Below the pieces are notes generated by a model. That model did not search any database. It was not told the DNA's origin and saw only the letters and a program-made list of their open reading frames with translations. Source: an uncultured Acidobacteriota bacterium (GTDB lineage Bacteria; Acidobacteriota; Polarisedimenticolia; Polarisedimenticolales; DASRJG01). Taken from it: a stretch of 61,470 nt of DNA. This document shows, one piece after another, positions 1-61,470 of the stretch. How positions within the stretch are numbered: position 1 is the stretch's first letter; the number at the start of each line of letters is the position of its first letter. The translations under genes were made by a program, and so were the position numbers. Location of the stretch: the NCBI GenBank assembly GCA_964628935.1, contig CAZVOE010000004.1, forward strand, positions 1 to 61,470. Reading direction: 5' to 3'.

Positions 1-2091
1 ACGATCTTCAAGCTGACCGGGCTCGCCGTCGCAATCGTCGAGGAGACTTTCTTCCGCGGCCTCATGTTCCGCGCAGTCTTCCGCGAATCCGGACTCGCCG
101 CCGCGCTCTGGAGCACCGCACTCCTCTACTCGGCGATCCATTTCCTGGCGCGCGCCCGCCTCCCGCACGCACAGATCGGCTGGGACAGCGGCATCGCGCT
201 GCTCGGCTCGGCGTTCTCGCGCTTCGCCGCGCCGTCGGCATTCGTGGATTCATTCGTCACGCTCGTGCTCGTCGGCCTGATGCTCGGGCTCGTGCGCCAG
301 CGCACCGGCGGCATCGCGGCCGGCATCGGCCTGCACATGGGCTGGGTCTGGGTGATCAAGTCGACGACGTCCGTGACCGACCTCGAGGCGGGCGCGCGGT
401 GCCGAATCGTCGAGGCGAGCCTCGCCTGGCGGCTCGGCGAGGATGCGTACGACGCCTCCGAACGCGCGATCGACGCGATCGAGTCGCTCCGCGACCTCCA
501 GTTCGACGACGGAGTGCGAGCGGGGGTCTATTCGCGTTGGATCTTCTTCTACGACCGGCTCATCGGGTACCTTCTCGGGGCGTCGGGCCGGACCCCCTCG
601 CGCAGGGACGTCGAAACGGCGTTCGAAGTGGCGGAGCGGATGCGGGCGCGGGTGCTCCTCGAGCGACTCGACCAGTCGGGGGTTCCGCTCGCGGAGCCGG
701 CCCACGCGGACCTCCTGGCAGCGAGGCATCGCACGATCGAGGAATCGGCGCGGATTCGTGTCGAGCTCGCGAGTCCGTTTCTCGACGATGCCGGGCGCGC
801 GAAGCGCCTCGAGACGCTGGACGCCCTGGCCGCCGAGGAGGCGTCGCTCCGCACGAGACTCTCGGAGGCCGATCGACGTTTCGCGAACCTGCGAACTCCC
901 GAAAGCCCTTCCCTCTCCGAAGTGGAGCGCGCGATCCCTCCCGACACCGCGATCCTCGCGTTCACCACCGGGTCCGGGATTTCCAAGGGAGGCTACATCG
1001 GCGGCGGCTCCTGGCTCCTCGTCCACACCTCCGGCGGCACCCGGTTCTACGCGATTCCTCCCGACGAAGATCTCGCCGTCGAGACGGCGCTTTACGCAGG
1101 GCTCTTCGAGAGCGACGACCCTTCCGAAGGTCGGGCTGCCGGACGCCTCCACGATCGTCTGCTTCGGGACGCGCTCGACGGGCTTCCCCCGTCGGTTTCC
1201 TCGCTCGTTCTCGTCCCCGACGGGCCGCTCCACCGGCTTCCCTTCGCCGCGCTCAGACCGCGTCCGGACGATCCGCCCCTCGCGGAGCGGTTCGCGCTGT
1301 CGACCGCGCCCTCGGTCACGGCGTGGCATCGGTGGGCGCGGGAAACGCCGAGTCCGATCCCTCCGGGGGCCGTGATCGTCGCGGACCCGTGGACGGGAGG
1401 GCGAGAGGCCGCAAAGGCGCGCGACGAATCGGGCGGCCTTCCGTTCGCGCGGCGCGAGGCTCGCGGGGCTGCGGCGCTGCTTCCCGGGCGGTCGCGGATC
1501 CTGGAGGGGGGCGAGGCGACGGAGTCCGCTCTCAAGCGCGCCGCGTTCGACCAGTTCGGCATCCTCCACATCGCCGCCCATGCCTGCCTCGATCGGGAGC
1601 GGGACGAAGAGGCGTTCCTCGTGCTCGCTCCGGGCGTTGACGAAGAGGACGGACGACTCACCGTCGCGGAGGCATCGACGCTCCCGCTCCGCGACCGCGT
1701 CGTCGTGCTCGCCGCATGCCGAACCGCGGGGGGCCCCTTCGTCGAGGGCGAAGGGGTCGAAAGTCTCGCGCGCGGCTTCCTCGTGGCGGGAGCGCGAGCG
1801 GTGATCGGGAGCCTCTGGCCGCTCCGTGACGAGGAAACGGCCCGGTTCTTCGACGCCTTCTACCGGCGGCTCTCCGAGGGGTCCTCGGTGGCCGACGCGT
1901 TCGCGGGGGCGCAGCGGGACCGGATCACCGCCGGGGCCGAAGCCTCGGAGTGGGCCGGGCTCGTCCTCGTCGGAGACGGTACCGTGCGGCTCGCCGAGCC
2001 GGGGGCGCCCGGCCACACCCCGCTCGCCCTACTCGCCCTCGCGATCGCGGGGGCCGTCGCCGGCTGGCACCTCTACCGTCGAAGGCCCTGA
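1..2091 (+). CDS. CPBP (CAAX/Abi-type) intramembrane protease domain fused to a helical linker and a CHAT caspase-like protease domain, with C-terminal TM anchor; 5' end lies outside the window
   Basis: Frame is open from nt 1 (TIFKLTGLAVAIVEETFFRG...). CPBP motifs: EExxxR (EETFFRG), FxxxH (YSAIHF), H-box (GLHMGW). CHAT His/Cys contexts: ILHIAAHACLD and VVVLAACRTAGG, plus GSLWPL. Terminal hydrophobic helix LALLALAIAGAVAGW followed by RRRP. TGA at 2089-2091. Confidence 0.8.
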   Translation, partial: TIFKLTGLAVAIVEETFFRGLMFRAVFRESGLAAALWSTALLYSAIHFLARARLPHAQIGWDSGIALLGSAFSRFAAPSAFVDSFVTLVLVGLMLGLVRQRTGGIAAGIGLHMGWVWVIKSTTSVTDLEAGARCRIVEASLAWRLGEDAYDASERAIDAIESLRDLQFDDGVRAGVYSRWIFFYDRLIGYLLGASGRTPSRRDVETAFEVAERMRARVLLERLDQSGVPLAEPAHADLLAARHRTIEESARIRVELASPFLDDAGRAKRLETLDALAAEEASLRTRLSEADRRFANLRTPESPSLSEVERAIPPDTAILAFTTGSGISKGGYIGGGSWLLVHTSGGTRFYAIPPDEDLAVETALYAGLFESDDPSEGRAAGRLHDRLLRDALDGLPPSVSSLVLVPDGPLHRLPFAALRPRPDDPPLAERFALSTAPSVTAWHRWARETPSPIPPGAVIVADPWTGGREAAKARDESGGLPFARREARGAAALLPGRSRILEGGEATESALKRAAFDQFGILHIAAHACLDRERDEEAFLVLAPGVDEEDGRLTVAEASTLPLRDRVVVLAACRTAGGPFVEGEGVESLARGFLVAGARAVIGSLWPLRDEETARFFDAFYRRLSEGSSVADAFAGAQRDRITAGAEASEWAGLVLVGDGTVRLAEPGAPGHTPLALLALAIAGAVAGWHLYRRRP

Positions 2092-2099
2092 TCCACGCG

Positions 2100-2897
2100 T
2101 CAGAGCAACCCGCGCCCCTTCGCCCAACGCTCGAATTCCTCGGCCAGTTGCTCGAACGAGTCGATCACGAACAGGAGCGGCTGCATGTGCCAGACGTCGT
2201 AGTCCTGTTCGGTGATCCGGTCCGGGTCGAAGGGGAGCCGGGTGACCGCGTCGGTGAGGCTGTGCTTCGTCTCACCGTTCGAGGAGAGGATCCCGTTTCC
2301 GTAGATCCGCAGCCCCTCCGGGGTGTCGATCAGGCCGAACTCGACGGTGAACCAGTAGAACCGCTCGAGGCGGCGTCGGTCGTCGCCCGTCGCGCGGAGC
2401 GCGGCGCGTCCCATCAGCTGGTAGAAGTCGGCGAACGCGGGATGCGTGACCATCGGCGTGTGCCCGAAGACGTCGTGGAAGAGGTCGGGGGCGGGGGTGT
2501 AGTCCATCTCGTGTCGCGGGCGGATCGCGTCCGTCGACGGAAACACTCGGCGCGCGAGGAAGGCGAAGAAGTCCTGCTCGTGGAGGAGCCCCGGGATCCG
2601 GGCGACTCCCCAGTTCGTGGTCTTCCTCAGGACTGCGTCGGCGTCGCGGAGCGCGGGGATGCGATCCTGCGGGAAGCCCATGCGTTCGAGCCCGTCCAGG
2701 AACTCCTTGCAAGCCCTGCCCGGGAGGAGTTCCCTCTGGCGACGGTAGAGGATCGCCCACGTTTCATGGTCGAAGTCGGGATAGTCGGGGTACGGGATCG
2801 CCGCCCCTTCGGGGACGGGACCGTCGAGACTGATGGGGACGCATCGCGGATCGGCGCCGGTCGCGGCGGCGCGCTCGTAGGCCGATTGATCGTGCAT
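2100..2897 (-). CDS. phhA: phenylalanine 4-hydroxylase (aromatic amino-acid hydroxylase, bacterial short form)
   Basis: Translation from ATG at 2897 (GGAGG a few nt upstream) gives the core motifs PDLFHDVFGHTPM, FYWFTVEFGL and YGNGILSS. The N-terminal extension of the 396-aa track ORF is Arg/Cys-rich and looks non-coding. Confidence 0.9.
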   Translation of the reverse strand: MHDQSAYERAAATGADPRCVPISLDGPVPEGAAIPYPDYPDFDHETWAILYRRQRELLPGRACKEFLDGLERMGFPQDRIPALRDADAVLRKTTNWGVARIPGLLHEQDFFAFLARRVFPSTDAIRPRHEMDYTPAPDLFHDVFGHTPMVTHPAFADFYQLMGRAALRATGDDRRRLERFYWFTVEFGLIDTPEGLRIYGNGILSSNGETKHSLTDAVTRLPFDPDRITEQDYDVWHMQPLLFVIDSFEQLAEEFERWAKGRGLL

Positions 2898-3132
2898 GAG
2901 TGCCTCCTCGAAAAGCGAGAAACGCGGGTTCGGTTTCGTGATCGGGGCGGAAACGTGCTCAGCGACGGTAGCGAGCGATCCCGCCGCACGACGCTCGATG
3001 GAGGCGAAGCGTCTCGCGCATGCGGACCTAGATACGGCGAAGGGCGAGAAGAGGCAAGGGCGGTGAGTCAAACGGCGGCACGTGGCGTCTTTTCGTTCCA
3101 GGGGACGTCTCGCGCGTCCCGGCGAGGGTGCC

Positions 3133-6100
3133 ATGAAGATGCCGCGGGTCCTACAACGCATCCTTCCCTTTCTGATCGTCGCCCCGGCGGCGTTTGGGGC
3201 GGAGTCGACGGATTGGTTGTCCGAGATCCGGCGGAACATCGCCGCCTCGGAGTACGAGATCTCCCATCCGGAGAACTGGCAGGCCCCCAATCGGGCTCAC
3301 GGCTTCAGAACGTTCTTCGACGAGAGGGGCATCCGCGTCGTGAGCCGGGAGGAACCGGAACCGACCTGGGAGTGGCGTCTTTCGTGGGTCGCATACGGCC
3401 GAGGGGGGGCGAGTTGGCCGGTCGACGCCGCGGTTCTCGACGCGAAAGGGGCGCACATCGACTACCACCGGGGATCCCTGCGGGAGTGGTACGACAACTC
3501 GCCGCGTGGGCTGAAGCAGGGTTTCTTCCTCGCCGCGCCGCCCGAGGAGGTCGGGCGAAGGACCGGAATGAAGGCCGAGCGCGCCGGCACCGTCTCGCCG
3601 GGTCGCGCAAGAAAGGTCGACCCGGACCGGCTCGTCCACGTTGACTTGGCGCTCGGCGGCTCGCTGCGTCCGCTGTTCTCCGAGGACGGTCTGGCGATCG
3701 ACTTTGAGGCTCCCGGCGGGGGACGGGTGATCCGTTACGCGGGGCTTCGCGTCATCGACGCCCGAGGGCAGACGCTCGCTGCGTGGATGGAGGGGTACGC
3801 GGGCACGGGCGGTGGGGGGATCCGCATCGTGATCGACGACACGGGTGCGATCTACCCGATCACGATCGATCCACTGGCGACGTTTCCGGCGTGGACGGCG
3901 GGAGGCGGACAAGACTGGGCGTGCTTCGGCGAGTCGGTCGCGACCGCCGGGGACGTGAATGGTGACGGTTTCAGCGATGTCGTCGTCGGAGCGCCGTGCT
4001 ACGACGCGGGCCAGTACGACGAAGGGCGTGCGTTCGTGTACTACGGCACGGCCTCCGGACCTTCCGCGACGGCGAGTTGGACGGCGGAGAGCGACCAAGA
4101 CGGCGCATTCTTCGGCTACTCCGTGTCGACCGCGGGAGACGTCAACGCAGACGGGTTCTCCGATGTCCTCGTGGGGGCGAGTCTTCGCGACAACGGCCTG
4201 TACGACCGAGGGCGTGTCTACCTCTTCCTCGGCTCCGCGGCCGGTCTCAACGCCGCCCCGGCGTGGACGCAAGACGGCGAGGAGCAGGGAGCGGAACTCG
4301 GTACGTCGGTCGCTGCGGCGGGGGACGTCAACGGGGGCGGATTCGGCGACGTAATCGTCGGCGCCCCGAAGGTGGACGGCGGAGGGTGGGATCTGGGACG
4401 CGCGTACCTCTATCTCGGAAGTGCCCTGGGTCCCGACACGAACCCGGCTTGGATCGCCACGGGAACGACCGATCTCGCGTTCTTCGGAAAGTCCGTAGCG
4501 ACCGCGGGGGACGTCAACGGCGATGGCTTCGCCGACGTGATCGTTGGGGCCCCGTCGGAGGACACGGGGATGTACGGTCCGGGCAGCATCTTCGCGTACC
4601 ACGGCTCCGCTTCGGGCCTATCTCCCGTGGCAAACTGGTCGCAGACGGACTCCCAGGATGCCGCGCAATTCGGCTTCTCCGTCGGGACGGCGGGCGACGT
4701 CAACGGCGACGGGTATGCGGACGTGATCGTCGGGGCCCCGCAGGAGACGACCGGCGGGGTGACGGGAGGGAGCGTGTACGTGTACCACGGCTCCGCCTCC
4801 GGCCTGTCCTCGAGCGGGCGATGGTCCCGTCACTTCCCGCAGCAGGGTGCGATGGCGGGTGTGAGCGTGGCGACGGCGGGCGATGTGAACGGGGACGGTT
4901 ATGCCGACATCATCTTCGGCGCGGAGCGCTACTACAACCCCGAGCCGAACGAAGGGGCGGCATTCGTTCACCTCGGCTCAGCCAGCGGGGTGAACGCGAA
5001 CGTGTACTGGAGCACGGAGGGGAATGGGGAGTCGGCTCTCCTCGGCCGGTCCGTCGGGACGGCCGGGGACGTCAACGGCGATGGCGTGAGCGACGTCGTC
5101 GTCGGGGCACCCTACCTCAGCTTGACGTTTCTATCGGAAGGGCAGGCGAGCGTCTACCTCGGCTCGCCTGCCGGTCTCGCCGAAAGCGCTGGATGGACCG
5201 CGGAGGGTGACTCGAACGCCTCGGGCTACGGCTCCTCGGTCGGGACGGCCGGGGACGTGAACGGCGACGGATACGCGGACGTGATCGTCGGCGTCCCATA
5301 CTACGACGGTGGCGTGATGGAAGGGGGGCGCGTACTCGTCTACCTCGGCTCGGCCTTCGGACTTGCAACGAGTCCGTCGTGGATCGCGGATGGCGATCAA
5401 ACCGAAGGCTGGTTCGGATTTGCGGTCGGGACCGGCGGGGACGTGAATGGTGACGGGTTCAGCGACGTCGTCGTCGGAGCGCCGCGCCACGACGCGGGCA
5501 AGTACGACGAGGGGCGAGCCTTCGTTTACCTCGGCTCGGCCTCGGGGCTCGCTACAACTCCGGCCTGGAGCGCGAAAGGGGATCAGGAAGTTGCCGTATT
5601 CGGGTGGGCCGTCGGAAGCGCCGGAGACGTGAACGGGGACGGATATGCGGACGTGATCGTCGGCGCTCCGTACTTCGATGACGGCCCGTTGGAGGATGCC
5701 GGGCGCGCGTTCGTGTACCACGGTTCGGCCGCGGGACTCGCGCCGCTCGCCGGGTGGACGAGCGCTGCGTGGTGGGGATACGGGGCGCAATTCGGTTGCA
5801 GCGTCGGAACCGCGGGCGACGTCAACGGGGATGGCTACGCGGACATCGTCGTGGGGAGTGAATTGGACATGGCCTTCGTCTACCAGGGGTCGGCCTCGGG
5901 CCTCGCCGCGGTTGCGGAATGGAGCGGCTACGGCGAAGTAAACGAGTACTTCGGTCACGCGGTCGGGACCGCGGGCGACGTGAACGGGGACGGCTACGCG
6001 GATGTCATCATCGGCGCACCGCGCTACCCCTACCCTCTCCAACAGGGGCGCGCGGTGGTGTTTTTGGGCTCGGCTTCGGGGCTCGCGCAGAATGCGGCGT

Positions 6101-7863
6101 GGAGTTTCGAGGACGATCAGGCGGGCGCCCATCTCGGGGAGGCGGTCGGAACCGCAGGCGACCTCAACGGGGATGGGTACGCCGACATCGTTGTCGGCGC
6201 TCCGGATCGCGACGCTCAGTACGTCGACCACGGACGCGTGCTCGTCTTCCACGGTTCGGCTTCTGGACTCCCTGCGAGCCCGGTCTGGAGCGTGGACGGG
6301 GCCAGCGCGAGGAACTTGGGAGAGTCGGTCGGGACCGCAGGAGACGTCAACGGGGACGGATACGCGGAGCTAATCGTCGGTGCTCCGGCATTGACCGGGG
6401 CCGATCGCGGCCACGCCTACCTTCACTACGGGAACGGTGGTCCAGGTCTCGCGCTGCTCCCGCGTCAGCTTCGCGACGATCTCGCGACACCCATCGCCCC
6501 GCTCGGCGAGTCCGACCGAACCGACGGCTTCCGCCTCTCTCTGATCGGCCGTTCCCCCTTCGGGCGTGGAAAGATCGGGGTCGACTGGGAGGTGAAGACT
6601 CTCGGAGTTCTCTTCGACGGGGAGGGGCTCGAGAGCGTGCCCCCCGAGCACGACACGGGCACCGACGGTAGGACGCTCGAGGGGGTGCTCTCGGGCCTCG
6701 CGGCGGGACGGCCGTTTCATTGGCGCGCGCGGCTCGTGCACGATCCCGTCACCTACCCGTTCCAGCGTCGCGGCCGCTGGATCGCGATGCCGTGGAACGG
6801 TTGGCAAGAAGCCGACCTTCGCACCGACTCGCAGGCCGATCTTTCGGTCTCGCAAACCGACTCCCCCGATCCACAGTTCGAGGGGCAGCCGGTCGACTAC
6901 ACCGTCGCCGTGTCGAATGAGGGACCCGCTGCAGCGACGGCAACCCTGACCGACACTTTTCCCGAGGGCTCCACGTTCGTCTCTGCGTCGCCCGCTCAAG
7001 GAACGTGTTCTCACACCTCGGGGATCGTGACCTGCGATCTCGGCGAGATCGGCGTCGGAGCGACGGCAGAGGTTGTCATCCAGGTCTCGGCGCCCGACGG
7101 ATGGGGGACCGCGACCAACGTCGCGACGGTGGCCGTCGGGGCTCCCGCGACGGATCCAGAAGCGTCGAACGACACTTCCTCCGAATCCACCCAGATCCGA
7201 GCCCTGAACATCGGGGACCGCGTCTGGCGCGACCTGGACCGCGACGGCGTGCAGGACGAGGGAGAACCGGGGCTCGCGGGGGTCGTCGTCCTGCTCTACG
7301 ACGGTGCGGGCGGGCTGCTCGATGCCGTTGCCACGAACCACAACGGCTACTACACCTTCTTCGAGGGACTTTCCTACGGAACGCTGTACAACCTCCGCTT
7401 CGACCTTCCCGTCGGCTTCGACTTCTCGCCTCGGGATCAGGGAGCCGACGACTCGCTCGACAGCGACGCGGATCCTGTGACCGGCGACACGGCGATCTTC
7501 TCCCTGACCGAGTTCACCGACGCGACCGGATGGGACGCCGGCATGCACGACTGCTGGGCTCCGGACGAGGCGGTCTGGCTCTACGAGGTCGGCGTGACGA
7601 ACGATGGGAACGACTACCCGGTCCTGAACTTCCAGGACCCCAACCAGCCCGATCAGGTGACCGGCTACAACATCTACCGGTCCGACGACGCGGGCCTGCC
7701 TCCGGCCGAATGGCCCCTCGTCGCCTCGGACGTCGTCGACATGGACGAGGCGACGCCGAACAAGCAGTGGGTCGACACGTCGGGCGACGTGCCGCCTTCG
7801 GGAATCTGGTACTACCAGGTCACCGCCGCCAACCATCGCTGCCCGGCCGAGGGGCCGCGCTGA
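3133..7863 (+). CDS. giant secreted FG-GAP (integrin-alpha-like) repeat protein with C-terminal DUF11-like, SdrD-B-like and Fn3-like domains
   Basis: Signal-peptide-like start [25 protein letters not shown]. Fourteen units each contain (A/G)GD(V/L)N(G/A)(D/G)G(F/Y)(A/S/G)D(V/I)(V/I)VGAP. Then [20 protein letters not shown] (DUF11-like), [25 protein letters not shown] (SdrD B-like) and GYNIYRS...YYQVTAA (Fn3-like). Confidence 0.9.
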
Positions 7864-7880
7864 GATCCGTGGAGAACCCC

Positions 7881-9962
7881 ATGAAACGCCCGTACCACGT
7901 CATCGCGCTCGTTCTCGCGACAATTGCGCTCGGCGCAGGCCGCGCTCCCGACCGTCTGATCGTGAAGTTCCGGGACGACGCCCAGGTGCGGCTGCGGTCC
8001 GGAGACCTCGTCTCCCTCGCCGGCCGGGATCTTTCCGAGGTCGCGCGGGCTCTCCGCGACCATGGGCCCGTGACGATCGATCCGCTCTTCGGGAGAGACG
8101 AAGCCGACATCGAGCGGACCCGGCGAGCGGCGACGGCGCGCTCGGGAAGGCATCTTGCGGACCTCAACGGCTACATCGAGATCGCCGTGCCTCGGGAAGA
8201 GTGCGAGGAACTTCTCGCGCGTCTCCTCTCCGTCCCCGTCGTCGAGACCGCTTACCGCCCGGCGCTTCCCCCTCCGCCCCCCGGGGACATTCCTCCCACG
8301 ACGCCCGACGGGGAGCCCGATCAGGGTTACCTCTACGCCGCTCCCGAAGGGATCGAGGCGGCGTACGCGTGGACCGTCGCGGGCGGCAAGGGCCAGGGGG
8401 TGAAGGTCGTCGACATCGAGTACTCGTGGCGGGAGGCCCACGAGGACCTCGATGCGGCGGTCGGAGCGGCGGCGTGCTTCCCGCCGACCGCCGAGTACAT
8501 CGAGCACGGCACGGCGAGCATGGGGCTCCTGATCGCGGGACGGAACGGGTACGGGGTGACCGGAGTCTCCCACATGGCCACGCCCGTGTTCGTCACGGAT
8601 TATCCCCAAGGGATGTCCTACAGCGTCGCGCGCGCGATCGACTGTGCGATGACCCTTCTCGATCCTGGCGACGTGATGCTGATCGAGGCCCAGACCTACG
8701 GGCCGAACGGCACCTTCGTCCCCGTCGAGTGGGACCCGGCGGAGTTCGACGCGATCTCGATCGCGACCGCGGCGGGGATCGTCGTGGTCGAGCCCGCGGG
8801 AAACGGGGGCGAGAACCTGGACGCTCCGGAGTATGGTGGCCGCTTCGACTGGACCGTCCGAGATTCCGGGGCGATCATCGTCGGCGCCGGCGCGCCCCCC
8901 GACTACGAGACGCAGCCCGACCGCTCGCGACTCGAGTTCTCCTCGTATGGAGGGAGGCTGACCTCGCAGGGATGGGGCGACGACGTGGTGACGACCGGGT
9001 ACGGCGACGCGTTCGACGGCGGAGGAGATCCGAACCAGTACTACACCGCGGTTTACAGCGGGACCTCGTCGGCCTCTGCGATGGTGGCGGGAGCGGTCGC
9101 GTCCCTCCAAGGCGCGAAGCTCGCCTGCGGCCCCGAGCCACTCGAACCGATTCTCCTCAGGAATCACCTGTCGTGGACCGGCTCTCCGCAGGGGAGCGGG
9201 CCGTACCCGGGGAACATCGGCTCTCGGCCGAACCTCCGCGCCGCGATCGACGCTCTCTCGGACGACGGGGACGGCGACGGCTGGAGCGAGTGCGACGGCG
9301 ACTGCGACGACGTCGACTGGAGCCGCGCTCCGGGTTGGGAGGAGTGGTGCGACGGCGTCGACAACGACTGCAACCGGATCGTGGACGACCGGGACGCGGA
9401 CGGCGACGGACGCTACGCCTGCGAGACCTCGCCCGAGCCGCACGATTGCAGCGACGACCACGCCGGAATCTGGTCCGTTCCCACGGAAGCGCGGAACCTG
9501 CGCTTCGCCGACAAGACGACCCTCGTGTGGGATCCCCCGTCCGAGCCCGGGATGCGGATGCCCGGCCATTACGAGGTCGCGAAGGGATACGACGTGTTCT
9601 TCAGTTGGACGTCCTGTCTCGTCCCGGCGGACTACCCCGGAGCGTCGGCCGTGGATTCGGAGGAACCCGCCCCGGATTCCCTGTTCTTCTACCTCGTGCA
9701 CGACCAGAACCTCTGCGGCCCCGGATCGTGGGGGCGGGACTCCGCCGGGAACGAGCGAGGACCCTGGGTCGATTGCCCGTACGACGTGGATGGCGACGGG
9801 CTGGTCGACGTGTCGGAGGACAACTGCGCCCGCGACTACAACCCCGGCCAGGAGGACGGGGACGGCGACTGGATGGGGGACATCTGTGATAACTGCTCCG
9901 CCGTGTTCAACCCGGAGCAGGTCGATTCCGACGGAGACGGGGTGGGCGACGCCTGCGAGTAG
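7881..9962 (+). CDS. secreted S8 (subtilisin-family) serine peptidase with Cys-rich Asp-rich metal-binding-type motifs and thrombospondin type-3-like repeats at the C-terminus
   Basis: Signal peptide [20 protein letters not shown]. Catalytic contexts [10 protein letters not shown] (Asp), IEHGTASMG (His), [12 protein letters not shown] (Ser). C-terminus carries [28 protein letters not shown] and [58 protein letters not shown]. Confidence 0.9.
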
Positions 9963-9974
9963 CGGCCCGGGCGC

Positions 9975-11507
9975 CTACCAGGAGGCTTCGAGCGGCCCCA
10001 CCTCCGCGCTCACCGCGTCGAGGATGTCGCAGCGTTCGACGAGCGCCGCCATCGCGTTGTGGTCTGCAAAGAGCGGCCGGTCCTCGTCCAAGTGCTCGAC
10101 GGTCCTACGGATCGCCCGTCGCGCGGCCTCGACGCCCTTGCCCTTCCCGTGATCGCGGAAGTCGAGCGCTTGGGCCGCGGCCATGAACTCGATCCCGAGC
10201 ACGGCTCTCGCGTTTTCCAGGATCTGGAGGGTCTTGAGCGCCCCGTTCATCCCCATGCTGACGAAGTCCTCCTGGTCGGCCGCGGCGGGGATCGACTGCA
10301 CGCACGAAGGGTTCGAGAGGATCCGCTGCTCGACGATCAGCGTGTCGGCGGTGTACTGGCTGAGCATCATTCCCGAGAACATCCCGGCCCCCTTCGTGAG
10401 GAACGCGGGGAGTCCGACCGAGAGGGCGGGGTTGAGCAATCGGTTCGTCCGCCGCTCGGAGAGGACGCTCACCATCGTGATCGCCGCCGCCACCATGTCG
10501 AGCGGCAAGCTGACGGGGGTCCCCTGGAAGTTGGCGCCGGTGTACACCTTCTCCTCGACCGCGTCGAAGATCGGGTTGTCGGCGACCCCGTTCAGCTCGA
10601 TCTCGACCTGCTTCCGAGCGTACGCGAGGGCGTCGCGGAGTGAGCCGATCACCTGCGGGGTCGATCGCATCGAATAGGCGTCCTGGACCTTCACCCTGAG
10701 CTTCCCGGTCGCGAGGTCGGATCCGTCGAGGACGCGCCGCAAGTTCGCGGCCGAGGTCTGGGCGCCCCGGAAGCCGCGCAGCGTGTGGAGTTTCGCCTCG
10801 TACGGTCTCAGGTTCGCGAGGAGGGCCTCGAGGCTCATCGCCGCCGCGATCTCGGTCTGCTGCACCCAACGCTCGGCGTCGTGGAGGATCAGGGCGGCGA
10901 TTCCGGTGATGAGATTCGACCCGTTGATCGCTGCGAGGCCGTCCCGCGCCTGGAGCCCCGGCACGGGAACCCCGGCCCGCTCCATCGCCTCCCGAGCGGG
11001 AAGGCGCTCGCCTCTGAAGAAGCACTCCCCCTCGCCGAGCAGGACGAGCGCGATCTGGCTCATCGGCGCGAGATCGCCGCAGGCCCCCACGCTTCCCTTG
11101 TTGCACACGACCGGGGTGACGCCGGCGTTGAGGAGCGCGACGTAGGTGAGCGGGATCTCGGGGCGGCACCCCGAATATCCCTGCGCGTGGACGTTCACGC
11201 GGCTCAGCATCGCCGCGCGGACGTGCTCGACGGGGCAGGGGACGCCGATTCCCGCCGCGTGGTTGTAGATCAGATAGCGCTGGAACTGGCGGACCTGCTC
11301 GTCGGTCAGGACGATTCCCGCGAGCTCGCCGATCCCGGTGTTGACCCCGTACATGATCTCGCGCGCCTGGATCTTCCGCTCGAGAAGGGCGCGGCATCGC
11401 CGGATCCGTTCCAGCGCCTCGGGCGCCAGTTCGACCGGCTCCCCATGTCTGGCGACCTGGACGACGTCCTCGACGGTCAACCCGGATCCGGAGAGTTTGA
11501 GCGGCAT
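9975..11507 (-). CDS. aromatic amino-acid ammonia-lyase family protein (histidine ammonia-lyase-like), with Ala-Cys-Gly at the MIO position
   Basis: From ATG at 11507: MPLKLSGSGLTVEDV..., YGVNTGIGELAG, LIYNHAAGIG, GSVGACGDLAPMSQ, GLAAINGSN. About 510 aa, typical for HAL. The upstream part of the 547-aa track ORF is Arg/Pro-rich. Confidence 0.88.
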   Translation of the reverse strand: MPLKLSGSGLTVEDVVQVARHGEPVELAPEALERIRRCRALLERKIQAREIMYGVNTGIGELAGIVLTDEQVRQFQRYLIYNHAAGIGVPCPVEHVRAAMLSRVNVHAQGYSGCRPEIPLTYVALLNAGVTPVVCNKGSVGACGDLAPMSQIALVLLGEGECFFRGERLPAREAMERAGVPVPGLQARDGLAAINGSNLITGIAALILHDAERWVQQTEIAAAMSLEALLANLRPYEAKLHTLRGFRGAQTSAANLRRVLDGSDLATGKLRVKVQDAYSMRSTPQVIGSLRDALAYARKQVEIELNGVADNPIFDAVEEKVYTGANFQGTPVSLPLDMVAAAITMVSVLSERRTNRLLNPALSVGLPAFLTKGAGMFSGMMLSQYTADTLIVEQRILSNPSCVQSIPAAADQEDFVSMGMNGALKTLQILENARAVLGIEFMAAAQALDFRDHGKGKGVEAARRAIRRTVEHLDEDRPLFADHNAMAALVERCDILDAVSAEVGPLEASW

Positions 11508-11637
11508 CGTGTGAACCTCGCGGAGTCCGCCACGGGAAGGAACCGTTCCCTCCGCCGAGACGGGCTTTGGAGGCGCACTATCCCTCCGACGCGCCGGGTG
11601 TGCAACACCGGGACGCATTCGCGCGTAAGATCCCCCG

Positions 11638-12894
11638 GTGTTCGCCCTCCTCGAGCGCGTACTCCGGGTCGAGAGGCGGGAGCTCCGGCCCGTTCTCCTC
11701 GCCTTCTCGTGCTTCTTCTGCGTCTTGTCGTCCTTCTACATCCTCCGGCCGATCCGTGAGGAGATGGGGATCTTCGGGGGGCGGAAGAACCTCCCGTGGC
11801 TCTTCACGGCGACGTTCGTCGTCATGGTCCTGGCCGCCGCGGCCTACGGATGGCTCGCCACGAGGGTCCCCCGGGGGCGGATCCTCTCCTGGGCCTACCG
11901 GTTCTTCTCGCTCAACCTCTTCGTCTTCTTCGCGATCTGGGAATGGGGGGAGGGGCGGGTCGTGCTCGCCCGCGTGTACTTCATTTGGGTGAGCGTCTTC
12001 AACCTCCTCGTCGTTTCGATCTTCTGGAGCGTCATGGCCGACGCCTTCCGGAGCGCGGAGGGGAAGCGCCTGTTCGGCATCGTCGCGGCCGGAGGCAGCG
12101 GGGGTGCGATCGCCGGTCCGCTCGTGACCGCGCTTCTCGTGGAACGGATCGGGATCGCGCCCCTCTTCCTGATCTCGATCGCGCTTCTCGAGGCAGCGGT
12201 CTTCCTTGCCGGCCGAATCGTGCGGTGGGTGGAACGCGAGGGGCCCGGCACGCTCCACGCCCACGCGTCGGAGCGGATCGGGGGCGGTCCGTTCGCGGGG
12301 TTCCGCACGGCCGTGTCGTCGTCGTACTACCTCGGGATCGCGGGGCTCATGGCGCTCTACTCGATTTGTTCGACCGTCGTGTACTTCGAACAGGCGCGAA
12401 TCGTCGAGGGGACGATCTCGGATCCAGCCGCGCGCACCGCGTTCTTCGCGAAGATCGACCTGACCGTGAACGTGCTCTCGGCCGGAACCCAGGCCTTCGG
12501 CACGGGGCGCCTTCTCGGCTGGGCGGGAGTCGGAACCGGCCTCGCCCTGCTGCCTGCGCTCACCTCTCTCGGCCTTCTCGGCCTCGCCTTCCGGCCGGGA
12601 ATCGGGATGATCGCGGCCGTGCAAGTCGTGCGGCGCTCCGTGCACTATGCGATCGAGCGGCCGGCGCGCGAGGTCCTCTACACGGTCGTGCCCCCCGAGG
12701 ACAAGTACAAGGCGAAGGGCTTTCTCGACACGGTGGTCTATCGTGGCGCGGACGCCATTGGAGGGTGGCTTTCGGCGGGTCTCGGCGCGCTCGGCCTCGG
12801 GGTCGCGGCGGTGTCGATCGGCGCGATCCCCCTCGCCGGGATCGGGATCCCCCTGGCGTACTGGATGGGACGGAAGCACGGGGAGCGTGCCTGA
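11638..12894 (+). CDS. MFS-type transporter (resembles the ATP/ADP-antiporter-like TLC/NTT branch); GTG start
   Basis: About 12 hydrophobic helices. N-terminal FYILRPIREEMG motif is typical of that branch. Divergent from the ammonia-lyase gene. Confidence 0.7.
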   Translation: MFALLERVLRVERRELRPVLLAFSCFFCVLSSFYILRPIREEMGIFGGRKNLPWLFTATFVVMVLAAAAYGWLATRVPRGRILSWAYRFFSLNLFVFFAIWEWGEGRVVLARVYFIWVSVFNLLVVSIFWSVMADAFRSAEGKRLFGIVAAGGSGGAIAGPLVTALLVERIGIAPLFLISIALLEAAVFLAGRIVRWVEREGPGTLHAHASERIGGGPFAGFRTAVSSSYYLGIAGLMALYSICSTVVYFEQARIVEGTISDPAARTAFFAKIDLTVNVLSAGTQAFGTGRLLGWAGVGTGLALLPALTSLGLLGLAFRPGIGMIAAVQVVRRSVHYAIERPAREVLYTVVPPEDKYKAKGFLDTVVYRGADAIGGWLSAGLGALGLGVAAVSIGAIPLAGIGIPLAYWMGRKHGERA

Positions 12895-12907
12895 AAGGAG
12901 AGGGAAG

Positions 12908-14038
12908 ATGGCGCACGGAAGAAGACGGTTCCTCAAGACCGCGCTCGGCGCGAGCGCCGGACTGGCGTTCGGCGGCCGCACCCTCGCCGGCCTCGTCCCG
13001 GCCTTCTCGAGGCAGGAAGGCGGCGGAGGCTCGTCCGGGAAGAAGATCCTGATCCTCGGCGGGACGCGTTTTCTCGGACCGGCGATCGTCCAATCCGCGC
13101 GCGAGCGGGGGCACACCCTGACCCTTTTCAACCGCGGGAAATCGAACCCCGGACTCTTTCCCGACGTCGAGAACCTGATCGGCGACCGGGACGGAAAGCT
13201 CGACGCCCTGAAGGACCGCAAGTGGGACGCGGTCGTCGACACGTCCGGGTACGTCCCCCGGATCGTCAAGATGTCCGCCGAGCTGCTCGCGCCGAACGTC
13301 AAGCAATACCTCTTCGTCTCCTCGATCTCGGTCTACAAGGAGCCGATCGTCCCGGGCGCGGACGAGAGCGCGCCCGTCGCGACGATGGAAGACCCCACGA
13401 ACGAAGACGTGATGAAGCACTACGGCGCGCTCAAGGCGCTGTGCGAGGAGGAGGCGTCGAAGGCCTTCCCCGACCGGGCGACGAACATCCGCCCCGGTCT
13501 CATCGTGGGGCCCGAAGATCCGACCGACCGGTTCACGTACTGGCCGGTGCGCATCGCGAAGGGCGGGGAGGTGCTCTGCCCCGGGGACGGAACCGACCGG
13601 GTCCAGATCGTCGACGTCCGCGATCTCGGGGCCTGGATCGTGCGGATGATCGAAGGAGGACACACGGGGACGTACAACGCGGTGGGCCCCGAAAAGCCGA
13701 TGACGATGAAGGAGATGCTCATGGCCTGCCGGAAGGGGGTCAAGAGCGACGCCAGATTCGTGTGGGCGCCGGCGAAGTTCCTCGAGGAGCAGAAGGTCGA
13801 GGCGTGGAGCGACATGCCGGCGTGGGTTCCCCCGGGAACCGATTCGAGCGGACTCACGCAGGTCGACTGCTCGAAGGCGATCGCGAAAGGGTTGAAGTTC
13901 CGTCCGGTCGAGGAGACCGCAGCCGACACGGTCGCCTGGTGGAACTCCGAGCCCGAGGAGCGTCGCGCGAAGCTCAAGGCCGGTCTCTCCCCCGAGCGTG
14001 AAAAGGAGGTTCTCGCCGCGCTACGCTCTCGCTCGTGA
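12908..14038 (+). CDS. NAD(P)-dependent epimerase/dehydratase-type SDR with twin-arginine (Tat) signal
   Basis: MAHGRRRFLKTALGASAGLAFGG (RRxFLK Tat motif), then the Rossmann motif KILILGGTRFLGPAIV. ATG at 12908 preceded by GGAGAGGGAAG. Confidence 0.8.
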   Translation: MAHGRRRFLKTALGASAGLAFGGRTLAGLVPAFSRQEGGGGSSGKKILILGGTRFLGPAIVQSARERGHTLTLFNRGKSNPGLFPDVENLIGDRDGKLDALKDRKWDAVVDTSGYVPRIVKMSAELLAPNVKQYLFVSSISVYKEPIVPGADESAPVATMEDPTNEDVMKHYGALKALCEEEASKAFPDRATNIRPGLIVGPEDPTDRFTYWPVRIAKGGEVLCPGDGTDRVQIVDVRDLGAWIVRMIEGGHTGTYNAVGPEKPMTMKEMLMACRKGVKSDARFVWAPAKFLEEQKVEAWSDMPAWVPPGTDSSGLTQVDCSKAIAKGLKFRPVEETAADTVAWWNSEPEERRAKLKAGLSPEREKEVLAALRSRS

Positions 14039-14775
14039 GAGGGGCGTTCCCGAAGTTCGGGGAGGTCGCGTCGCGGCTCGAGGGATGCGTGCCCGCCCCC
14101 TTCGAGCCGCATCGTCTCCCCCCCGTCGCCCGACGGTGGCTCGAGCGGTCGCTTCCCCCGGATCGCCCGGCCAGCGAGCGGGTCCTCCTCGAGATCTCCG
14201 GGGAGATCAAGCTGGCGTCGTGGACGCCGTTCCGCTCCCGGGAGATCCTCGCGCCGCGCGCCGGGTTCGCCTGGCAGGCCTCGGCGGGGCGCTTCCCCGC
14301 CGCAATCCGCGGGATGGACTACTACCTCGCCGGGCAGGGTGGGATGCGCTGGCGCCTCGCGGGTCTCATCCCGGTGATGCACGCGTCGGGACCCGAGGTC
14401 AGCCGCTCCGCCCGAGGCCGGGTCGCCGGAGAGGCGGCGCTTTGCCCCGGAGCGCTCGCCGGATCCGACGTCCTCTGGAGGGACGAGGACGATCGGTTCT
14501 CGGTCGCTTCGTGGGACCTCGACGGGGAGCGGATGGCGGTGCGTTTCGAGATCGCTCACGACGGCGCGCTACGCTCCGCGAGCCTCGCCCGCTGGGGCGA
14601 TCACGGCGGGAAGGGTTGGCGCCTGCAGCCCTTCGGTGCCCTCGTCGAGGAGGAGCGTGCGTTCGACGGGGTCACGATCCCGTCGCGGATCCGCGCAGGT
14701 TGGGGACTCGGGACCTCGGGCTGGAGCGAGGGAGAGTTTTTCCGCGCTCGCGTGGAGGACGCCCGTTGGCTCTGA
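14035..14775 (+). CDS. conserved hypothetical protein (no family recognised with confidence)
   Basis: 246-aa ORF with normal composition for this genome. GTG start overlaps the upstream TGA (GTGA), suggesting translational coupling with the SDR gene. Confidence 0.55.
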   Translation: MRGAFPKFGEVASRLEGCVPAPFEPHRLPPVARRWLERSLPPDRPASERVLLEISGEIKLASWTPFRSREILAPRAGFAWQASAGRFPAAIRGMDYYLAGQGGMRWRLAGLIPVMHASGPEVSRSARGRVAGEAALCPGALAGSDVLWRDEDDRFSVASWDLDGERMAVRFEIAHDGALRSASLARWGDHGGKGWRLQPFGALVEEERAFDGVTIPSRIRAGWGLGTSGWSEGEFFRARVEDARWL

Positions 14776-15431
14776 CCGAGCCCGCGATCGTCCACGAGAG
14801 CGACGCCGTCCTCGTCGTGGACAAGCCTCCCGGCTGGCTCACGATCCCCGGCCGGCAAGGGGACGCCGACCCGCGACCGGTGCTCGTCCGCGAACTCGGA
14901 GCGCGCACCGGCGGAAAGCTCTGGATCGTCCACCGCCTCGATCGCGAGGTCTCGGGGCTCGTCCTTTTCGCCCGGAGCGCGGAGGCGCACCGCACGCTGT
15001 GTCGCTGGTTCGAGCGGCACGAGGTCGTCAAGCGGTACGAGGCGTGGACCGAGGGAGCCCCCCCGGCCGAACCCGAGACGGCCTGGGAGGGGTGGCTGAT
15101 CCAGGGACGCCGTCGCACGCACGAATCGCGGGAAGCCGGGAAGGGGAAGTGGGCCCGCACGATCGCGCGATTCGAGGGAACGGAACTCCACGCCGGGGTG
15201 AGGCTCCTCCGCTTCGCGCTCCGACCCGAGACGGGCCGCACCCACCAGCTGCGCTGCCAGGCGGCGAACCGCGGCTTCCCGATCGCGGGAGATGTCCTCT
15301 ACGGTTCCACCGTCTTCTGGGCGCCTGACGCCATCGCCCTGCGGGCGGTGAGCGTCGAGTTCCCCTCGGCCTCGGAGGAGAACCTCGTCCGCCTGGGCCT
15401 TCCCCGGACCGTCGTCCTCCCCACGCCTTGA
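14766..15431 (+). CDS. RluA-family pseudouridine synthase (start codon uncertain; TTG at 14766 proposed)
   Basis: VLVVDKPPGWLTIPG, IVHRLDREVSGLVLFA (catalytic Asp motif), GRTHQLRCQ. No ATG or GTG lies upstream of the conserved VVDKP strand. In-frame TTG at 14766 and CTG at 14772 are the candidates. Confidence 0.75.
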   Translation: MALTEPAIVHESDAVLVVDKPPGWLTIPGRQGDADPRPVLVRELGARTGGKLWIVHRLDREVSGLVLFARSAEAHRTLCRWFERHEVVKRYEAWTEGAPPAEPETAWEGWLIQGRRRTHESREAGKGKWARTIARFEGTELHAGVRLLRFALRPETGRTHQLRCQAANRGFPIAGDVLYGSTVFWAPDAIALRAVSVEFPSASEENLVRLGLPRTVVLPTP

Positions 15432-15492
15432 CGGGATCCCCGGTCGGGCGCACCCTTCGGGCAACACTTTCGCAAGGAGAGGAACGCAGGCC

Positions 15493-16065
15493 ATGGCCGA
15501 CCCCGGAGACGTCACCCGACTGCTCGCGGCCCACCGCGGCGGGGACCGCGAGGCGTTCGACCGCTTATTTCCGCTCGTCTACGAGGAGCTCAAGCGGATC
15601 GCCCGGCGAAACCTGAGGAGCGGCGGACGCGACCAGACCCTCGGGGCGACCGGCGTCGTGCACGAAGCCTATCTCAAGCTCGCCGAGGCCTCCCGCATCG
15701 CCCTCGAGGACCGGGGACACTTCTTCGCCGTCGCGGCGATGGCGATGCGCCAGGTGGTTGTCTCCTACGCACGGAAGAAATCGGCCGCCAAGCGCGGGAA
15801 GGGCGGCCCCATCGTCCCGCTCGACGACGTCGACGTGGCGGTCGAAGCGGACGCTTCGCGTGTACTCGATGTGGACCGCGCCCTCGCGAGACTGGCGGAA
15901 CGCGACGGGCGGCTCGCGAAGGTCTTCGAGCTGCGCTACTTCGGCGGCCTCAGCGAGGCCGAGGCGGCCGAGGCCCTCGGCACCTCGGCGAGAACGGTCC
16001 AGCGGGACTGGCAGCGGGCGAAGGCCTGGCTTCGCGAGGAACTCGAGCATGGCGGGGATTCCTGA
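15493..16065 (+). CDS. ECF sigma factor of the TIGR02999/ECF43-like type (Ser/Thr-kinase-associated)
   Basis: DVTRLLAAHRGGDREAFDRLFPLVYEELKRIARRNL, TGVVHEAYLKL, HFFAVAAMAMRQVVV. Region 4: ELRYFGGLSEAEAAEALGTSARTVQRDW. Confidence 0.9.
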   Translation: MADPGDVTRLLAAHRGGDREAFDRLFPLVYEELKRIARRNLRSGGRDQTLGATGVVHEAYLKLAEASRIALEDRGHFFAVAAMAMRQVVVSYARKKSAAKRGKGGPIVPLDDVDVAVEADASRVLDVDRALARLAERDGRLAKVFELRYFGGLSEAEAAEALGTSARTVQRDWQRAKAWLREELEHGGDS

Positions 16066-18427
16066 TCCGGTCTTCCGGCGCGCCGACGCCATCCTCGAGA
16101 GGGCTCTCGACCTTCCCCCCGCCGAGCGCGACCGCTTCGTCTCCGAGGCGAGCGGCGAGGACACCGTCCTCCGGAGCCTCGTCGAGCGGCTCCTCGAGAG
16201 CGCGTCCGAGGAGGGCGGCTCCGGTCTCGTCCCCGGCGCGGTGCTGACCGGCCCGCTCGCGAACGCTCTCGCGGAGGAACTCCGTCGCGACGAGTCGCTC
16301 GAGCCCGGGGCGCGCATCGGTGCGTGGCGGATCGTGCGCGAACTGGCCCGAGGGGGAATGGCGGTCGTTTACCTCGTGGAGCGTTCGGAGGGGAACTTCA
16401 GCCAGATCGCGGCGCTCAAGGTCCTCAAGCGGGGCCTCGACACCGACGAGATCGTCGTCCGTTTCGAGCAGGAACGCAGGATCCTCGCGGCCGCGACCCA
16501 TTCCGACATCGCCCGCCTGCTCGACGGCGGCGCCCTCCCCGACGGCCGGCCGTGGCTCGCCCTCGAGTACGTCGAGGGAAAACCGATCGACCGGTGGTGC
16601 GAGGAGCGGGACCTCGGGATTCGCGAGCGGATCGGCCTCTTCCTCCGCGTCGCGCGAGCGGTCGCCCACGCCCACCGGAACCTCGTCGTGCACCGAGACC
16701 TCAAACCGTCGAACATCCTGGTCACCGCCGAAGGGCAGCCGAAGCTCCTCGACTTCGGGATCGCGAAGATCCTCGCGGCGGAGCCGGGTGCGGGGGAAGA
16801 GACGCGGACCGCGTTCCGGATGATGACCCCCGCCTACGCGAGCCCCGAGCAGATCCGGGGGGAGCCGGCGACGACCGCGACCGATGTCTGGCAGCTCGGA
16901 ACGCTCCTCTACCTCCTGCTCGCGCGCCGGCACCCGTTCGCGTCGGCCAACGGGCCCTCGGACCTCTCGGCGGCGATCCTCGGGTCGGAGCCCAAGCCGC
17001 CGAGCCGCGCCGAGGGGCTCTCTCCGCGCTGGAGCCGCCAAGTCGCGGGCGACCTCGACACGATCGTCTCCACGGCGATGCGGAAGGACCCGATTCGCCG
17101 GTACCCTTCGGTCGCGCAGCTGATCGACGACCTCGAGCGGTACCTCAAGGGACGACCGGTGACCGCGCAGCCGGACACGGTCTGGTACCGCGGGGGAAAG
17201 CTGCTCCGGCGGCACAAGGTCCTCGCCGGGAGCGTCATCGCGTTCCTCGTGTTCCTGCTGCTTTACGCGGGAACCGTCTCCGTCCAGTCGAAGCGGATCG
17301 CCGAGGAGCGCGACCGGGCCAATCGGGAGGCCGAGACGGCGCGCCAGGTTTCGGATTTCCTCGTCGAGATCTTCGGCGCGGTCGATCCCGAGAAATCGCG
17401 GGGGAGCGACGTGACCGCGCGCGAGCTCCTCGACCGGGGAGCCCGGGAGATCGACCGCCGCCTCCCCGAGCCTTCTCCGGTGCGCGCACGCTTGCAGCGT
17501 GCGGTCGGGACGGTCTACCAGCGCCTCGGGCTTTACCAAGAGGCCGACCCGCTCTTCGCCGCGGCGCTCGAGACCACGACGGATCTCCTCGGGCCGGACC
17601 ACCCCGACCGTCTGGGCGCGCTCTCCGACTTCGCCGGGAACCAGATCTACCTGGGCCGGTTCGATCTCGCCGAGGAGCGGCTTCAGGATCTCGTCGATCG
17701 CCGGACGCGGCTCCAGGGCGGGGACCATCCGGAGACCCTCCGCGCGCTCGGGAACCTCGCCGGGACCTACCTCGCACGCGGCAACTGGAAGGAAGCGGCC
17801 ACGGTGTACGAGGAGGTGTATGCGACGGTGGTCCGCGTTCGCGGAGAAGACGACCCGATGGCTCTGGGCGTGGGGAACAATCTGGCGCTCGCCTATGGAA
17901 ACCTCGGTCTCCACGAGCAGGCCGAGACGATGTTCGAGGCGGTCGTGGCGGGGCGTCGCCGCGTCCAGGGCGCCGACCACCCGCAGACGCTCGGGGCGAT
18001 GCACAACCTCGCGCTCGCGAAGGCCCGCCTGGGGCGTCACGAGGAGGCGCTCGCGATCTACCGCGAGGTGCTCGACGAGCGCACGCGCGTCCTCGGGCCC
18101 GAGCACCCCGACACGCTCCAGAGTTGGAACAACCTCGCGAGCGCGCTCGAAACGCTCGGCCGGACTCGCGAGACCGTGCGCATCTACGAAAAGGTGCTCG
18201 AGGCCCGCCGGCGCGTGCTCGGGCCCGAACACCTCGAAACGATGAGAAGCGCCCTGAACCTCGGGAACGCCTATCTGAAGTCTGGGACATTCCTCCCCGA
18301 GGCCGAAGCGCTCCTCGCCGAAGCCGCCGCGGCCCTCCCGACGCTCCTCACGGAGGATCATCCCGATGTCGTCTTCGCGAAAGAGAAACACGCGGAGGCG
18401 GTTCGGCGCCGGAACGGTGCGAGATGA
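16049..18427 (+). CDS. Ser/Thr protein kinase with one TM helix and C-terminal TPR repeats
   Basis: Kinase motifs AALKVLK, HRDLKPSNIL, DFGIAKIL, YASPEQ. TM helix VLAGSVIAFLVFLLLYAGTV. Repeated TPR-like units (ALGNLAGTYLARGNWKEA, NNLALAYGNLGLHEQA...). ATG at 16049 overlaps the sigma gene by 17 nt. Confidence 0.9.
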   Translation: MAGIPDPVFRRADAILERALDLPPAERDRFVSEASGEDTVLRSLVERLLESASEEGGSGLVPGAVLTGPLANALAEELRRDESLEPGARIGAWRIVRELARGGMAVVYLVERSEGNFSQIAALKVLKRGLDTDEIVVRFEQERRILAAATHSDIARLLDGGALPDGRPWLALEYVEGKPIDRWCEERDLGIRERIGLFLRVARAVAHAHRNLVVHRDLKPSNILVTAEGQPKLLDFGIAKILAAEPGAGEETRTAFRMMTPAYASPEQIRGEPATTATDVWQLGTLLYLLLARRHPFASANGPSDLSAAILGSEPKPPSRAEGLSPRWSRQVAGDLDTIVSTAMRKDPIRRYPSVAQLIDDLERYLKGRPVTAQPDTVWYRGGKLLRRHKVLAGSVIAFLVFLLLYAGTVSVQSKRIAEERDRANREAETARQVSDFLVEIFGAVDPEKSRGSDVTARELLDRGAREIDRRLPEPSPVRARLQRAVGTVYQRLGLYQEADPLFAAALETTTDLLGPDHPDRLGALSDFAGNQIYLGRFDLAEERLQDLVDRRTRLQGGDHPETLRALGNLAGTYLARGNWKEAATVYEEVYATVVRVRGEDDPMALGVGNNLALAYGNLGLHEQAETMFEAVVAGRRRVQGADHPQTLGAMHNLALAKARLGRHEEALAIYREVLDERTRVLGPEHPDTLQSWNNLASALETLGRTRETVRIYEKVLEARRRVLGPEHLETMRSALNLGNAYLKSGTFLPEAEALLAEAAAALPTLLTEDHPDVVFAKEKHAEAVRRRNGAR

Positions 18428-19029
18428 CCGAGGGACCGTTCGACTCGTGGGACCTCCGCTACGCCGCGCCGGGGTTCGCGTACGGAACCGAGCCGAACGC
18501 TTTCCTCCGCGAGATGGCCTCCCGGATCCCGCCCGGCCGCGTCCTTTCCCTCGCCGATGGGGAGGGACGGAACTCCGTCTATCTCGCGGGGCTCGGGTAC
18601 GAGGTCGTCGCGGTCGACGGTTCGCGCGTCGGGATGGAGAAGGCGGCGCGATTCGCCGCGGAGCGGGGCGTGCGGGTCGAGACGGTGGTCTCCGACCTCG
18701 CCGATTTCCGGATCGAACCGGAGGCTTGGGCGGGGATCGTCTCGATCTTCTGCCACCTTCCCCCCGCGCTCCGGAGGCGCGTCCACGCCGACGTCGTGAG
18801 CGGGCTCGCGCCCGGTGGGGTCCTGATCCTCGAGGCGTACACGCCGAAGCAGCTCGAGTACCGCACCGGCGGCCCCTCCGCGCCCGAGCTGCTCATGACC
18901 CTCGACGCGCTCCGCGGGGAGCTTCGCGGCCTCGACCTCGTCCACGCCGTCGAGGTGGAGCGCGAAGTCGAAGAAGGACGGCTGCACCGCGGCATCGCGG
19001 CCGTGGTGCAGATCGTGGGCGTTCGGTAG
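18424..19029 (+). CDS. class I SAM-dependent methyltransferase (TehB-like)
   Basis: RVLSLADGEGRNSVYLAGLGYEVVAVDGS (motif I) and GGVLILEAY. ATGA overlap with the kinase stop codon. Confidence 0.85.
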   Translation: MTEGPFDSWDLRYAAPGFAYGTEPNAFLREMASRIPPGRVLSLADGEGRNSVYLAGLGYEVVAVDGSRVGMEKAARFAAERGVRVETVVSDLADFRIEPEAWAGIVSIFCHLPPALRRRVHADVVSGLAPGGVLILEAYTPKQLEYRTGGPSAPELLMTLDALRGELRGLDLVHAVEVEREVEEGRLHRGIAAVVQIVGVR

Positions 19030-19138
19030 GCCGTCCGTTTTCGCCGGTTCGTTGCCGTCTCGTCTCCGAATCTTTCGCCTCGCGATCCCTCTCCGTCACG
19101 ACCCGCGCGTAAAAAGCCGGCGCTCGAGAGGAGTGCCG

Positions 19139-19702
19139 ATGACGCGAAACCGGGTCTTCGCAGCGACGATTGCGCTTTTCGCCCTCTCCTCCGGAGTTCC
19201 GACTAGGGCCGACGACTCCCACGCCGATCACCCCCGGGCGGTTCCGCGACCGGACGCGATCGTCGATGCGTCGACGTTGCAGCGGCCGGAAGCACCGGCC
19301 GGGGTGAGCGACCTCGACTGGAAGGATCTCTTCCGTCCGCCGGGGCGGTACGGACTCGAGTACACCGAACGCGCCCGGTCCCTCGACGGCAAGACCGTCC
19401 GGCTCCTCGGATTCATGGTGCGGCGGGACAAGCCGGTGCCCGGGACGTTGCTTCTCACGCCGTACCCGATGTCGCTTCCAGAGCGGGAGTACGCTCAGGC
19501 GGACGAGCTTCCCCCGACCACGGTGCTCGTGACGGTGCCCGATCGCGCGGGCCAAGCCGTCCCGTACACGCCCGGACCGCTCCTGCTGACCGGCACGCTC
19601 CGACTCGGAAATCGCGAGGAACCGGACGGCCGTCGGTTCGACGTACGTCTCGAACTCGATCCGCAACCACACACATCAGACCAAGGAGGAACGTCCCGAT
19701 GA
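19139..19702 (+). CDS. secreted hypothetical protein, DUF3299-like pattern (tentative)
   Basis: Signal peptide MTRNRVFAATIALFALSSGVPTRA, preceded by GAGAGGAG. LDGKTVRLLGFMVRRDKPVPGTLLLTPYPM resembles the DUF3299 core. The family call is from memory only. Confidence 0.55.
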   Translation: MTRNRVFAATIALFALSSGVPTRADDSHADHPRAVPRPDAIVDASTLQRPEAPAGVSDLDWKDLFRPPGRYGLEYTERARSLDGKTVRLLGFMVRRDKPVPGTLLLTPYPMSLPEREYAQADELPPTTVLVTVPDRAGQAVPYTPGPLLLTGTLRLGNREEPDGRRFDVRLELDPQPHTSDQGGTSR

Positions 19703-21720
19703 ACCCGAAACGAATCCTCGTCGGCGCCGCGGTCGCGGCAGCCCTGGCCGGACCGGCGTCCGCCGCGCCCACCGTGCGGCGTCTGACGCCCCCGTCGAAC
19801 CTGTTCAGCAACGGTCGAGCGGAGCCGATCGTGGCGCGCTTCCTTCCGGGTCAGCGCTTCGACCTCCAGGCGACCATCACGCCCGATTCGGGCCTGACGA
19901 TTCCGGAGGTTCGCTTCTTCGTCGACGGAAACCCGATTCCCGGTTCCGTGGCCTTCTACCCCGCCGACGCTCCCGGCGTTCCGACGGGCTCCGTCGTCGC
20001 CACCCTCCGCGCCTACGCGCTCGAGGCACCGGGCGTCCACACGCTCGCCGTCCGGGCGACGCAGGACGACGGCCAGGTCGCCACCGCCGAGGGGAACTTC
20101 GAGGTCGTGTCGATCGAGCGGGGAGGTCTCAAGGCCAAGAACGTGATCTTCATGATCGGAGACGGCATGGGGATCGCCCACCGCACCGCGGCGCGGATCG
20201 TGCTCCGGGGCGTGTCCCAAGGGAAGGCCAACGGTCTCCTCGAGATGGACACGTTTCCGACGACGGGGATCGTGGTCACGCACTCGCTGAACTCGATCGT
20301 TACCGACTCGTCCCCCGGCGCCGCCTGCTACGCTTCCGGGAACAAGGCGAATAACAACCAGCAGAACGTCTTTCCGGACGACACCCGCGCCAACTTCGAC
20401 AACCCGCGGGTGGAACACGTCGGCGAGTACCTCGCTCGCACGAAGGGCAAGTCGCTCGGGATCGTGACGACCTCGGACGTGTTCGACGCCACCCCTGGAT
20501 CCTTCGGTTCGCACACCCAGTCTCGGGGGGCTGGGACCGGGATCGTGGACCAGTACCTCGACGAGTCGGAGCGGATGGGACTGAAGGTCCTGCTCGGTGG
20601 CGGGCGCAAGTGGTACCTGCCGGCGGGAACGCCGGGTTCGGCCCGGTCGTCGTCGTCCGACTACGTCCTTCCCGACGATCTCGTCGCCGGGTGGGGCGTC
20701 GCGGCGGGCGCAATCGATCCGTCGCGGGACCTCATTGCCGACCATCAGGCGCGAGGATGGACCTACGTGGCCGACGCGACCGAACTCCGCGCGGCCGATG
20801 CGGAACGACTCCTCGGGCTGTTCTCCTACTCGAACATGAACGTCGCCCTCGACAAGATCGCGGGTCGCCGAGGCGAGTCCACGGTCGTGAACGACTACCA
20901 GTTCCCAGACCAGCCGATGCTCGACGAGATGACGGAGAAGGCTCTCGAAGTGCTCGCGAAGGACAGCGACGGTTTCACGCTCATGGTCGAGGCGGCCTCG
21001 ATCGACAAGCAGGCCCACAACATGGACACCGAGCGTTGGATCCTCGACACGATCGAGTTCGACCGGGCGATCGGAGTCGCGAAGCGGTTCGCGGAAGAAA
21101 ACGAAGACACCCTCGTGATCGTGACCGCGGATCACGAGTGCGCCGGCGTCAACATCATCGGCGGCTCCCGCCTGAGCGACGCGGACCTCGCGGCACGCGG
21201 GCAGTCGGGAGGCGGGGCCTCCCAGCTGCGGAACGGCGTCGTCGGGACCTACGAGGCGGCCGGGTTCCCGCGCTACGAGATCGCGGAAGACGGCTACCCC
21301 GTGACGACCGACGTGGATCGCCGCATGCTGATCGGTTACGCCGCGAACGCCGACCGCTACGAGGACTGGAGGACCAACGAGCGGCCTCTGCGCGACTCCC
21401 AGCAGCCGTTCAACAACGAAGCCCCGCTCAACACCTACCCGAGCGGTCCGCTCGCCCAAGACGTCGCTGGGCAGTTCCTCGTGACGGGTCAGCTCGGGGA
21501 CACGGTCGCCGCGCACACGGCGTCGGACATCCCCCTGTCGGCCTTCGGTCGCGGTCACGCCCTCTTCACCGGGGTGATGGACAACACCGACGTGTTCTTC
21601 AGGGCGATGCAGGCGGTGCTCGGTGGGGTCAACCCCGCCACGAACGGCGAGCGGCCCGGCCCGCGCGTCAACGGGTTCCGCTCCGGCTCCGCGCGCGGAG
21701 TGACGACGCTTTCGCGCTGA
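19699..21720 (+). CDS. alkaline phosphatase (PhoA family) with ~150-aa N-terminal Ig-like extension
   Basis: Signal peptide. FMIGDGMGIAHR and SIVTDSSPGAACYASG (Ser nucleophile context), ADHECAG, AHTASDIP. ATGA overlap with the upstream gene. Confidence 0.9.
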   Translation: MNPKRILVGAAVAAALAGPASAAPTVRRLTPPSNLFSNGRAEPIVARFLPGQRFDLQATITPDSGLTIPEVRFFVDGNPIPGSVAFYPADAPGVPTGSVVATLRAYALEAPGVHTLAVRATQDDGQVATAEGNFEVVSIERGGLKAKNVIFMIGDGMGIAHRTAARIVLRGVSQGKANGLLEMDTFPTTGIVVTHSLNSIVTDSSPGAACYASGNKANNNQQNVFPDDTRANFDNPRVEHVGEYLARTKGKSLGIVTTSDVFDATPGSFGSHTQSRGAGTGIVDQYLDESERMGLKVLLGGGRKWYLPAGTPGSARSSSSDYVLPDDLVAGWGVAAGAIDPSRDLIADHQARGWTYVADATELRAADAERLLGLFSYSNMNVALDKIAGRRGESTVVNDYQFPDQPMLDEMTEKALEVLAKDSDGFTLMVEAASIDKQAHNMDTERWILDTIEFDRAIGVAKRFAEENEDTLVIVTADHECAGVNIIGGSRLSDADLAARGQSGGGASQLRNGVVGTYEAAGFPRYEIAEDGYPVTTDVDRRMLIGYAANADRYEDWRTNERPLRDSQQPFNNEAPLNTYPSGPLAQDVAGQFLVTGQLGDTVAAHTASDIPLSAFGRGHALFTGVMDNTDVFFRAMQAVLGGVNPATNGERPGPRVNGFRSGSARGVTTLSR

Positions 21721-21744
21721 GCCGCCCACCCGGCTCGGCTCTTG

Positions 21745-21780
21745 GGGGCGCCTCGCGGCAACGCGGGGCGCCCCTTGTTT
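21745..21780 (+). terminator. Rho-independent terminator after the PhoA-type gene, between convergent genes
   Basis: GGGGCGCCTCGCG-GCAA-CGCGGGGCGCCCC forms a ~13-bp GC stem with a GCAA loop, followed by TTGTTT. Confidence 0.65.
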
Positions 21781-24482
21781 CATGGGAGCAGCTCGGTCGT
21801 GACCGTCGCTCCCCCCATCTCGGGTACGACGCTCGTGACCTTGACGACCTTCCGTGACGCCCTGCAGATCCACACGGACGCCTTCTCGGCTCCTCCCTCG
21901 GCGGGGGAGACGTCGACCCGCCAGGCCTCGAAGGTCCCCGCGGGGACGGTCACCGTCTCGATCGCCGAGACGGCGAGCCGCATGACCTTCTCCTTCTGGA
22001 ACCGGACGTCGAAGTTCCGATAGGCCGTCTCGTATCCCGGTTCGAGCGGCAGGGCCGCGATCGCCTCGAACGCTCCTGCGCCGTCGGCGAAGAGCGCCCC
22101 TCCGAGGTCGACCGAGACGGGCCGGGGCTCGCCCCCCATCGCCATGGTGCCGGCGATCTTCCCGTTCTCTACCTTCAGATCGATCTGGACCGGTCCCTGC
22201 CGGACCGAGCGGGAGATCAGCGTCAGGGAGCCCTTGGCGAGAGTCGTGCGGTCCTCCGCTTGCCCCATCGGCGACGAGACTTTGTCGATGACGGTCCAGG
22301 TCTCGCCCGTGTCCTCGATCGTCCGTCCGATCGAAAGGGAGATCGACTGTCCTCCTGCCTCGATCCTGGACTCGTACCGGAACGTTCCCGGTACGAGCGC
22401 GGCCGAGGGCGTCGGGGCGCCGACGGCGGCGGCGACCCGCTTCGGGAGCGTCACCGTCTTGACGTCGACCGTCAGCTCCCGGAGCCGCGTCGCCACCTCG
22501 GGGGTCATGCTCTCCTGGAAACGCCCCCCGAGGTGCTTCGCGAGGAACTTCTCGGTGGAGGCGAACATCGCCATGTTGTTCACCGGGCGCGCGAAGCCGT
22601 GGCCCTCGTCCGGGGCGACGAGGTACTCGACGGGGAAACCCCGGTCCCTCAGGGCGACGACGATCTGGTCGGATTCGGCCTGCTTGACCCGCGGATCGTT
22701 CGCTCCCTGGACGACGAGGAGGGGCGTCTTGATCTTCCCCGCGGAACTCAGCGGCGACTGCCGTTCCAGCTGCGCCTTCCCCTCGGGCGTCGACGGATCG
22801 CCCATCCGGAAGTGGAAGATCGTCCGGATCGCTTCCCAGTAGGGAGGGATGCTGTCGAGGAGTGTGATCAGGTTCGAGGGCCCGACGATCGAGACTCCCG
22901 CGGCGTAGACGTCGGGGGTGAAGGCGAGGCCGGCGAGGGTGGCGTACCCGCCGTAGGAGCCGCCCATGATCCCCACGCGCTTCGGGTCGACGACGCCCTG
23001 AGAGACGAGGTGCTTGACCCCCCACGTCAGGTCGTCCTGCATCTTCTGTCCCCATTCATTGTTCCCGGCGTTCAGGAAGTCCTTGCCGTACCCGGTCGAT
23101 CCCCGAAAGTTCGGCTGGAGGACGGCGTAGCCGCGATTGGCCAAGAACTGCGCGAACGCGTCGTACCCCCAGGAATCGCGCGCCCACGGGCCGCCGTGGG
23201 GGACGACGACGAGCGGGAGCCCCTTCGAGGGAACCCCCTTGGGGACGGTCAGGAACGCCGGGATCTCGCGGCCGTCGGAGGAGGGGTACGAAATCGCCTG
23301 CATCGGCGCGAGGTGCTCGCGAGGAAGGTCCTCGAAGACCCGGTACTGGAACTCGAGCTTTCCGCTCTTCCGGTCGTAGAGCCAGCGCTCTCCCGGCTCC
23401 GTGTCGCTCCCCGCGGCGATCAGGAAGAGTCGCTCGTCGGCGGTCGTCGACCCGAGGCTGACCTCCTTCCCCGGGAGTTTCTTTCGGATCCGCTCGTAGT
23501 CGGCCTTCCAGATGTCGTCCCTCCAGTAGATCCGGGTCCGCTCGTCCTCGTACGCCGTTCCGACGAGCTCCTCGCTGACCTCGGAGAAGATTGGGGAGCC
23601 GAAGTCCACCCGTCCTTCGGGGTCCGACTCGACGAGCTCCTCCTTGCGGGATTCGGGGTCGAACAGGACGAGGCGGGTGAGGTCGACGCCGTCCCCCTTG
23701 TTGGTGACCATGTAGATCCTCTTCCCGTCCTTGTGGAAGCGGGCTGGACCGCAGGTCTCGAAAACGCTGCAGGAATACACCTCGGTGAATCCGGCCTCGT
23801 CGACGCGCAAGATCTGGGTGGAGCCGCTCTCGGCGATGCGTACGGCGAGCCGTAGATTCCCCGCGAGGTCGAAGAACCAGGAGGCTATCCGGGCGTCGTT
23901 CTTCCGGAGGAGTGTCCGCTCCCCGGTCGAGATCTTGACCCGGTAGAGGTCGTGCCAGGCGGGGTCGCGGTCGTTGAGCCCCACGTAGATCACGTCCGGG
24001 TCGGTCTTCGGGACCGAGTAGATCATCGCCCGCACTTTCTCCAGCTCGGTGAGGTTTCGCGGGGTGGGGACCTTCGCTCCCTTCGCGGGCTCGGCGGATG
24101 GGTCGACGGCGTAGACGTTGTAGTTCTCGTCCCCGCCCCGGTCCTGGACGAAGAGGACGAAGCGGCTGTCGCGGGACCAGAAGAAGGCGGGAATGGGCCG
24201 CTTCGTGTCCGCAGTCAGCGGCTTCGCCTTGTCGAACGAAGCGCCGGTCTTCTTGACCCAAATGTTCCGCGTGCCGTCGAGCGGCTTGATGAAGGCGACG
24301 AACTTCCCGTCGGGGGAGAGTTGCGCTCCCGAGATCTCGGGGTCCCCGAAGAACGCCTCGCGGTCGATGAGCGGCGGGAGCGACGCCGTCTTGGCGGACG
24401 CCGGTGTCGCGAGGAGGAGGGCGGCCGCCGCGAGGGCGAGCGCCGCCGAGGTCCGAAGGGTGCGGGGGGTGAAGATCGGCAT
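21780..24482 (-). CDS. S9 family serine peptidase (prolyl oligopeptidase/dipeptidyl-peptidase type) with N-terminal beta-propeller and extra ~240-aa C-terminal domain
   Basis: Signal peptide. Catalytic triad contexts GIMGGSYGGYATL (Ser), VVQGANDPRV (Asp), PDEGHGF (His). C-terminal tail with DUF3108/LolA-like beta-rich composition. Confidence 0.9.
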   Translation of the reverse strand: MPIFTPRTLRTSAALALAAAALLLATPASAKTASLPPLIDREAFFGDPEISGAQLSPDGKFVAFIKPLDGTRNIWVKKTGASFDKAKPLTADTKRPIPAFFWSRDSRFVLFVQDRGGDENYNVYAVDPSAEPAKGAKVPTPRNLTELEKVRAMIYSVPKTDPDVIYVGLNDRDPAWHDLYRVKISTGERTLLRKNDARIASWFFDLAGNLRLAVRIAESGSTQILRVDEAGFTEVYSCSVFETCGPARFHKDGKRIYMVTNKGDGVDLTRLVLFDPESRKEELVESDPEGRVDFGSPIFSEVSEELVGTAYEDERTRIYWRDDIWKADYERIRKKLPGKEVSLGSTTADERLFLIAAGSDTEPGERWLYDRKSGKLEFQYRVFEDLPREHLAPMQAISYPSSDGREIPAFLTVPKGVPSKGLPLVVVPHGGPWARDSWGYDAFAQFLANRGYAVLQPNFRGSTGYGKDFLNAGNNEWGQKMQDDLTWGVKHLVSQGVVDPKRVGIMGGSYGGYATLAGLAFTPDVYAAGVSIVGPSNLITLLDSIPPYWEAIRTIFHFRMGDPSTPEGKAQLERQSPLSSAGKIKTPLLVVQGANDPRVKQAESDQIVVALRDRGFPVEYLVAPDEGHGFARPVNNMAMFASTEKFLAKHLGGRFQESMTPEVATRLRELTVDVKTVTLPKRVAAAVGAPTPSAALVPGTFRYESRIEAGGQSISLSIGRTIEDTGETWTVIDKVSSPMGQAEDRTTLAKGSLTLISRSVRQGPVQIDLKVENGKIAGTMAMGGEPRPVSVDLGGALFADGAGAFEAIAALPLEPGYETAYRNFDVRFQKEKVMRLAVSAIETVTVPAGTFEAWRVDVSPAEGGAEKASVWICRASRKVVKVTSVVPEMGGATVTTELLP

Positions 24483-24569
24483 GGATCACCTCGATGGCGG
24501 CGGTGCGGGCGGACCCGCCCGACCGCTGGAACTCTGAGTACGGTCCGCAACGAGGAGGGTTTCACCCCC

Positions 24570-26306
24570 TCAGAAGAGGATCGGCGCGTCCGACCCCGAA
24601 GGCCGCGAAACGCCGAGCAGGAGCGAAAGGGTGGGCGCGATCGACGCAGGACCGACCCGGTCGGTCCGCACGCCGGAGGGGAGGCCGAAGCCGCCGATCA
24701 ATACCGGGACCTCCGCGTCGTACGCCCACGCTTGCGAGTGGTTGGCCGGGTACGGGGCCTCTTCGCCGACCGATTCCTCGACGAGGTCGGACATCGCGAA
24801 CGGCTCCATGACGACGACGAGATCGCCGGAGCGCTCGGGATGGAACCCGCGGGAAACGGCGTGTCCGATCGGTGTATCGGGAAGGCGCCCCTCGACGACC
24901 GCGGTCCGGCCGAAGGCGGCGTAGACCCCCGGAAGGCGCGCCACTCCTCGCGCGGCGGCCTCCTCGGCGGCGGCCCGCGTCGGGGCCTTCGCGAGCGCGT
25001 CGGGGGCGAACCAGAGGTACGGCTCGTGGAAAGCGTTTCCCCCCTCGTCCGTTTTCAAGAGCCAACGGCCTTCGCCGAATGTCTCGTCGAGCGCCTCCTC
25101 GGCGGCGTCCTCGATCCGTTTCGAGAGAACTCGACGCGCGCCGATTCGGTGGGCCGCGAGGTCCTCTGGAGGAGGCGCGATCCCGTGGTCGCTCGAAACC
25201 ACGACGACGACGGAGGCGAGTCCTCCCGGAACCTCGGCCTCGAGGAAGCGCAGGAAGTCGGAGAGCGCGCGGTCGGCGCGGAGGAACGCGTCGAGCGTCT
25301 CGGGGGCGTAGGGGCCCCACGCGTGCCCGATCCAGTCGCCCGCGGAGAGGCCGAGCGTCAGGAGGTCCGGCACCGCGTTCTTCCCGAGGCCGATCTCCCT
25401 CACCGCGCGGCGCGCGGCCGCGAAGACGGCGTCGTTCGCGAACGGGGTGCGGAGGAATTCCTTCGCGGTCTCCTTTCCCTCCGCGATGCGGTGGGGAAAT
25501 GCCGCCCCCATGCCGAGCGGGCCCTTCCAGCCCGGAAAGGAAAGGGAGCGCGCCCTGCCCTCCAGCCCGGCCTTCACCGTCTCGGGGAGCGGTTCCCAGA
25601 CCCGGCCGGCGGGGTTCTTCAAAGGGGCGAGGACGTCCTCCGCCGACAGCCAGGAAGGCAGGCCCCCCTCGGGGAGATAGGCGCGGCTCGAGATCCAGCG
25701 AAGGTCGCCCGTGTCGAGCCAGAGAACGAGATCGGCGGCGTGGCCGGCCATGAGGATCGCGGCGCGGTCCTTGACCGCGATCGAGACGGTGTGGGACCGC
25801 CCCGCCGTCGCCATCTCGAGTTCGTCCCCGACGGTCGTCACGCGGAGATTCGCCGGGCCGACGGGGGGAAGGGTGCGCCCCGGGGGGAGGCCGACGATCG
25901 TCCCCTTCGGGTCCTCGACGCAGTAGACGGGCTTCCCCATCGCCGGGTCGATCCAGTCGTTCCCCACGATTCCCGTCGCGTACGGGTCGGCCCCCGTGAG
26001 AAGGACCGCGTGCCCCGGGCCGGTTTCGTTCGGGACGTGGGTGAACCGGGAATCGGCGAACCACGTCCCCTCGGTCGTCAGCCAACGGAATCCCCCGACG
26101 CGCCCCTGTGCATCGCGCGCCGGAAGGAGGAGGTCGGGCCAGCGCCTCAGGTAGTCGGCCCGGAAGAGGTCGAGGGAAACGACGACCGCGAGGCGGGGGC
26201 GGATTCCGTCGGAGAGGTTGCGGCGGAAGTCGGCGGCGGAGCGCGCCGCGGGAGGGAACGACAGGGAGGCGGCGAGGACGACGAGGAGTCGCGACGGTTT
26301 CGGCAT
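24570..26306 (-). CDS. alkaline phosphatase-superfamily nucleotide pyrophosphatase/phosphodiesterase (NPP/PafA-like), secreted
   Basis: Signal peptide MPKPSRLLVVLAASLSFPPAARSA. VVVSLDLFRADYL, PNETGPGHAVLLTGADP (Thr nucleophile context), VVSSDHG. Confidence 0.85.
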   Translation of the reverse strand: MPKPSRLLVVLAASLSFPPAARSAADFRRNLSDGIRPRLAVVVSLDLFRADYLRRWPDLLLPARDAQGRVGGFRWLTTEGTWFADSRFTHVPNETGPGHAVLLTGADPYATGIVGNDWIDPAMGKPVYCVEDPKGTIVGLPPGRTLPPVGPANLRVTTVGDELEMATAGRSHTVSIAVKDRAAILMAGHAADLVLWLDTGDLRWISSRAYLPEGGLPSWLSAEDVLAPLKNPAGRVWEPLPETVKAGLEGRARSLSFPGWKGPLGMGAAFPHRIAEGKETAKEFLRTPFANDAVFAAARRAVREIGLGKNAVPDLLTLGLSAGDWIGHAWGPYAPETLDAFLRADRALSDFLRFLEAEVPGGLASVVVVVSSDHGIAPPPEDLAAHRIGARRVLSKRIEDAAEEALDETFGEGRWLLKTDEGGNAFHEPYLWFAPDALAKAPTRAAAEEAAARGVARLPGVYAAFGRTAVVEGRLPDTPIGHAVSRGFHPERSGDLVVVMEPFAMSDLVEESVGEEAPYPANHSQAWAYDAEVPVLIGGFGLPSGVRTDRVGPASIAPTLSLLLGVSRPSGSDAPILF

Positions 26307-26359
26307 GGCCTCTCATTGGAACCGGAGCGCGGAGGTGAGTCAACGGTCGCGCTTTTCGT

Positions 26360-27040
26360 TCAAGCCCCCCCCGCATCCCGGATCGCCCGCTTCGCCAGAC
26401 GCGCCACCCACACCGTGACGAGGATCGCGGCGCCCGCTCCCGCGATCTGGAGCGCGGTCCGTATCGTGGACGCCGTTCCGGAAGCGGCGGTCGCGGCCAC
26501 CGAGCCGAGATAGACGTAGGCGATCGTCCCCGGAACCATCCCGACGACGGTCGCGACGGAATAGGGGAGAGCGCCGACCCCGGTGAGGCCGAAGAGGTAG
26601 TTCACGTAGGTGAACGGGAAGACCGGCGAGAGCCGCACGAGGAAGACGATCCGTCCTCCCTCGCGCGCGACGGCGCCGTCGAGGGCCCGGAACCGCGGGT
26701 TCTCCGCAGCCCACGACTCGACGCGCGCGCGGAAGGCGGTCCGCGCGAGGAGGAACGAGAGCACCGCCCCGAGGCTTGCCCCGGCGAGGACGACGAGCGC
26801 CCCCGGCCAGAGGCCGTACACCGCCCCGGCCCCGAGCGTCAGGATCGAGGCGGGGACGAAGGCGACCACGCACGCCGCGTACACGAGCGCGAAGACGACC
26901 ATCCCGAGAATGCCCCGCCCGTCTGCCCACCCCTGGAGTGCGCCGAGCCACTCCCCGACCGGAAGCGTGCGCGCCAGGGCGACGAGCGCGATCGCCGCGA
27001 CGACAGCGAGGACGACCCGGGCGTTCAGCCTCGAAGCCAT
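26360..27040 (-). CDS. TVP38/TMEM64 (DedA-related) family membrane protein
   Basis: From ATG at 27040: multi-TM protein with VFALVYAACVVAFVPASILTLGAGAVYG and RLSPVFPFTYVNYLFGLT. Confidence 0.85.
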   Translation of the reverse strand: MASRLNARVVLAVVAAIALVALARTLPVGEWLGALQGWADGRGILGMVVFALVYAACVVAFVPASILTLGAGAVYGLWPGALVVLAGASLGAVLSFLLARTAFRARVESWAAENPRFRALDGAVAREGGRIVFLVRLSPVFPFTYVNYLFGLTGVGALPYSVATVVGMVPGTIAYVYLGSVAATAASGTASTIRTALQIAGAGAAILVTVWVARLAKRAIRDAGGA

Positions 27041-28410
27041 GCGTACACCTTCATCAGACGCGCCTTCAGGCCGGGAGAGAGCCGGGTCCGCATATACGCG
27101 TCCCCTGCGGCGCGGTGGATCTCCGAGAGGGAAGGATAAGGGTGGATGGTCGCCGAGAGCCGGGAGAGGGTGATTCCGTGTTTCTTGGCCACGACCAGCT
27201 CCCCGAGCAGGTCCCCCGCGCGGGGGTGCACGATCGTCGCCCCGAGGATCCTCCCCCGGCGATCGGCGACGACTTTCGAGAAAAGCCCCTCGTGCGTTTC
27301 GTCGGCGAGCGCGCGGTCGTTTCCGGAGAATTCGACGCGGAACACCGTGTGCTCGATCCCCTTCGCACGCGCCTCCGTCTCGTTGAGGCCGACGCGCGCG
27401 ATCTCCGGCTCGGTGTAAGTGACCCAGGGGAGGTTCTCGCCGTCGAAGCGGGCCGTGAAAGGGAACAGGATGTTCCGGACCACGGTGCGCGCTTGGTGCC
27501 CTGCCCAATGGGTGAAGAGATAAGGGCCCGTCACGTCCCCCACCGCCCAGATGTTCCGCGCCGACGTTCGCCCGGTGTCGTCGGTCCGGATGCCGCGGCG
27601 GTCGTAGGCGACGCCGACCCGATCGAGGTTCAATCCTTCGACGTTCGCTTGGCGGCCGGCGGCGACGAGGATCGCCTCGACCTCGAACGATCGGGACTCG
27701 CGGCCGTCGATCGCGGAAGCGAGCACGACCGTTTTTCCGTTTCCCGATTCGACCCGCTCCACGCAAGAGCGGTCGAGGACGACGACGCCTTCGCCGCGAA
27801 GCCTGCCGGTCAGGACCTCCGCTGCGTCCGGGTCTTCTCTCGGCAGGAGGTGCTCGCCGTCGTTCACGATCGTCACGGAAGTTCCGAGTCGGGCGAAGGC
27901 CTGCCCCAGCTCGACTCCGATTGGACCCCCTCCGAGGACGAGGAGCGATCTCGGAAGCGAATCGATCTCGAAGATCGTCTCGTTCGTGTGGAAGCCCGCT
28001 TCGACGAGGCCGGGGATCTCGGGAACCCGCGGTCGCGACCCCGTGGCGATCACGAGGTGGCGGCCCCAGAGGATCTCTCCGGTCCCCTCGATCTCCACCT
28101 CGTGCGCGCTCCGGAGGCGCGCCGCGCCGAGGTGGATGTCGACACCGAGGCCCGTGAACCGCTCAATCGAGTCGTGCGGGGCGATCCGGCCCTGGACCGT
28201 CCGGACGTGGGCCATCGCCGCGGGGAACGGCATGCCGGCCTTCGCCGCGTGGAGAAGGGCCTTCGACGGGACGCATCCGGTGTTCAGGCAGTCTCCGCCC
28301 ATTCGGTTCTTTTCGATCAACGCCGCCTTGGCCCCGAGTCCGGCGGCGCCGGCGGCGACGGTCAGGCCGCCCGAGCCCGCTCCGATCACGACGACGTTGT
28401 AACGTTTCAC
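27025..28410 (-). CDS. class I pyridine nucleotide-disulfide oxidoreductase (dihydrolipoamide dehydrogenase / mercuric reductase-like); GTG start
   Basis: VVVIGAGSGGLTVA (FAD), GGDCLNTGCVPSK (redox disulfide), LLVLGGGPIGVELG (NAD), dimerisation-domain HPYPSLSE. Overlaps the TVP38 gene start by 16 nt. Confidence 0.9.
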   Translation of the reverse strand: MKRYNVVVIGAGSGGLTVAAGAAGLGAKAALIEKNRMGGDCLNTGCVPSKALLHAAKAGMPFPAAMAHVRTVQGRIAPHDSIERFTGLGVDIHLGAARLRSAHEVEIEGTGEILWGRHLVIATGSRPRVPEIPGLVEAGFHTNETIFEIDSLPRSLLVLGGGPIGVELGQAFARLGTSVTIVNDGEHLLPREDPDAAEVLTGRLRGEGVVVLDRSCVERVESGNGKTVVLASAIDGRESRSFEVEAILVAAGRQANVEGLNLDRVGVAYDRRGIRTDDTGRTSARNIWAVGDVTGPYLFTHWAGHQARTVVRNILFPFTARFDGENLPWVTYTEPEIARVGLNETEARAKGIEHTVFRVEFSGNDRALADETHEGLFSKVVADRRGRILGATIVHPRAGDLLGELVVAKKHGITLSRLSATIHPYPSLSEIHRAAGDAYMRTRLSPGLKARLMKVYAWLRG

Positions 28411-28590
28411 CGCTCCCTCCCGTCGTAGGTAGTATGCCGGGAGCGATCGACGGTTTCCGGAAATGCGGGGCGCGGGTCCGGTGCGGCGGTCGCCGCCGCA
28501 GCCATCGAGATCGAGGTCGGCGGACGCGGCAAACCGACGTGCACGGCCTCGGTCGCGCCGCTCAGGTGGATCGAGTAACCGAAGCCCTGA

Positions 28591-28989
28591 TCACCCGGAG
28601 ATTCGTTCGATTCCGGGAACGCCGTCGAATCCCGTGTCGAAGGTGAGGATTCGTTGCACGCTCTCGCGCTCCATCACGGCTACGTGGATCGCGTCGCGGG
28701 CGGAGAGGCTGCGCCGGCCGAGCACGATCGCCTTCGCCCGCTCGACGTCGGCGTCGTGGATCGAAAAGACCTCGTCGACGACGTCGTGGAGGACGTCGAA
28801 CGTCGGTTGGATCGCGTCGCGTCGCTTCACGGCGACAAAACGATGGAGGATCTCCTGGAACACTTCGACATCGGTGACCAGGCGCTCCCCGTCGGCGATG
28901 AAGCGCTCGAGGAGACGTCGCGCGTCGACCTTGTGCGGATGGGCCGAGCCGACGAGGTACATGGGGACGTTCGAGTCGACGAAGATCAT
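28591..28989 (-). CDS. vapC: PIN-domain toxin (VapC type)
   Basis: MIFVDSNVPMY (Asp), VFQEILH (Glu), SARDAIHVA (Asp), ILTFDTGF (Asp). 132 aa. Confidence 0.85.
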   Translation of the reverse strand: MIFVDSNVPMYLVGSAHPHKVDARRLLERFIADGERLVTDVEVFQEILHRFVAVKRRDAIQPTFDVLHDVVDEVFSIHDADVERAKAIVLGRRSLSARDAIHVAVMERESVQRILTFDTGFDGVPGIERISG

Positions 28990-29243
28990 CGCGGCTCGTC
29001 GACCCCGTACCCACGCTCGATCTCGGCGAGCATCGTGCGGATGTCCGCCGTCGGGAAGTCGAGCTTCGAGGCCTCCCGGACGGCGGCCAACTTTCTCCCG
29101 CCGTCCTTCACGGGGCGCTGCCGGCGTGCCGACCGAATCGCTTCGCGTACCCACTCCGCGACCGTGAGGTTTCGGCGCTTCGCCAGTTGGCGGATCTCCG
29201 CGAGCTCGGTCTCCTCCATCAGAACTTGGAGCCTTTTACTCAT
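28986..29243 (-). CDS. vapB: ribbon-helix-helix-type antitoxin (VapB type)
   Basis: 85-aa ORF MSKRLQVLMEETELAEIRQLAKRRNLTVAEWVREAI. ATGA overlap with the PIN gene. Confidence 0.75.
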   Translation of the reverse strand: MSKRLQVLMEETELAEIRQLAKRRNLTVAEWVREAIRSARRQRPVKDGGRKLAAVREASKLDFPTADIRTMLAEIERGYGVDEPR

Positions 29244-29360
29244 GCTGTGAGTATGGCGCGGCTCCTCCAAGGAGTCAATCGCCCCGCGGGGACGAGGCTT
29301 CCCGCTCGCGATGTCGTATCTTCTAAACTTCCCGCAGGGCTTCGACCCGGGAGAACCGCC

Positions 29361-30158
29361 ATGGACTGGGGACTTACCAACCGACTTTCGCGCATCCTGA
29401 AGCCGGCCGACGGCCGGACCGTCATGCTCGCCGTCGACCACGGCTACTTTCTCGGGCCGACCTCCGGCCTCGAGAAGCCGGGGAAGGCGGTGGCTCCCCT
29501 CCTTCCGTACGCCGATTCGCTGATGCTGACCCGCGGCGTGCTGCGGCAGTGCATCCCCCCGACCTCCGACGTGCCGATCGTCCTCCGGGTCTCGGGAGGG
29601 ACGAGCATCCTCAGGGAGTTGTCGAACGAGGGGCTCACCGTCGATCTCGAGGACGCCGTTCGCCTGAACGCCGCGGCCGTGACCCTTTCGGTCTTCGTCG
29701 GAGCGGAAGGGGAACGGGAGACGCTCCTCAACCTCGCCAAGCTGATCGACTTCGGTCAGCGGTACGGGTTCCCGGTCCTCGCGGTGACCGCGGTCGGGAA
29801 GGACATGGTCCGCGACGCGCGCTATCTCGGCCTCGCGTGCCGGATCTGCGCCGAAATCGGCGCCCACTTCGTGAAGACCTACTACTGTGAGGACTTCGAG
29901 GAGGTGGTTGCGAACACTCCCGTCCCGGTCGTGATCGCGGGCGGCAAGAAGCTCCCCGAGCGCGACGCGATCGAACTCGCCTGGAAGGCGATTCGCGCCG
30001 GCGCCAAGGGGGTCGACATGGGACGGAACATCTTCCAGTCCGATTGCCCCGTGGGGATGATCCGCGCGGTGAGAGCGGTCGTCCACGACGGCGCGGAGGT
30101 CGAGGAGGCCTTCGAGCGGTACGCGAAGGAGAAGGAAGGCGCGCTCGCCCGGCGCTGA
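29361..30158 (+). CDS. DhnA/LsrF-type class I aldolase (closest in my memory to LsrF, 3-hydroxy-5-phosphonooxypentane-2,4-dione thiolase)
   Basis: MDWGLTNRLSRILKPADGRTVMLAVDHGYFLGPTSGLE, AVTAVGKDMVRDARY, HFVKTYY (Schiff-base Lys context), PVPVVIAGGKKLPER, GVDMGRNIFQS. Confidence 0.85.
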   Translation: MDWGLTNRLSRILKPADGRTVMLAVDHGYFLGPTSGLEKPGKAVAPLLPYADSLMLTRGVLRQCIPPTSDVPIVLRVSGGTSILRELSNEGLTVDLEDAVRLNAAAVTLSVFVGAEGERETLLNLAKLIDFGQRYGFPVLAVTAVGKDMVRDARYLGLACRICAEIGAHFVKTYYCEDFEEVVANTPVPVVIAGGKKLPERDAIELAWKAIRAGAKGVDMGRNIFQSDCPVGMIRAVRAVVHDGAEVEEAFERYAKEKEGALARR

Positions 30159-30183
30159 CGCGTCGCAGCCGGAGGGATCGCCG

Positions 30184-31209
30184 ATGCGGGCCGCCGTCTA
30201 CTACAACAACCGCGACATCCGGACCGAGGAGCGTCCCGTCCCGAAGGCGGGCCCCGGTGATCTGGTCGTCCGGATCGCCGCGAGCGGGATCTGCGGCTCC
30301 GACGTCATGGAGTGGTACCGCCTCCCCAAGGCCCCCCTCGTCCTCGGCCACGAGATCGCGGGCGAGGTCGTCGAGACCGGAGCGGGGGTCGCGCGCTTCG
30401 CGGTCGGCGACCGCGTGGTGGCGACCCACCATGTTCCCTGCAACACCTGCCGTCTCTGCATGGCGGGGCACCACCCGTACTGCGACACGTTGAGGACCAC
30501 TCACTTCGACCCGGGTGGGTTCTGCGAGTACGTTCGCCTCCCCGCGATCAACGTCGACCGTGGGACCTTCCGGATTCCCGACACCGTCTCGTACGAAGAG
30601 GCGACCTTCGTCGAGCCTCTCGCCTGTGTCCTACGCGGGCTGCGTGTGTCCCGCTTCCGAGCGACGCAGGACGTGGCCGTGCTCGGGAGCGGCATCTCGG
30701 GAGCGCTCTTCGTGCTCGCCCTGCGAGCCCTCGGGGCAGGAAAGATCCTCGCGACCGACGTGAATCCGTGGCGTCTTTCGAGGATTCGCGTGCTCGGGGC
30801 CGACGACGCGTTCGACGCGACGGGAGACGTCCCTGAGGCGATCCGGACTCGTCTCGGCGGGCGCGGCGCCGATCTCGTCATCGTGACGACCGCAGCCCTT
30901 CCCGCCGTCGCCCAGGCGCTCCGGAGCGCGGGACGAGGCGGGACGATTCTCTTCTTCGCGCCCGCCGAGCCGGGGACGACCTTCCCCTTCCCGCTCTTCG
31001 ACGTCTGGAAGGACGGCCTCTCGATCGTGCACTCCTACGCCGGTCCCCCCGCGGACATGGCGGCGGCTCTCGATCTGATCGCGGCGCGCCGCGTGGAGGT
31101 CGGCGCGACGATCACCCACCGGCTCCCGCTCGAGCGCACCGCCGAGGCGTTCGATCTCGTCGTGCGCGCGGGGGAGTCGCTCAAGGTGATCGTGGAGCCG
31201 GGGCGCTGA
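30184..31209 (+). CDS. Zn-dependent medium-chain alcohol/polyol dehydrogenase
   Basis: SGICGSDVMEW, LGHEIAGEVVETG, structural-Zn cysteines CNTCRLCMAGHHPYC, VAVLGSGISG. Confidence 0.9.
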   Translation: MRAAVYYNNRDIRTEERPVPKAGPGDLVVRIAASGICGSDVMEWYRLPKAPLVLGHEIAGEVVETGAGVARFAVGDRVVATHHVPCNTCRLCMAGHHPYCDTLRTTHFDPGGFCEYVRLPAINVDRGTFRIPDTVSYEEATFVEPLACVLRGLRVSRFRATQDVAVLGSGISGALFVLALRALGAGKILATDVNPWRLSRIRVLGADDAFDATGDVPEAIRTRLGGRGADLVIVTTAALPAVAQALRSAGRGGTILFFAPAEPGTTFPFPLFDVWKDGLSIVHSYAGPPADMAAALDLIAARRVEVGATITHRLPLERTAEAFDLVVRAGESLKVIVEPGR

Positions 31210-31211
31210 GG

Positions 31212-31643
31212 ATGGGGGGGGCGCCGGACGATCGCGTGGGCAAGGAGCGGAGCTTCGAACGGAATCTCGAGGCCGTGAAAACCCTCCTCGACTGGTTCGA
31301 GGAGGAGGCCCGGGAGCTCTCAATCCCCTCGGACACCCTGCGTCCCCTGGAGCTCGCGATCGAAGAGATCTTCGCGAACTGCGTCCGCCACAATCCGGGA
31401 GGAACGGGTCCGATCGACATCCGCATCGAACGCCAGGGCGCCCGTGTCCGGGTCGCGATCGTCGATCCCGACGCCGAACGTTTCGACCCGCGGGCGGCCG
31501 CGGAGGTCCGGACCGAACTCCCCCTGGAGCAGCGGCGGCCGGGTGGGCTCGGGATCCACTTTGTCCGCGCCATCGTCGACGAGATCGACTACCGTCACGA
31601 GGGTCGCCGGGCGATCACCGTTCTCGTCAAGAACTTGGGGTGA
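31212..31643 (+). CDS. RsbW/SpoIIAB-like anti-sigma serine kinase (HATPase_c_2)
   Basis: 143 aa. N-box EEIFANCVRHN, G-boxes IVDPDAERFDP and RRPGGLGIHFVRAIVDE. Confidence 0.8.
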   Translation: MGGAPDDRVGKERSFERNLEAVKTLLDWFEEEARELSIPSDTLRPLELAIEEIFANCVRHNPGGTGPIDIRIERQGARVRVAIVDPDAERFDPRAAAEVRTELPLEQRRPGGLGIHFVRAIVDEIDYRHEGRRAITVLVKNLG

Positions 31644-31647
31644 GGCG

Positions 31648-31938
31648 ATGCTCGAGATCGGCTGGGGAGAGGACGGAAAAATCCGAATCGCAGGGCGATT
31701 CGACGCGTCCGAGGCGGAGCGGGTCGAGGCGTTCCTGGATGCGGTGGATACCTCGAACGAGCTGGACCTCGGTGGTCTCGAGTACATCTCGAGCCTCGGG
31801 CTCGGCGTGCTCCTCAAGACCCAGAAGCGGCTCAGGACCGCGGGGCAGTCTCTCCGGCTCGTCAGGATGCCTCCCCACATCCGCGATATCTTCCGTTTTT
31901 CCGGTTTCGACCGGGTTTTCGAGATCGATTCCCCATGA
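31648..31938 (+). CDS. STAS-domain anti-sigma-factor antagonist (RsbV/SpoIIAA-like)
   Basis: 96 aa. LDLGGLEYISSLGLGVLL carries the conserved phosphorylatable Ser context. Starts 4 nt after the kinase stop. Confidence 0.8.
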   Translation: MLEIGWGEDGKIRIAGRFDASEAERVEAFLDAVDTSNELDLGGLEYISSLGLGVLLKTQKRLRTAGQSLRLVRMPPHIRDIFRFSGFDRVFEIDSP

Positions 31939-32537
31939 GCGTCGACGAATCGTCCGCTTCCGACCAACTCTCCCCGCGCCGCGGTGTAGTTCCGGATGGC
32001 GCACCGGAGGATGTGGAGGTGGTCCGGCGCGTCCGGAGCGGCGATGTCGAGTCCTTTGCGATCCTGGTGCGGCGTTACGAAAAGCCGGTCTACAACGCCG
32101 TGCGACGGATGGTCCGGGACCGGGATGACGCCCGCGACCTCGCGCAGAACGCGTTTCTCAAGGCATTCCGCGAACTCGACTCGTTCGACGAGCGCTACCG
32201 ATTCTTCTCCTGGCTCTACAGGATCGCCATCCACGAGTCGCTCAATCATCTCCGTGGGGGCGGGCGCTCGGAGCCCCTTCCGTTCGAACGGCGCGATCTC
32301 GGGCCTGGCCCGGAAGACCATGCGGCCGCCCGCCAACGATCGCGGCTCCTGGAGGACGCGTTGAACCGCCTGAGCGCGGACCACCGCGCCGTCATCCTTC
32401 TCCGCCACTTCGGGGAGTGCTCGTACGCGGAGATCGGGGACGCCCTGGGGATTCCCGAGAAAACGGTGCGTTCTCGACTTTTCGAGGCGCGGCGCTCCCT
32501 CCGTTCCATCCTTGTCGACCTTGGGGTGGTGCGATGA
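31935..32537 (+). CDS. ECF sigma-70 family factor
   Basis: Region 2: FAILVRRYEKPVYNAVRRMVRDRDDARDLAQNAFLKAF, FFSWLYRIAIHESLN. Region 4: ILLRHFGECSYAEIGDALGIPEKTVRSRLFEAR. ATGA overlap with the STAS gene. Confidence 0.9.
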   Translation: MSVDESSASDQLSPRRGVVPDGAPEDVEVVRRVRSGDVESFAILVRRYEKPVYNAVRRMVRDRDDARDLAQNAFLKAFRELDSFDERYRFFSWLYRIAIHESLNHLRGGGRSEPLPFERRDLGPGPEDHAAARQRSRLLEDALNRLSADHRAVILLRHFGECSYAEIGDALGIPEKTVRSRLFEARRSLRSILVDLGVVR

Positions 32538-33553
32538 TCGACCGGCAGGACGAGATCGACGGCATCCTGTCCCAACTTCCGGAGGAGGAGGTCCCCGAGG
32601 GGTTCGCGGCGGGGGTCATGGAGAAGGTGCGGATCGAAGTGATGAAAAGAGGCACCGACGGGTTCTCCGCCGGCGCTGTCGCCGAGGAGAGAGGCGGATT
32701 TCGAACGATCCAAGGGAGGGTTCGGGTCATGTCCAGCAAGTCCGATTCAACGAATGTCTGGCGTACCGTCTTCGCGACCGCGGCCGCCGTGGCGGTGATC
32801 GGGATCGGGGCGTACGTCCTCGGGTTCCGCCCGTCGGCCGAAGAGTCGGCGGGCACCGTGGGAGCGGCCCGGAAGCACCGTGCCGAGCAGATCCAGCCGA
32901 AGGACGTAGCGGTGGAGGGGATCGGTGGAGAGGCGTTCCTTCAGACGGAGATCTTCGACCGTCTGGTGAACGACCCCGCCGCCCGAGAGGCCCTTTCCAA
33001 CGACGCGTTCCGCGAGGCGTTGACGAACGACGCCTTCCGGCAGGCTCTCACGAGCGACGCGTTCCGCGCCGCCTTCTCGCAGGATGCGTTCCGCGCCGCG
33101 CTGACGAGCGACGCGTTCCGGGACGCGCTCCGGAGCCGAGCCTTCCGCGACGCGTTCACGAGCGACGCGTTCCGGGACGCGCTTCGGAACGAGGCCTTCC
33201 GCGACGCGCTCCGGTCCGACGCGCTTCGCGACGCCATGATCCAGGACGCCTTCCGCGCCGCCTTCGCGAACGAGGCCTTCCGCGAGGCGCTCAAGAGCCA
33301 GGCGTTCCGCGATGCGCTCACGAGCGACGCCTTCCGCGATGCGCTCACGAGCGACGCCTTCCGCGCCGCGCTTGCAAGTGACGCCTTCCGGTCGGCTTTC
33401 CTGAGCGACGCCTTCCGCGATGCGCTCGCGAGCGACGCCTTCCGGCAGGCTCTCACGAGCGACGCGTTCCGGGACGCTCTCCGGAGCGATGCCTTCCGAG
33501 ACGCTCTCCGGAGCGAAGCGTTCCGCGACGCCATGGCGCGGGGCGGCGACTGA
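32534..33553 (+). CDS. single-pass membrane protein co-translated with the ECF sigma (putative anti-sigma/sensor); its ectodomain is 20 tandem nonapeptide 'ALTSDAFRD' repeats
   Basis: ATGA overlap with the sigma gene. LPEEEVPEGFAAGVMEKV resembles the pre-TM segment of ECF anti-sigmas. TM helix WRTVFATAAAVAVIGIGAYVLGF. Residues 153-332 are a 9-aa repeat array. Confidence 0.8.
   Translation: MIDRQDEIDGILSQLPEEEVPEGFAAGVMEKVRIEVMKRGTDGFSAGAVAEERGGFRTIQGRVRVMSSKSDSTNVWRTVFATAAAVAVIGIGAYVLGFRPSAEESAGTVGAARKHRAEQIQPKDVAVEGIGGEAFLQTEIFDRLVNDPAAREALSNDAFREALTNDAFRQALTSDAFRAAFSQDAFRAALTSDAFRDALRSRAFRDAFTSDAFRDALRNEAFRDALRSDALRDAMIQDAFRAAFANEAFREALKSQAFRDALTSDAFRDALTSDAFRAALASDAFRSAFLSDAFRDALASDAFRQALTSDAFRDALRSDAFRDALRSEAFRDAMARGGD
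32990..33529 (+). repeat. 20 x 27-nt in-frame tandem repeat (consensus peptide A-L-T/R-S-D-A-F-R-D)
   Basis: Read directly from the sequence. Adjacent units 33311-33337 and 33338-33364 are identical 27-mers (gatgcgctcacgagcgacgccttccgc). A degenerate unit (RLVNDPAARE) precedes the array. Confidence 0.95.
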
Positions 33554-33586
33554 GCCGCTCCCGGGCCGGGACCCGATTCCGAGAGG

Positions 33587-33618
33587 AAGCCCCGCGCCCG
33601 CGGGGCTTTCCTTTTTTC
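33587..33618 (+). terminator. Rho-independent terminator after the repeat-protein gene
   Basis: AAGCCCCGCG-cc-CGCGGGGCTT stem followed by TCCTTTTTTC. Confidence 0.8.
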
Positions 33619-33646
33619 GGGCGGTGCGCGTACCTTTCCGCCCGAC

Positions 33647-36586
33647 GTGAAAACCCTAGCCCTCCCATCGGTCCTCGTTTTTTTTCTCGTCCTCCCATTC
33701 CCGGGACGCTCGGCGGAACTCGAGACCCTCAAGACCGACGACCTGCTGCTGGTCTACCGAGACCCCCTCCAGACCTTCCTGGCCCCCCATGCGGCGCGCT
33801 GCTTCGAGAACTCGATGGACTTCCAGAAGCGGGTGCTCGGCTGGAAGCCCTCGTCGCCGGTCACCGTCCTTCTGAACGACTACTCGGACGCGGGGAACGC
33901 GAGCGCCCTCGGCGTCCCGAGGAATCTCCTTCTCCTCGAAACTTCCCCCGTCGGGGTTAACTTCGAGACGGTCACGACGAACGAGCGCCTCAACTGGCTC
34001 TTCAACCACGAGCTCATCCACATCGCGACCGTCGATCGGGCGGCCGGGCGCGACCGGTTCTTTCGAAAGGCCTTTCTCGGGAAGGTCGCTCCCACCTCCG
34101 AGCACCCCGCGACGATCCTCTGGTTCTACCTGACCTCCCCCCGCGACGCGGCACCCCGCTGGTACCACGAAGGGATCGCCGTCTTCGCGGAGACCTGGAT
34201 GGCTGGGGGGGTCGGTCGCGCGCAGGGGGCTTGGGACGAGATGGTCTTTCGGGCGATGGTGCGGGACGGCGCGCGATTCTACGACCCGCTCGGCCTCGTC
34301 TCGGAGGGGACAAAGACCGACTTTCAGGTCGAGGTCAATTCCTATCTTTACGGCACGCGGTTCGTGACCTGGCTCGCGTACACCCGATCTCCCGCCCATC
34401 TCGTCCGGTGGGTCGCCCGGGAGGAGGGTTCGAAGGCCTACTACGCCGCTCGCTTCGAGGAAGTGTTCGGAAAGCCCCTCGACGCCGCTTGGGCCGACTG
34501 GATCGCGTGGGAGAAAGAATTCCAGACGCGGAACCTCGAGGCGATCCGGACCTACCCGGTCACGAAGGCGCGGGACGTTTCGGACCGGGCGCTCGGATCG
34601 GTCTCACGAGCGGCGTTCGACGCCGAGCGGCGACGGTTCTACGCCGCCTTCCACTACCCGGGCCAGGTCTCCTCCATCGGCTCGATCTCGCTGGAGGACG
34701 GACACGTCGAGCGGATCGTCGAGGTGAAGGACCCGGTCCTGTTCACGGTCACCTCTCTGGCCTGGGATTCGCTCCGGCGGAGAATCTTCTACACCGCGGA
34801 CAACCGCGAATACCGCGACCTTCGGGAGGTCGACCCGGAGACCGGGGAGTCGCGGACCCTCCTCAAGGATGCACGGATCGGCGACCTCGCCTTCGACCGG
34901 GCGACCGGCGACCTCTGGGGGATCCGGCACTTCAACGCGATCGCCTCCCTCGTCCGGATCCCGCCACCGTACGACAGCTGGGGCCTCGTGCGGTCGTGGC
35001 CGTACGGAGAGGTCCCCCGGGACCTCGACGTATCCGCCGACGGCTCGTTTGTCGCGGTCGCGGTCGGCGGCATCGACGGGCGCCACGTCCTGCGCGTCTA
35101 CTCCGTGGAAGACCTGCTTCGCGGCGACGCCTCCCCGGTCGCGGAAACCTCCTTCGGCGAGGCGGCCCCGCTGAACTTCGTCTTCTCCGGCGACGGCCGG
35201 TTTCTGTACGGAACCACGACCTACACAGGGGTCCCCAACGTTTTCCGCTGGGAATGGGACGCGAACCGCATCGAGGCGGTCACGAACGCCGTGTCCGGAT
35301 TTTTCCGTCCGCTTCCCCTCCCCGATGGCAACCTCCTGGTCTTCCGGTACACCGGTGAGGGGTTCATTCCCGCGATCGTTCGCCCGGAGCCGATCGACGA
35401 CATCGAGCCGATCGAATTCCTCGGGGCGAGGCTGATCGACAAGTTCCCGGAGCTCGCGGACTGGAACGTCGGCTCGCCCGCGGAGATCCCGCTCGAAGAG
35501 CGCACGCGCGGCACGGGGCCGTACCGCTCGGGCCGCAGCATCCGCGTCGAATCCCTCTACCCGATCCTCGAGGGGTACAAGGACAGCGCCGCCGCGGGTC
35601 TCCGCCTCAACCTCTCCGACCCGCTCCTGCTGAACCGGCTCGCCCTGGCGGCCTCGTACTCTCCCGACCGCGAACTCGCGTCGGACGAGCGGCTGCACGT
35701 CGACCTGCGCTACAGCCGTTACGACTGGCGCGCGAACGCGAAGTGGAACGACGCCGATTTCTACGACCTCTTCGGACCGACGAAGACGAGCCGCAAGGGG
35801 TACTCGTTCGGCGGGGGTTGGGGGCGCACGCTCCTGTACGATCGGCCCCGCACGGTGCGGCTCGACCTCGATGCCGCCTACCATGGCGATCTCGAGATCC
35901 TCCCCGACTACCAGAACATCGCTTCGCCCGTCTCCCGACTCCTCTCGTTCGAGGGGAAGCTCGAGTACGCGAACGTCCGGTCCTCCCTCGGCCACGTCGA
36001 CGAGGAAAAGGGGCACCGCGTCGAGGCGCTCGCCCTCGTCGACCGCGTGCCCGGCGAGACCTTCCCGAAGCTGCTCGTCTCGTACGACCAGGGGTTCCCA
36101 CTCCGCCTCGACCATTCCTCCGTCTGGCTCCGCACCGCGGCCGGGGTCGGGTCGGGAGGCCGGGAGAGCCCGCTGAGCCACTTCTACTTCGGCGGTTTCG
36201 GGAACAACTGGGTCGACCACGGAAACGAAAAGCGCTACCGCGAGCCTTGGAGCTTCCCAGGTCTCGAGATCAACGAGGTCGGGGGAAGGACCTTCGGCAA
36301 GCTGCTCCTCGAGTGGAACCTGCCGCCACTCCGGTTCCGCCGCCTCGGCTCTCCCGGCTTCCATGCAACGTGGCTCCGCACGTCGCTCTTCGCGACCGGC
36401 ATCGCCACCGACTTCGACGACGGGACGCTCCGCCGCGAAGTCGGAAACGTCGGGGTCCAAGTGGACGTCCGTTTCTCGGTCCTCTCGCGCCTGGAGATGA
36501 CCCTGTCCCTGGGCTACGCTTCCGCGTTCGAGCGGGGTTTCGGGCCGAAAGACGAGGTCATGGCTTCGCTCAAGGTCCTCCAGTGA
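33647..36586 (+). CDS. secreted multidomain protein: Peptidase_MA-like (HExxH) domain + beta-propeller region + C-terminal Omp85/surface-antigen-like beta-barrel; GTG start
   Basis: Signal peptide VKTLALPSVLVFFLVLPFPGRSA. NHELIHIA (34007-34021) with downstream WYHEGIAVFAETW (gluzincin-like third ligand). Propeller-like repeats (FYTADNREYRDLREVDPETGESRTLL, FLYGTTTYTGVPNVFRW). Barrel-like tail with alternating hydrophobics and SHFYFGGFGNNWVD. Confidence 0.75.
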   Translation: MKTLALPSVLVFFLVLPFPGRSAELETLKTDDLLLVYRDPLQTFLAPHAARCFENSMDFQKRVLGWKPSSPVTVLLNDYSDAGNASALGVPRNLLLLETSPVGVNFETVTTNERLNWLFNHELIHIATVDRAAGRDRFFRKAFLGKVAPTSEHPATILWFYLTSPRDAAPRWYHEGIAVFAETWMAGGVGRAQGAWDEMVFRAMVRDGARFYDPLGLVSEGTKTDFQVEVNSYLYGTRFVTWLAYTRSPAHLVRWVAREEGSKAYYAARFEEVFGKPLDAAWADWIAWEKEFQTRNLEAIRTYPVTKARDVSDRALGSVSRAAFDAERRRFYAAFHYPGQVSSIGSISLEDGHVERIVEVKDPVLFTVTSLAWDSLRRRIFYTADNREYRDLREVDPETGESRTLLKDARIGDLAFDRATGDLWGIRHFNAIASLVRIPPPYDSWGLVRSWPYGEVPRDLDVSADGSFVAVAVGGIDGRHVLRVYSVEDLLRGDASPVAETSFGEAAPLNFVFSGDGRFLYGTTTYTGVPNVFRWEWDANRIEAVTNAVSGFFRPLPLPDGNLLVFRYTGEGFIPAIVRPEPIDDIEPIEFLGARLIDKFPELADWNVGSPAEIPLEERTRGTGPYRSGRSIRVESLYPILEGYKDSAAAGLRLNLSDPLLLNRLALAASYSPDRELASDERLHVDLRYSRYDWRANAKWNDADFYDLFGPTKTSRKGYSFGGGWGRTLLYDRPRTVRLDLDAAYHGDLEILPDYQNIASPVSRLLSFEGKLEYANVRSSLGHVDEEKGHRVEALALVDRVPGETFPKLLVSYDQGFPLRLDHSSVWLRTAAGVGSGGRESPLSHFYFGGFGNNWVDHGNEKRYREPWSFPGLEINEVGGRTFGKLLLEWNLPPLRFRRLGSPGFHATWLRTSLFATGIATDFDDGTLRREVGNVGVQVDVRFSVLSRLEMTLSLGYASAFERGFGPKDEVMASLKVLQ

Positions 36587-37611
36587 CCGTCCTGCTCGAC
36601 GCCGCCGCGCGCGTCCTTCTCGGCTTCGTTCCCGTGCTCGGCCTTCTGGTGGCGCTCCGCGCCTTCGATGCCCACAAGCTCCTGCGCCTGCGGGACGTGG
36701 TCCGGACCCTCGCGTTGGGGGCGGCCTGTGCTCTCGTCGCGCTCCCGACGAACAAGGCGCTCGAGGAGATCCTCGGCTTCGAGACCCAGGCCGTGTCGCG
36801 CTACGTCGCCCCGCTCGTCGAGGAGGCTCTCAAGGCCGGCGTGCTCGTGTGGCTCATCCGCGGCCACCGGGTCGGGTTTCTCGTGGACGCGGGGATCCAC
36901 GGGTTCGCGGCGGGAGCCGGCTTCGCCCTCGCCGAGAACTTTCAGTTCTGGCTTTCGAGGCCCGACGCCGGCCTCGCGGTCTGGTTCGTTCGCGGGTGCG
37001 GCACGGCCGTGATGCACGCGGGAACCGGGGGGGTGATCGCCCTGGGGGCGAAGGCCGGATGGGATCGCGCGGTCGCGCCGCGGGCCGTCCACTGGGCGCC
37101 GGGTTTCGCGATCGCCGTGGCCCTCCACTCCGCCTTCAACCACTTCCCCGTCTCGCCGCTCCTATCGACGGCGGGGATCGCCGTCGTGGCGCCGCCGCTC
37201 GTCGCCGCGGTGTTCCAGCGCGCGGTGCGGGGGACGCAGCACCGGTTGCGCCGCGGCTTCGATGCCGACACGGAACTTCTCGGGTTGATTCTGACGGGCG
37301 CAATCTCGCATTCCCCCGTCGGCGAGTACCTCGCGAACCTGCGGGAGCGGTTTCGGCCGGAGGTCGTGGTCGATCTTCTCTGCTACCTCAGAATCCGTTT
37401 GGAACTCTCCCTTCACGTGAAGGGCCTCCTCCTCCTGAGGGAGGCAGGGTTCGATCCGGAGCCCGACCCCCAGATCGGGGCGAAACTCACCGAGCTCGAG
37501 TTCCTCGAGAAGAGCATCGGAGCGACGGGGCGGCTGGCGTTGGCTCCGTTTCTCCGAGGCGGACCCGAAGAGATCTGGCAGAACGGATTGCTCCGCGGCG
37601 GGGGGCGCTGA
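36583..37611 (+). CDS. PrsW-family intramembrane metalloprotease with ~110-aa cytoplasmic C-terminal extension; GTG start
   Basis: VEEALKAG, GFAAGAGFALAENF, GTAVMHAGTGG, LHSAFNH (PrsW signature boxes). GTGA overlap with the upstream gene. Confidence 0.85.
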   Translation: MTVLLDAAARVLLGFVPVLGLLVALRAFDAHKLLRLRDVVRTLALGAACALVALPTNKALEEILGFETQAVSRYVAPLVEEALKAGVLVWLIRGHRVGFLVDAGIHGFAAGAGFALAENFQFWLSRPDAGLAVWFVRGCGTAVMHAGTGGVIALGAKAGWDRAVAPRAVHWAPGFAIAVALHSAFNHFPVSPLLSTAGIAVVAPPLVAAVFQRAVRGTQHRLRRGFDADTELLGLILTGAISHSPVGEYLANLRERFRPEVVVDLLCYLRIRLELSLHVKGLLLLREAGFDPEPDPQIGAKLTELEFLEKSIGATGRLALAPFLRGGPEEIWQNGLLRGGGR

Positions 37612-37629
37612 TCGCGCCCTACGCCCCGG

Positions 37630-40600
37630 TCAGGGTCCCTCGTTGCCGCACGAGTCGGCGGCGCGCACCACATAAAAGCGCGGGTTGAGGTTCCCCAGGT
37701 CGTCGCGGTCCTCGAACACCGTCTCCGACGTTTCCCCGATTCTCACCCACGACCCAGACGGTGCGCTGGCCCGGTAGATTCGGTAGGACGAGGCTCCGGC
37801 GGACGGGTCCCAGGTCAACCGGACGTGCGCGTCGTTGACGTTGTCGAGACGGACCGTCGACCCGAGCGGCGCAGGGGGCGCCTGGGAGGTCTCGTCGCGG
37901 GCCGAACGCCGGACGAGGTTGTCGTCGGTGACGCCACCGTTGTGCGGACCGGTCGAGCACGTCTCGTCGTTCTCCGCCCGGACGACGTAGTGGAGGGTGA
38001 CGTCGTTCGGGGCGCCGGAGTCGACCCAGCCGGTTCCCGTCAATCCCGCGGCAATGCGGTTCGCGGGTCCCGGCACGAACGCAGGGTCCGACGAGCGGTA
38101 GACCGCGTAGCTCCCGCCGCTTCCCGTTCCCCACGCGGGGGCGGGCGCCCAGGCGAGTGCGACCCCTCCGTCGGCGCAGCCGTCCGCGTCGCTCGCGGAG
38201 AGGAGACCTGCGAAAGACGGCGCTCCCGTACAGGCCCCGCACGCCGCGTAATCCGGCTCCGAGGCGCTCTTCAGGATCAAGCGGTCGACGTTCCACGACG
38301 AGCCGTGGGAGGTCGTTCCCGGCCCGGCGTTCAGCCGGAAGGCGATCTGCAGTTGGCCGTTCGCGTCGGCGTGCTGGGAGATGTCGATCGTCTGGAGCGA
38401 CCAGGCGGAATCCGCGACGCCGGGGATGCTGGGGCTCGTCCAGACTCCCTGCCAGACACCTCCCTTTCGCACCTCGACGTACGCGATCCCGGGGGGCGAG
38501 ACGTTGAGCCATCTCCGGAACTTCAACTGTCCTCCGGAGAGGGTCGAGGCGTCGATCACCGGACTGATGGCGCGGAGGCTCGTCCCCGGTTCGTAGTCCC
38601 CCGGATAGGCGCCGAGACCGGTGAGGTCCTGACCGAGGACTTTCGTTCCTTCGAACGCCCCACTCGGGTCGCCGGGCGTTCCGAGACCTTGCGGGGCGCC
38701 GATTTGCCAGTCGCCCTCGAGCGTCCACCCCGCGGCCGCTTCGAACGTCTCCCGGTACATACCGGGGATTCGCCATGCGTTCAACTGGAAGGGGTTCCCC
38801 GCCGCGTCGGCGCTCGCCGTGTTTCCGTGCGTGTCGGCGGAGGTGACCCGGAAGTGGATCCTGCCGCACTCGAGCATCGGCCCGATCGTGAGGGCGTGAC
38901 TCGTCTTGAGGACGGCGTCGGAGACGGTACTGCCGAGACCCGCGGTCGTTCCCCAATCGACACGCGAGGTCGCCGGTTCCGAAGTGGTCCAGCGAATGGT
39001 CGCCTTGTCGTCCTGAATGTCGGTGACGCGGACGTCGGAAATCGCCGGTCCGCCGCAATCGACATCCGCGGTCTCGAAGGAAGTCGCGGGCATGCCTCGA
39101 CCGTTGTCTTCGTCGTGGTAGGTGGCCGTGATCAGGTCGCCGTGGGCGACCTGTACGACGCCGTCCCCGCCGCCGGCGGGGGTCGATCCGGTCGGGACGC
39201 TTCCCGTGAACTGCGAGGTGTTGGGCCCGGTCTCGACCAGGATCGACGTCTCGGGGGAGGGTTCGGACGAGGACGAGACGTTCACCGCGACGGTGTCCGC
39301 CGCGGTCGGGTCCGTGTTCAGGTCGAGGTCGACGACCTTCACCTGGAGGCCGTCGGCGCAGGAGACGACCGTCTTCGGAAGGGACAGGAGTCCCGCGTGG
39401 CAGGGCTGGAGCCCTTCTCCGAAATCCCCCCACGTTTCGAACGAGTGATACTGACCGCCGTTCGTGTCCTCCGATACGTTCCCCGGCGCGTCGGCGCTCT
39501 CGACGCTGAACCAGTAGACCGTGCACGCGCGCAGACCGGTCAGGTTGACCGCGTGATCGGTCACGAGCCCGCCGGCGCCCGCGGTTAGATCCCGGGGCGG
39601 GCCCTCCCCCCCCCGAACCACCCAGCTCGAAACCTCGTCGGTGTTCCACCGAACGGTCGCGCGGACGTCGGTCACCGAATCGGTTCCGACACCGGAGATG
39701 ACCGGACCCTGGCAGTCGGCCGCAGCCGTGTCGGTCTTCGGAACGTTCGATCCGCCCTGGCCGTCGTCCGCGTCGAGGTAGCGGACCGTGATCGTGTCGG
39801 AGTGCGCGACCTGGACCTTCCCGTCGGACGCGACCGGGCCGCCGTCGGTCCGGACGGTTCCCTTGAACACGCCCGACGTCGCGGAGGTTTCCGTGAGCGT
39901 CACCGTCTCCGGAGCGCTCTCACGATTCGAGAACGCCTCGATCGCGACCGTCCCCGCGCCGCGGAGGTCGGCGTCGGTCAGGGTCACGCCGAGGGTTCCC
40001 GAGCAGGACGCCGAGGCCTCCTGGATCCGGATTCTGCCGTCGGGCGTGGCGGTGTTCGACACGGCCTCGTAGGCGTCGACGCGCCCCATGCCGTACGCGT
40101 TGTCGATGCCGGGGGCGCCGAGGTCGATCGCCGTGTCCATCAGGATCTGTTTGAGGTCGTCGTGGGTGAGCCCCGGGCTCGAAGAGACCATGAGCGCGAC
40201 CGTTCCCGCCACGTGCGGCGTCGCCATCGAGGTGCCGCTCTTGAACGAGTAGCCCGAGCAGACGTTGTGGCTCTTGGTGTCGACTCCCGGCGCCGAGACG
40301 TCCGGCTTGATCAAGCCGGGCGGGTACGGGTGGTCGTTCCAAGGCGGGACGTCCTCCCAGGTGACCGGCCCACGGGACGAAAAGCCCGCGATCTGGTCGC
40401 TGCAGTCGGTCGCTCCCACCGTGATCACGCGCGGGACGTCGCCGGGGGTGCGGACGTTGTCGGGCTCGTTCCCCGAACCCTCGTTCCCCGCCGCGATCAC
40501 CATCGCGGTCCCCGCCTCGATCGTGTTCTCGGCGTTCTGCCGCCAGGTGGCGCGGTCCGGGTTCTGGTCGTGCGGCCAGCCGAGGCTCATGGAGATCGCG

Positions 40601-41604
40601 TCGGCGCCGTTGTCTGCCGCGTACTGCATCGCGTTCCAGACATCGACCTCGTCGGCGAAAGTCACCCCGACCTTGACCGCCATGATCTTCGCGTCGGGGG
40701 CCATGCCGGCCTGTGTCCCCGCCGTGCCGTCCCCCGCGACCGTGCCGGCGCAGTGGGAGCCGTGCGAGTTGTCGTCGTTCGGGACGTTGTCGCCGTTGTC
40801 GAAGTCCCACCCGATCAAGTCGTCGACGAAGCCGTTGACGTCGTCGTCGATCCCGTTCATGTCGTCGGGGTCCATCACGGCGCCGTCCGCGTCGAGATCC
40901 TCGCCGGGGTTGACCCACATCTGGTTCGCGATGTCGGTGTGGGTGTGGCAGACCCCGGTGTCGATCACCGCGACGACCGCTCCCTCGCCGGTGACGCCGA
41001 GCTCGTTCCAGACCTCGGGCGCGCGCATCACGCCCACGCCGCACTCGATCTCGGCGATCGCGTCTCGCGGCGCCGGGTCGACGAAGAGCCGCGGGGCCGG
41101 CGGGGGAGCGAGGTCTTCCCGTTCGCTCCGGTCGCCGAGGAGGACGTCGACCTTCGGGTTATGGTTGATCCAGGCAACCTCCGGGCGTGCGGCGAGTTCG
41201 CGGATCACGGCCGGAGTGGCGTCGACGCCGATGACGTTTCCGATCCAAAGAGGGCGGATGCGTGCGACCTCGCCGGTCCGCTCGAGCTGCCCGAGACGCG
41301 CGAGGATCGCGGCTTGTGTCCGCGCGGCATGCGCGCGCAGCAGATCGCAAACCACACGCCGTCCTTCGCTTCGCCCGAGCCCCTGTCTCGCGATCCGAAG
41401 CCGTTCCACGGGAACGCGGTCCGACAGCACGATGCTCACCGGGACGAGCCGGTCGTCCGGGGACTCCGCGAGGACCTCCTCGAGCGGAGGACGGAGCCGC
41501 GGTGAGACGGGGTCGTCCCCCGCGTGACCGGGCAGGAAGGGGACCGCCAAGAGTCCGATCGCGACGAGGAGCGTCCGGAACGGGAACGGTCGAGAGGCGC
41601 CCAT
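37630..41604 (-). CDS. 1324-aa secreted S8 subtilisin-like peptidase with propeptide, internally duplicated Ig-like+Fn3-like modules, a MAM/LamG-like jelly-roll and two terminal Fn3-like domains
   Basis: Signal peptide. VVAVIDTGV (Asp), NSHGSHCAGTVAG (His), SGTSMATPHVAGTVALM (Ser). VRWNTDEVSS and IRWTTSEPATSRVDWG (PAP-N/Fn3-like). ETFEAAAGWTLEGDWQIGAP (jelly-roll). SYRIYRAS...FYVVRAADSCGNEGP at the C-terminus. Confidence 0.9.
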   Translation of the reverse strand: MGASRPFPFRTLLVAIGLLAVPFLPGHAGDDPVSPRLRPPLEEVLAESPDDRLVPVSIVLSDRVPVERLRIARQGLGRSEGRRVVCDLLRAHAARTQAAILARLGQLERTGEVARIRPLWIGNVIGVDATPAVIRELAARPEVAWINHNPKVDVLLGDRSEREDLAPPPAPRLFVDPAPRDAIAEIECGVGVMRAPEVWNELGVTGEGAVVAVIDTGVCHTHTDIANQMWVNPGEDLDADGAVMDPDDMNGIDDDVNGFVDDLIGWDFDNGDNVPNDDNSHGSHCAGTVAGDGTAGTQAGMAPDAKIMAVKVGVTFADEVDVWNAMQYAADNGADAISMSLGWPHDQNPDRATWRQNAENTIEAGTAMVIAAGNEGSGNEPDNVRTPGDVPRVITVGATDCSDQIAGFSSRGPVTWEDVPPWNDHPYPPGLIKPDVSAPGVDTKSHNVCSGYSFKSGTSMATPHVAGTVALMVSSSPGLTHDDLKQILMDTAIDLGAPGIDNAYGMGRVDAYEAVSNTATPDGRIRIQEASASCSGTLGVTLTDADLRGAGTVAIEAFSNRESAPETVTLTETSATSGVFKGTVRTDGGPVASDGKVQVAHSDTITVRYLDADDGQGGSNVPKTDTAAADCQGPVISGVGTDSVTDVRATVRWNTDEVSSWVVRGGEGPPRDLTAGAGGLVTDHAVNLTGLRACTVYWFSVESADAPGNVSEDTNGGQYHSFETWGDFGEGLQPCHAGLLSLPKTVVSCADGLQVKVVDLDLNTDPTAADTVAVNVSSSSEPSPETSILVETGPNTSQFTGSVPTGSTPAGGGDGVVQVAHGDLITATYHDEDNGRGMPATSFETADVDCGGPAISDVRVTDIQDDKATIRWTTSEPATSRVDWGTTAGLGSTVSDAVLKTSHALTIGPMLECGRIHFRVTSADTHGNTASADAAGNPFQLNAWRIPGMYRETFEAAAGWTLEGDWQIGAPQGLGTPGDPSGAFEGTKVLGQDLTGLGAYPGDYEPGTSLRAISPVIDASTLSGGQLKFRRWLNVSPPGIAYVEVRKGGVWQGVWTSPSIPGVADSAWSLQTIDISQHADANGQLQIAFRLNAGPGTTSHGSSWNVDRLILKSASEPDYAACGACTGAPSFAGLLSASDADGCADGGVALAWAPAPAWGTGSGGSYAVYRSSDPAFVPGPANRIAAGLTGTGWVDSGAPNDVTLHYVVRAENDETCSTGPHNGGVTDDNLVRRSARDETSQAPPAPLGSTVRLDNVNDAHVRLTWDPSAGASSYRIYRASAPSGSWVRIGETSETVFEDRDDLGNLNPRFYVVRAADSCGNEGP

Positions 41605-41832
41605 ACGCTGTCCTCCTCCGGCGGCGCGAGCGCGCCCCGGGCGGTCGCGGGGGGTCGGTGCAGGAGCTTCTATACGGCCTTTCCGCCCCGCGGCTCAACC
41701 GTTTTCCGGCGAAGTATTCAAAGCTGTGTCTGCTTTCGGCATGAGACGAACAGTTGTCGTATGCAATAACGCATTGTCATCGTACGATTTCACGGTATAT
41801 GAAACAACGCGATGTCTGTTTAAGTTGAAAGG
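41605..41832. promoter_or_regulatory. AT-rich divergent intergenic region (probable promoters for the S8 peptidase gene and the orphan STAS gene)
   Basis: A hand count of 41761-41820 gives 24/60 G+C, against a much more GC-rich background. Contains short inverted repeats (CAATAACGCATTG, TCGTACGA). Confidence 0.4.
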
Positions 41833-42240
41833 ATGTCAAATATGAATCGCGACCGTTCGGGGGCTCCGGTTCTTCAGGCTGACCTTTCGCCTGAAGGGGT
41901 CGTCGTGCTCCGCCCGGGCGCGGACGGCCCCGTTCGGGGCGCACAGGTCGAGGCCATCCTCGCGGCCGTCGAGCCGATGCTCCGCGATCCCGGCGCGCGG
42001 GTCGCTCTCGACGTCTCCCGGATCGAGTTCTTCGGTCCCAACGAGATCGATGCCCTGCTGAAGCTACGGGACGACGCCAAGAGACAGGACAGCCGGTTCG
42101 CGGTCTTCGGAGTCGCGGGGGTGATCCGGGACATCTTCCAGCTCGGGGGCCTCGACGTGCTGATCGGGGCGTTCCCGAACGAGGAGGCGGCGCTCCGGTA
42201 TCTCGCCGGCGCTCCCCGTCCCGGCGAGCGGTGGCATTAG
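41833..42240 (+). CDS. orphan STAS-domain protein (anti-sigma antagonist-like) lacking the conserved Ser
   Basis: VALDVSRIEFFGPNEIDALLKL occupies the position where RsbV/SpoIIAA-type proteins have (D/S)SxG. Two in-frame ATGs (41833, 41842); AAGGA spacing favours 41842. Confidence 0.7.
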   Translation: MSNMNRDRSGAPVLQADLSPEGVVVLRPGADGPVRGAQVEAILAAVEPMLRDPGARVALDVSRIEFFGPNEIDALLKLRDDAKRQDSRFAVFGVAGVIRDIFQLGGLDVLIGAFPNEEAALRYLAGAPRPGERWH

Positions 42241-42797
42241 GAGGCGACGGCTTCCTGCACTCGCTTTCGATCTGCCTCGGTGGGGACACCGTAGATCGCG
42301 AGCCGGACGATCCCGCCCGGTCCCACGACCAGCGTGCACGGCACGAGATAGACGCGCCGCAACGGATTGGCTCCGCTCCGGTCCGCGAGGTGGACCGGTA
42401 GGCGCAGGGCCGCGGGGCTTGGCGCGCTCGGGGACTCGGCCGAGGGGGGGTCGGTGCGCACCGCCCGCAGGGTCGCCCCTCCGAACGCGCCCTCGTCGAG
42501 CCAGGCGTTCCAAACGGGGAGCGTCTCCTCGCACGCGGGGCATGTCGAGGAGTAGATCAGGAGCACATGGATTCCCGAGCCGAACTCGAGCGCGATCCGG
42601 TTCCCGTCGGGATCGAAGACCGGGACGGGATCGAGCGTCTCCCCCTCGGCGAGCGCGTCGGAGGGCATGGCATGGCCCGCTCGACAGGCGGACAGGTCTT
42701 CCTTGAGCCCGCGATTCTGCAGGGCGAGGAGAACCACGAGGACCGCAAGCGCCAGGCTCGCGACGGCGAGGAAGCTCCCGAACCGGTCGTGCTTCAC
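42237..42797 (-). CDS. membrane-anchored thioredoxin-fold protein (TlpA/ResA-like); GTG start
   Basis: N-terminal TM helix FLAVASLALAVLVVLLAL. CxxC in IYSSTCPACEETLPVW. GTGA overlap with the thiolase stop. Confidence 0.75.
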   Translation of the reverse strand: MKHDRFGSFLAVASLALAVLVVLLALQNRGLKEDLSACRAGHAMPSDALAEGETLDPVPVFDPDGNRIALEFGSGIHVLLIYSSTCPACEETLPVWNAWLDEGAFGGATLRAVRTDPPSAESPSAPSPAALRLPVHLADRSGANPLRRVYLVPCTLVVGPGGIVRLAIYGVPTEADRKRVQEAVAS

Positions 42798-43999
42798 ACG
42801 CCCACCTTCACGACGATCGCGCCGGCGGTGTCCCCCGCCGCGCAACCGACGAAGAGCCCGTACCCGCCTCCGACGAGCGCGAGTTCCTCGATCGTCTCGA
42901 CGATGAGCCGCATTCCGGTCGGCCCCTGCGGATGCCCGTAGATCAGCGAGGAGCCGTAGTTGTTGAAACGCTCCGGCTTCAGGCCGAGCTCCCGGCCGAG
43001 GTAGCAGTCGTTCACCGCGAACGGATTGTGAGTCTTGATCACGCGGACGTCCCCGAGGGCGATCCCCGCATGCTCGAGGGCGCGCCGCGCTGCGGGAACG
43101 GTCGCCATCGCCATGAACCCCTTTTTCGCTCTCCCTTGACCGAAGGACACGATACGGACCTCGATCGAGGGATCCCGGGAAATCTCGCGCGCCCGTTCTC
43201 GGGAGGCGACCAGCACCCCGGCGTTCCCGTCGGCGGGGTGGGTCTGGCTCCCGAAGGTCACGGTTCCGTCCGGGAGGACCGGCTTCAGCTTGGCGAGCCC
43301 CTCCCTCGTGGTGGCGAACACCCCTTCGTCGCCGGTCACGGTCGCGATCACCTTCCGCCCCGAGGCATCCTTCACCTCGAGCGGCGACGTCAGGAAGCGC
43401 TTGAGGAAGGCCGAGTCGTTTTCGAGCGCCTCGTTGTACTGCTCGTAGCGAAGGAGCGTCATCTCGTCCTGCTCCTCCCGCCCGATGCCCGCCTCGCGCG
43501 CGACGTTCTCCGCGGTCTGGATCATCGAGTTCCGAGCCCAAGGATCGTGGCCGAACGAGTCGAGCACCAGGTCTTCCTTTTCACCGGTTCCGCCGGGCCC
43601 GAGGGGGTTCGGGTAGTAGACGTGCGGTCCGTTGCTGCAACGGTCGGCGGTGACCGCGAGGATCGTACATTCCCCCGAGAGCTCGACTTCCGCCGCCGTG
43701 GCCGCCAACGTTCGGGCTCCGGTCGCGCAGGCCTGCCCGACCATCGGACCCGTGATCCCCTCCGCGCCGAGCAGAGCGGCGAACCAAGGCCCGCCGTAAA
43801 GCTGGTGCTTCTGGAGAACGGTGATGCCGAGTGCAACGCCGTCGAGGGAGGACGGCTCGAGGCCGCGGTCGGCGAGGACCCGACGGGCCGTGTCGGCGGC
43901 GAACGGGATCGCGGGGAGGTGAGAGAAGCTCCCCTGCCACTTGCAGAACGGAGTGCTCCAGTAGGCGCCGTAGGGGACGTACACCTTCTCGAATCGCAC
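42794..43999 (-). CDS. thiolase family acetyl-CoA C-acyltransferase
   Basis: MVGQACATGARTL (nucleophilic Cys), IYGHPQGPTG (His), GCAAGDTAGAIVV (C-terminal Cys). Confidence 0.9.
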   Translation of the reverse strand: MRFEKVYVPYGAYWSTPFCKWQGSFSHLPAIPFAADTARRVLADRGLEPSSLDGVALGITVLQKHQLYGGPWFAALLGAEGITGPMVGQACATGARTLAATAAEVELSGECTILAVTADRCSNGPHVYYPNPLGPGGTGEKEDLVLDSFGHDPWARNSMIQTAENVAREAGIGREEQDEMTLLRYEQYNEALENDSAFLKRFLTSPLEVKDASGRKVIATVTGDEGVFATTREGLAKLKPVLPDGTVTFGSQTHPADGNAGVLVASRERAREISRDPSIEVRIVSFGQGRAKKGFMAMATVPAARRALEHAGIALGDVRVIKTHNPFAVNDCYLGRELGLKPERFNNYGSSLIYGHPQGPTGMRLIVETIEELALVGGGYGLFVGCAAGDTAGAIVVKVGV

Positions 44000-44090
44000 G
44001 GGACCCCCTCCTCGGTCGAAAGCCGTTCAGTCTAGCGCATCTCGGCCCCGGATCGGGGATAATCCCCCCGTCCGCACGCACGGAGCGACC

Positions 44091-45476
44091 ATGTGCCCAG
44101 CCTCCGAAGAGAAGCGCCGGCGCTCGCGCTGGATCGCGCGCGCTCTCGAGTGGAACGACCCGCGCGCCAAGTACCCGAACCTCTGGCGCGACGGCATGCC
44201 GGTGCACCTACTCGAGTACGACACCGTCGCCTGCCGTCTACGGATCGGGGACCTCGTCGCGATTTTCTCCCCCGGTTCGGCGAGGCACCCCGACCGGGTC
44301 GACCGCTACATCGGGATCTCGAGAGTGATCGGCTTGAGGCGCGCCCACGAGGCCGGCCTCTACTGGGTCGATCTCGAGACCGCCCACCGTTTTCGCGAGC
44401 CGGTCGATCTCGGGAAAGCGCCGCGGCGCGTGTTCCTCTCCGCCGACCCCGACTGGCAGGGACCGGAGGCCGCCTGGTTCCGCGAGCTCCTCGAGCGCGC
44501 CGCCGCCGAGGGGTACGAGGTTCGTCCCGAAGAGACCGAGGAGGGGGCGGCGCCTTGGCGTCCGTCCGAGAACGCGTCCGACGACGGAGGCGAGACGACC
44601 CCTGCGCACAGGGCGGCGCTTCCGGAGAAACCGTCCCCGCCTCCCGCCCCGGTTCGACGCGGAGGCGACCTGTTCGCGGGGGTGGATTACAGCGGCGACA
44701 TGAGGGATCCGAAGGAGGCCACCTGGCTCGCCGTCGTCGAGAGGGTCGGGGACCGGCTCACCGTGGTTCGGCTCCAGCCGACCGGACGGCACCGCCTCGA
44801 GGCGCTGCTTCGGGATCCGGACGCCGACCTGCAGCGGGTGGAAGCGATCGGGTTCGATTTCCCCTTCGGGCTTCCGATCCCGTTCGCCGAGAGCGTCCTG
44901 GGAGGTCCGTTTCCCGAGGAGGGGTGGTGGGCGCTCGCGAAGCGATTCGGGACGATGACGCGGCCCGAATACTTGACCCTCCTGCACGAATTCCGAGACC
45001 GCGAGGGGGAGCCGAAGCGCTTCACGGACGAACGGACCGGAGCGTTCTCCCCGCTCCACCGCGTGAACCCCGACCTCGGACCGATGACCTTCCACGGCGT
45101 TCGCATGATCGCCGCCGATCGCTCGCGGTACGCGATCCGCCCGTTCGAGCGCGCCAAGGGACGCCGCCTTCTCGAGGTGTACCCGGGGGCGACGACGCGA
45201 TCGCTCGAACTCGCGGAAGGGGGCGAGGGCGGCGGGCGCCTCGCGGCGATCCTCGCAGCGCTCGAGCGCCTCGAGGAGCATCCCCTCGACTTCCCCGCGG
45301 GGATCCGAGAACGGGCGCTGTCGCGCCGCGACGCGCTCGATGCCGTCATCGCGGCACGCTCGGCGGCGGTCGCGGTTCTGACGGGCGAGGCCGACCGGGA
45401 GGTCGAGCATCTCGCCGCCGGCGAATCCGGCCGCGTCCGGCTGGAGGGCTGGATCTACGGGGCGCCGGAGCCCTGA
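44091..45476 (+). CDS. two-domain protein: N-terminal PUA-like (EVE/ASCH-type pattern, tentative) + acidic/Pro linker + C-terminal DUF429 (predicted RNase-H-fold nuclease)
   Basis: N-terminus: RIGDLVAIFSPGS...RYIGISRVIG...LYWVDLETAHRFREPVDL. C-terminus: LFAGVDYSGD, AIGFDFPFGLP, LLEVYPGATT, RRDALDAVIAARSAA (DUF429-like landmarks, from memory). Confidence 0.65.
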   Translation: MCPASEEKRRRSRWIARALEWNDPRAKYPNLWRDGMPVHLLEYDTVACRLRIGDLVAIFSPGSARHPDRVDRYIGISRVIGLRRAHEAGLYWVDLETAHRFREPVDLGKAPRRVFLSADPDWQGPEAAWFRELLERAAAEGYEVRPEETEEGAAPWRPSENASDDGGETTPAHRAALPEKPSPPPAPVRRGGDLFAGVDYSGDMRDPKEATWLAVVERVGDRLTVVRLQPTGRHRLEALLRDPDADLQRVEAIGFDFPFGLPIPFAESVLGGPFPEEGWWALAKRFGTMTRPEYLTLLHEFRDREGEPKRFTDERTGAFSPLHRVNPDLGPMTFHGVRMIAADRSRYAIRPFERAKGRRLLEVYPGATTRSLELAEGGEGGGRLAAILAALERLEEHPLDFPAGIRERALSRRDALDAVIAARSAAVAVLTGEADREVEHLAAGESGRVRLEGWIYGAPEP

Positions 45477-46309
45477 TGCTCGGCAACAGCTTCGTGCACA
45501 TCCCGGGGATCGGCGCGAAGCGCGAGAGCGATCTCTGGCGCCGGGGATTCCACGATTGGGACCGCTTCCGCAGGGAGTACCCCAACGGAGCGTGGCGCGA
45601 TCTCGTGCTCCCTTGGCTCGATCGGGAGATCGCGGCGCGCGCCCTCCCGCGGCGGGAGGCCTGGCGCCTCGCGCCGGAGTTTCCCGGCCGGACGGCTTTC
45701 CTCGACATCGAGACGGAGGGACTCGGCGAGGCCGACGGCGTCACCTGCATCGGGCTTTCGGACGGCGAGAGCGTCGAGACCTTCGTCGCGGGGGAGAGCC
45801 TGACGCTCTTCCCGCACGCGCTCGAGCGTTTCGATCTCCTCGTGACCTACAACGGCTCCTGCTTCGATCTCCCCGTCCTCGCCCGTGCGTTTCCGCAGCT
45901 CGATTTTCGGAGGTTCCACCACGTCGACCTACGCTTCGCGCTGCATCGCCTGGGGGTCAAGGGAGGCCTCAAGGGGGCCGAACGCGCGCTCGGAATCGCA
46001 CGCTCGGGCGAGATCGAAGGGGTGGACGGCTTCCTCGCGGTCCTCCTCTGGAGGGAGCACCGCCGGGGACACCCGACCGCGCTCGAGACGCTCCTCCGGT
46101 ATTGCCTGGAGGACGTCGTTCACCTGAAGCCCCTCCTCGCGATCGCCTACAACCGACTCGCCGGAGAACTCCCGGTCGAGGTGCCGCGACTCGATGCGGG
46201 CAGGGAACCGGCGATCCCGTTCGAGGCGGATGGCGACCTCGTGAAACGGTTGCTCGGACGATCGGCGCCGGAGACGCGCGCGACGAGGTGGGCCGACCTC
46301 GATCAGTGA
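45476..46309 (+). CDS. HhH motif + YprB-type RNase-H-like (DEDD-like 3'-5' exonuclease fold, RNase_H_2/PF13482-like) protein
   Basis: FVHIPGIGAKRESDLWRRGF (HhH-like), AFLDIETEGL, LLVTYNGSCFDLPVL, HHVDLRF, YCLEDVVHL. The ATG shares one nt with the upstream TGA (TGATG). Confidence 0.75.
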   Translation: MLGNSFVHIPGIGAKRESDLWRRGFHDWDRFRREYPNGAWRDLVLPWLDREIAARALPRREAWRLAPEFPGRTAFLDIETEGLGEADGVTCIGLSDGESVETFVAGESLTLFPHALERFDLLVTYNGSCFDLPVLARAFPQLDFRRFHHVDLRFALHRLGVKGGLKGAERALGIARSGEIEGVDGFLAVLLWREHRRGHPTALETLLRYCLEDVVHLKPLLAIAYNRLAGELPVEVPRLDAGREPAIPFEADGDLVKRLLGRSAPETRATRWADLDQ

Positions 46310-46737
46310 CGCGCGGCGCGCGCGCAACGAGCACACATGCCCCGGAAGATCACCTGGGCTTCGTCCACCTCCGCCGAGAGCGAGGCCGGAGGATGGAGGC
46401 AGGGCTTCTTCCCCGCGACGCACGGCACGTCTTCGATCACGCCGCACGAGCGGCACACGAAGTGGTGGTGCCAACGCTCTCCCGCTTCGTAGAGGGCCGC
46501 TCCCGGGCCGGCGTCGGCCCGCATGAGCACGTGCGCGTCGCTCAGGTCGGCGACGACGTTGTACACCGACATTCGCGGAAGACGAACGCCGCGCCGGGCG
46601 AGAAGGTCGACGAGATCGTCGACTGAGTGGTGGCCGCCGATCTCGCGCAGCAGACCGTAAACGAGGAGGCGCGGGCGCGTGGCGCGGAGGCCGGCGGCCC
46701 GCAGGCGATCGACCAGTTCGTCTTGCCCCTTCCGCAA
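46303..46737 (-). CDS. Fur-family metalloregulator
   Basis: LRATRPRLLVYGLL, SVDDLVDLL...MSVYNVVADL, HHHFVCRSCGVIEDV and RGMCARC (CxxC pairs). Confidence 0.9.
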   Translation of the reverse strand: MRKGQDELVDRLRAAGLRATRPRLLVYGLLREIGGHHSVDDLVDLLARRGVRLPRMSVYNVVADLSDAHVLMRADAGPGAALYEAGERWHHHFVCRSCGVIEDVPCVAGKKPCLHPPASLSAEVDEAQVIFRGMCARCARAARH

Positions 46738-46862
46738 GGTCGTCCCCTCGCCCTCCGGCCCGGCTCCCTACGCTATCCCATACCCGGATTCCGTCAAGGT
46801 CGAGCGGTTGCCCGGAGAAACCGGGCCGGCGTATCTTCGCCCGATCGAGGAGGAGGAACGGG

Positions 46863-48767
46863 GTGTCGGGGCGCCCTCTTCTTTCGTGGATCGTCGGTGC
46901 GGCGGTCGGTGTCGCCGCCGGCTGTGCGCCGACCGAAGCGCCCGCTCCCTCGGCGCCCGCCGAGGCCCGATTCCTCGGCGACTCGTCGTGCCGACCTTGT
47001 CACCAGGGAATCGCCGCGACCTACGCCCACACCGGGATGGGGCGCGCCTGGTCGCGCATGGAACCGGGGAACGCCCCGGAGGACTTCTCCGGCACCCGCG
47101 TGGTGGAGGTCCCGGGAAGCCCCGTGCGCTACCGGACCACGGAGCGCAACGGACGGTATTTCGTCCGGCAATTCGTCGTCGACGGGTCGGGGGGAGAGCG
47201 AGCCGTCGACGAGCGCGAGATCGTGTGGGTCGCCGGTTCCAACAACCACTCTCGATCCTACGCGACCGTCGTCGACGGCCAGCTCTTCCAGATTCCCGTC
47301 TGCTGGTATCCCGAGAAACGGATCTGGGACCTTTGCCCCGGGTTCGAGCACGCGAACGACTACTTCGGGCGCGAACTCGAGCCCTCGTGCGTCTTCTGCC
47401 ACAACGGCAGGATGGTGCGCGTGGAAGGAACCCGGTCGCGGTACGAAGAGCCGATCCCGGAGGGGATCGGTTGCGAGCGCTGCCACGGTCCGGGCTCCCT
47501 CCATGTCGCGAGGTGGGAGCGAGGGGACGAGGCGCCGACGGGCGGCGCCGATCCGACGATCGTGAACCCCGCGCGCCTCGCGGCCAGGGAGCGGATCGAG
47601 GTCTGCTTCCAATGCCACCTCGGCGATTCGTTCGCGACCGAACGCGTCCTGCGCGACGGGAAGCGCCTCGAAGATTGGCGGCCGGGGATGCCCCTCGCGA
47701 CCCACGTGGTCCCGTTCCGCTGGCGCGAGGCCACCGTCGAGGATTTCGGGATCTCGGCGCAGGCCGACCGAATGGTGCTGAGTCGGTGCTACACCGCGAG
47801 CGGCGGGAAGCTCGAATGCCTGACGTGCCACGATCCGCACGTCACCGTCTACCGGACGGACCGACCGTCCGACTTCTTCTCCTCGAAGTGCCTCGGCTGT
47901 CACGACGTGGCCGCCTGCAAGCGCGGGAACGATTGCGTTTCCTGCCACATGCGACGCGCGGAACCCGACGATCACCCGCACACCACGTTCACCGATCACT
48001 GGATCCGCAAGCGGATCGACGTCCTCGAACCGAACGCGCGGACCGCCCTCGACCTCGAGCCGGTGATCGCGGGCTCGCTCGACGCGATCCCGGCGGGGGA
48101 GCGGGCGTACCTCGAGGCGCACGCTTATTTCCTCAAGGCGAGCGACGTTCCCCCGAAACTCCACAAGGCCGTCCTCGCGAAGGCGGAGGCGCATTTCCGC
48201 CGCGCGCTCACGCTCGGGCACGACAGCGCGGATCTCCGTTTTTTTCTCGGGAGGACGCTCTCGATTCTCGGCCGTCGCGACGAAGCGCTCGAGATGTTCC
48301 GGGAAGCGATCGACCTCGACCCCGCCCACCACGACGCGGCGTTCGACCTCGGTCGCGGTTTGCTGAGAGCGGGCCAGACGAACCGTGCGTCGGCGGTTCT
48401 CGAGGTGATGCTCGAGCGCCATCCCACCTCGCCGGCCGCGATGGCCGAGCTCGCGGCGGTGCGGATCCGGCAGGAGCGGCTCGACGAGGCGCTCGACCTG
48501 CTCGACCGTGCGATCGAGCGCGAACCGTGGACCGCGTCGCTCCACGCGAACCGGGCGGGGATCCTCGCGCATCGCGGGCGGATGGAAGAGGCGCTCGCGG
48601 CCGCCGAACATGCCGTCCGGTACGATCCCGAGAACGCCGCGTTCTGGGTCACCTATGCGAGACTCGCCGCCGCAACCGGCCGCGCCGGAGACGCCGATGC
48701 GGCGGAGGGGATCGCGAGAAGGTTGGCGGGGAGAAAGAAAGAGGGAGCGACCGGCCGTGACCGATGA
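46863..48767 (+). CDS. lipoprotein with seven CxxCH heme-binding motifs (multiheme cytochrome c) fused to C-terminal TPR repeats; GTG start
   Basis: Lipobox VAAGC. CRPCH, CVFCH, CERCH, CFQCH, CLTCH, CLGCH, CVSCH. TPR-like helices in the last ~230 aa. Confidence 0.85.
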   Translation: MSGRPLLSWIVGAAVGVAAGCAPTEAPAPSAPAEARFLGDSSCRPCHQGIAATYAHTGMGRAWSRMEPGNAPEDFSGTRVVEVPGSPVRYRTTERNGRYFVRQFVVDGSGGERAVDEREIVWVAGSNNHSRSYATVVDGQLFQIPVCWYPEKRIWDLCPGFEHANDYFGRELEPSCVFCHNGRMVRVEGTRSRYEEPIPEGIGCERCHGPGSLHVARWERGDEAPTGGADPTIVNPARLAARERIEVCFQCHLGDSFATERVLRDGKRLEDWRPGMPLATHVVPFRWREATVEDFGISAQADRMVLSRCYTASGGKLECLTCHDPHVTVYRTDRPSDFFSSKCLGCHDVAACKRGNDCVSCHMRRAEPDDHPHTTFTDHWIRKRIDVLEPNARTALDLEPVIAGSLDAIPAGERAYLEAHAYFLKASDVPPKLHKAVLAKAEAHFRRALTLGHDSADLRFFLGRTLSILGRRDEALEMFREAIDLDPAHHDAAFDLGRGLLRAGQTNRASAVLEVMLERHPTSPAAMAELAAVRIRQERLDEALDLLDRAIEREPWTASLHANRAGILAHRGRMEEALAAAEHAVRYDPENAAFWVTYARLAAATGRAGDADAAEGIARRLAGRKKEGATGRDR

Positions 48768-48887
48768 GGTGTTCGTCCCCTGCGTTTCGATCCGCGACGT
48801 CCTGCGTTCCCGCGACGCCGACGAGGTCGTGCGTCTCCACGTTGCGGCCGACGAACGATGGGTTCTCGAGGAGGAGCGGCCGACGCG

Positions 48888-49445
48888 ATGATCGACGCCG
48901 AAGTCCTCCCCACCCTTTACGCACCTCGCGTCCGTCTCCGCGCGATCGACCGGGAAGATGTCGACGCCCTATTCGAGATCTTCTCGGACCCCGACGTCAT
49001 GCGGTACTGGAGCAGCCCGCCGATGGTCCATCGCTCCGAGGCCGCGCACTTGCTCACCCGGATCGAGGAGCACTTCCGGAACCGGGACCTCTTCCAATGG
49101 GGCGTCGCGCTCACGAACGAGGACCGGTTGATCGGCACATGCACGCTCGCCCACCTGAACGTCGCGAACCGCCGCGCCGAGCTCGGGTTTGCGCTCGGGA
49201 GGGCCCATTGGCGGAAGGGGCTCATGCGCGAGGCGCTCGGCGCCCTCCTCGATTTCGGATTCGGCGAGTGGAACTTCCACCGCATCGAGGCCGATGTCGA
49301 CCCGCGCAACGAGCCTTCGCTCCGGCTCCTCGAAGGACTCGGATTCCAGCGGGAGGGCTTCCTTCGCGAGCGATGGCTCGCGAACGGGGAAACGCAGGAC
49401 ACGGTCCTCCTCGGGCTTCTCCAGAAGGAATGGCGACGGCGCTGA
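48888..49445 (+). CDS. GNAT N-acetyltransferase (RimJ/RimL-like)
   Basis: VRLRAIDREDVDALFEIFSDPDVMRYW, RAELGFALGRAHWRKGLMREA, RIEADVDPRNEPSLRLLEGLGF. GAGGAGG about 13 nt upstream of ATG 48888 (alternative ATG at 48858). Confidence 0.85.
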   Translation: MIDAEVLPTLYAPRVRLRAIDREDVDALFEIFSDPDVMRYWSSPPMVHRSEAAHLLTRIEEHFRNRDLFQWGVALTNEDRLIGTCTLAHLNVANRRAELGFALGRAHWRKGLMREALGALLDFGFGEWNFHRIEADVDPRNEPSLRLLEGLGFQREGFLRERWLANGETQDTVLLGLLQKEWRRR

Positions 49446-49448
49446 GGG

Positions 49449-49973
49449 CTACGCGATACCGGCTGCCGAGAGGCGGCGGAGGACATCCCCGACCATCGCG
49501 TCCCGCGAGGCGCGCGACATCCGCACGAGCTCGATCCGGGGGTCCTGGCGCACCCGCTTCGGGAACCCGACCCCGTGGACCGCGACCGTGCCGAGGACGG
49601 GAACGGGGGAGGCGAGCAGGACCTCGACCGCTTCGCGGAAGGCGGTCGAGAACGACTCCATCTTCCCGACCTCGTCGAGAACGACGAGACGGGTCGCCGG
49701 GGACGGGCGGAGGGCGTCGAGGCCGACGCGTTCGAGGCCTTCGAGGACGACGCCGTACGGCCCGACCCTCGCGACCCCTTTTTCGCGCACGTGAGCGAGG
49801 AGGAAGTCCCGCCCGTCGAGAGTGACGCCACGGAATCCGGTGCGCACCCTGCCGTCGCGCAGTTCCTCCGTCCAAAACCCGGTCATCACGACGTTCGGCG
49901 CGAGGCGCTCCACAACGCGACGGACGAGGGTCGTCTTGCCGCAGCCCGGATCGCCGGTGATGAACAATTTCAA
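49449..49973 (-). CDS. THEP1-type nucleoside-triphosphatase; TTG start
   Basis: Walker A FITGDPGCGKTT, Walker B LVVLDEVGKME. TTGA overlap with the upstream gene's stop. Confidence 0.8.
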   Translation of the reverse strand: MKLFITGDPGCGKTTLVRRVVERLAPNVVMTGFWTEELRDGRVRTGFRGVTLDGRDFLLAHVREKGVARVGPYGVVLEGLERVGLDALRPSPATRLVVLDEVGKMESFSTAFREAVEVLLASPVPVLGTVAVHGVGFPKRVRQDPRIELVRMSRASRDAMVGDVLRRLSAAGIA

Positions 49974-50329
49974 GAGGCGGTCAGCGTGATCGAGTCGCCC
50001 GAGACGGCGACCGGGTACTCGACGAGCGGTTTCGTGACCGGACCCTGGAAGGGCTGCCCGTCGGCGTCGAACCAGCCCCCCTGGCACGGGCACTTGTATC
50101 GCTTCAGGTCCTCCTGCCACGCCACGACGCATCCCTCGTGGGTGCACAGGAGCGACCGAGCGATGAATCGGTCCTGAGTTCGTTGAATCTCGACGGGGAT
50201 GTCCCCCAGCGCGACGACCTTCCGCGCGCCGATCGGAAGCTCCGCGAGGGGGACCGTCGCGGCGATCGGACCCTTCGCTCCGCCGCATCCGACGAGCGCG
50301 CCGAGCTCGAGGAGAACTCCTCCGGCCAA
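49970..50329 (-). CDS. Rieske-like [2Fe-2S] domain lipoprotein with atypical second ligand box (CPCQ); start uncertain, possibly degenerate
   Basis: CTHEGC...YKCPCQGGWFDADGQPFQGP. Lipobox LVGCGG. An RRRSVLRLVAG Tat-like motif lies upstream in frame, but no ATG/GTG/TTG/CTG lies between it and the tRNA. The first canonical start is TTG at 50329. Confidence 0.55.
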   Translation of the reverse strand: MAGGVLLELGALVGCGGAKGPIAATVPLAELPIGARKVVALGDIPVEIQRTQDRFIARSLLCTHEGCVVAWQEDLKRYKCPCQGGWFDADGQPFQGPVTKPLVEYPVAVSGDSITLTAS

Positions 50330-50397
50330 CCCGCCGGCGACGAGCCGGAGGACGCTGCGCCGGCGCTGGCAGAACGAAAGGTCCTCGGCCGAGACGG

Positions 50398-50470
50398 CAG
50401 GGGAGACAGGAATCGAACCTGCAACCCCCGGTTTTGGAGACCGGTGCTCTGCCAATTGAGCTACTCCCCT
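50398..50470 (-). tRNA. trnW: tRNA-Trp (anticodon CCA), 3' CCA not encoded
   Basis: Reverse complement AGGGGAGTAGCTCAATTGGCAGAGCACCGGTCTCCAAAACCGGGGGTTGCAGGTTCGATTCCTGTCTCCCCTG folds as a cloverleaf. The acceptor arms AGGGGAG/CTCCCCT pair; the anticodon loop is CTCCAAA. Confidence 0.9.
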
Positions 50471-50531
50471 GTGTCCCGTCCCTGCTCCGGGGGGCGGAGC
50501 CCGCGAAGTGTACAACCCGCCCCGGGGGGGA

Positions 50532-51170
50532 TCAACCGGACCGGCGCTTCCAGGAAGCCCGATTCCTTCCGCGTCCCTCGACGAGGTACTTCGCCTCGAA
50601 GTTCGTGAGCGGCAGAGTCGGGTCCCCGGGAAACCCCTCCCCGCCGAACTCCGGGAGGCGTTCAAAGGCGGGGTGCGCGTCGACCAGAGGCTCGATCACC
50701 GCCCAGTAGTCCGCGTGATCGGTCGCGACGTGGAGCCGGCCGCCCGCGGCGAGGAGGCGCGCCACCCCGTCGAGCGTCGCCGGCTGGAAGAAGCGACGCT
50801 TGTGGTGGCGCTTCTTCGGCCAGGGATCCGGGTAGAAAACGTAGAGGGCGCGCACGGACGCGGGACGGAACGCCCGCGCGACCAGCTCGCGCGCGTCGAC
50901 CCGGACGAAGCGGACGTTCTCGAGGCCGCGCTTCGCCGCCCGCGTTTCGGCGATCCGGAGGAACTCGTTCGCCCACTCGACCCCGAGATGGTTGACGTCG
51001 GGGCGCGCCTCGGCGGCGGCGAGGAGGAATCGTCCCTTCCCGATCCCGATCTCGACCTCGACCGGATGGTCGTTTCCGAAGATCGTCTTCCAGTCGAGTC
51101 CAGCGAGCGAACGCTCCGGATCGAGGCGCAAGGGGTGATCCAGTCCGACGTGGGCGCGCATCCCTCCCAT
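50532..51170 (-). CDS. trmB: tRNA (guanine46-N7)-methyltransferase
   Basis: VEIGIGKGRFLL, LGVEW, YVFYPDPWPKKRHHKRR, TNFEAKY. Confidence 0.9.
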   Translation of the reverse strand: MGGMRAHVGLDHPLRLDPERSLAGLDWKTIFGNDHPVEVEIGIGKGRFLLAAAEARPDVNHLGVEWANEFLRIAETRAAKRGLENVRFVRVDARELVARAFRPASVRALYVFYPDPWPKKRHHKRRFFQPATLDGVARLLAAGGRLHVATDHADYWAVIEPLVDAHPAFERLPEFGGEGFPGDPTLPLTNFEAKYLVEGRGRNRASWKRRSG

Positions 51171-51172
51171 TG

Positions 51173-52480
51173 TTACATCGAGACCGGCCCCGGCGTCTCC
51201 TCCCCCGAGAGCGCTGCGAGGACCTCGCCGACGAGATAGAGCGAACCCGCGACGAGGACCCATCCCGAGGGCCGAGCGAGGGAACGCGCGCGCGCGATCG
51301 CCTCCGCGGGATCTTCGACCGTCTCGATCCGTGCGCACCACGCCCGCGCGGCCGTGGCGAGATCGCGCGCGGAGGCGGCGCGGCGCACCCGCGGCTCGGT
51401 CGCGACGACCGCGATCGAACGTTCGGCGAGAGGGCGGAGCATCGCGTCGAGGTCCTTGTCCCTCATCGCGGCGAAGAGGAGGACGGGGGGAGGGTCGTTT
51501 CTGCCGTCGAGGTAGGCGAGGAGAGTCGCGACGCCCGCCGGGTTGTGCGCGCCGTCGAGGAGGACGGGAGGATCCCCCGCGACCCACTCGAGACGGCCGC
51601 GCCATCGGGTGCGGGCGAGCCCGTCACGGACCGCGCCCGGGTCGATCTCGAGGCCGATCGCTTCCGCGAAGCGCTCGAAGACGACGACCGCCGTTCTCGC
51701 GTTCTTCCGCTGGTGGTCGCCGGGGAGGGTGAGTCGCAAGCCGTCGTACAAGAGGCGCTCCGTCGCGATCCCGAACGTGCCTCCTCGTCCGTCCTCGATC
51801 GACGCCACCCGCGGCGCCACGACGAGCTCCGCACCGATGCGAGCCGCCGTTTCCCTCAGCGCGCCGAGGGCCCGTCCTTCCCCCATCCCGGCGACGAGCG
51901 GACGCCCCGGCCGGGCGATTGCCCCCTTCTCCCGAGCGATCGCTTCGACGGTCGCGCCGAGGATCGCGGTGTGATCGAGGTCGACCGAGACGACGGCAGA
52001 GACGAGCGGGTCGGTCGCGTTCGTCGCGTCGAGACGTCCCCCGAGGCCGACCTCGAGGACCGCGGCCGGAAGTCCCGCGTCGCGGAAGGCGAGACAGGCG
52101 GCGGCGGTCATCACCTCGAAGAACGAGGGGTGCGTTGCGAGGCGCCCGTCCGCCATGCCACGCTCGCACGCTTGCCGAACCGCCGCGAGAAGACGCCGAA
52201 ACTCCGCATCCGCGACGTCGGCGCCGCGGAGGCGGATCCGCTCGTGGGGGCGGACGAGGTGGGGGGACGAGTAGAACCCCGCGCCGACGCCGTGCTCCGC
52301 GAGGATGGCGTCGAGCATCGCGGCGACCGAACCCTTGCCGTTCGTCCCGCCGACGAGGACCGACCGGAAGGCGCGGTCGGGCCGTTCGAGCGCCTCGAGG
52401 AGCCCCCGGATTCCGTCGAGGCCGAGCTTGACCCCGAGATCCTGGAGCCCGTAGAGCCACCCGACGAGGTCGTGCTTCAC
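51173..52480 (-). CDS. folC: bifunctional folylpolyglutamate synthase / dihydrofolate synthase; GTG start
   Basis: VLVGGTNGKGSVAAML (P-loop), SSPHLVRPHERI, LEVGLGGRLDATN, LLDGAHNPAG. Confidence 0.9.
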   Translation of the reverse strand: MKHDLVGWLYGLQDLGVKLGLDGIRGLLEALERPDRAFRSVLVGGTNGKGSVAAMLDAILAEHGVGAGFYSSPHLVRPHERIRLRGADVADAEFRRLLAAVRQACERGMADGRLATHPSFFEVMTAAACLAFRDAGLPAAVLEVGLGGRLDATNATDPLVSAVVSVDLDHTAILGATVEAIAREKGAIARPGRPLVAGMGEGRALGALRETAARIGAELVVAPRVASIEDGRGGTFGIATERLLYDGLRLTLPGDHQRKNARTAVVVFERFAEAIGLEIDPGAVRDGLARTRWRGRLEWVAGDPPVLLDGAHNPAGVATLLAYLDGRNDPPPVLLFAAMRDKDLDAMLRPLAERSIAVVATEPRVRRAASARDLATAARAWCARIETVEDPAEAIARARSLARPSGWVLVAGSLYLVGEVLAALSGEETPGPVSM

Positions 52481-52502
52481 GCGGCCGGTATCATAGCGAT
52501 CC

Positions 52503-54080
52503 GTGCGCGAACTCCGACGGCTCGTGTTTGCCTCCGTGCTCGCCGTGGCCGGACTCGCCGTGCTCGCCCGGCTCGGGGATGCGCCGCTCTTCGACCCCGA
52601 CGAAGCGCGCTTCGCGAGAACCTCGGTCGAGATGGCGTGGAGCGGCGATCTCGTCGTCCCGACCTACCTCGGGGAGCCGCGTCTCCAGAAGCCGCCGCTT
52701 CTTCATTGGCTCCAGGCTGCCCTCTTCCGGGCGTTCGGCCCGGGCGAGTTCCTCGCGCGCCTGCCCGCCGCGGTCGCGACGGTCGGCTCTCTCGCGATCC
52801 TCGGGATCGCCGCGCGGCGGCGCTTCGGCCCCGAGGCCGCTCCGTGGGCCGTCGCCGCTCTCGCCTCGATGCCCCTCGTTTTTTTTCTCGGCAGGAGCGG
52901 GACGACCGACGCCCTGCTCGCGGTCCACGTCCTCGCGGCGGTTTTGCTCGACCTCGCTCCTCCAGCGGAGGAACGGAAGGGGCGGGCGCTCCTCTTCGGC
53001 GCCCTCCTCGGGATGGCCTTTCTCGCCAAGGGGCCGGTCGGGGTGCTCCTTCCGGTTCTCGTCGTCCTCGCGGGGCGGACCGCATCGGGGCGCGAAGTCT
53101 GGCCGGGCTGGGAGCCGGTCGTCAAAGCGCTCGCGGCCGTCCTCGCGGTCGCGGCGCCGTGGGGGCTCGCCCTTCTCGCTCGGGTCGGTTGGCCGGCGAT
53201 TCGGGATCTCCTCGGGACGGAGCTCGGGGCGCGGATCGTGGAAGGAGGGGGGCACGCGGAGCCGGCCTGGTACTACCTCGCCGTCTTCCCCGTCGTGACC
53301 CTCCCGTGGGGGCTCGTCGTCGCGGTCGCCCTCGTCCGCGCCGTCTCCGAGGCCCGGGACCCTGCGTCACGGACCGCGCGCTACACGGCGGCGGGGCTCG
53401 CCGCCGGGATCGCGTTCTTCTCGCTCAGCCGCGGGAAGCTTCCGAGCTACTTGCTCCCCCTTCTTCCTCTCGCCGCTCTCCTCGTGGCGTACGAGGTCGG
53501 GGAGTCGCTTCGCAGGGCCCCCGCCCGCACCCTCGCCCCTCTTCTCGCCGCCGCGACGCTCCTTGCGGAGGGAGGGGCGGTGGTGGTCCTGGCGCTGCGC
53601 AGCGTCGGAGAGGGAGAGCGCGGGCTCGCGTGGACGACGGCGGGGATCCTCGCGGCCGGGGCGTTCGCGACGGCGGTCCTCTGGATCCTCGAGCGGCCGC
53701 GCGGAGCGTGGGGCGCGGCGGCGCTCGCGCAGGCCACGGCGCTCGTCGCGGTCGCATGGTTCCCGCCGGCCGCGCTCATCGAACGCAGGAGCACCGCCGC
53801 GTTCGTCCAGGACACCCCCGAGCTCCGGACGCCGAGGCCGCTCGTCCTCGCGGTCGATCCGCACCCGAGCCTCGCGTTCTACACGGGACGGATCCCCGAG
53901 TTCGTTCCCGCCTCCGGGGTCGCGGCACGGCTGCAACGGGAGGACGACGCGATCTGGGTCTTCGAGCGGGACGACTGGGAGTCGCTCGATCCTGCGCTGC
54001 GGGAGCGATTCCGGGTCGTCCGCGCGCAAGGCCAGTTCCTCGCGGCCGAGGCGGGCTCCGCCGTTCCTCGTCAAAAGTAG
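52503..54080 (+). CDS. GT39/ArnT-like polyprenyl-phosphate-dependent glycosyltransferase; GTG start
   Basis: Multi-TM protein. PLFDPDEARFARTSVEM and KPPLLHW motifs are typical of the ArnT/PMT_2 family. Confidence 0.85.
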   Translation: MRELRRLVFASVLAVAGLAVLARLGDAPLFDPDEARFARTSVEMAWSGDLVVPTYLGEPRLQKPPLLHWLQAALFRAFGPGEFLARLPAAVATVGSLAILGIAARRRFGPEAAPWAVAALASMPLVFFLGRSGTTDALLAVHVLAAVLLDLAPPAEERKGRALLFGALLGMAFLAKGPVGVLLPVLVVLAGRTASGREVWPGWEPVVKALAAVLAVAAPWGLALLARVGWPAIRDLLGTELGARIVEGGGHAEPAWYYLAVFPVVTLPWGLVVAVALVRAVSEARDPASRTARYTAAGLAAGIAFFSLSRGKLPSYLLPLLPLAALLVAYEVGESLRRAPARTLAPLLAAATLLAEGGAVVVLALRSVGEGERGLAWTTAGILAAGAFATAVLWILERPRGAWGAAALAQATALVAVAWFPPAALIERRSTAAFVQDTPELRTPRPLVLAVDPHPSLAFYTGRIPEFVPASGVAARLQREDDAIWVFERDDWESLDPALRERFRVVRAQGQFLAAEAGSAVPRQK

Positions 54081-54142
54081 GACGAAAGCGAAGCCGTCTT
54101 CGCTTGACGCTCGATCCGGGAGGCTGTTAGGTTCGCGGCCGC

Positions 54143-55039
54143 ATGGCGTGGTTCAAGAAGGAGAAGACCACCTTCAAGACCCCGGCGGGGGATCGGAAGT
54201 TCCAGGTCCCGGAGGGGCTCTGGGTCAAGTGCGAGAACTGCAAGGAGATCATCTACAAGAAGGAAGTCGCCGCGAACGCGAACGTCTGCCCGAAGTGCAA
54301 TTACCACTTCCGGATCAGCGCGCGGGAGCGGCTCGACGCCTTGTTCGACGACGGGCGGTATCGCGAATTCGACGCCGACATCGAACCGGTCGACGCCCTC
54401 GAGTTCGTCGACACCAAGCCCTACCGGGAGCGGATCGAGACTTACCAGGCCCAGACCGGCCTCAAGGATGCCGTCATCAACGCCGAGGGGCTGATGGGGG
54501 GGCTCCCCGTCGTGATCTCGGTCATGGAGTACGGCTTCATGGGGGGGTCGATGGGGAGCGTCGTCGGGGAGAAGGTCACCCGCGCCGCGGAGAGGGCCCT
54601 CGACGTCCAGTGCCCGCTGATCGTGATCTCCTGCTCGGGGGGGGCACGCATGCAGGAGGGGGCCCTTTCCCTCATGCAGATGGCGAAGATCTCGGCGGCC
54701 CTGGCACGGCTCGACGAAGCCGGGCTTCCCTACCTCTCGATCCTCACCGACCCGACGACGGGAGGGGTGACGGCGTCATTCGCGATGCTCGGCGATCTGA
54801 ACATCGCCGAGCCGAAGGCGCTGATCGGATTCGCCGGTCCCCGCGTGATCGAGCAGACGATCCGGCAGAAGCTCCCGGTCGGATTTCAGCGGGCGGAGTT
54901 CCTCCTCGAGCACGGGATGGTCGATCTCATCGTCGAGCGGGCGCAGATGCGGGAGACCTTGATCCGCTGTCTCCGTTTCCTGACGGCGACGCCGCGGCCG
55001 GAGCAAGCGCGGGCGAGGTCGGAGCGGGGGGAGGGTTAG
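54143..55039 (+). CDS. accD: acetyl-CoA carboxylase carboxyltransferase beta subunit
   Basis: MAWFKKEK..., Zn-ribbon [13 protein letters not shown]...[36 protein letters not shown]. Confidence 0.95.
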
Positions 55040-55087
55040 AGGGGCCCTCCCGCGGCGATGGGGCGAAGGGATTTCGCCCCCCCCAAT
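55035..55087 (+). repeat. copy A of a ~55-nt repeated element (R): GTTAGAGGgGCCCTCCCGCGGCGATGGGGCGAAGGGATTTCG + C8 + AAT
   Basis: 41/42 identical to 56219-56260. Contains the hairpin GGGGCGAA-GGGAT-TTCGCCCC (55060-55080), which runs into a C8 tract (55077-55084). Overlaps the accD TAG stop. Confidence 0.9.
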
Positions 55088-55232
55088 TCCCGCATTTTCT
55101 GCCGGAGCCTCGCATGGCACCTGTGGAGAATCCGCGAGAATCCAAACGGCACACCTCTTGCCCACGGGGCCGGCCGGTGACCCTCTCGGGGGGGTGTGTT
55201 GTCCAAGCGACATGGAGTGAAGGAGGCGAAGG

Positions 55233-55874
55233 ATGAAGTCTTCCACACCAACCTGCTTCGCGCTGAGCCTGACCTTACTGGGGGTGGCGGCGACCTCGGC
55301 ACCTACTCAGACGACCTGCGAAGGGCTCCTCCCGGACCCCGCGCACCCGGCGGAGTCCTGCACCTATACCCACGTCGAGTACGCACAATTCTCCTACAAC
55401 GGGAGCGTGAGGGCGACGTGGTCGAGCCAGTACGAAGTTCTGGAAGCCTATATCGTTGCCGACTGGGAGATCGTCTCGTCCTATTCGCCCGGTGCGCTCG
55501 TCGCACTTCCCATCGACACATCGAAGACGCGATACGATTTCGTCGGCCGTTTCCGGGAGATCGGTAGCGGGCAGGTCTTCAACGCCCTCACTCCAATCTG
55601 GTGCGTCTCCAGTGGGACGCTGCCGCCACCGCTCGAAGGGTGCTTCTCGGGTTACCACGGAAACGAGTGCACTCACACGGAGTCGGCGAGGTGCGCCGAT
55701 GGCACGACTATATCCGTCACCTGCAGCGGAGACAACGGCACGTGCACAGGAAACGGATCCGACGGGAGCAGCGTGACGTGCACGGCGAGCAAGACAACCA
55801 CGCAGACGACCACAACGGGGGGGACAGAGACTTCCACCACCACGATCGTGAAAAAGGAGACGTGTCCGCGGTAG
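55233..55874 (+). CDS. small secreted Cys-rich, Thr-rich-tailed hypothetical protein (cassette A)
   Basis: AAGGAGG 6 nt upstream of the ATG. Signal peptide MKSSTPTCFALSLTLLGVAATSA. Ten Cys in the mature part. C-terminal TTTQTTTTGGTETSTTT tract. Visibly lower GC (35/60 by hand count in 55381-55440). Confidence 0.7.
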   Translation: MKSSTPTCFALSLTLLGVAATSAPTQTTCEGLLPDPAHPAESCTYTHVEYAQFSYNGSVRATWSSQYEVLEAYIVADWEIVSSYSPGALVALPIDTSKTRYDFVGRFREIGSGQVFNALTPIWCVSSGTLPPPLEGCFSGYHGNECTHTESARCADGTTISVTCSGDNGTCTGNGSDGSSVTCTASKTTTQTTTTGGTETSTTTIVKKETCPR

Positions 55875-56038
55875 AGTGCCGGCCCCAGGCGGGAGCGCCC
55901 CTGCCGTGCCGAGGCGCTCGACGCACCAGCGGTCCGAGCACGACGCCGGCGCTCGAGGGCACGTTCTCCGAGAGGGATGGAGAGCCCGGCGCCGTTGTTT
56001 ATGCCTGTTTCCGACCCGGACAGTCCCGACGGGCCGGT

Positions 56039-56149
56039 TCACGCCCGACTGTCCCACAGCACGTCCGCCACCCCGCGGTAGGCGTTCTCGAACCGGGCCA
56101 TCACGAAGAGGGCGTCCGACAGCCGGTTGAGGTAACGGACGACCTCCGT
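56039..56149 (-). pseudogene. orphan 3' fragment (last 34-36 codons + stop) of the PduO-type adenosyltransferase gene
   Basis: 108/111 nt identical to 57022-57132. Encodes ...[36 protein letters not shown]. An in-frame TGA lies just upstream and there is no start codon. Confidence 0.85.
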
Positions 56150-56218
56150 AACTGAGGGAGTCCATGGAGGCGTTCATGAACCCGGCAGCACCCCTTCGGT
56201 CCCGTTTTTCAGCAGCCT

Positions 56219-56274
56219 GTTAGAGGCGCCCTCCCGCGGCGATGGGGCGAAGGGATTTCGCCCCCCCCCCCAAT
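56219..56274 (+). repeat. copy B of repeated element R, with a C11 tract
   Basis: Same sequence as 55035-55087 apart from one G/C substitution and poly-C length (56261-56271 = 11 C against 8 C). Confidence 0.9.
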
Positions 56275-56383
56275 GCGCACGGTTTGCGTGAGGCCGCCCG
56301 ATGGTCGCACCGCGAAGAACGAGAAGGCGGAACAATGGCGGTGGAACGGCTCTTGCTCAGGAGGCGGCCAAGGAGGGTTTCTC

Positions 56384-56911
56384 ATGAATCGTATCGTCGC
56401 TGGGCTGACTCTGATCGGGGCGGCGGGCCTTCTTGGATCGAGTCCCGTACAACCGACGAAGGTGATCGGGTTCAATTGCGGAGTGAGCGACAAGGTCTGG
56501 ATCTGGATCGACACCGAGACCGGGACCTGCGCGCAAACGGGCGGTGACGTTTGGGAGTGTCAGGAGTCAGGAGGCGACTATGCTCGTGCCAGCTGTGAGA
56601 TCGGCTGCGAGCGTGTCGAGATCGAGAACCTCGCTGGCTGTTTTCGGGGCGCCGTCGGAGACAGCCCCCCGGTCGCGATTCCGAACCACACGGTTGCCTG
56701 CGGGAACGGCCGGATGTTCGATCTGGAAGGGAAACCGGGAGACAAGTGCGTGACGGAGACGAACATCGATGGATCCGTGAAGGGCGGCATGTGCTCTCAG
56801 AGGAATCCCGAAACGGGAGCGGAGGAGATCTCTTCGAAAGCGGACTGTAACACTGGCTGTCAGGAAAGCTCCCCTCCCGGAGATTGCACCGAGCGGAATC
56901 CGTCAAGGTAA
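56384..56911 (+). CDS. small secreted Cys-rich hypothetical protein (cassette B)
   Basis: AAGGAGGG upstream of ATG 56384. Signal peptide MNRIVAGLTLIGAAGLLGSS. Twelve Cys in ~155 mature residues. No evident similarity to cassette A. Confidence 0.7.
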   Translation: MNRIVAGLTLIGAAGLLGSSPVQPTKVIGFNCGVSDKVWIWIDTETGTCAQTGGDVWECQESGGDYARASCEIGCERVEIENLAGCFRGAVGDSPPVAIPNHTVACGNGRMFDLEGKPGDKCVTETNIDGSVKGGMCSQRNPETGAEEISSKADCNTGCQESSPPGDCTERNPSR

Positions 56912-57021
56912 CCGCAGCGGACCGGGGATGCATGGATGGGGACGCTCTCGAGTGATCTGAAGCCCGCCTCGATCGCGAGAGCGTTCCAATTCCCGTCTGC
57001 GAAGAGGCGCAATCCTCGCCC

Positions 57022-57585
57022 TCACGCCCGACTGTCCCACAGCACGTCCCGCACCCCACGGTAGGCGTTCTCGAACCGGGCCATCACGAAGAGGGCGTCC
57101 GACAGCCGGTTGAGGTAACGGACGACCTCCGTCCCCACCGCCTCTTCCCGGGCGAGCGCGACCGCCAGCCGCTCGGCCCGCCGGCAGACGGTGCGGGCGA
57201 CGTGGAGATGAGCCGCTCCCGGCGAACCCCCGGGGAGGATGAAGTTCTCGAGCGGCCCGACTTGCTCGTTGAGCCGATCGATCAGCGCCTCGAGCGCGTC
57301 CACGTGGCGCGACTCGACCCGGGGGACCGGAATCTTCGCCTTGTCCTCCTCGAGGACGCAGAGGTCGGCTCCGAGGTGGAACAACTCGTTCTGGATCGTG
57401 AGCGCCGCCGCCGCGAGCGAGGGCTCGAGCCCCGTCGCGATCGCGGCGCCGAGGCAGGCGTTCAGCTCGTCGACCGTCCCGTAGGTCTCGATCCGGAGGG
57501 CGTCTTTGGGAACGCGCTGCCCGCCGCCCAAGCCCGTGGTGCCGTCGTCGCCGGTTTTCGTGTAAATCCTGGTGAGCCGGGGCAT
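57022..57585 (-). CDS. PduO-type ATP:cob(I)alamin adenosyltransferase
   Basis: [53 protein letters not shown] upstream of ATG 57585. Starts 2 nt after the receptor stop codon. Confidence 0.9.
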
Positions 57586-57587
57586 TC

Positions 57588-59669
57588 TCAGAACCTCCAT
57601 TCGAGCCCGGCGTACCAGCGCCGTCCCGGTGCGGGAGTGTAGAAGGTCGCCTCCTCGAACGTCGAGAAGTCGAAGGCGCGGATCCCGCGGGTCGCATACG
57701 TCTCGTCGGTCAGGTTCCGCACCTCGGCGTAGAGGCGCGGGCCGCTCCCCTCGCGGATCGAGGCGAGGCGAGGTTCCCAGGTGAGTCGTGCGTTCGCGAC
57801 CGCGTACGCCTCCATCTCGGGCTGCGTATTTCCCGGATCGTTATCGAGAACCTGCGGCCCGACCCGGAGCCCTTCGAGACGGAAGCCCAGCCCCAAGGGA
57901 AGTACGAGGTCGAACCCGGCGCCCAAACGGTGCTCCGGCACGAGGGGGACGCGGTTCCCGTCGTCGTCCCCCCCGCGGAACTCGGCGTCGACCCACGCCG
58001 CCGTCACGAACCAGGAGACCCGCTCGTGCGCCCGCCCCCGCGCCGCGATCTCGACGCCGGTTCGCGCGGTCTCCCCGGCGTTGACGTTCCTCCCGAACGG
58101 GTCGGCCGGGGTCGGGGTCGGGTCGAAAACGATCTCGTCCTCCGTGGCGATCCGGAAGAGCGCTGCGTCGATCGAGCCCGAGCCGAGGGCGAGGCGCGCT
58201 CCCGCCTCGTACGACCGGGCGTCTTCGGGATCGAGATCGGGGTTGCTTCCGAAGCCGGGGAAGGCGAACGCTTCCTCCACGGTCGGCGGGAGGAACGACT
58301 CGCCGTATCCCACCCACACCCCGATTCGCTCCGTCGCCGCGAAGGTGACGCCTCCTCGAAGGGAGACCTCCGAGTAAGATCGCTCATCCGTGAGCGTCGG
58401 GTTCGGCACACGTTCCTCGTAGCGGATCCGGTCGCGATCGGCGCGCACCCCGAACGTCAACGCCCAACGGGCCGACGGCTCGAGGACGTTCTGCACGAAG
58501 AGGGCGGTCGCCTCGCGCTCCGCCCGGTTGTCGGCGTTCGGGGCGGCGAGGTCGGGGTTTCCGGGATCCGACGGGGAAGTGAAGAAGCCGAGGCTGTCGG
58601 TCGTTCCCCCGAGCCATTCGATCCCCGCGATCAGACGATTCGACACGGCGCCTCGGGAGAGGTCGTGGGTCACCTGCACGGTGCTCCCGAGCTCCCTCGC
58701 GTCCGTGTCGAGGAAGAAGCCGCCGAACGACGCGGCGGCACGGCCGGTCGAGAGGGACTCGGCGTCGCGGCCGCGGGCGTAGAGGTTCGCGGAGAGGGAA
58801 AACGACGACGATACCGGTCCCATGTACTGAAGCACCGCGAGGTTCGCGTCTTCCCTGGCCCCGTCGAGGCGGTTGTACGGGGACGCGGTGGGGTCGGCCT
58901 CCCACTCCGCCTGCGTGAGCGCCCCCGGCGCTCCCCAGTCGAGCCGCGAGAGCGAGCCGGTGAGCGCGAGACGGCGCCCTCCTCCGAGATCGACCCCGAA
59001 CGACCCGGCGTAACGATCGAGCGTCCCTCCCGCGTTCTCGCGGAAGCCGTCGTTCTCGTCGCTTGCCCCCGAGAGGAACCCGTCGAAGCGCCCCGAACCG
59101 AACGAGAGCGAGGCTCCGAGGCTCGACGCGGCGTCGCTTCCCGCTCCGGCGCGGAGAGCGCCCGAGAACCCTTCTCCGCGCCGCGTGCGGAGGTGCACCA
59201 TCCCCGCTTCCGATCCCGCGCCCGCGACGGCGGCGGCCGACCCCCGCACGATCTCGACCCGTTCGATCGCGTCGAGCGGGACGAGCTCGAGCGCGACCAC
59301 GTTGTTCCTGGGGTCGTTCAGTCGCGCCCCGTCGAGGAAGACGGCGGTGCCGGTGCCGGTCGCGAAGCCGCGCAGGTCGAAGGTCTTCTGCACGTCGTTC
59401 CCGACCTGGTCGTAGAGGACGATCCCCGCCTCGGCCGCGAGGAGGTCCTGGAGCGTGCGGGCGCCGCTCCGCTCGATCGCATCGCGCGCGACGACGGTGA
59501 CGAGGGCGGGGACGTCGTCCGCCGACTCCCCGGGATCGGGGAGCCGCGCCGCGGTGACCTCGACCCGCTCTTCGGGGACGGGCTCGATGCGGATGGGAGA
59601 CTCCTCCGCGAGCGCGGAGAAGGCGAGAAGAGAAGCGACGAGGGGGAACAGAACCGATCGAAGCGCCAT
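57588..59669 (-). CDS. TonB-dependent outer-membrane receptor, BtuB-like by context
   Basis: Signal peptide [21 protein letters not shown]. Plug region VEVTAARL...[13 protein letters not shown]. Beta-barrel ending YAGLEWRF. Preceded by a cobalamin riboswitch. Confidence 0.88.
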
Positions 59670-59697
59670 GCGAACCTCCCGTTCGAGGGCTGGAAGA

Positions 59698-59865
59698 CGT
59701 TCGCCCGGCAGGTCTCCTGGCTTCCGGATCGTCCGCTCGAGGGCTCCTTCCCGGACGCGCAACCCCGATCTCCTCGGGATCCCTCGCGCCCAGTGGATTC
59801 GTGCCCTCGGCGTCCCCGGTGACAGTGGCGGGGGCCGCGCGGGATTCTCACCCGCTTCCCTTGGC
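59698..59865 (-). promoter_or_regulatory. cobalamin (B12) riboswitch in the leader of the TonB-dependent receptor gene
   Basis: The minus-strand read contains GGGAAGCGGGTGAGAATCCCGCGCGGCCCCCGCCACTGTCACCGGGGA (B12 box GCCACTG), GAATCCACTGGG and AGCCAGGAGACCTGCC. P1-like pairing of CTTCGTTCGGC with GCCGGGCGAACG. Confidence 0.85.
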
Positions 59866-59924
59866 CGAACGAAGGTGACAAAGAACGAAAACCGAACGGA
59901 CGGTAGCGGGAGGGGCGGGAGGTG

Positions 59925-60731
59925 TCAAGCGGACGTCGGTTCCGCGGCCGCCCCCAGCGCCACCGCGTAAGGCCGTCCCGTCGCCGGATCGACGCGCACC
60001 GCCACCTCGACCTCGTAGACCTCGCGGAGCGGCCCGGGCTGCATCACCTCCTCGGGCGCGCCGTCGGCGACGACCTCCCCGCATCGGAGGAGCACGAGGC
60101 GGGCGCAATACCGCGCGGCGAGGTTCAGGTCGTGGCTCACGAGCACGACCGTGATCCCCTCCTCGCGGTTGAGGCGGCGGAGCAGCTCGTAGGCCTCGAG
60201 ACGGTGGCGCAGGTCGAGGAAGGCGGTCGGTTCGTCGAGCAGGAGGAGCGGCGCTTCCTGCGCGAGCGCCCGCGCGAGGAGCACCCGCTGTCTTTCCCCC
60301 CCGGAGAGGGTGTGGAACGAACGATCGGCGAGATGGGCGATGTCGGTCCGCGAAAGCGCGTCCCGCGCGACCGCGAGATCGCGATCGCTTTCGAGGCCGA
60401 GGAGCCCCTGGTGCGGCGCGCGGCCGAGGAGGGCCATCTGGAGGACCGAGAACTCGAAGGCGGGGGAGGTTTGCTGCGGGACGACTGCGACGCGCCTCGC
60501 CCGCTCGCGAGCCGGAAGCGAACGGAGGTCGTCGCCGAAGAGGCGGAGCGTTCCCTCGTCGGGCCGCACGCTCCCCGACGCGAGCCGGACGAAGGTCGTC
60601 TTCCCCGATCCGTTGGGCCCGAGGATCGCGACCATCTCCCCGCGTGCGATCGAGAGGTCGAACCCACGAAAGACCGGCGCGCCGGGATAGGCGAACCGCA
60701 CGCTGCGGAGTTCAAGCGCCGCCCCGCTCAC
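59925..60731 (-). CDS. ABC transporter ATP-binding protein of the iron-siderophore/cobalamin (FepC/BtuD) type; GTG start
   Basis: GPNGSGKTT (Walker A), LSGGERQRVLLARAL (signature), LLLLDEPTAFLD (Walker B). GTGA overlap with the permease gene. Confidence 0.9.
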   Translation of the reverse strand: MSGAALELRSVRFAYPGAPVFRGFDLSIARGEMVAILGPNGSGKTTFVRLASGSVRPDEGTLRLFGDDLRSLPARERARRVAVVPQQTSPAFEFSVLQMALLGRAPHQGLLGLESDRDLAVARDALSRTDIAHLADRSFHTLSGGERQRVLLARALAQEAPLLLLDEPTAFLDLRHRLEAYELLRRLNREEGITVVLVSHDLNLAARYCARLVLLRCGEVVADGAPEEVMQPGPLREVYEVEVAVRVDPATGRPYAVALGAAAEPTSA

Positions 60732-61470
60732 GGCCGCCTCAATCTACGGAAGAGCAGAGCGAGAAAAAACGGCCCACCGAGAAGGGCGGTCACGGCCCCC
60801 ACCGGGACCTCGGCCGGCGCGGCGACGGTCCGCGCCAGGGCGTCCGCAAGCACGAGGAAGGCCGCGCCTGCCGCGACCGAGACCGGAAGCAACGTCCGGT
60901 GGTCGGGACCGAAGATCGCACGGACGGCGTGCGGGACGATCAGCCCCACGAATCCGATGACGCCGGTGAACGCGACGGCGGTCGCGGTGGCGAGGGAGGC
61001 GGCGAGCACGGCAACCCACGTCGCTCGCTCCGCCGCGACCCCGAGGTGCCCTGCCTCTTCCTCCCCGAGCGAGAGGATGTTCAGCGTGTGGGCCAGGGCG
61101 AAGAGGGTCGCGGTCCCGACCGTCACGAGGGCCACCATCACGAGGAGGGCGGTCCACGAGATCGAATCGAGCGAGCCGACGAGGAAGAAGAGAACCCCCT
61201 GGAACTTCGCCGGATCCCCGACCGAGATCAGGACGAGGAGGATCGCCGACACGAAGGCATTCACCACCACCCCCACGAGCAGGAGCGCGTGCGACTCGGT
61301 TCGACCGCGCAGGCGGGCGAGTGCGAAGAGGAGGACGAGCGCTGCGCCTGCGCCGAGGAAGGCGGCAGCGGGGCGGCCGAGGAGTCCGATCGGTCCTTCC
61401 CCCGCGGCCGCGAGGAAGAGCACCGCTCCGAGAACCGCCCCCCCCGAGACGCCGAGGACGAACGGGTCGG
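60728..61470 (-). CDS. FecCD/BtuC-family ABC permease; 5' end lies outside the window
   Basis: Frame is open to the window edge (DPFVLGVSGGAVLGAVLFLAAAG...). GVIGFVGLIVPHAVR and LLGGPFFLALL are typical of FecCD permeases. Confidence 0.85.
   Translation of the reverse strand, partial: DPFVLGVSGGAVLGAVLFLAAAGEGPIGLLGRPAAAFLGAGAALVLLFALARLRGRTESHALLLVGVVVNAFVSAILLVLISVGDPAKFQGVLFFLVGSLDSISWTALLVMVALVTVGTATLFALAHTLNILSLGEEEAGHLGVAAERATWVAVLAASLATATAVAFTGVIGFVGLIVPHAVRAIFGPDHRTLLPVSVAAGAAFLVLADALARTVAAPAEVPVGAVTALLGGPFFLALLFRRLRRP

Follow-up and report, generated by a model that had tools for sequence, protein, structure and literature searches.

A conserved cassette places an ECF sigma factor beside a predicted membrane antagonist, a PrsW-family protease and a partner-switching module

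Introduction

Of the alternative sigma factors, those of the ECF type form the largest class. The catalogued modes of their control comprise membrane anti-sigma factors, PhyR/NepR mimicry, Ser/Thr kinases and C-terminal extensions; a switch made of an RsbW-like kinase, a STAS protein and a PP2C phosphatase was not among them in the literature that we searched, and the main text of the ECF reclassification paper has no entry for STAS, RsbW or PrsW. Promoters of the Bacillus subtilis SigW type follow an AAC-N16/17-(C/T)GTA consensus, and the sigB promoter lies 5' of the kinase and STAS genes. In the sigma-W system, RsiW is cleaved by PrsW and RasP (PMC3498285), and Bordetella BtrS is antagonised by a secreted anti-sigma factor, BtrA (PMC7498569). 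No kinase-sigma interaction was found for Rhodobacter RbaW, and the downstream target of Nostoc HmpV is undefined (PMC13712970; PMC3999984; PMC10120452). Here, we describe a gene cassette, not reported in the literature searched, in which an ECF sigma factor gene is accompanied both by genes of the kind found in regulated anti-sigma proteolysis and by a partner-switching module.

Results

We analysed a 61,470-nucleotide stretch of DNA from an uncultured Acidobacteriota bacterium (hereafter the window), in which four closely packed genes had been predicted to encode a HATPase_c_2 kinase, a STAS antagonist, an ECF sigma factor and a single-pass membrane protein. The features of the locus are as follows:

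31212..31643, + strand: gene for an RsbW-like GHKL serine kinase (143 aa; Pfam HATPase_c_2)
31648..31938, + strand: gene for a STAS protein of the anti-sigma-antagonist type (96 aa; STAS_2, TIGR00377; phospho-acceptor Ser in YISSLGLG)
31935..32537, + strand: gene for an ECF sigma factor, RpoE/AlgU/SigW-like (200 aa from ATG 31935; Sigma70_r2 + r4_2, TIGR02937)
32534..33553, + strand: gene for a single-pass membrane protein (339 aa; anti-sigma remnant, TM helix, conserved juxtamembrane domain, nonapeptide repeats)
31963..31991, + strand: predicted sigma-type promoter motif P1 (ACCAACTCT-N13-TGTAGTT; AAC-N17-GTA)
32552..32638, + strand: remnant of a class-I anti-sigma domain (residues 7-35, EIDGILSQLPEEEVPEGFAAGVMEKVRIE; end of helix 3 plus helix 4)
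32765..32827, + strand: transmembrane segment (about residues 78-98 of the membrane protein; sequence read directly)
33001..33531, + strand: tandem nonapeptide repeats SDAFRDALx, periplasmic tail (Tandem Repeats Finder: period 27, 19.7 copies)
33585..33610, + strand: predicted terminator-like hairpin (11-bp stem with 8 GC pairs, then a T run) between the membrane-protein and outer-membrane-protein genes
33647..36586, + strand: gene for the outer-membrane protein (OMP) of the cassette (979 aa)
36583..37611, + strand: gene for a PrsW-family membrane protease (Pfam PF13367, E 3e-14, residues 39-209 of 342)

The tight packing, with gaps or overlaps of 4 nt or less, is real: the kinase and STAS genes are separated by a 4-nt gap, and the STAS-sigma and sigma-membrane protein junctions are ATGA overlaps. 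The domain assignments of all four genes also held (HATPase_c_2, STAS_2, Sigma70_r2/r4_2 and one hydrophobic span). An upstream dehydrogenase gene ends 2 nt 5' of the kinase gene, an adjacency common only to the window and a same-genus genome.

Comparison with related loci identifies the four genes as the regulatory front of a conserved, putatively envelope-signalling cassette of seven genes, joined in some members by a PP2C gene: (GAF-PP2C) / kinase / STAS / sigma / class-I anti-sigma / repeat protein / OMP / PrsW. The order recurs at every orthologous locus examined, as kinase-STAS-sigma-(anti-sigma)-repeat protein-OMP-PrsW in 15 of 15 loci of the family, order and class, and the order of the genes far exceeds chance. 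Using the OMP only as an anchor for locating more distant relatives, we found 44 loci in at least six phyla, of which 40 contain the sigma factor, 38 an anti-sigma domain, 41 the repeat protein, 31 the kinase, 39 any STAS protein and 20 a PP2C; PrsW is present in 36 of the 40 informative cassettes. Hosts include Acidobacteriota, Gammaproteobacteria, Eisenbacteria, Ignavibacteria, Zixibacteria and Latescibacterota. OMP orthologues (55-89% identical) occur in all cassettes, and at least 521 OMP relatives, most of them from uncultured phyla of soil and sediment, were found in a collection with a single genome for each species. The proposed tie of an ECF sigma factor to both an RsbW/STAS pair and a membrane protein is thus a linkage kept across phyla despite rearrangements: the cassette keeps kinase and STAS in co-directional and divergent arrangements alike, and also where the pair follows PrsW or lies between OMP and PrsW.

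The kinase matches HATPase_c_2 with E 2.7e-22, and against solved structures its family profile finds RsbW (6M36, E 1e-8) and SpoIIAB (E ~6e-5). Residues E51, E52 and N56 of the N-box and G111, L113 and G114 of the G2 box are invariant. Because the G1 region in the window reads DPDAERFD and has no glycine, we grade catalytic competence no higher than likely. The cassette kinases form one clade, separate from the genome's own paralogues (support 100/100), which splits into two sub-clades; independent recruitment of two kinase types to the cassette is ruled out by this single clade.

The STAS protein (STAS_2 E 4.8e-15; NCBIfam TIGR00377 at 55.2 bits, cut-off 53.45) shows the highest conservation among the cassette's regulators, with a median identity of 51% across orthologues compared with 33% for the kinase, the least conserved component. 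The serine of YISSLGLG, noted as conserved in the original prediction, is unchanged in 16 orthologues. A Ser-bearing STAS is retained in seven Vicinamibacterales cassettes and nests within the divergent-type cassette STAS clade, in a tree built on 99 columns and with modest support. When four of these seven genomes were searched whole, no cassette-type kinase was found (best 29-36 bits or no match, where the window's kinase scores 187 bits with a comparable profile). Such lineages, with STAS but no kinase, point to STAS as the output of the switch. Elsewhere in the window, a STAS gene at 41833-42240 was considered as a second cassette STAS and rejected: it lacks the Ser motif, none of the cassette loci contains a relative, and it branches far from all others.

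The membrane protein has, as predicted, a short N-terminus, a single hydrophobic span (about residues 78-98), no HxxxCxxC motif and no full anti-sigma domain. Against an anti-sigma profile of 78 positions that was derived from relatives, its residues 7-35 align to positions 46-74 (E 2e-7), and only these profile positions are present. Most relatives have the full domain; in the window, no complete four-helix class-I domain adjoins the sigma factor, and the genome holds no other copy of the cassette's anti-sigma, the membrane protein being single-copy genome-wide. The ectodomain consists of about 20 nonapeptide repeats (27-nt period). An internal Shine-Dalgarno sequence and ATG at 32729 lie 5' of the TM segment, and the repeat protein of split-type relatives starts at an equivalent Met. 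On sequence grounds, the membrane protein is a repeat protein fused to the last ~30 residues of an anti-sigma domain, and ATG 32729 is the ancestral start of a once-separate repeat-protein gene.

In a sister lineage, G018, a full anti-sigma domain is fused to the repeat protein, and on the OMP tree the short-form label must have changed on at least four separate occasions. Our in silico reconstruction indicates that, in the lineage of the window, fusion of the ancestral anti-sigma gene with the repeat-protein gene came first and loss of helices 1-3 followed, with only helix 4 kept. The relatives G001 and G002 conserve the remnant, as do five short forms from Vicinamibacterales. Lineages with a short-N anti-sigma (L080, L090) are among those with STAS but without a cassette kinase. 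In class-I anti-sigma factors, helix 4 makes 12 of the top 14 coevolving contacts; their partners are sigma regions 2.1 and 2.2, where the beta-prime clamp binds (PMC7406223).

The sigma factor contains Sigma70_r2 and r4_2 domains (and TIGR02937), region 3 was absent in a Pfam/NCBIfam domain search, and the nearest solved chains are 6IN7, SigW 5WUQ and RpoE 1OR7. We found a SigW-like motif, CCAAC-N17-GTA (P1), exactly where the STAS and sigma genes meet, within the 60 nt of the sigma ORF that begin at ATG 31935. With a position weight matrix trained on 23 sites 5' of repeat-protein genes, P1 scores 20.8 bits, below most relatives; it is the sole match of at least 12 bits in the 61-kb window and the sole full AAC-N17-GTA match of at least 20 bits in the 3.7-Mb genome, and its exact pattern was found once where about zero is expected by chance. 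The motif itself emerged only from true intergenic regions 5' of the repeat-protein gene, and 14 of 15 family loci carry it between the STAS and sigma genes. Applied to 1.26 Mb of distant loci, the matrix had 82 matches, 42 directly 5' of sigma genes and 35 5' of repeat-protein genes; only 4 lay away from both, and none was 5' of a kinase, STAS or PP2C gene. The OMP and PrsW genes of the window had no such motif of their own 5' of them, and enumeration of paired k-mers 5' of kinase, sigma and OMP genes did no better than shuffled controls.

These data predict an autoregulatory ECF-type promoter 5' of sigma, conserved at the same place in relatives. As this promoter falls between STAS and sigma, antagonist, kinase and sigma are not predicted to form a single sigma-autoregulated unit. 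P1 is predicted in silico to drive the sigma and membrane-protein genes, with the OMP and PrsW genes lying beyond the terminator-like hairpin. Since P1 is inside the sigma ORF, its transcripts must start translation at GTG 32019, so that the STAS/sigma overlap is relevant only to read-through transcripts. A GGAGG at 32006-32010 lies 8 nt 5' of GTG 32019, the same arrangement occurs in G001, and this GTG is the probable sigma start on P1 transcripts. In G002, the only in-frame sigma start lies 5' of P1, and sigma in this clade may therefore depend on read-through from kinase and STAS; if so, the tight operon of the original prediction would be real.

PrsW carries a C-terminal extension of about 130 aa. 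We considered this tail as a correlate of kinase presence and found no signal, the PrsW profile match being full-length in cassettes both with and without kinase. A site-2 protease candidate, an RseP-type Peptidase_M50, is encoded at C109 (204.7 bits); genes for PrsW (site 1) and an RseP/RasP-type site-2 protease are thus both present in the genome, and cleavage is predicted. The window contains no PP2C, in agreement with the original prediction, and the proposed search for a cognate phosphatase elsewhere in the genome found an orthologous GAF-PP2C on contig C32. This GAF-SpoIIE protein (G000:C32, about 23440-24711) shares 48% identity with the PP2Cs linked to cassettes and, in 4 of 5 genomes, is their reciprocal best match.

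Discussion

We favour the membrane protein as the co-expressed antagonist of sigma, because of the fusion to the remnant, the placement of P1, the C32 phosphatase, and the lineages that have STAS without kinase. In our model, the cytoplasmic helix-4 remnant of the membrane protein would bind the sigma-2 domain, and the co-expressed sigma would thereby be held at the membrane. PrsW (site 1), perhaps aided by the OMP acting on the repeat tail, and the RseP-type site-2 protease would destroy the tether, and the freed sigma would amplify its own operon. GAF-PP2C, kinase and STAS would act as a serine-phosphorylation switch, expressed separately, through which a cytoplasmic input is added and whose output is more likely STAS than a kinase sequestering sigma; STAS could target sigma, the cytoplasmic part of the membrane protein, or the PrsW tail. 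To our knowledge, a helix-4-only anti-sigma has no studied precedent, and such a protein may bind weakly. For the whole proposal, with a helix-4 tether, release by PrsW proteolysis and the partner switch as a separate input with STAS output, we estimate a probability of roughly 0.5. We are somewhat more tentative about one part, that the partner switch is integral to the ECF sigma pathway with STAS, not the kinase, as an output gating either the anti-sigma/PrsW proteolysis step or sigma.

The original prediction suggested instead that the kinase could be the real antagonist and the membrane protein a sensor. The kinase would then be a second, or here the main, anti-sigma, binding sigma until displaced by dephosphorylated STAS, and the membrane protein would serve mainly as sensor or tether. 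The kinase is indeed closest to the anti-sigma kinases RsbW and SpoIIAB, and a direct anti-sigma role would likewise predict the position that kinase and STAS occupy in most cassettes, directly 5' of sigma. In the clade of the window, anti-sigma helices 1-3 are lost and the sigma ORF now overlaps the STAS stop codon, at the upstream ATG that is the sole in-frame start in G002. However, the sigma factor lacks region 3, which is the main SpoIIAB contact in sigma-F, and the predicted sigma-type promoter would serve the sigma and membrane-protein genes but not those of kinase and STAS, so that kinase levels could not match a self-amplifying sigma. Cassettes with the same short anti-sigma (L080, L090) occur in genomes without any cassette-type kinase, STAS being retained. 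The kinase is also the component under least conservation, and its distance matrix correlates at 0.46 with that of sigma compared with 0.77 with that of STAS, a crude measure that is confounded by phylogeny. Finally, a complete class-I-type anti-sigma lies directly 3' of sigma, beside kinase and STAS, in most relatives, and the segment kept in the membrane protein is helix 4, to which the sigma-2 contact that competes with RNA polymerase has been assigned (PMC7406223). We therefore consider it unlikely that the kinase acts in this way, and it is probably not the main inhibitor of sigma.

Less likely again is that the remnant is a functionless relic, with sigma set by expression level (read-through plus autoregulation) and the membrane protein merely a repeat-bearing envelope component. 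Helices 1-3 are gone, truncation occurred repeatedly, and the internal Shine-Dalgarno sequence and ATG 32729 could yield a remnant-free isoform; but the remnant is conserved among the window, G001 and G002 in proteins that are only ~37% identical overall, all five independent Vicinamibacterales short forms keep the segment, and the ATGA overlap with sigma is retained. We give the least credence to the idea that the partner-switch genes are mere neighbours whose target lies elsewhere, such as a region-3-bearing sigma factor of the same genome. The genome has eight Sigma70_r3 matches, along with further RsbW-like kinases and at least nine SpoIIE phosphatases; the cassette promoter does not precede the partner-switch genes, and some known partner switches have no sigma target (PMC13712970; PMC3999984). 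Against this, the cassette kinases are a dedicated monophyletic family that remains in the cassette across at least six phyla and at least five different arrangements, and a cassette-type PP2C is usually adjacent too.

The cassette unites two textbook mechanisms, regulated proteolysis of an anti-sigma factor and partner switching. If the partner switch is indeed integral to the ECF sigma pathway, with STAS as its output, the cassette would provide the first documented case of an ECF / regulated-proteolysis system controlled by a partner switch, in hundreds of species and many phyla, with the anti-sigma of this lineage pared to a single sigma-2-binding helix. A natural, repeatedly evolved helix-4-only anti-sigma tests how much of the class-I domain is needed, natural variants that lack the kinase and keep STAS offer a testable handle on STAS as output, and the defined promoter motif is usable as a reporter.

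Among described systems, Vibrio fischeri SypE/SypA, Rhodobacter RbaV/W/Y and Nostoc HmpU/V/W resemble this locus in that kinase and phosphatase modulate STAS, the apparent output; those switches are not embedded in an ECF sigma/anti-sigma/protease cassette, and their targets differ or are undefined. The Bordetella btr locus, offered as a parallel in the original prediction, is a loose one: it shares an ECF sigma gene with a PP2C, kinase and STAS set in one locus, but the antagonist of BtrS is BtrA. The present locus has the anti-sigma/repeat protein, OMP and PrsW in place of these; it has no BtrA homologue, type III secretion system or such gene order, and no type III secretion-like genes were among the ORFs and domains examined at 29-38 kb. 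With the B. subtilis RsbU/P-RsbV-RsbW-sigma-B and SpoIIE-SpoIIAA-SpoIIAB-sigma-F switches, the cassette has in common a GHKL kinase, a Ser-bearing STAS and a SpoIIE/PP2C phosphatase. It differs from them in that the neighbouring sigma is an ECF factor without region 3, a membrane anti-sigma is also present, the predicted sigma-dependent promoter is 3' rather than 5' of the kinase and STAS genes, and STAS persists without kinase in some lineages. With the B. subtilis sigma-W/RsiW/PrsW/RasP system, the cassette shares an RpoE/SigW-like ECF sigma with only regions 2 and 4 (SigW 5WUQ being among the top solved matches), a membrane anti-sigma gene directly 3' of sigma, a PrsW-family protease, a site-2 protease in the genome and a predicted autoregulatory-type promoter. 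In contrast to the sigma-W system, PrsW is encoded in the cassette and has an extra C-terminal domain of ~130 aa, an OMP, a repeat protein and a partner-switch module are added, of the anti-sigma only helix 4 is left, joined to the repeat protein, and the hosts are diderm bacteria.

Gene content of the cluster

The original prediction described four tightly packed genes with gaps or overlaps of 4 nt or less, encoding a kinase, a STAS protein with the conserved serine, an ECF sigma factor and a membrane protein, and both the open reading frame coordinates and the Pfam/NCBIfam domains agree with this description. The kinase and STAS genes are 4 nt apart, and the STAS/sigma and sigma/membrane protein junctions are ATGA overlaps. 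Genes for an outer-membrane protein (OMP) and a PrsW-family protease follow:

31212-31643 (+), RsbW-like kinase; HATPase_c_2, E 2.7e-22
31648-31938 (+), STAS protein; STAS_2, E 4.8e-15; serine in YISSLGLG
31935-32537 (+), ECF sigma factor; Sigma70 r2 and r4_2, without region 3
32534-33553 (+), 339-residue membrane protein
33585-33610 (+), terminator-like hairpin in the 93-nt gap between the membrane protein and OMP genes; 11-bp stem with 8 GC pairs, T run
33647-36586, 979-residue OMP, downstream of the membrane protein gene
36583-37611, PrsW-family protease, downstream of the OMP gene

The hairpin may set how much sigma factor and membrane protein is made relative to OMP and PrsW. A Zn-dehydrogenase gene stops 2 nt 5' of the kinase gene, an adjacency otherwise found only in the same-genus genome. 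G+C content of the window is ~68-70%, and its genome (G000) is assembled into 3.7 Mb on 322 contigs at 97.8% completeness; all genomes used here are metagenome assemblies. We rejected an orphan 135-residue STAS protein encoded at 41833-42240 (+) as a further member: its serine motif is absent (FFGPNEID), none of the cassette STAS proteins is related to it, and it is missing from all related loci.

The cluster is part of a cassette conserved across phyla

The gene order behind the original prediction is kept in relatives. A kinase-based search of 60 relatives, with retrieval of 13-kb regions, recovered the order kinase-STAS-sigma-...-repeat protein-OMP-PrsW in 15/15 orthologous loci, which span the window's genus, family, order and class. 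We anchored a second survey on the OMP, an anchor independent of this finding, and scanning one genome per species yielded at least 521 OMP relatives. The best 80 of these loci were mapped with profiles built from the family, and components were counted in the 44 loci whose upstream flank reached 4.4 kb or more.

Table. Cassette components in OMP-anchored loci
Sigma factor: 40/44
Class-I-type anti-sigma domain: 38/44
Repeat protein: 41/44
PrsW: 36/40 informative loci
Kinase: 31/44
Strong STAS: 32/44
Any STAS: 39/44
PP2C: 20/44

The cassette is carried, among others, by Acidobacteriota, Gammaproteobacteria (Woeseiaceae and others), Eisenbacteria, Ignavibacteria, Zixibacteria, Latescibacterota and KSB1, and the kinase and STAS genes stay in the cassette across at least five arrangements: upstream of sigma and co-directional, divergent from sigma, divergent from PrsW (locus L078), downstream of PrsW (L115), and between OMP and PrsW (L129, L146). 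Cassette kinases form a single clade apart from G000's own RsbW-like paralogues (support 100/100), with two sub-clades that match the co-directional and divergent arrangements. Because the pair persists through these rearrangements with kinases of one clade, its linkage to the cassette is old and specific, not a chance neighborhood.

Two variants were also seen. L073 and L081 (Vicinamibacteria) and L146 (Thermoanaerobaculaceae) have kinase, STAS, repeat protein, OMP and PrsW genes, with sigma and anti-sigma absent from the flanks; in these split cassettes, the partner switch remains with the envelope genes. Five loci from Steroidobacteraceae and relatives (L112, L118, L119, L122, L126) have repeat protein and OMP genes followed, after ~1.9 kb of other sequence, by those for sigma and anti-sigma. 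None of the five has PrsW, kinase and STAS are missing from L112, L119 and L122, whose flanks are complete, and searches of two genomes with this variant found no cassette-type kinase.

The membrane protein is a fused, shortened anti-sigma factor

Most relatives have two separate genes 3' of sigma. One encodes a Cys-less class-I anti-sigma factor with a four-helix N-terminal domain (...LIHAEIDG...PP..L...VMR.V), a TM helix and a ~100-residue periplasmic domain; the other encodes a repeat protein that combines a TM helix with a conserved juxtamembrane domain (GTIGAAQRY...FLQS.TFDRIVKDP.AR) and an array of repeats whose period varies. The two are one fused ORF in 13 classified loci (12 distant loci and L053 from the relative G018), and the fused protein has a short N-terminus in the window, the relatives G001 and G002, and five Vicinamibacterales loci. 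As originally noted, the window protein lacks a full anti-sigma domain: residues 7-35 match positions 46-74 of a 78-position anti-sigma profile (E 2e-7), corresponding to helix 4 and the final part of helix 3. Helices 1 and 2 and the greater part of helix 3 are absent. The OMP tree places the window, G001 and G002 as sister to G018, bearer of the full fused form, and the short-form label changes at least four separate times on this tree. Searches of G000 found the repeat protein, OMP and PrsW only once each, and no other anti-sigma factor of cassette type adjoining this sigma factor.

Coevolution and structural work assigned anti-sigma helices 1-3 to sigma-4, and helix 4 to regions 2.1 and 2.2 of sigma, its contact surface for the RNA-polymerase clamp; helix 4 takes part in 12/14 top coevolving contacts (PMC7406223). 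The remnant is conserved in proteins otherwise just ~37% identical, suggesting that it is probably still a sigma-binding element. Within the fused ORF, a Shine-Dalgarno-like AAGGGAGGG followed by ATG 32729 (Met66; window 32712-32731) keeps the ancestral repeat protein start, from which a shorter isoform without the remnant could be made.

A predicted promoter separates the sigma factor from the partner switch

Intergenic regions 5' of the repeat protein gene in split-type loci share the motif CCAAC(y)(y)T-N13-(T/G)GTA, with an AAC-to-GTA spacing of 17 nt in 23/26 sites. The motif resembles the SigW-type consensus, AAC-N16-CGTA. A weight matrix trained on 23 repeat-protein-upstream sites gave 82 matches of at least 18 bits on both strands of 1.26 Mb from 80 distant loci: 42 directly 5' of sigma genes (none of them training sites), 35 5' of repeat protein genes, one 5' of an anti-sigma gene (L098, 18 nt beyond the end of sigma), and four classed as other, two of which (L101, L140) lie within the cassette. 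No match in these loci lay 5' of kinase, STAS, PP2C, OMP or PrsW genes.

The motif directly follows the STAS stop, before sigma, in 14/15 family loci. The window copy, P1 (31963-31991, 20.8 bits), is the sole matrix match in 61 kb, where its exact pattern occurs once versus ~0 expected by chance, and the sole full AAC-N17-GTA match of at least 20 bits in G000; a weaker candidate lies at C96:5313. This layout suggests that the sigma factor controls its own expression, jointly with that of the membrane protein, with the partner-switch genes outside the predicted sigma-promoter unit. The OMP and PrsW genes lie downstream of the same predicted promoter, past the hairpin.

A copy of the second predicted promoter, P2, persists at 20-25 bits within fused or short membrane protein ORFs, in the stretch linking the anti-sigma part to the TM helix, in L052 (G002; 8013-7985 (-), or 5381-5409 with the cassette turned to +), L077, L127, L144 and L150; it is gone from the window. 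An identical 29-nt string, GTCAACTTTTCGTTGTTCACCTTGGACTA, occurs at C291:2057(-), C285:2237(-) and C203:6(+) in G000, at most ~75 nt from the ends of three short contigs, which probably reflects a repeat that interrupted the assembly.

Most relatives have an ATG directly after the motif (GTACTT/ATGACG) without a Shine-Dalgarno sequence, which suggests a leaderless or near-leaderless sigma mRNA. In the window, G001 and G002 (window 31992-32021; L051, L052), this ATG is out of frame by +1, and the sigma ORF instead spans the promoter, opening at an ATG that overlaps the STAS stop codon. On the 3' side of P1, GGAGG-N8-GTG (32019) is present as well in the window and G001; G002 has no in-frame sigma start there. 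Since most relatives start sigma after the motif, the tight STAS/sigma overlap is a derived trait of these few genomes, and one that may tie basal sigma synthesis to the genes upstream.

STAS as the likelier output of the partner switch

No PP2C lies in the window, as the original prediction stated, and a candidate cognate is encoded elsewhere in the genome. G000 has at least nine SpoIIE-type phosphatases; one, a GAF-SpoIIE protein on contig C32 (~23440-24711), is 48% identical to PP2Cs adjoining the kinase in gammaproteobacterial cassettes and is their reciprocal best match in 4/5 genomes tested. Directly upstream (pair ~21900-24711) is a gene whose translation reads as a cNMP-binding and Ser/Thr protein kinase fusion, a hint of cyclic-nucleotide input.

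STAS is the best-conserved regulator, with median identities to the window proteins across 36 complete cassettes of 51% for STAS, 50% for OMP, 46% for PrsW, 45% for sigma and 33% for the kinase. Seven Vicinamibacterales cassettes have a lone Ser-motif STAS, mostly divergent from sigma, and no kinase within 10 kb; these STAS proteins nest inside the divergent-type cassette clade with modest support. Searching four of these genomes whole with a cassette-kinase profile gave 29-36 bits at best or no match; with a comparable profile in G000, the true kinase scores 187 bits and unrelated paralogues score at the 29-36-bit level. Two of these four genomes (L080, L090) have the window-like short-N membrane protein. 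In L094, a 776-residue ORF divergent from sigma (4509-6836 (-)) fuses a cassette-type STAS to a GAF-PP2C protein via an FHA-like segment, with FHA and GAF read from sequence. By a crude, phylogeny-confounded comparison of distance matrices, kinase and STAS form one block (r 0.77) and sigma, OMP and PrsW another (0.69-0.79), with weaker coupling between them (0.46-0.47 to sigma, 0.53 to PrsW).

The kinase was originally proposed as a possible true antagonist, with the membrane protein as a sensor. Its family profile matches RsbW (6M36, E 1e-8) and SpoIIAB, with an invariant N-box and G2 box; orthologues have either Gly or Asp in the G1 region, where the window kinase lacks Gly. We consider direct kinase-sigma binding unlikely. 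As a candidate switch output, STAS ranks above the kinase as anti-sigma factor because STAS persists without the kinase and is under stronger constraint, the kinase gene would not be co-induced with a self-amplifying sigma factor, ECF sigmas lack region 3, and many partner switches act on something other than a sigma factor (PMC13712970, PMC3999984, PMC10120452). The helix-4 remnant would tether co-expressed sigma via sigma-2, and the partner switch would supply a cytoplasmic, GAF-sensed input.

Comparison with known systems

In silico, the genome shows cassette membership of the locus, a truncated anti-sigma factor, a predicted promoter layout, PrsW and a site-2 protease, and a complete set of partner-switch proteins. 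Its proteolytic half, as predicted from the genes, would work like SigW/RsiW/PrsW/RasP. Its cytoplasmic half is built like RsbU/V/W, but the partner-switch genes do not form one autoregulated unit with sigma. Bordetella BtrS/U/V/W, cited in the original prediction as a precedent for coupling to an ECF sigma factor, is a superficial parallel only: there BtrS is antagonized by BtrA, and secretion is the process on which BtrU, BtrW and BtrV act (PMC7498569). A full-text literature search found no account that links a partner switch to an ECF sigma/anti-sigma/PrsW cassette, and STAS, RsbW and PrsW have no entry in the main text of the ECF reclassification paper. Peculiar to the window are the helix-4-only anti-sigma factor, the relocated PP2C and the shift of the sigma start onto the STAS stop codon.

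Follow-up and report, generated by a model that had tools for sequence, protein, structure and literature searches.

The window, a 61,470-nucleotide stretch of a contig from an uncultured Acidobacteriota bacterium, carries a run of genes on one strand encoding an RsbW-like kinase, a STAS-domain protein, an ECF sigma factor, a single-pass membrane repeat protein, a 979-aa predicted outer-membrane protein and a PrsW-family intramembrane protease (Table 1). The last two had been singled out as a coupled pair beside a sigma operon, and all sequence features named in that original prediction were found where it had placed them.

Table 1 Features of the cassette in the window.
Feature	Position (nt)	Residues	Strand	Evidence or detail
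RsbW-like anti-sigma kinase (HATPase_c_2), 143 aa	31212..31643		+	Pfam PF13581, 2.7e-22
STAS-domain protein (RsbV-like anti-anti-sigma), 96 aa	31648..31938		+	Pfam STAS_2 4.8e-15, STAS 5.2e-11
ECF-type promoter P1, CAACTC-N14-TGTA	31965..31988		+	family consensus CCAACTT-N14-TGTA
ECF sigma factor gene	32013..32537		+	Pfam Sigma70_r2 1.6e-16, r4_2 4.8e-16
Single-pass membrane repeat protein, 339 aa	32534..33553		+	translation, tandem repeat
TM helix of repeat protein		about 76-98		
GTVG motif of repeat protein	32852-32863	107-110		
Terminator-like hairpin + T6	33585..33618		+	11 pairs, 8 G-C
Second hairpin	33617..33645		+	ends 2 nt before GTG of 979-aa protein gene
979-aa secreted predicted outer-membrane protein gene	33647..36586		+	GTG start 33647
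Signal peptide of 979-aa protein		1-23		signal-peptide-like N-terminus
Gluzincin domain (predicted) of 979-aa protein	33716-34546	24-300	+	
HELIH of 979-aa protein	34007-34021	121-125	+	
E175 of 979-aa protein	34169-34171	175	+	opens EGIAVFAE, residues 175-182
Six-bladed propeller (predicted) of 979-aa protein	34568-35380	308-578	+	
16-strand barrel (predicted) of 979-aa protein	35543-36577	633-977	+	
PrsW-family intramembrane protease gene, 342 aa	36583..37611		+	Pfam PF13367 (PrsW-protease)

No Pfam or NCBIfam model reaches threshold for the 979-aa protein. An AlphaFold2 model (pLDDT 85, pTM 0.83) consists of an alpha/beta domain, a propeller and 16 long strands. The top 50 PDB matches of the N-terminal domain were all gluzincins (M1, M9, M61 and M30, with E-values from 6e-5 to 1e-3), and the propeller matched TolB and WD40 proteins. 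The protein has more than 4,400 relatives, with an identity of approximately 50% across phyla; among 50 of these, weak Pfam matches were obtained to PD40 (38), Omp85_2 (28), BSP (13) and Peptidase_MA_2 (5). Residues H121, E122, H125 and E175 are unchanged across 79 sequences from several phyla. The 979-aa protein is thus predicted to be an M1-like gluzincin with intact zinc and catalytic residues, joined to a TolB-like six-bladed propeller and a C-terminal 16-strand barrel in an Omp85 layout. The proposed succession of zincin, propeller and barrel is therefore borne out by the model, the structural matches and the weak Pfam matches in relatives. Neither a POTRA domain nor a TPS secretion domain was detected. 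Its final residue is Gln, as had been remarked; the family C-terminus reads SLK[IV]L, with or without one extra residue.

The downstream gene product matches PF13367 with an E-value of 3e-14 (53.4 bits, cut-off 23.5), and its GTG start at 36583 shares a GTGA with the TGA (36584-36586) of the 979-aa protein gene, so that both the PrsW assignment and the overlap stand. Against the NCBIfam equivalog for Bacillus PrsW it scores 18.8, far under the cut-off of 225. Across 70 sequences, residues E80, E81, E118, N119, H182 and N186 never vary, and K84 also counts among the invariant positions; the window PrsW keeps the conserved residues of its family. About 130 aa at its C-terminus make up a conserved domain on the cytoplasmic side.

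The pairing is kept widely. Of 72 genome loci, 62 have prsW as the immediate downstream neighbour of the 979-aa protein gene. When the search was turned round and started from 67 PrsW genes on metagenome contigs, a homologue of the 979-aa protein was seen to end just 5' of 61 of them; adjacency thus exceeds 85% whichever gene is the starting point. The repeat gene lies directly 5' of the 979-aa protein gene on the same strand in 55/60 loci. Where enough upstream sequence was available (44 loci), a repeat protein (41), a STAS gene (39, within 5 kb), an ECF sigma gene (36) and an RsbW-like kinase (26, within 5 kb) were found upstream. This order recurs in species-representative genomes of Acidobacteriota, Gammaproteobacteria, Eisenbacteria, Zixibacteria, KSB1 and Ignavibacteria, and a separate, independent collection of metagenome contigs shows it too. 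Exceptions include three Steroidobacteraceae loci with the repeat and 979-aa protein genes but no PrsW, and one locus with the 979-aa protein gene alone. No site-2 protease is encoded within the cassette.

The sigma ORF opens at ATG 31935. Because a conserved promoter, P1, falls inside it, the true start is probably GTG 32013 or 32019, which follow a GGAGG downstream of P1. The P1 pattern occurs once in the window, at the sigma gene, where 0.06 matches are expected by chance, and the motif is found within 120 nt 5' of the sigma gene in 40/45 loci. A second copy (P2) stands before the repeat gene in about 26 of the 39 cassettes whose anti-sigma is encoded separately. Across 1.23 Mb of loci the exact pattern has 61 matches, some 52 of them at these two fixed places, compared with about 8 expected by chance as estimated from base composition. 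The closest solved relatives of the window sigma are 6in7_B (deposited as sigma-H, and presumably AlgU), SigW and RpoE (5e-25 to 2e-22). The anti-sigmas of AlgU, SigW and RpoE are all removed by regulated proteolysis.

A strong terminator had been thought to close the sigma operon. The hairpin and its T6 are indeed present and, together with the second hairpin, the 76-nt stretch has a folding energy of -40.8 kcal/mol (z = -4.0), a value reached by 0/200 shuffles. The first hairpin is kept, and the second partly kept, in a close relative (L022), and a hairpin with T-run is seen in 29/68 cassettes. However, no promoter motif was found between the first hairpin and the start codon of the 979-aa protein gene; this gene and prsW must therefore be transcribed through the hairpin, which does not isolate the pair and probably acts as an attenuator. 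With the gene order conserved across phyla in both directions and an ECF-type promoter shared, the sequence data strongly support a functional tie between the pair (the 979-aa protein and PrsW) and its neighbours, the ECF sigma and repeat protein. The pair is rarely found without sigma or anti-sigma neighbours, and the link originally proposed holds.

The repetitive ectodomain ascribed to the partner of the sigma factor was also found: a conserved juxtamembrane segment is followed by about 20 nonapeptide repeats (xSDAFRDAL; 19.7 copies of a 9-aa, 27-nt unit in the window). In most lineages, however, the anti-sigma is a different protein, encoded by a gene of its own between the sigma and repeat genes, and the cytoplasmic tail of the repeat protein is only 10-25 aa long and therefore cannot itself hold sigma. 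Vicinamibacteria have a full anti-sigma N-domain in fusion with the TM helix, GT motif and repeats. The anti-sigma-like N-domain of the window protein is reduced to about 32 aa, and its sole family match is weak (NCBIfam anti-sigma, E 0.042). A GT(M/I/V)(A/G) motif, with a background frequency of 2.8%, occurs in 50/58 repeat proteins and 20/30 separate anti-sigmas, in both cases 7-28 residues outside the membrane; in Steroidobacteraceae, GS replaces GT in both proteins. Both the repeating unit and the length of the array vary quickly from one lineage to the next, while the juxtamembrane segment is fixed.

Taken together, these data are best read as a sigma module that is controlled by proteolysis and includes a new outer-membrane partner. 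We tentatively regard the 979-aa protein and PrsW as a dedicated protease pair within a conserved envelope-to-sigma signalling cassette, at slightly less than an even chance. The barrel would anchor the zincin and propeller at the periplasmic face of the outer membrane, from where the zincin would attack the distal ectodomain of the single-pass proteins (anti-sigma and repeat protein). PrsW would next cut these near the GT motif in the manner of a site-1 protease, and a site-2 protease encoded elsewhere would complete destruction of the anti-sigma and free sigma. The order originally suggested would run from outer-membrane zincin to PrsW, repeat protein and sigma release. Freed sigma would boost expression of its own gene along with those of the repeat protein, the 979-aa protein and PrsW, with the hairpin holding the latter two below the repeat protein level. 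In the window a single ORF would encode both anti-sigma and repeat protein; a second, cytoplasmic input may come from the STAS/RsbW pair. The near-constant pairing of an outer-membrane protein with PrsW in a sigma cassette across many phyla points to an undescribed signal route from envelope to transcription. Counted against signalling are the short cytoplasmic tail of the repeat protein in most lineages, the reduced anti-sigma-like N-domain in the window, the lack of a site-2 protease gene in the cassette, the low score of the window PrsW on the Bacillus equivalog model and the few loci missing PrsW; in addition, the repeat gene, the 979-aa protein gene and prsW lie behind a sigma-type promoter and could therefore be outputs of sigma rather than its regulators.

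As such an output, the 979-aa protein would be an effector of an RpoE-like envelope-stress sigma: an Omp85-family assembly or quality-control machine with its own protease and a TolB/BamB-like propeller, akin to BamA plus BepA, that handles or degrades misassembled outer-membrane proteins, leaving PrsW alone to deal with the anti-sigma. Omp85 proteins generally act in outer-membrane protein assembly, and a BamA-BamB-like role was proposed for WD40-Omp85 proteins by Heinz and Lithgow (PMC4104836). The absence of a promoter of their own for the 979-aa protein and prsW genes and the kinship of the sigma to 6in7_B, RpoE and SigW also agree with an effector. We nevertheless consider it unlikely, as ordinary regulon members are not kept beside one regulator in 85-90% of loci, across phyla and in both directions, often with overlapping codons; no POTRA was detected, and the equally conserved repeat protein and the motif it has in common with the anti-sigma are left unexplained.

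Alternatively, the repeat protein could be cargo, cut off its membrane anchor by PrsW close to the GT motif, passed across or anchored at the outer membrane by the Omp85-type barrel (as in two-partner or type Vd secretion) and trimmed by the zincin into surface material or released nonapeptide-repeat fragments, with sigma only switching the system on. TpsB and PlpD-type Omp85 proteins export partner or passenger domains (PMC4104836), and PrsW domains were suggested to serve as peptidases that release exported proteins (PMC3482391). The fast-changing repeats beside a fixed juxtamembrane segment would suit a cargo, and the repeat gene, first behind P2 and ahead of the attenuating hairpin, is probably expressed in excess over the 979-aa protein and PrsW. 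The anti-sigma has the same GT motif, however, and the fusion of an anti-sigma-type N-domain to the repeat ectodomain, in Vicinamibacteria and in the window, links cleavage with the control of sigma and not just with export; with TPS and POTRA domains also not found, a pure export system appears quite improbable. That the 979-aa protein gene, prsW and the sigma gene are neighbours by local accident of one genome is hardly credible: a strong hairpin terminator does part two gene groups in the window, and a few loci lack one or more partners, but the order conserved in both genomes and independent metagenome contigs and the promoter motif joining the genes already contradict it.

The signalling cassette we favour resembles the Bacillus subtilis sigma-W/RsiW/PrsW (site-1)/RasP (site-2) system in its ECF sigma, which has SigW among its closest solved relatives, its single-pass anti-sigma with the N-terminus inside the cell and its PrsW-family protease with conserved residues. 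The cassette promoter, of AAC-N16-(C/T)GTA type, likewise resembles the sigma-W consensus TGAAAC-N16-CGTA. In contrast to Bacillus, the window host has two membranes, prsW is physically linked to the sigma genes, and the PrsW itself is not an equivalog and has the extra cytoplasmic domain; the obligate outer-membrane zincin/propeller/barrel partner, second single-pass repeat protein and STAS/RsbW genes have no place in the Bacillus system. The FecA/FecR/FecI system (with Prc and RseP), activated by stepwise proteolysis of the anti-sigma, also encodes together an outer-membrane barrel, a periplasm-spanning single-pass regulator and an ECF sigma. Unlike Fec, the cassette has an Omp85-type barrel instead of a TonB-dependent transducer, no FecR domain, a protease on its outer-membrane component and PrsW as linked inner-membrane protease. 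RpoE/RseA/RseB/DegS/RseP and AlgU/MucA/MucB/AlgW share a sigma that, as predicted for the cassette, regulates its own operon and a second periplasmic protein encoded after the anti-sigma, and the cassette sigma is about equally similar to RpoE, the 6in7_B sigma and SigW. The cassette differs in having neither a DegS/AlgW-type PDZ serine protease nor an RseB/MucB homologue; the site-1 cut would fall to PrsW, and the added partner is an outer-membrane metalloprotease.

We found no published description of the OMP-PrsW-sigma cassette, in line with the original prediction, although an Omp85 subfamily joining WD40 and peptidase domains to the barrel has already been catalogued (PMC4104836, according to PMC11358297). 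By architecture alone, the WD40-Omp85 subfamily (Heinz and Lithgow 2014, PMC4104836) is alike in placing a TolB-like propeller before the Omp85-type barrel in place of POTRA; it was catalogued as an architecture with a suggested BamA-BamB-like role only, and no gluzincin active site, PrsW pairing, sigma cassette, promoter or shared motif was described for it. With M1-family and Peptidase_MA_2 gluzincins, the 979-aa protein shares the HExxH, a third-ligand Glu in an (N/H)EG motif (WYHEGIAVF) and a thermolysin-like fold matching IRAP, ERAP1, APN and LTA4H. It differs from them in its HExxH-to-Glu spacing (49 residues, not 18), its lack of the GxMEN exopeptidase motif and the fusion of the domain to a propeller and membrane barrel.

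The region has a G+C content of approximately 69% and its forward strand holds six closely packed genes, from an RsbW-like HATPase to a PrsW-family protease (table below), which together we refer to as the cassette. Every feature listed in the original prediction was recovered with matching coordinates. Genes for a DeoC/LacD-family aldolase and a zinc alcohol dehydrogenase are located immediately upstream, the stop codon of the latter lying 2 nt ahead of the HATPase start; the pair is found beside the cassette in only 1-2 of 80 comparison loci carrying homologues of the 979-aa protein, and thus does not represent conserved neighbours. On the other flank, an S8 subtilase (1,324 aa, with fn3-like regions) is convergent with prsW, and the stop codons of the two genes are 18 nt apart. 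It was rejected as a cassette member, being seen in just 1 of the 80 loci.

Features of the cassette and its surroundings (window coordinates unless a locus is named)
Feature	Position	Strand	Remarks
DeoC/LacD-family aldolase and zinc alcohol dehydrogenase	29187-31209		immediately upstream of cassette
RsbW-like HATPase_c_2 protein	31212-31643	+	Pfam 2.7e-22
STAS protein	31648-31938	+	STAS_2 4.8e-15
ECF sigma factor	ORF 31935 to 32537	+	Pfam Sigma70_r2, r4_2, Sigma70_ECF
Promoter motif match	31965-31988		single match in window
Single-pass repeat protein, 339 aa	32534-33553	+	~20 copies of 27-nt (9-aa) unit xSDAFRDAL
GTVG motif	32852-32863	+	repeat protein residues 107-110
Repeat array	33001-33531
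Strong hairpin with T6 run	33585-33618	+	between repeat gene and 979-aa ORF
Second hairpin (CGGGCGG...CCGCCCG)	33617-33645		ends 2 nt ahead of GTG of 979-aa ORF
979-aa ORF	33647-36586	+
PrsW-family gene, 342 aa	36583-37611	+	GTG start overlaps TGA stop of 979-aa ORF
PrsW C-terminal domain	37210-37608		residues ~210-342
S8 subtilase	37630-41604	-	convergent with prsW
FHA-GAF-SpoIIE (PP2C) phosphatase	L008 5571-7712	-	plus 21 other loci

Pfam and NCBIfam scans of the 979-aa protein gave no match even at E = 10, and PDB searches with either the sequence or a 50-sequence profile returned nothing beyond weak propeller matches. More than 4,400 relatives are present in a 90%-clustered protein collection, and a profile search of 50%-identity representatives yielded 4,238 proteins at E ≤ 0.001. 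Named relatives, with 56-60% full-length identity, are all annotated as 'hypothetical', 'WD40 repeat' or 'TolB family'. Nearly all complete members are 960-1,014 aa in length, and identity across phyla is ~50% in this ~980-aa family, which no family model matches. The AlphaFold2 model computed with 50 homologues (pLDDT 85, pTM 0.83) comprises a signal peptide, an α/β domain (residues 24-300), a six-bladed propeller (308-578), a short linker and 16 long strands (633-977). Weak Pfam matches among the 50 relatives (PD40 in 38, Omp85_2 in 28, BSP in 13 and Peptidase_MA_2 in 5) agree with all three predicted domains and, together with the model, uphold the zincin, propeller and barrel architecture proposed in the original prediction.

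A Foldseek search using the full-length model reveals that the propeller resembles TolB and WD40 proteins. As such propellers filled the list of matches, the N-terminal domain was modelled on its own (pLDDT 72). All top 50 PDB matches are then to peptidases of families M1, M9, M61 and M30, apart from a single M1-like TFIID chain, with E-values of 6e-5 to 1.2e-3 and TM-scores of 0.42-0.53; the M1 matches are the aminopeptidases IRAP, ERAP1, APN and LTA4H, while the M9 match is a collagenase peptidase domain. The modelled domain thus adopts a thermolysin-like catalytic fold. H121, E122, H125 and E175 are invariant across 79 sequences from several phyla, and provide the HExxH motif and the downstream third-ligand Glu of a clan MA(E) gluzincin. 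The segment WYHEGIAVF, which contains E175, corresponds to the 'NEGFA' third-ligand motif of M1 peptidases. Neither the Peptidase_MA_2 nor the M1 Pfam models match the window's protein, and the best Peptidase_MA_2 match in the five relatives is 3.9e-5. The GxMEN exopeptidase motif of M1 aminopeptidases is absent from the sequence; an invariant D81-x-G83-N84-A85 is located 38 residues ahead of H121, although its relation to GxMEN is unproven. Given that the top 50 structural matches point to gluzincins and that H121, E122, H125 and E175 are invariant, the N-terminal domain is very probably an active metalloprotease.

The barrel strands are mostly modelled at pLDDT 80-96 and hydrophobic alternation is seen in most of them, the C-terminal region conforming in the model to the 16-stranded barrel of the Omp85/TpsB superfamily. 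Loop 6 of Omp85 proteins is long and conserved, and connects strands 11 and 12 with a (V/I)RG(Y/F) motif. A long loop (836-881) occupies this position in the 979-aa protein; it contains the invariant residues G849, N853, N854, Y864, R865, P871 and G872, and the canonical VRGY is absent from it. No POTRA domain was detected by Pfam in either the 979-aa protein or its 50 relatives, and residues 580-632 are modelled as three short helices and one strand, with nothing else. The Omp85_2 matches of the relatives are weak (best 2.2e-4), with none for the window protein even at E = 10, and a match to PF19143 is precomputed for two relatives. The terminal Gln had initially cast doubt on the barrel assignment. 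This concern is eased by the family C-terminus, which reads SLK[IV]L or carries one residue more.

The assignment of the downstream gene to the PrsW family proved well founded, with residues 39-209 matching PF13367 at 53.4 bits (cut-off 23.5; E 3e-14). Across 70 sequences no variation is seen at E80, E81, K84, F114, E118, N119, H182 or N186, and conservation of H145 is 95% or more; these residues correspond to the conserved membrane-embedded motifs EE..K, F...EN, H and H...N of the family. The NCBIfam equivalog model for Bacillus PrsW (NF033739) gave 18.8 bits versus a cut-off of 225. Judged by sequence, the window's PrsW is a member of the family as opposed to an orthologue of Bacillus PrsW. 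Proteins of this subfamily possess a conserved cytoplasmic C-terminal domain of ~130 aa, with the motifs GFDxDxELL, VVADMLCYLRIHLEL and SIGxTGRLA, for which the Pfam search found no family. This domain could be the receiving end for a signal from the cytoplasm, with the STAS protein as one conceivable source.

In a scan covering one genome per species, relatives of the 979-aa protein were found encoded on at least 589 stretches. We retained 80 loci (L001-L080) from Acidobacteriota (Vicinamibacteria, Thermoanaerobaculia and Polarisedimenticolia), Gammaproteobacteria (Woeseiaceae and Steroidobacteraceae), Eisenbacteria, Zixibacteria, KSB1, Ignavibacteria and others, and used HMMs derived from the proteins of the window to search their ORFs. 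A co-directional prsW immediately follows the 979 gene in 62 of the 72 loci with sufficient sequence, and is present anywhere in the locus in 67. The repeat protein gene lies immediately 5' of the 979 gene in 55/60 loci. Where more than 4.5 kb of upstream sequence was available (44 loci), the repeat protein (41), STAS (39), ECF sigma (36) and HATPase (26) genes were found within 5 kb. In the reverse direction, metagenome contigs were scanned starting from an alignment of the window-type PrsW subfamily, and a 979 homologue terminates just 5' of PrsW in 61 of 67 loci. The linkage of 979, PrsW and the sigma cassette is therefore strong, and the pair is not typically found without sigma or anti-sigma neighbours, which leaves the original prediction unrefuted on its main condition. 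In 22 loci, the 979 gene is preceded at a distance of ~4.6 kb by an FHA-GAF-SpoIIE (PP2C) phosphatase gene, which completes an RsbU/RsbW/RsbV-like partner switch beside the cassette; tblastn revealed no homologue of the phosphatase in the window.

The sigma factor contains ECF regions 2 and 4, and the closest solved structures are 6in7_B (deposited as 'sigma-H factor', and which we take to be Pseudomonas AlgU), SigW and RpoE. AlgU, SigW and RpoE are each freed through stepwise proteolysis of a single-pass anti-sigma. Split cassettes, which occur in Gammaproteobacteria, Eisenbacteria, Zixibacteria, KSB1, Ignavibacteria and some Acidobacteriota, have an additional gene that separates the sigma gene from the repeat gene. 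Its 260-290-aa product, a full-length anti-sigma candidate, consists of an anti-sigma-like N-domain, a single TM helix and a ~130-aa periplasmic β-domain, with only weak matches to RseA_N, DUF3379 and zf-HC2, while the repeat protein of the same cassettes has a cytoplasmic tail of just 10-25 aa. In Vicinamibacteria, a full anti-sigma-like N-domain, TM helix, juxtamembrane segment and repeats are instead fused in one ORF. The proposal that the repeat protein is the partner of the sigma factor would hence hold only in some lineages. The window and L022 (89% identical) carry the fused form with an N-domain shrunk to ~32 aa (MIDRQDEIDG...LPEEEVPEGFAAGVMEKV), and the window protein matches an NCBIfam anti-sigma model weakly (E 0.042). 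Given the shortened N-domain, it is doubtful that the window's repeat protein can hold sigma, and the STAS/RsbW pair may be of greater weight here. No site-2 (S2P) protease is present within the cassette.

The repeat array, with a unit of 27 nt or 9 residues according to Tandem Repeats Finder, evolves fast. Most lineages have 9-aa units (SDAFRDAL-type, SNEAFRQAL, KSPELQAAL, ASPGVAAAL or ADENFSMLA), and the Eisenbacteria-like loci L055 and L065 have an 11-aa unit, LPDADGGRRxK. Runs of N occur inside the array in several assemblies. A role as a fixed-length ruler over the periplasm is unsupported, as ectodomain lengths span 210-443 aa, and a Pfam DUF826 match is considered a repeat artefact, no single stretch being significant.

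A further feature is the motif G-[TS]-[MILV]-[AGS...], found 7-28 residues past the TM helix in 50/58 repeat proteins and 20/30 separate anti-sigmas (background 2.8% per 44-residue window), with near-variants in most of the other separate anti-sigmas. Within the comparison loci, GT(M/I/V)(A/G) occurs in the repeat protein and the separate anti-sigma belonging to the same cassettes. In three Steroidobacteraceae loci without an adjacent PrsW (L068, L076 and L077), GS replaces GT in both proteins, which suggests that one partner reads both copies. If a protease recognises or cuts these proteins at a defined site, this motif is the strongest candidate, and PrsW is a candidate site-1 protease of the anti-sigma on the basis of gene linkage and the common juxtamembrane motif.

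The divergent STAS-sigma intergenic regions, the only ones from which a promoter motif surfaced, have CCAACTT-N14-TGTA in common; no shared motif was found upstream of the HATPase gene. The CCAACTT-N14-TGTA motif is of the type AAC-N16-(C/T)GTA, which resembles the sigma-W consensus. An exact search for CAACYY-N13-15-TGTA gives 61 matches in 1.23 Mb of locus sequence, compared with ~8 expected by chance (base-composition estimate), and ~52 of the 61 sit at two fixed places on the coding strand. P1 is located just 5' of the sigma gene (40/45 loci using a relaxed pattern) and P2 just 5' of the repeat gene in split cassettes (~26/39). The only match in the window (0.06 expected) comes after the STAS stop codon and ahead of a GGAGG, behind which lie GTG 32013 and 32019. 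Given this promoter and GGAGG, the sigma gene probably starts at one of these GTG codons, yielding ~172-174 aa, and not at ATG 31935, which overlaps the STAS stop codon.

The strong hairpin with its T6 run had been taken as a terminator closing the sigma operon. The hairpin itself is present, but the 979 gene is not preceded by a CCAACTT-N14-TGTA-type motif and its start codon follows the T-run after only 28 nt, which means that transcription of 979 and prsW has to pass through the hairpin. The hairpin is kept in L022, and a hairpin with T-run recurs in 29/68 cassettes. It therefore looks like an attenuator, setting the level of 979 and PrsW below that of the repeat protein. The second hairpin is partly conserved in L022, and could mask the translation start region of 979.

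The analysis shows the architecture, intact active sites, reciprocal linkage, common promoter and common motif. Of the readings considered, a sigma module controlled by proteolysis, with a new outer-membrane partner, has the most support. A 16-strand barrel has both of its ends in the periplasm, and the barrel would keep zincin and propeller on the periplasmic side of the outer membrane. The zincin would attack distal ectodomains, PrsW would cut close to the GT motif, and an unlinked site-2 protease would finish the release of sigma, which would then switch on its own gene together with the repeat, 979 and prsW genes. For the repeat protein, a role as sensor arm, bait or decoy may be envisaged. 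A cascade from outer-membrane zincin through PrsW and repeat protein to sigma release had been put forward in the original prediction; the linkage of 979 and PrsW to the sigma genes is strong, while the order and roles of the cuts are a proposal.

Two alternatives deserve serious weight. In one, an RpoE-like stress response uses 979 as an effector, such as a quality-control protease working at an Omp85 machine; in the other, the repeat protein is a cargo processed and exported by PrsW, zincin and barrel. The location behind a sigma-dependent promoter fits both, and equally a signalling role. Signalling is favoured over either alternative by the motif common to repeat protein and anti-sigma, and by the occurrence of an anti-sigma domain and the repeat ectodomain in one fused protein. 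A more elaborate version of the signalling model, which we offer tentatively and regard as rather unlikely, is a trans-envelope proteolytic switch in which an outer-membrane, Omp85-anchored gluzincin and inner-membrane PrsW target two paralogous single-pass proteins tagged by GT(M/I/V)(A/G). These would be the anti-sigma and a sigma-induced repeat protein, the latter as bait or decoy setting the threshold and feedback of an RpoE/SigW-like sigma, with STAS as a second cytoplasmic input; such a switch would be previously unrecognised and widespread in two-membrane soil and sediment bacteria.

Proteolytic control of ECF sigma factors is a central bacterial way of sensing the envelope. To our knowledge, PrsW has so far been studied only in one-membrane bacteria, and we know of no well-known signalling from an outer-membrane barrel other than the TonB-dependent route. 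The cassette would represent a third design, an Omp85-type barrel with its own metalloprotease paired with PrsW. Resemblance to FecA/FecR/FecI cell-surface signalling is functional only: Pfam detected neither a TonB-dependent transducer nor FecR domains in the window's cassette proteins. Heinz and Lithgow catalogued a 'WD40-Omp85' subfamily with a TolB-like propeller, as well as Omp85 subfamilies without POTRA (PMC4104836), and a later paper summarises the WD40-Omp85 subfamily as having WD40 and peptidase domains (PMC11358297). From these descriptions, the architecture of 979 may have been seen before, without a function being assigned. Aravind's group regarded PrsW domains as release or signalling peptidases, and the cassette is not described there (PMC3482391); PrsW and STAS both go unmentioned in the main text of the ECF reclassification paper. 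Our full-text literature search found no description of a PrsW-Omp85-ECF cassette. The kind of control, proteolysis acting on an ECF sigma, is thus known, and what is new is an undescribed, widely distributed outer-membrane protease partner.

The cassette provides a first functional context for the ~980-aa family, and supplies testable parts in the form of a promoter consensus, the catalytic residues of two proteases and a short candidate recognition motif. It extends over the at least 589 species-representative genome stretches, and metagenomes add proteins in the thousands. The phyla concerned are dominant in soils and sediments, and few of their regulators have been studied. Two loci, L028 and L038, place a two-membrane-type cassette on contigs filed as Bifidobacteriaceae or Bifidobacterium breve MAGs, most likely as a result of binning error.

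What the first reader, a model, noticed from the sequence alone, without database searches (positions are those of the whole stretch)
44091..46309. Two-gene module of predicted RNase-H-fold nucleases: PUA-like+DUF429 followed by HhH+YprB-type exonuclease
Gene 1 joins an N-terminal beta-barrel-like segment to a DUF429-type domain through an acidic/Pro linker. The N-terminal segment has the GDLVAIF...YIGISRVIG...VDLE...PVDL pattern of PUA-like readers (EVE/ASCH). The DUF429-type domain has GVDYSGD, FDFPFGLP, EVYPGA and DALDAVIAA. Gene 2, whose ATG shares a base with gene 1's TGA, has an HhH motif plus a DEDD-like YprB/RNase_H_2 core (DIETEGL, TYNGSCFD, HVDL, EDVVHL). PUA-like EVE domains are known to read modified bases and to be fused to nucleases in modification-dependent restriction and other conflict systems. 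A reader + endonuclease-like + exonuclease pair is therefore a plausible uncharacterised nucleic-acid surveillance, defence or repair module. Flanking genes (thiolase, Fur) are unrelated housekeeping genes.
Basis: inference. Interest (0 to 1): 0.65.

Follow-up and report, generated by a model that had tools for sequence, protein, structure and literature searches.

The report
Reader-nuclease gene beside an exonuclease gene
Two real, overlapping genes in an uncultured acidobacterium encode a new fusion of a PUA-like (EVE/ASCH-type) domain to an uncharacterised DUF429 nuclease and a separate 3'-5' exonuclease. They are an old, vertically inherited chromosomal pair, each of which can be lost on its own, so they look more like an optional repair or processing pair than a phage-defence system.

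Summary
Gene 1 (44091-45476, 461 aa) is a conserved N-terminal beta-barrel, a disordered acidic/Pro linker and a DUF429 domain (PF04250, E 3e-7). Gene 2 (45476-46309, 277 aa) has an HhH-like motif and a PF13482 exonuclease core (E 1e-28) with invariant DEDD-Y residues. Its ATG shares the A of gene 1's TGA.

The N-domain models confidently (pLDDT 92). Nearly all its named structural matches are PUA-like proteins (EVE, ASCH, YTH, Lon-N), but weakly (best E 7e-4, TM 0.39-0.46), and no Pfam family is reached.

Gene 1 occurs only in Polarisedimenticolia-type Acidobacteriota, in a conserved housekeeping neighbourhood. Gene 2 follows it in 8 of 15 informative loci. A whole clade has gene 2 alone, and gene 2's wider family never has a DUF429 neighbour (0 of 73). 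Trees suggest an ancestral pair with separate losses. There are no PADLOC hits, no defence or mobile neighbours and no composition shift. Eight of 35 orthologues lack predicted catalytic aspartates.

The best reading is a lineage-specific, non-essential reader-directed endonuclease co-transcribed with a general exonuclease, probably for DNA repair or processing. Defence and RNA-directed roles are not excluded. The architecture is new, but all functions are inferred.

The parts
44091..45476 (+). Gene 1 (461 aa plus stop): PUA-like N-domain, disordered linker, DUF429 RNase-H-like nuclease domain.
   Evidence: The ORF is. It has 196 homologues, and all 120 listed are 48-90% identical over 57-100% of the query (116 of them over at least 93%). 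The AF2 full-length model has pLDDT 90.4 and shows two domains.
44091..44525 (+). N-terminal domain (aa 1-145): a beta-barrel with a C-terminal helix, PUA-like (EVE/ASCH-like) fold. Residues conserved in at least 90% of orthologues include E20 W21 Y28 P29 N30 W32 P37 R49 R51 D54 P61 R69 G75 R78 W92 P111 R113 D119 W122 F130.
   Evidence: Conservation is. The AF2 model has pLDDT 91.9. Foldseek PDB top hits are PUA-like proteins (E 7e-4 to 0.3, TM 0.3-0.46). A profile match to TTHA0113 has E 0.5. Three of 32 orthologues give sub-threshold EVE hits. The window sequence has no Pfam hit.
44526..44666 (+). Acidic/Pro-rich flexible linker (aa ~146-192), variable in length and sequence among orthologues.
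   Evidence: Alignment gaps and length variation are. pLDDT is 46-70 in the full-length model.
44667..45473 (+). DUF429 domain (aa ~193-461), predicted RNase-H-like nuclease. Candidate metal-binding acidic residues are D199, D256, D313, E362, D414/D417 and E452.
   Evidence: Pfam PF04250 gives E 3e-7. These residues are conserved in 88 stand-alone DUF429 relatives. Structural matches are only weak, to terminase nuclease and integrase folds. D199 and/or D256 are replaced in 8 of 35 orthologues.
45467..45470 (+). GGAG Shine-Dalgarno-like motif inside the end of gene 1, 5 nt before the gene 2 ATG. With the TGATG overlap it suggests translational coupling.
   Evidence: Read directly from the sequence. 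Coupling is an inference.
45476..46309 (+). Gene 2 (277 aa plus stop): N-terminal HhH-like segment plus a DEDD-Y 3'-5' exonuclease core (PF13482, related to PolB-exo and MrfB).
   Evidence: There are 1057 homologues. The closest solved relative by sequence is MrfB 8un9 (E 0.035). PHROG DNA-polymerase exonuclease families match at E 3e-7 and 4e-6.
45476..45685 (+). Gene 2 N-terminal segment (aa 1-70) with an invariant H8-x-P10-G11-x-G13-xxx-E17-xx-L20-W21 helix-hairpin-helix-like motif.
   Evidence: The alignment is. There is a weak hit to Cdd1 PF11731 (E 0.089). No structural test was made.
45695..46141 (+). Gene 2 exonuclease core (aa 74-222). Invariant residues are D77, E79 (DIET), D131 (YNGxxFD), H149/D151 (HxDL), and Y209 and D213 (YCLEDV).
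   Evidence: Pfam RNase_H_2 gives E 1.2e-28. Invariant columns are from 35 orthologues.

Best explanation
**What the two genes are.** They are real chromosomal genes of a Polarisedimenticolia-type acidobacterium.
- Gene 1 is a lineage-specific fusion. A divergent PUA-like (EVE/ASCH-like) beta-barrel is tethered by a 40-100 aa disordered acidic/Pro linker to a DUF429 domain. DUF429 is an RNase-H-like nuclease of the RuvC/terminase clade.
- Gene 2 is a member of a much more widespread family of ~270-aa proteins with an HhH-like motif and a DEDD-Y 3'-5' exonuclease core.

**History.** The pair was probably present in the ancestor of this lineage, in a fixed slot between a thiolase gene and a multihaem-cytochrome/TPR gene. 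It has been inherited vertically, with gene 1 lost in one clade and gene 2 lost in several others.

**Most likely mechanism (inferred).** The PUA-like domain recognises a modified or damaged base, or an unusual nucleic-acid end. The tethered DUF429 domain then nicks nearby. The co-translated HhH exonuclease can extend the nick 3'-5'. This would be a non-essential DNA repair or processing function, not a mobile defence system.

**Shown versus inferred.** Shown: gene structure, domain identities, conserved residues, distribution and synteny. Inferred: the substrate, the nicking, the cooperation between the two proteins and the biological role.
For: **Domains.** DUF429 and PF13482 are both above the Pfam cut-offs. 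The N-domain model is confident and its named structural neighbours are almost all PUA-like. The putative catalytic residues of gene 1 are intact in the window and are shared with 88 stand-alone DUF429 proteins. The DEDD-Y residues of gene 2 are invariant.

**Vertical, housekeeping context.**
- All 20 gene-1 loci among GTDB species representatives come from Acidobacteriota or unclassified MAGs.
- The thiolase, gene 1, gene 2, cytochrome/TPR synteny is conserved. Identities track each other: L006 gives 68/55/60/50% and L001 gives 93/86/88/90%.
- The wider block holds NTPase_1, TrmB-type methyltransferase, FolC-like, PMT_2 and AccD genes.
- There are no PADLOC hits and no GC anomaly.

**Linkage of the pair.**
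- Wherever both genes are present, gene 2 is immediately downstream on the same strand, in 8 of 8 loci with gaps of 2-193 nt.
- In L117 the pair has a 4-bp overlap even though both immediate flanks have been replaced.
- In L115 a DUF429-only version (45% identical, no N-domain) is also followed by gene 2.
- NJ trees place paired loci on several deep branches and gene-2-only loci in one clade.

**DNA-repair precedents.** MrfB, the closest solved relative of gene 2, is a Mg-dependent 3'-5' DNA exonuclease that repairs mitomycin C adducts (PMC11194089). A stand-alone DUF429 subgroup occupies the imuA position upstream of imuB-like and dnaE2-like genes in three contigs. Majorek et al. 2014 (PMC3985635) place DUF429 with the RuvC, YqgF and terminase nucleases and note that its context is conserved and not mobile.
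Against: - No experiment exists on any DUF429 protein. A whole-word search of the held open-access and bioRxiv library found 7 papers naming DUF429, PF04250 or its COGs. The only one read, Majorek 2014, is computational, and none was seen to report an experiment on a DUF429 protein.
- Nothing distinguishes DNA from RNA as the substrate. Characterised ASCH proteins act on RNA or nucleosides: the YqfB ac4C amidohydrolase (PMC6972931) and the ZmASCH RNase (PMC5615036).
- Each gene occurs without the other, so cooperation is not required.
- The slot upstream of gene 2 also holds an aquaporin-like gene whose stop overlaps the gene 2 start (L033). Gene 2 itself overlaps the cytochrome gene in gene-2-only loci. 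Overlaps are therefore common in these genomes and are weak evidence of function.
- 8 of 35 orthologues have lost D199 and/or D256, so nuclease activity may not be the conserved function.
- No LexA-type or other conserved operator was found upstream.
- The PUA-like assignment rests on TM-scores below 0.5.
Confidence: 0.45

Rival explanations
1. Defence reading. Gene 1 would be a type IV-like, modification-dependent nuclease: a PUA-like reader senses modified phage DNA and the DUF429 domain cuts it. Gene 2 would degrade the cut DNA. Together they would form a small anti-phage or anti-plasmid system.
For: The structural hits include THYN1 EVE bound to 5mC DNA and DISARM DrmA. Gene 1 is present or absent among related genomes at a fixed locus. 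The loss of catalytic residues in some orthologues is reminiscent of decaying accessory genes.
Against: Neither protein hits PADLOC. The 20 kb around the genes holds no defence, integrase or transposase genes. Synteny is conserved across a class-level lineage, and identities parallel those of housekeeping flanks. Gene 1 is confined to one lineage, not patchily spread by horizontal transfer. GC content matches the surroundings. Gene 2's family is a widespread single gene in housekeeping contexts.
Confidence: 0.12
2. RNA-directed reading. The ASCH/EVE-like domain would read a modified nucleoside in tRNA or rRNA (for example ac4C or m6A), and the DUF429 domain would cleave that RNA or an RNA:DNA hybrid. 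DUF429 is related to YqgF/RuvX, a pre-rRNA processing nuclease. Gene 1 would then act in RNA maturation or quality control, and gene 2 would be an unrelated or only loosely linked exonuclease.
For: Characterised ASCH proteins act on RNA or ac4C nucleosides (PMC6972931, PMC5615036, bioRxiv 10.64898/2026.02.27.708502). PUA/ASCH domains are mostly linked to the translation apparatus (PMC7641849). DUF429 clusters with YqgF/RuvX in the Majorek classification. The neighbourhood contains a TrmB-type tRNA methyltransferase gene within about 5 kb in related loci.
Against: No tRNA or rRNA gene and no RNA-modification enzyme is directly linked to gene 1. The only recurrent partner of gene 1 is a DNA-polymerase-type exonuclease with an HhH-like motif; taking that motif as a duplex-DNA binder rests on general knowledge of HhH motifs, not on a result here. 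A related DUF429 subgroup sits in an imuB-dnaE2 DNA-damage cassette.
Confidence: 0.2
3. No partnership. The two genes are functionally independent and are neighbours only because both sit in an old, tightly packed chromosomal slot. The 1-base overlap would reflect genome compaction, not co-function.
For: Gene 2 alone occupies the slot in a whole clade, where it overlaps the cytochrome/TPR gene by 10 bp. In L033 an aquaporin-like gene overlaps the gene 2 start. Gene 1 occurs alone in 7 of 15 informative loci. Gene 2's wider family has no DUF429 neighbour in 0 of 73 loci and no conserved neighbour. Of the distinct stand-alone DUF429 proteins outside this slot that were looked up on contigs with neighbouring genes, none of 6 (P0267, P0316, P0272, P0280, P0274, P0276) has a PF13482 neighbour; P0264 lies on a 1.6-kb contig with no other gene called.
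Against: The pair stays together with a 4-bp overlap when both immediate flanks change (L117). A DUF429-only variant at 45% identity is still followed directly by gene 2 (L115). When both genes are present, the order, strand and tight spacing are kept in 8 of 8 loci across deep branches.
Confidence: 0.25

Closest known systems
DUF429 (PF04250; COG2410/COG4328/COG4923), predicted RNase-H-like nucleases (Majorek et al. 2014, PMC3985635)
   Same: The C-terminal 270 aa of gene 1 match the family model above its cut-off. They share its conserved GxDxSG, DFPFxxP, ExxPG, DxLDA and EGWIY motifs with 88 stand-alone members. As the paper notes for the family, the context is conserved among close relatives and is not mobile.
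   Different: The paper says most members are single-domain proteins, with rare NUDIX or RelA/SpoT fusions. It does not describe a fusion to a PUA-like N-domain through a long disordered linker, and no other paper in the library mentions one. That architecture was found only in this acidobacterial lineage. No family member has an experimentally shown activity.
MrfB/YprB of Bacillus subtilis (PF13482, COG3359; PDB 8UN9; PMC11194089)
   Same: Gene 2 has the same Pfam family and the same order of motifs (DxE, YNGxxFD, HxD, final D). MrfB is its closest solved relative by sequence (E 0.035) and is a Mg-dependent 3'-5' DNA exonuclease acting in repair.
   Different: Gene 2 has no C-terminal TPR domain and no adjacent MrfA/YprA helicase. 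Its last motif is Y209-x3-D213 (DEDD-y, as in polymerase proofreading domains), not the H-x4-D of the DEDDh enzyme MrfB. It also carries an N-terminal HhH-like motif. Sequence similarity is marginal.
PUA-like superfamily readers: EVE (PF01878, THYN1, 2gbs), ASCH (3iuw, TTHA0113 2dp9) and YTH
   Same: The predicted N-domain is a small beta-barrel with a flanking helix, and nearly all its named structural neighbours are these proteins. The strand segment W92-V114 aligns with the C-terminal ASCH-like strands of TTHA0113. Many conserved aromatic and basic residues would suit base or nucleic-acid binding; that last point is an inference.
   Different: The window sequence reaches no Pfam EVE, ASCH or PUA model. 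TM-scores are only 0.3-0.46 and identity is 8-22%. The conserved residue set (EW...YPNxW...RLRxGD...) matches no described EVE or ASCH signature that I could test. Ligand binding is untested.
Modification-dependent (type IV) restriction enzymes built from a PUA/EVE/SRA reader plus a nuclease (PMC6765204; PMC7641849)
   Same: They follow the same design logic: a PUA-superfamily reader fused to a nuclease in one polypeptide.
   Different: The nuclease fold here is RNase-H-like DUF429, not HNH or PD-(D/E)XK. The gene is vertically inherited in a housekeeping neighbourhood of a single lineage, has no PADLOC hit and is not in a defence island.

Membership tests
DUF429 (PF04250) | Match to the family HMM above the curated gathering score. 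| tested here: met
   30.8 bits against a cut-off of 23, E 3e-7, aa 197-435 covering profile positions 1-206 of 214.
DUF429 (PF04250) | Conserved acidic residues in the first and fourth core strands, the predicted RNase-H-like active site (Majorek 2014). | tested here: met
   In the window protein, D199 (GVDYSG) and D256 (FDFPFG) are present, along with E362, D414/D417 and E452. The same columns are 92-99% conserved in 88 stand-alone relatives. However, 8 of 35 orthologues of this fusion family lack D199 and/or D256.
DUF429 (PF04250) | RNase-H-like three-dimensional fold. | tested here: inconclusive
   The AF2 model is confident (pLDDT above 90 over the domain). Foldseek against the PDB gives only weak matches to RNase-H-like nuclease domains of phage large terminases and to an integrase (E 0.09-0.5). 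A sequence profile search found no solved DUF429 structure.
RNase_H_2 (PF13482), DnaQ-like DEDD 3'-5' exonucleases | Match to the family HMM above the gathering score, and all four DEDD acidic residues present. | tested here: met
   100.6 bits against a cut-off of 22. D77, E79, D131 and D213, plus Y209 and D151, are invariant in 35 orthologues.
RNase_H_2 (PF13482), DnaQ-like DEDD 3'-5' exonucleases | 3'-5' exonuclease activity. | not testable with these tools
   This needs biochemistry. It is inferred from MrfB (PMC11194089) and from polymerase proofreading domains (PHROG hits).
MrfAB (YprA/YprB) mitomycin repair pair | An exonuclease encoded next to, and acting with, an MrfA/YprA DEAD-box helicase. 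| tested here: not met
   No helicase is found within about 6 kb. The neighbours are STAS, thioredoxin-like, thiolase, Fur, cytochrome/TPR, GNAT and NTPase_1 genes.
MrfAB (YprA/YprB) mitomycin repair pair | A DEDDh catalytic motif and a C-terminal TPR domain in the exonuclease. | tested here: not met
   The last motif is Y-x3-D, with R where MrfB has its catalytic H (alignment; invariance). The protein is only 277 aa and has no TPR hit.
EVE (PF01878) / ASCH (PF04266) domain families | Match to the family HMM. | tested here: not met
   The window N-domain has no Pfam hit at E up to 10. Only 3 of 32 orthologues reach sub-threshold EVE hits (best E 0.078). A profile match to the ASCH-like TTHA0113 has E 0.5.
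PUA-like superfamily (fold level) | A small pseudo-barrel of 5-6 strands with a flanking helix, structurally superposable on PUA, ASCH, EVE or YTH domains. | tested here: inconclusive
   The model has pLDDT 91.9. The three best Foldseek PDB hits are MJECL36 (2p5d) and two chains of an ASCH-annotated protein (3iuw), each with probability 1.00. EVE, YTH, Lon-N and ATP-sulfurylase-N domains follow, but the best E is 7e-4 and TM is 0.30-0.46. The BFVD list weakly includes EVE, ASCH and DUF3850 proteins.
PUA-like superfamily (fold level) | Binding of a modified base or of nucleic acid. | not testable with these tools
   This is only inferred, from conserved aromatic residues (W21, Y28, W32, W92, W122) and basic residues (R49, R51, R69, R78, R113).
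Known anti-phage defence systems (PADLOC-DB 2.0) and type IV modification-dependent restriction | Match to a defence-system protein model. | tested here: not met
   Neither protein has a hit at E up to 1.
Known anti-phage defence systems (PADLOC-DB 2.0) and type IV modification-dependent restriction | Location in variable defence islands or mobile elements, and a patchy, horizontally spread distribution. | tested here: not met
   The locus lies in a conserved housekeeping synteny block and the identities of the two genes parallel those of the flanks. Gene 1 is confined to Acidobacteriota-type MAGs. GC content is uniform. Presence or absence is coherent by clade.

The most novel reading that the evidence does not exclude
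Gene 1 would found a new class of enzyme, in which a PUA-like base reader steers an RNase-H-fold (DUF429) nuclease to a modified or damaged base. Together with the HhH/DEDD-y exonuclease it would form a previously unknown two-step excision pathway: read, nick, then resect 3'-5'. This would give the first function for the large DUF429 family. The same chemistry could alternatively be used as a new kind of modification-dependent restriction.
Probability: 0.2. Interest if true: 0.6.

Novelty: new variant of a known kind. Interest (0 to 1): 0.35.

Why it matters
- **DUF429 has no known function.** It is a widespread predicted nuclease family, and no experimentally characterised member or solved structure was found here. 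A natural fusion to a PUA-like reader, plus a recurrent exonuclease neighbour, gives concrete and testable hypotheses about its substrate. So does the separate finding of a DUF429 subgroup in the imuA position of imuB-dnaE2 cassettes.
- **If it is wrong, the result is modest.** It would then be a lineage-specific domain fusion of unknown role in uncultured Acidobacteriota, next to a general exonuclease.

Tried and rejected
1. **PADLOC and NCBIfam scans** of both proteins gave nothing useful.
2. **PDB sequence search** with the gene 1 profile gave no hit at E up to 10.
3. **The search of protein representatives** was meant to run on the N-domain only. Because all well-occupied columns become profile positions, it ran on the full-length profile. 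It still showed that, among the best 150 hits, N-domain matches occur only in this family or in fragments of it. More distant N-domain relatives could have been missed.
4. **An N-domain-only profile search** found 30 proteins, all fragments of the same family at 50% identity or more. Three short chimeric calls on contigs under 1 kb carried other Pfam domains, and I set these aside as assembly or gene-call artefacts.
5. **Apparent split of gene 1 in L015** (N-domain and DUF429 in different frames). I judged it most likely an indel error in the low-complexity linker, an assumption I did not check; it was not pursued.
6. **Neighbour clustering around 73 distant gene 2 relatives** found no conserved partner. 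The recurrent clusters were antisense artefacts or housekeeping genes such as archaeosine TGT, adenylosuccinate synthetase and a dCTP-deaminase-like protein.
7. **tblastn of a stand-alone DUF429 protein against plasmids** gave no match.
8. **Promoter and terminator scan** was uninformative. A search for a shared operator or LexA-type box upstream of gene 1 in 12 loci found only a -10-like TAnAnT.
9. **BFVD fold search** gave nothing below E 1e-3.
10. **Rfam and tRNA scans** found no RNA element in or next to the two genes.
11. **Opposite-strand ORFs.** The long minus-strand ORFs overlapping the genes (for example 44238-45410) were treated as high-GC artefacts, because all homology and Pfam support lies on the plus-strand frames.

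Full report
**1. The observation**

The window is uniformly GC-rich (0.65-0.73), with no compositional break at 44-46 kb.

ORF 44091-45476 (+) encodes 461 aa. The DNA around its end reads GAGCCC-TGATG-CTC. The A at 45476 closes the TGA of gene 1 and opens the ATG of gene 2, which runs to 46309 and encodes 277 aa. A GGAG lies 5 nt before that ATG.

Pfam confirms both domain calls: DUF429 PF04250 at aa 197-435 of gene 1 (E 3e-7, above the cut-off) and RNase_H_2 PF13482 at aa 74-222 of gene 2 (E 1.2e-28). Pfam also confirms the flanking genes as thiolase and Fur.

Both proteins have many homologues: 196 for gene 1 and 1057 for gene 2, with dozens of invariant columns. They are therefore real genes, not the chance long ORFs that 70% GC DNA produces on every strand.

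**2. Anatomy of gene 1**

An alignment of orthologues (48-90% identity) shows three parts:
- a strongly conserved N-domain (aa ~10-145), with E20 W21 Y28 P29 N30 W32 P37 R49 R51 D54 P61 R69 G75 R78 W92 P111 R113 D119 W122 F130 conserved in at least 90% of sequences;
- an acidic/Pro-rich linker of very variable length;
- the DUF429 domain.

*Structure models.* AlphaFold2 models the N-domain confidently (pLDDT 91.9, pTM 0.87) as a beta-barrel followed by a helix. The full-length model (pLDDT 90.4) shows two domains joined by a disordered segment at aa 150-190.

*N-domain fold.* Foldseek against the PDB returns mostly PUA-like proteins:
- MJECL36 2p5d (E 6.8e-4);
- ASCH proteins 3iuw and TTHA0113 2dp9;
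- THYN1 EVE 5j3e/3eop and Rpa0253 2gbs;
- YTH domains, Lon N-domains and ATP-sulfurylase N-domains;
- a part of DISARM DrmA.

TM-scores are only 0.30-0.46. Independent sequence signals point the same way. The N-domain profile gives a sub-threshold match (E 0.5) to the C-terminal strands of TTHA0113/1wk2. Three of 32 orthologues give sub-threshold EVE hits (best E 0.078). The window sequence itself reaches no Pfam model. I conclude that the domain is PUA-like at the fold level, somewhere near the EVE/ASCH families, but it is not a demonstrable member of either.

*DUF429 domain.* Its candidate acidic residues (D199, D256, D313, E362, D414/D417, E452) are intact in the window. They are 84-99% conserved in 88 stand-alone DUF429 relatives of 255-335 aa. 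No DUF429 structure has been solved. The model gives only weak matches to the RNase-H-like nuclease domains of phage large terminases and to an integrase. This fits the placement of DUF429 by Majorek et al. 2014 in the RuvC/YqgF/terminase clade.

*An unexpected point.* Eight of 35 sampled orthologues have replaced D199 and/or D256 with G, A or N, while the N-domain and the rest of the protein stay conserved.

**3. Anatomy of gene 2**

D77 and E79 (DIET), D131 (YNGxxFD), H149/D151 (HxDL), and Y209 and D213 (YCLEDV) are invariant in 35 orthologues. So is an N-terminal H-x-P-G-x-G-xxx-E-xx-L-W motif of helix-hairpin-helix type.

The closest solved relative by sequence is the B. subtilis mitomycin-repair exonuclease MrfB (8un9, E 0.035), a Mg-dependent 3'-5' DNA exonuclease (PMC11194089). 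Gene 2 differs from MrfB in four ways:
- it has Y-x3-D where MrfB has H-x4-D, so it is DEDD-y, as in polymerase proofreading domains (PHROG DNA-polymerase exonuclease hits);
- it has no TPR domain;
- it has no MrfA-type helicase neighbour;
- it has the HhH-like N-terminus, which is supported only by the motif and a weak Cdd1 hit (E 0.089).

**4. Distribution and context**

*Where gene 1 occurs.* A scan of one genome per GTDB species found 20 gene-1 loci. All come from Acidobacteriota, Polarisedimenticolaceae, "Terriglobia" or unclassified MAGs, plus Acidobacteria bacterium Mor1. Searching 1.84 billion representative proteins with the full-length profile found the N-domain only in this family or in fragments of it among the best 150 hits. 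The more distant hits were stand-alone DUF429 proteins. An N-domain-only profile search found only fragments of the same family.

*Synteny.* The order thiolase(-), gene 1(+), gene 2(+), multihaem cytochrome/TPR(+) recurs. Identities move in step: 93/86/88/90% in L001 and 68/55/60/50% in L006. The wider block carries NTPase_1, a TrmB-type methyltransferase, FolC-like, PMT_2 and AccD genes.

*What the slot holds.* Its content varies:
- gene 1 plus gene 2: the window, L001, L006, L009 and L011, and also L002, L004, L005 and L007 with altered flanks;
- gene 1 alone: L003 (Mor1), L010, L012, L014, L015, L017 and L018;
- gene 2 alone, with its stop overlapping the cytochrome gene by 10 bp: L021, L024, L026, L028 and L030-L032;
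- a DUF429-only protein (271 aa, 45% identical, no N-domain) plus gene 2: L115;
- an aquaporin-like gene overlapping the gene 2 start: L033.

Gene 2 therefore follows gene 1 in 8 of 15 informative gene-1 loci. When it is present, it is always immediately downstream on the same strand.

*Persistence of the pair.* In L117 the pair keeps a 4-bp overlap even though the thiolase and cytochrome flanks have been replaced.

*Trees.* Neighbour-joining trees of thiolase and of gene 2 put all gene-2-only loci in one clade. Paired loci lie on several deep branches and gene-1-only loci on three branches. The simplest history is an ancestral pair with separate later losses.

*Beyond this lineage.* Gene 2's family continues at 35-48% identity in very diverse metagenomes. 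Some of these loci have archaeal-type neighbours such as archaeosine tRNA-guanine transglycosylase. No DUF429 neighbour was found in 0 of 73 loci, and there is no conserved partner.

*Defence and RNA signals.* Neither protein hits PADLOC. No RNA element lies in or next to the genes.

**5. How it most likely works**

*Shown:* the two genes, their domains, the intact candidate active sites, the overlap with an internal Shine-Dalgarno motif, vertical inheritance in a housekeeping neighbourhood, and the facultative nature of the pairing.

*Inferred:* the PUA-like domain recognises a modified or damaged base or an unusual nucleic-acid feature. The flexibly tethered DUF429 nuclease nicks nearby. The HhH/DEDD-y exonuclease, made from the same transcript, resects 3'-5'.

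*Hints toward DNA.* The MrfB precedent is one. A second is that a stand-alone DUF429 subgroup (P0267 and P0316, 72% identical to each other) sits in the imuA position directly upstream of imuB-like and dnaE2-like genes in three contigs. A third is the polymerase-proofreading type of gene 2.

*Against this.* No DUF429 protein was found to have been studied experimentally in the library searched. Characterised ASCH proteins act on RNA or ac4C nucleosides. Each gene can exist without the other. Gene overlaps are common in these genomes. Some orthologues have lost the predicted catalytic aspartates. No damage-response operator was found upstream.

I put the repair/processing reading at about 0.45. 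The rivals are an RNA-directed role (0.2), a defence or type IV-like role (0.12), and no functional partnership (0.25). The last overlaps the others, because it concerns only the module claim.

**6. Comparison with what is known, and novelty**

Gene 1 is a member of DUF429 by HMM and motifs. Gene 2 is a member of PF13482 and the DEDD exonucleases. Neither is a member of the MrfAB system, because there is no helicase, no TPR domain and no DEDDh motif. Neither matches any PADLOC defence family.

The N-domain is PUA-like by fold only. Reader-plus-nuclease fusions are well known with HNH or PD-(D/E)XK nucleases in type IV restriction (PMC6765204, PMC7641849). A PUA-like reader fused to DUF429 is not mentioned in the DUF429 literature I could find; Majorek lists only NUDIX and RelA/SpoT fusions.

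I therefore class it as a new variant of a known kind. It is of moderate interest: a narrow, uncultured-lineage family, but one that offers a testable handle on the uncharacterised DUF429 nucleases.

Noticed in passing
L109:2889-8439, L110:809-4730, L116:1301-3383: A stand-alone DUF429 subgroup (P0267 of 276 aa and P0316 of 284 aa, 72% identical to each other and ~32% identical to gene 1 aa 195-368) lies in a conserved gene string. The order is a 129-aa unknown protein, the DUF429 protein, an ImuB-like protein (PF00817 IMS plus IMS_C), then a DnaE2-like protein (PHP plus DNA_pol3_alpha). This is the position usually held by imuA in the imuA-imuB-dnaE2 mutagenesis cassette. In L116 the DUF429 stop overlaps the imuB start by 8 bp. 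None of the DUF429 papers I found mentions this.
   Followed up: partly
L115:788-2455: In the same thiolase-to-cytochrome slot there is a DUF429-only protein (P0253, 271 aa, 45% identical to gene 1 aa 195-458). Only 260 bp lie upstream, so it has no N-domain. A gene 2 orthologue (70% identical) follows 13 bp later. The PUA-like N-domain was therefore either gained or lost within this lineage.
   Followed up: partly
L033:3336-4001: In this gene-2-only relative, a 221-aa MIP/aquaporin-like ORF with an NPA motif fills the slot between thiolase and gene 2, and its stop overlaps the gene 2 start. The slot is a variable insertion point, and gene overlaps there do not by themselves imply shared function.
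   Followed up: partly
orthologues P0036, P0096, P0100, P0103, P0114, P0117, P0118, P0119 (alignment A1): Eight of 35 gene 1 orthologues have G, A or N in place of the predicted catalytic D199 and/or D256, while the N-domain and the rest of the DUF429 domain stay conserved. They may be catalytically dead or repurposed members.
   Followed up: partly
window 44058-44063, and the equivalent position in 11 related loci: A -10-like hexamer (GATAAT in the window; TATAAT, TATACT, TAGACT, TACACT and similar in relatives) lies about 25-35 nt upstream of the gene 1 ATG, inside a GGGGATAATCCCC palindrome in the window. No shared operator or LexA-type box was found. The consensus promoter scan reported nothing.
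   Followed up: partly
L015:8001-9486 (also P0390; possibly P0398 and P0255): In L015 the N-domain and the DUF429 part of gene 1 lie in different reading frames, so the N-domain is called as a separate 174-aa protein. Either an indel error in the low-complexity linker (which I assumed, unchecked) or a true gene fission could explain it. A few other N-domain-only gene calls sit on long contigs.
   Followed up: no
L064:3730-5541: A distant gene 2 relative appears fused at its C-terminus to a T5orf172/MUG113 (GIY-YIG-like) domain, within a 604-aa open frame. A separate T5orf172 gene also lies near a stand-alone DUF429 gene in L112.
   Followed up: no
L066:3405-4220 and 6368-7183: Two copies of a gene 2-family exonuclease gene, each about 40% identical to the window protein, lie about 2 kb apart on one metagenomic contig.
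   Followed up: no
window 50396-50470 (-) and 59690-59911 (-): A tRNA-Trp (CCA) gene and a cobalamin riboswitch (RF00174, 101 bits) lie elsewhere in the window. The long ORF 49970-50665 (-) that spans the tRNA is probably spurious.
   Followed up: no
window 37630-41604 (-): A 1324-aa secreted subtilisin-like (S8) protease ORF with many repeated beta-sandwich-like segments lies upstream of the region studied. It is 89% identical to its counterpart in L001.
   Followed up: no
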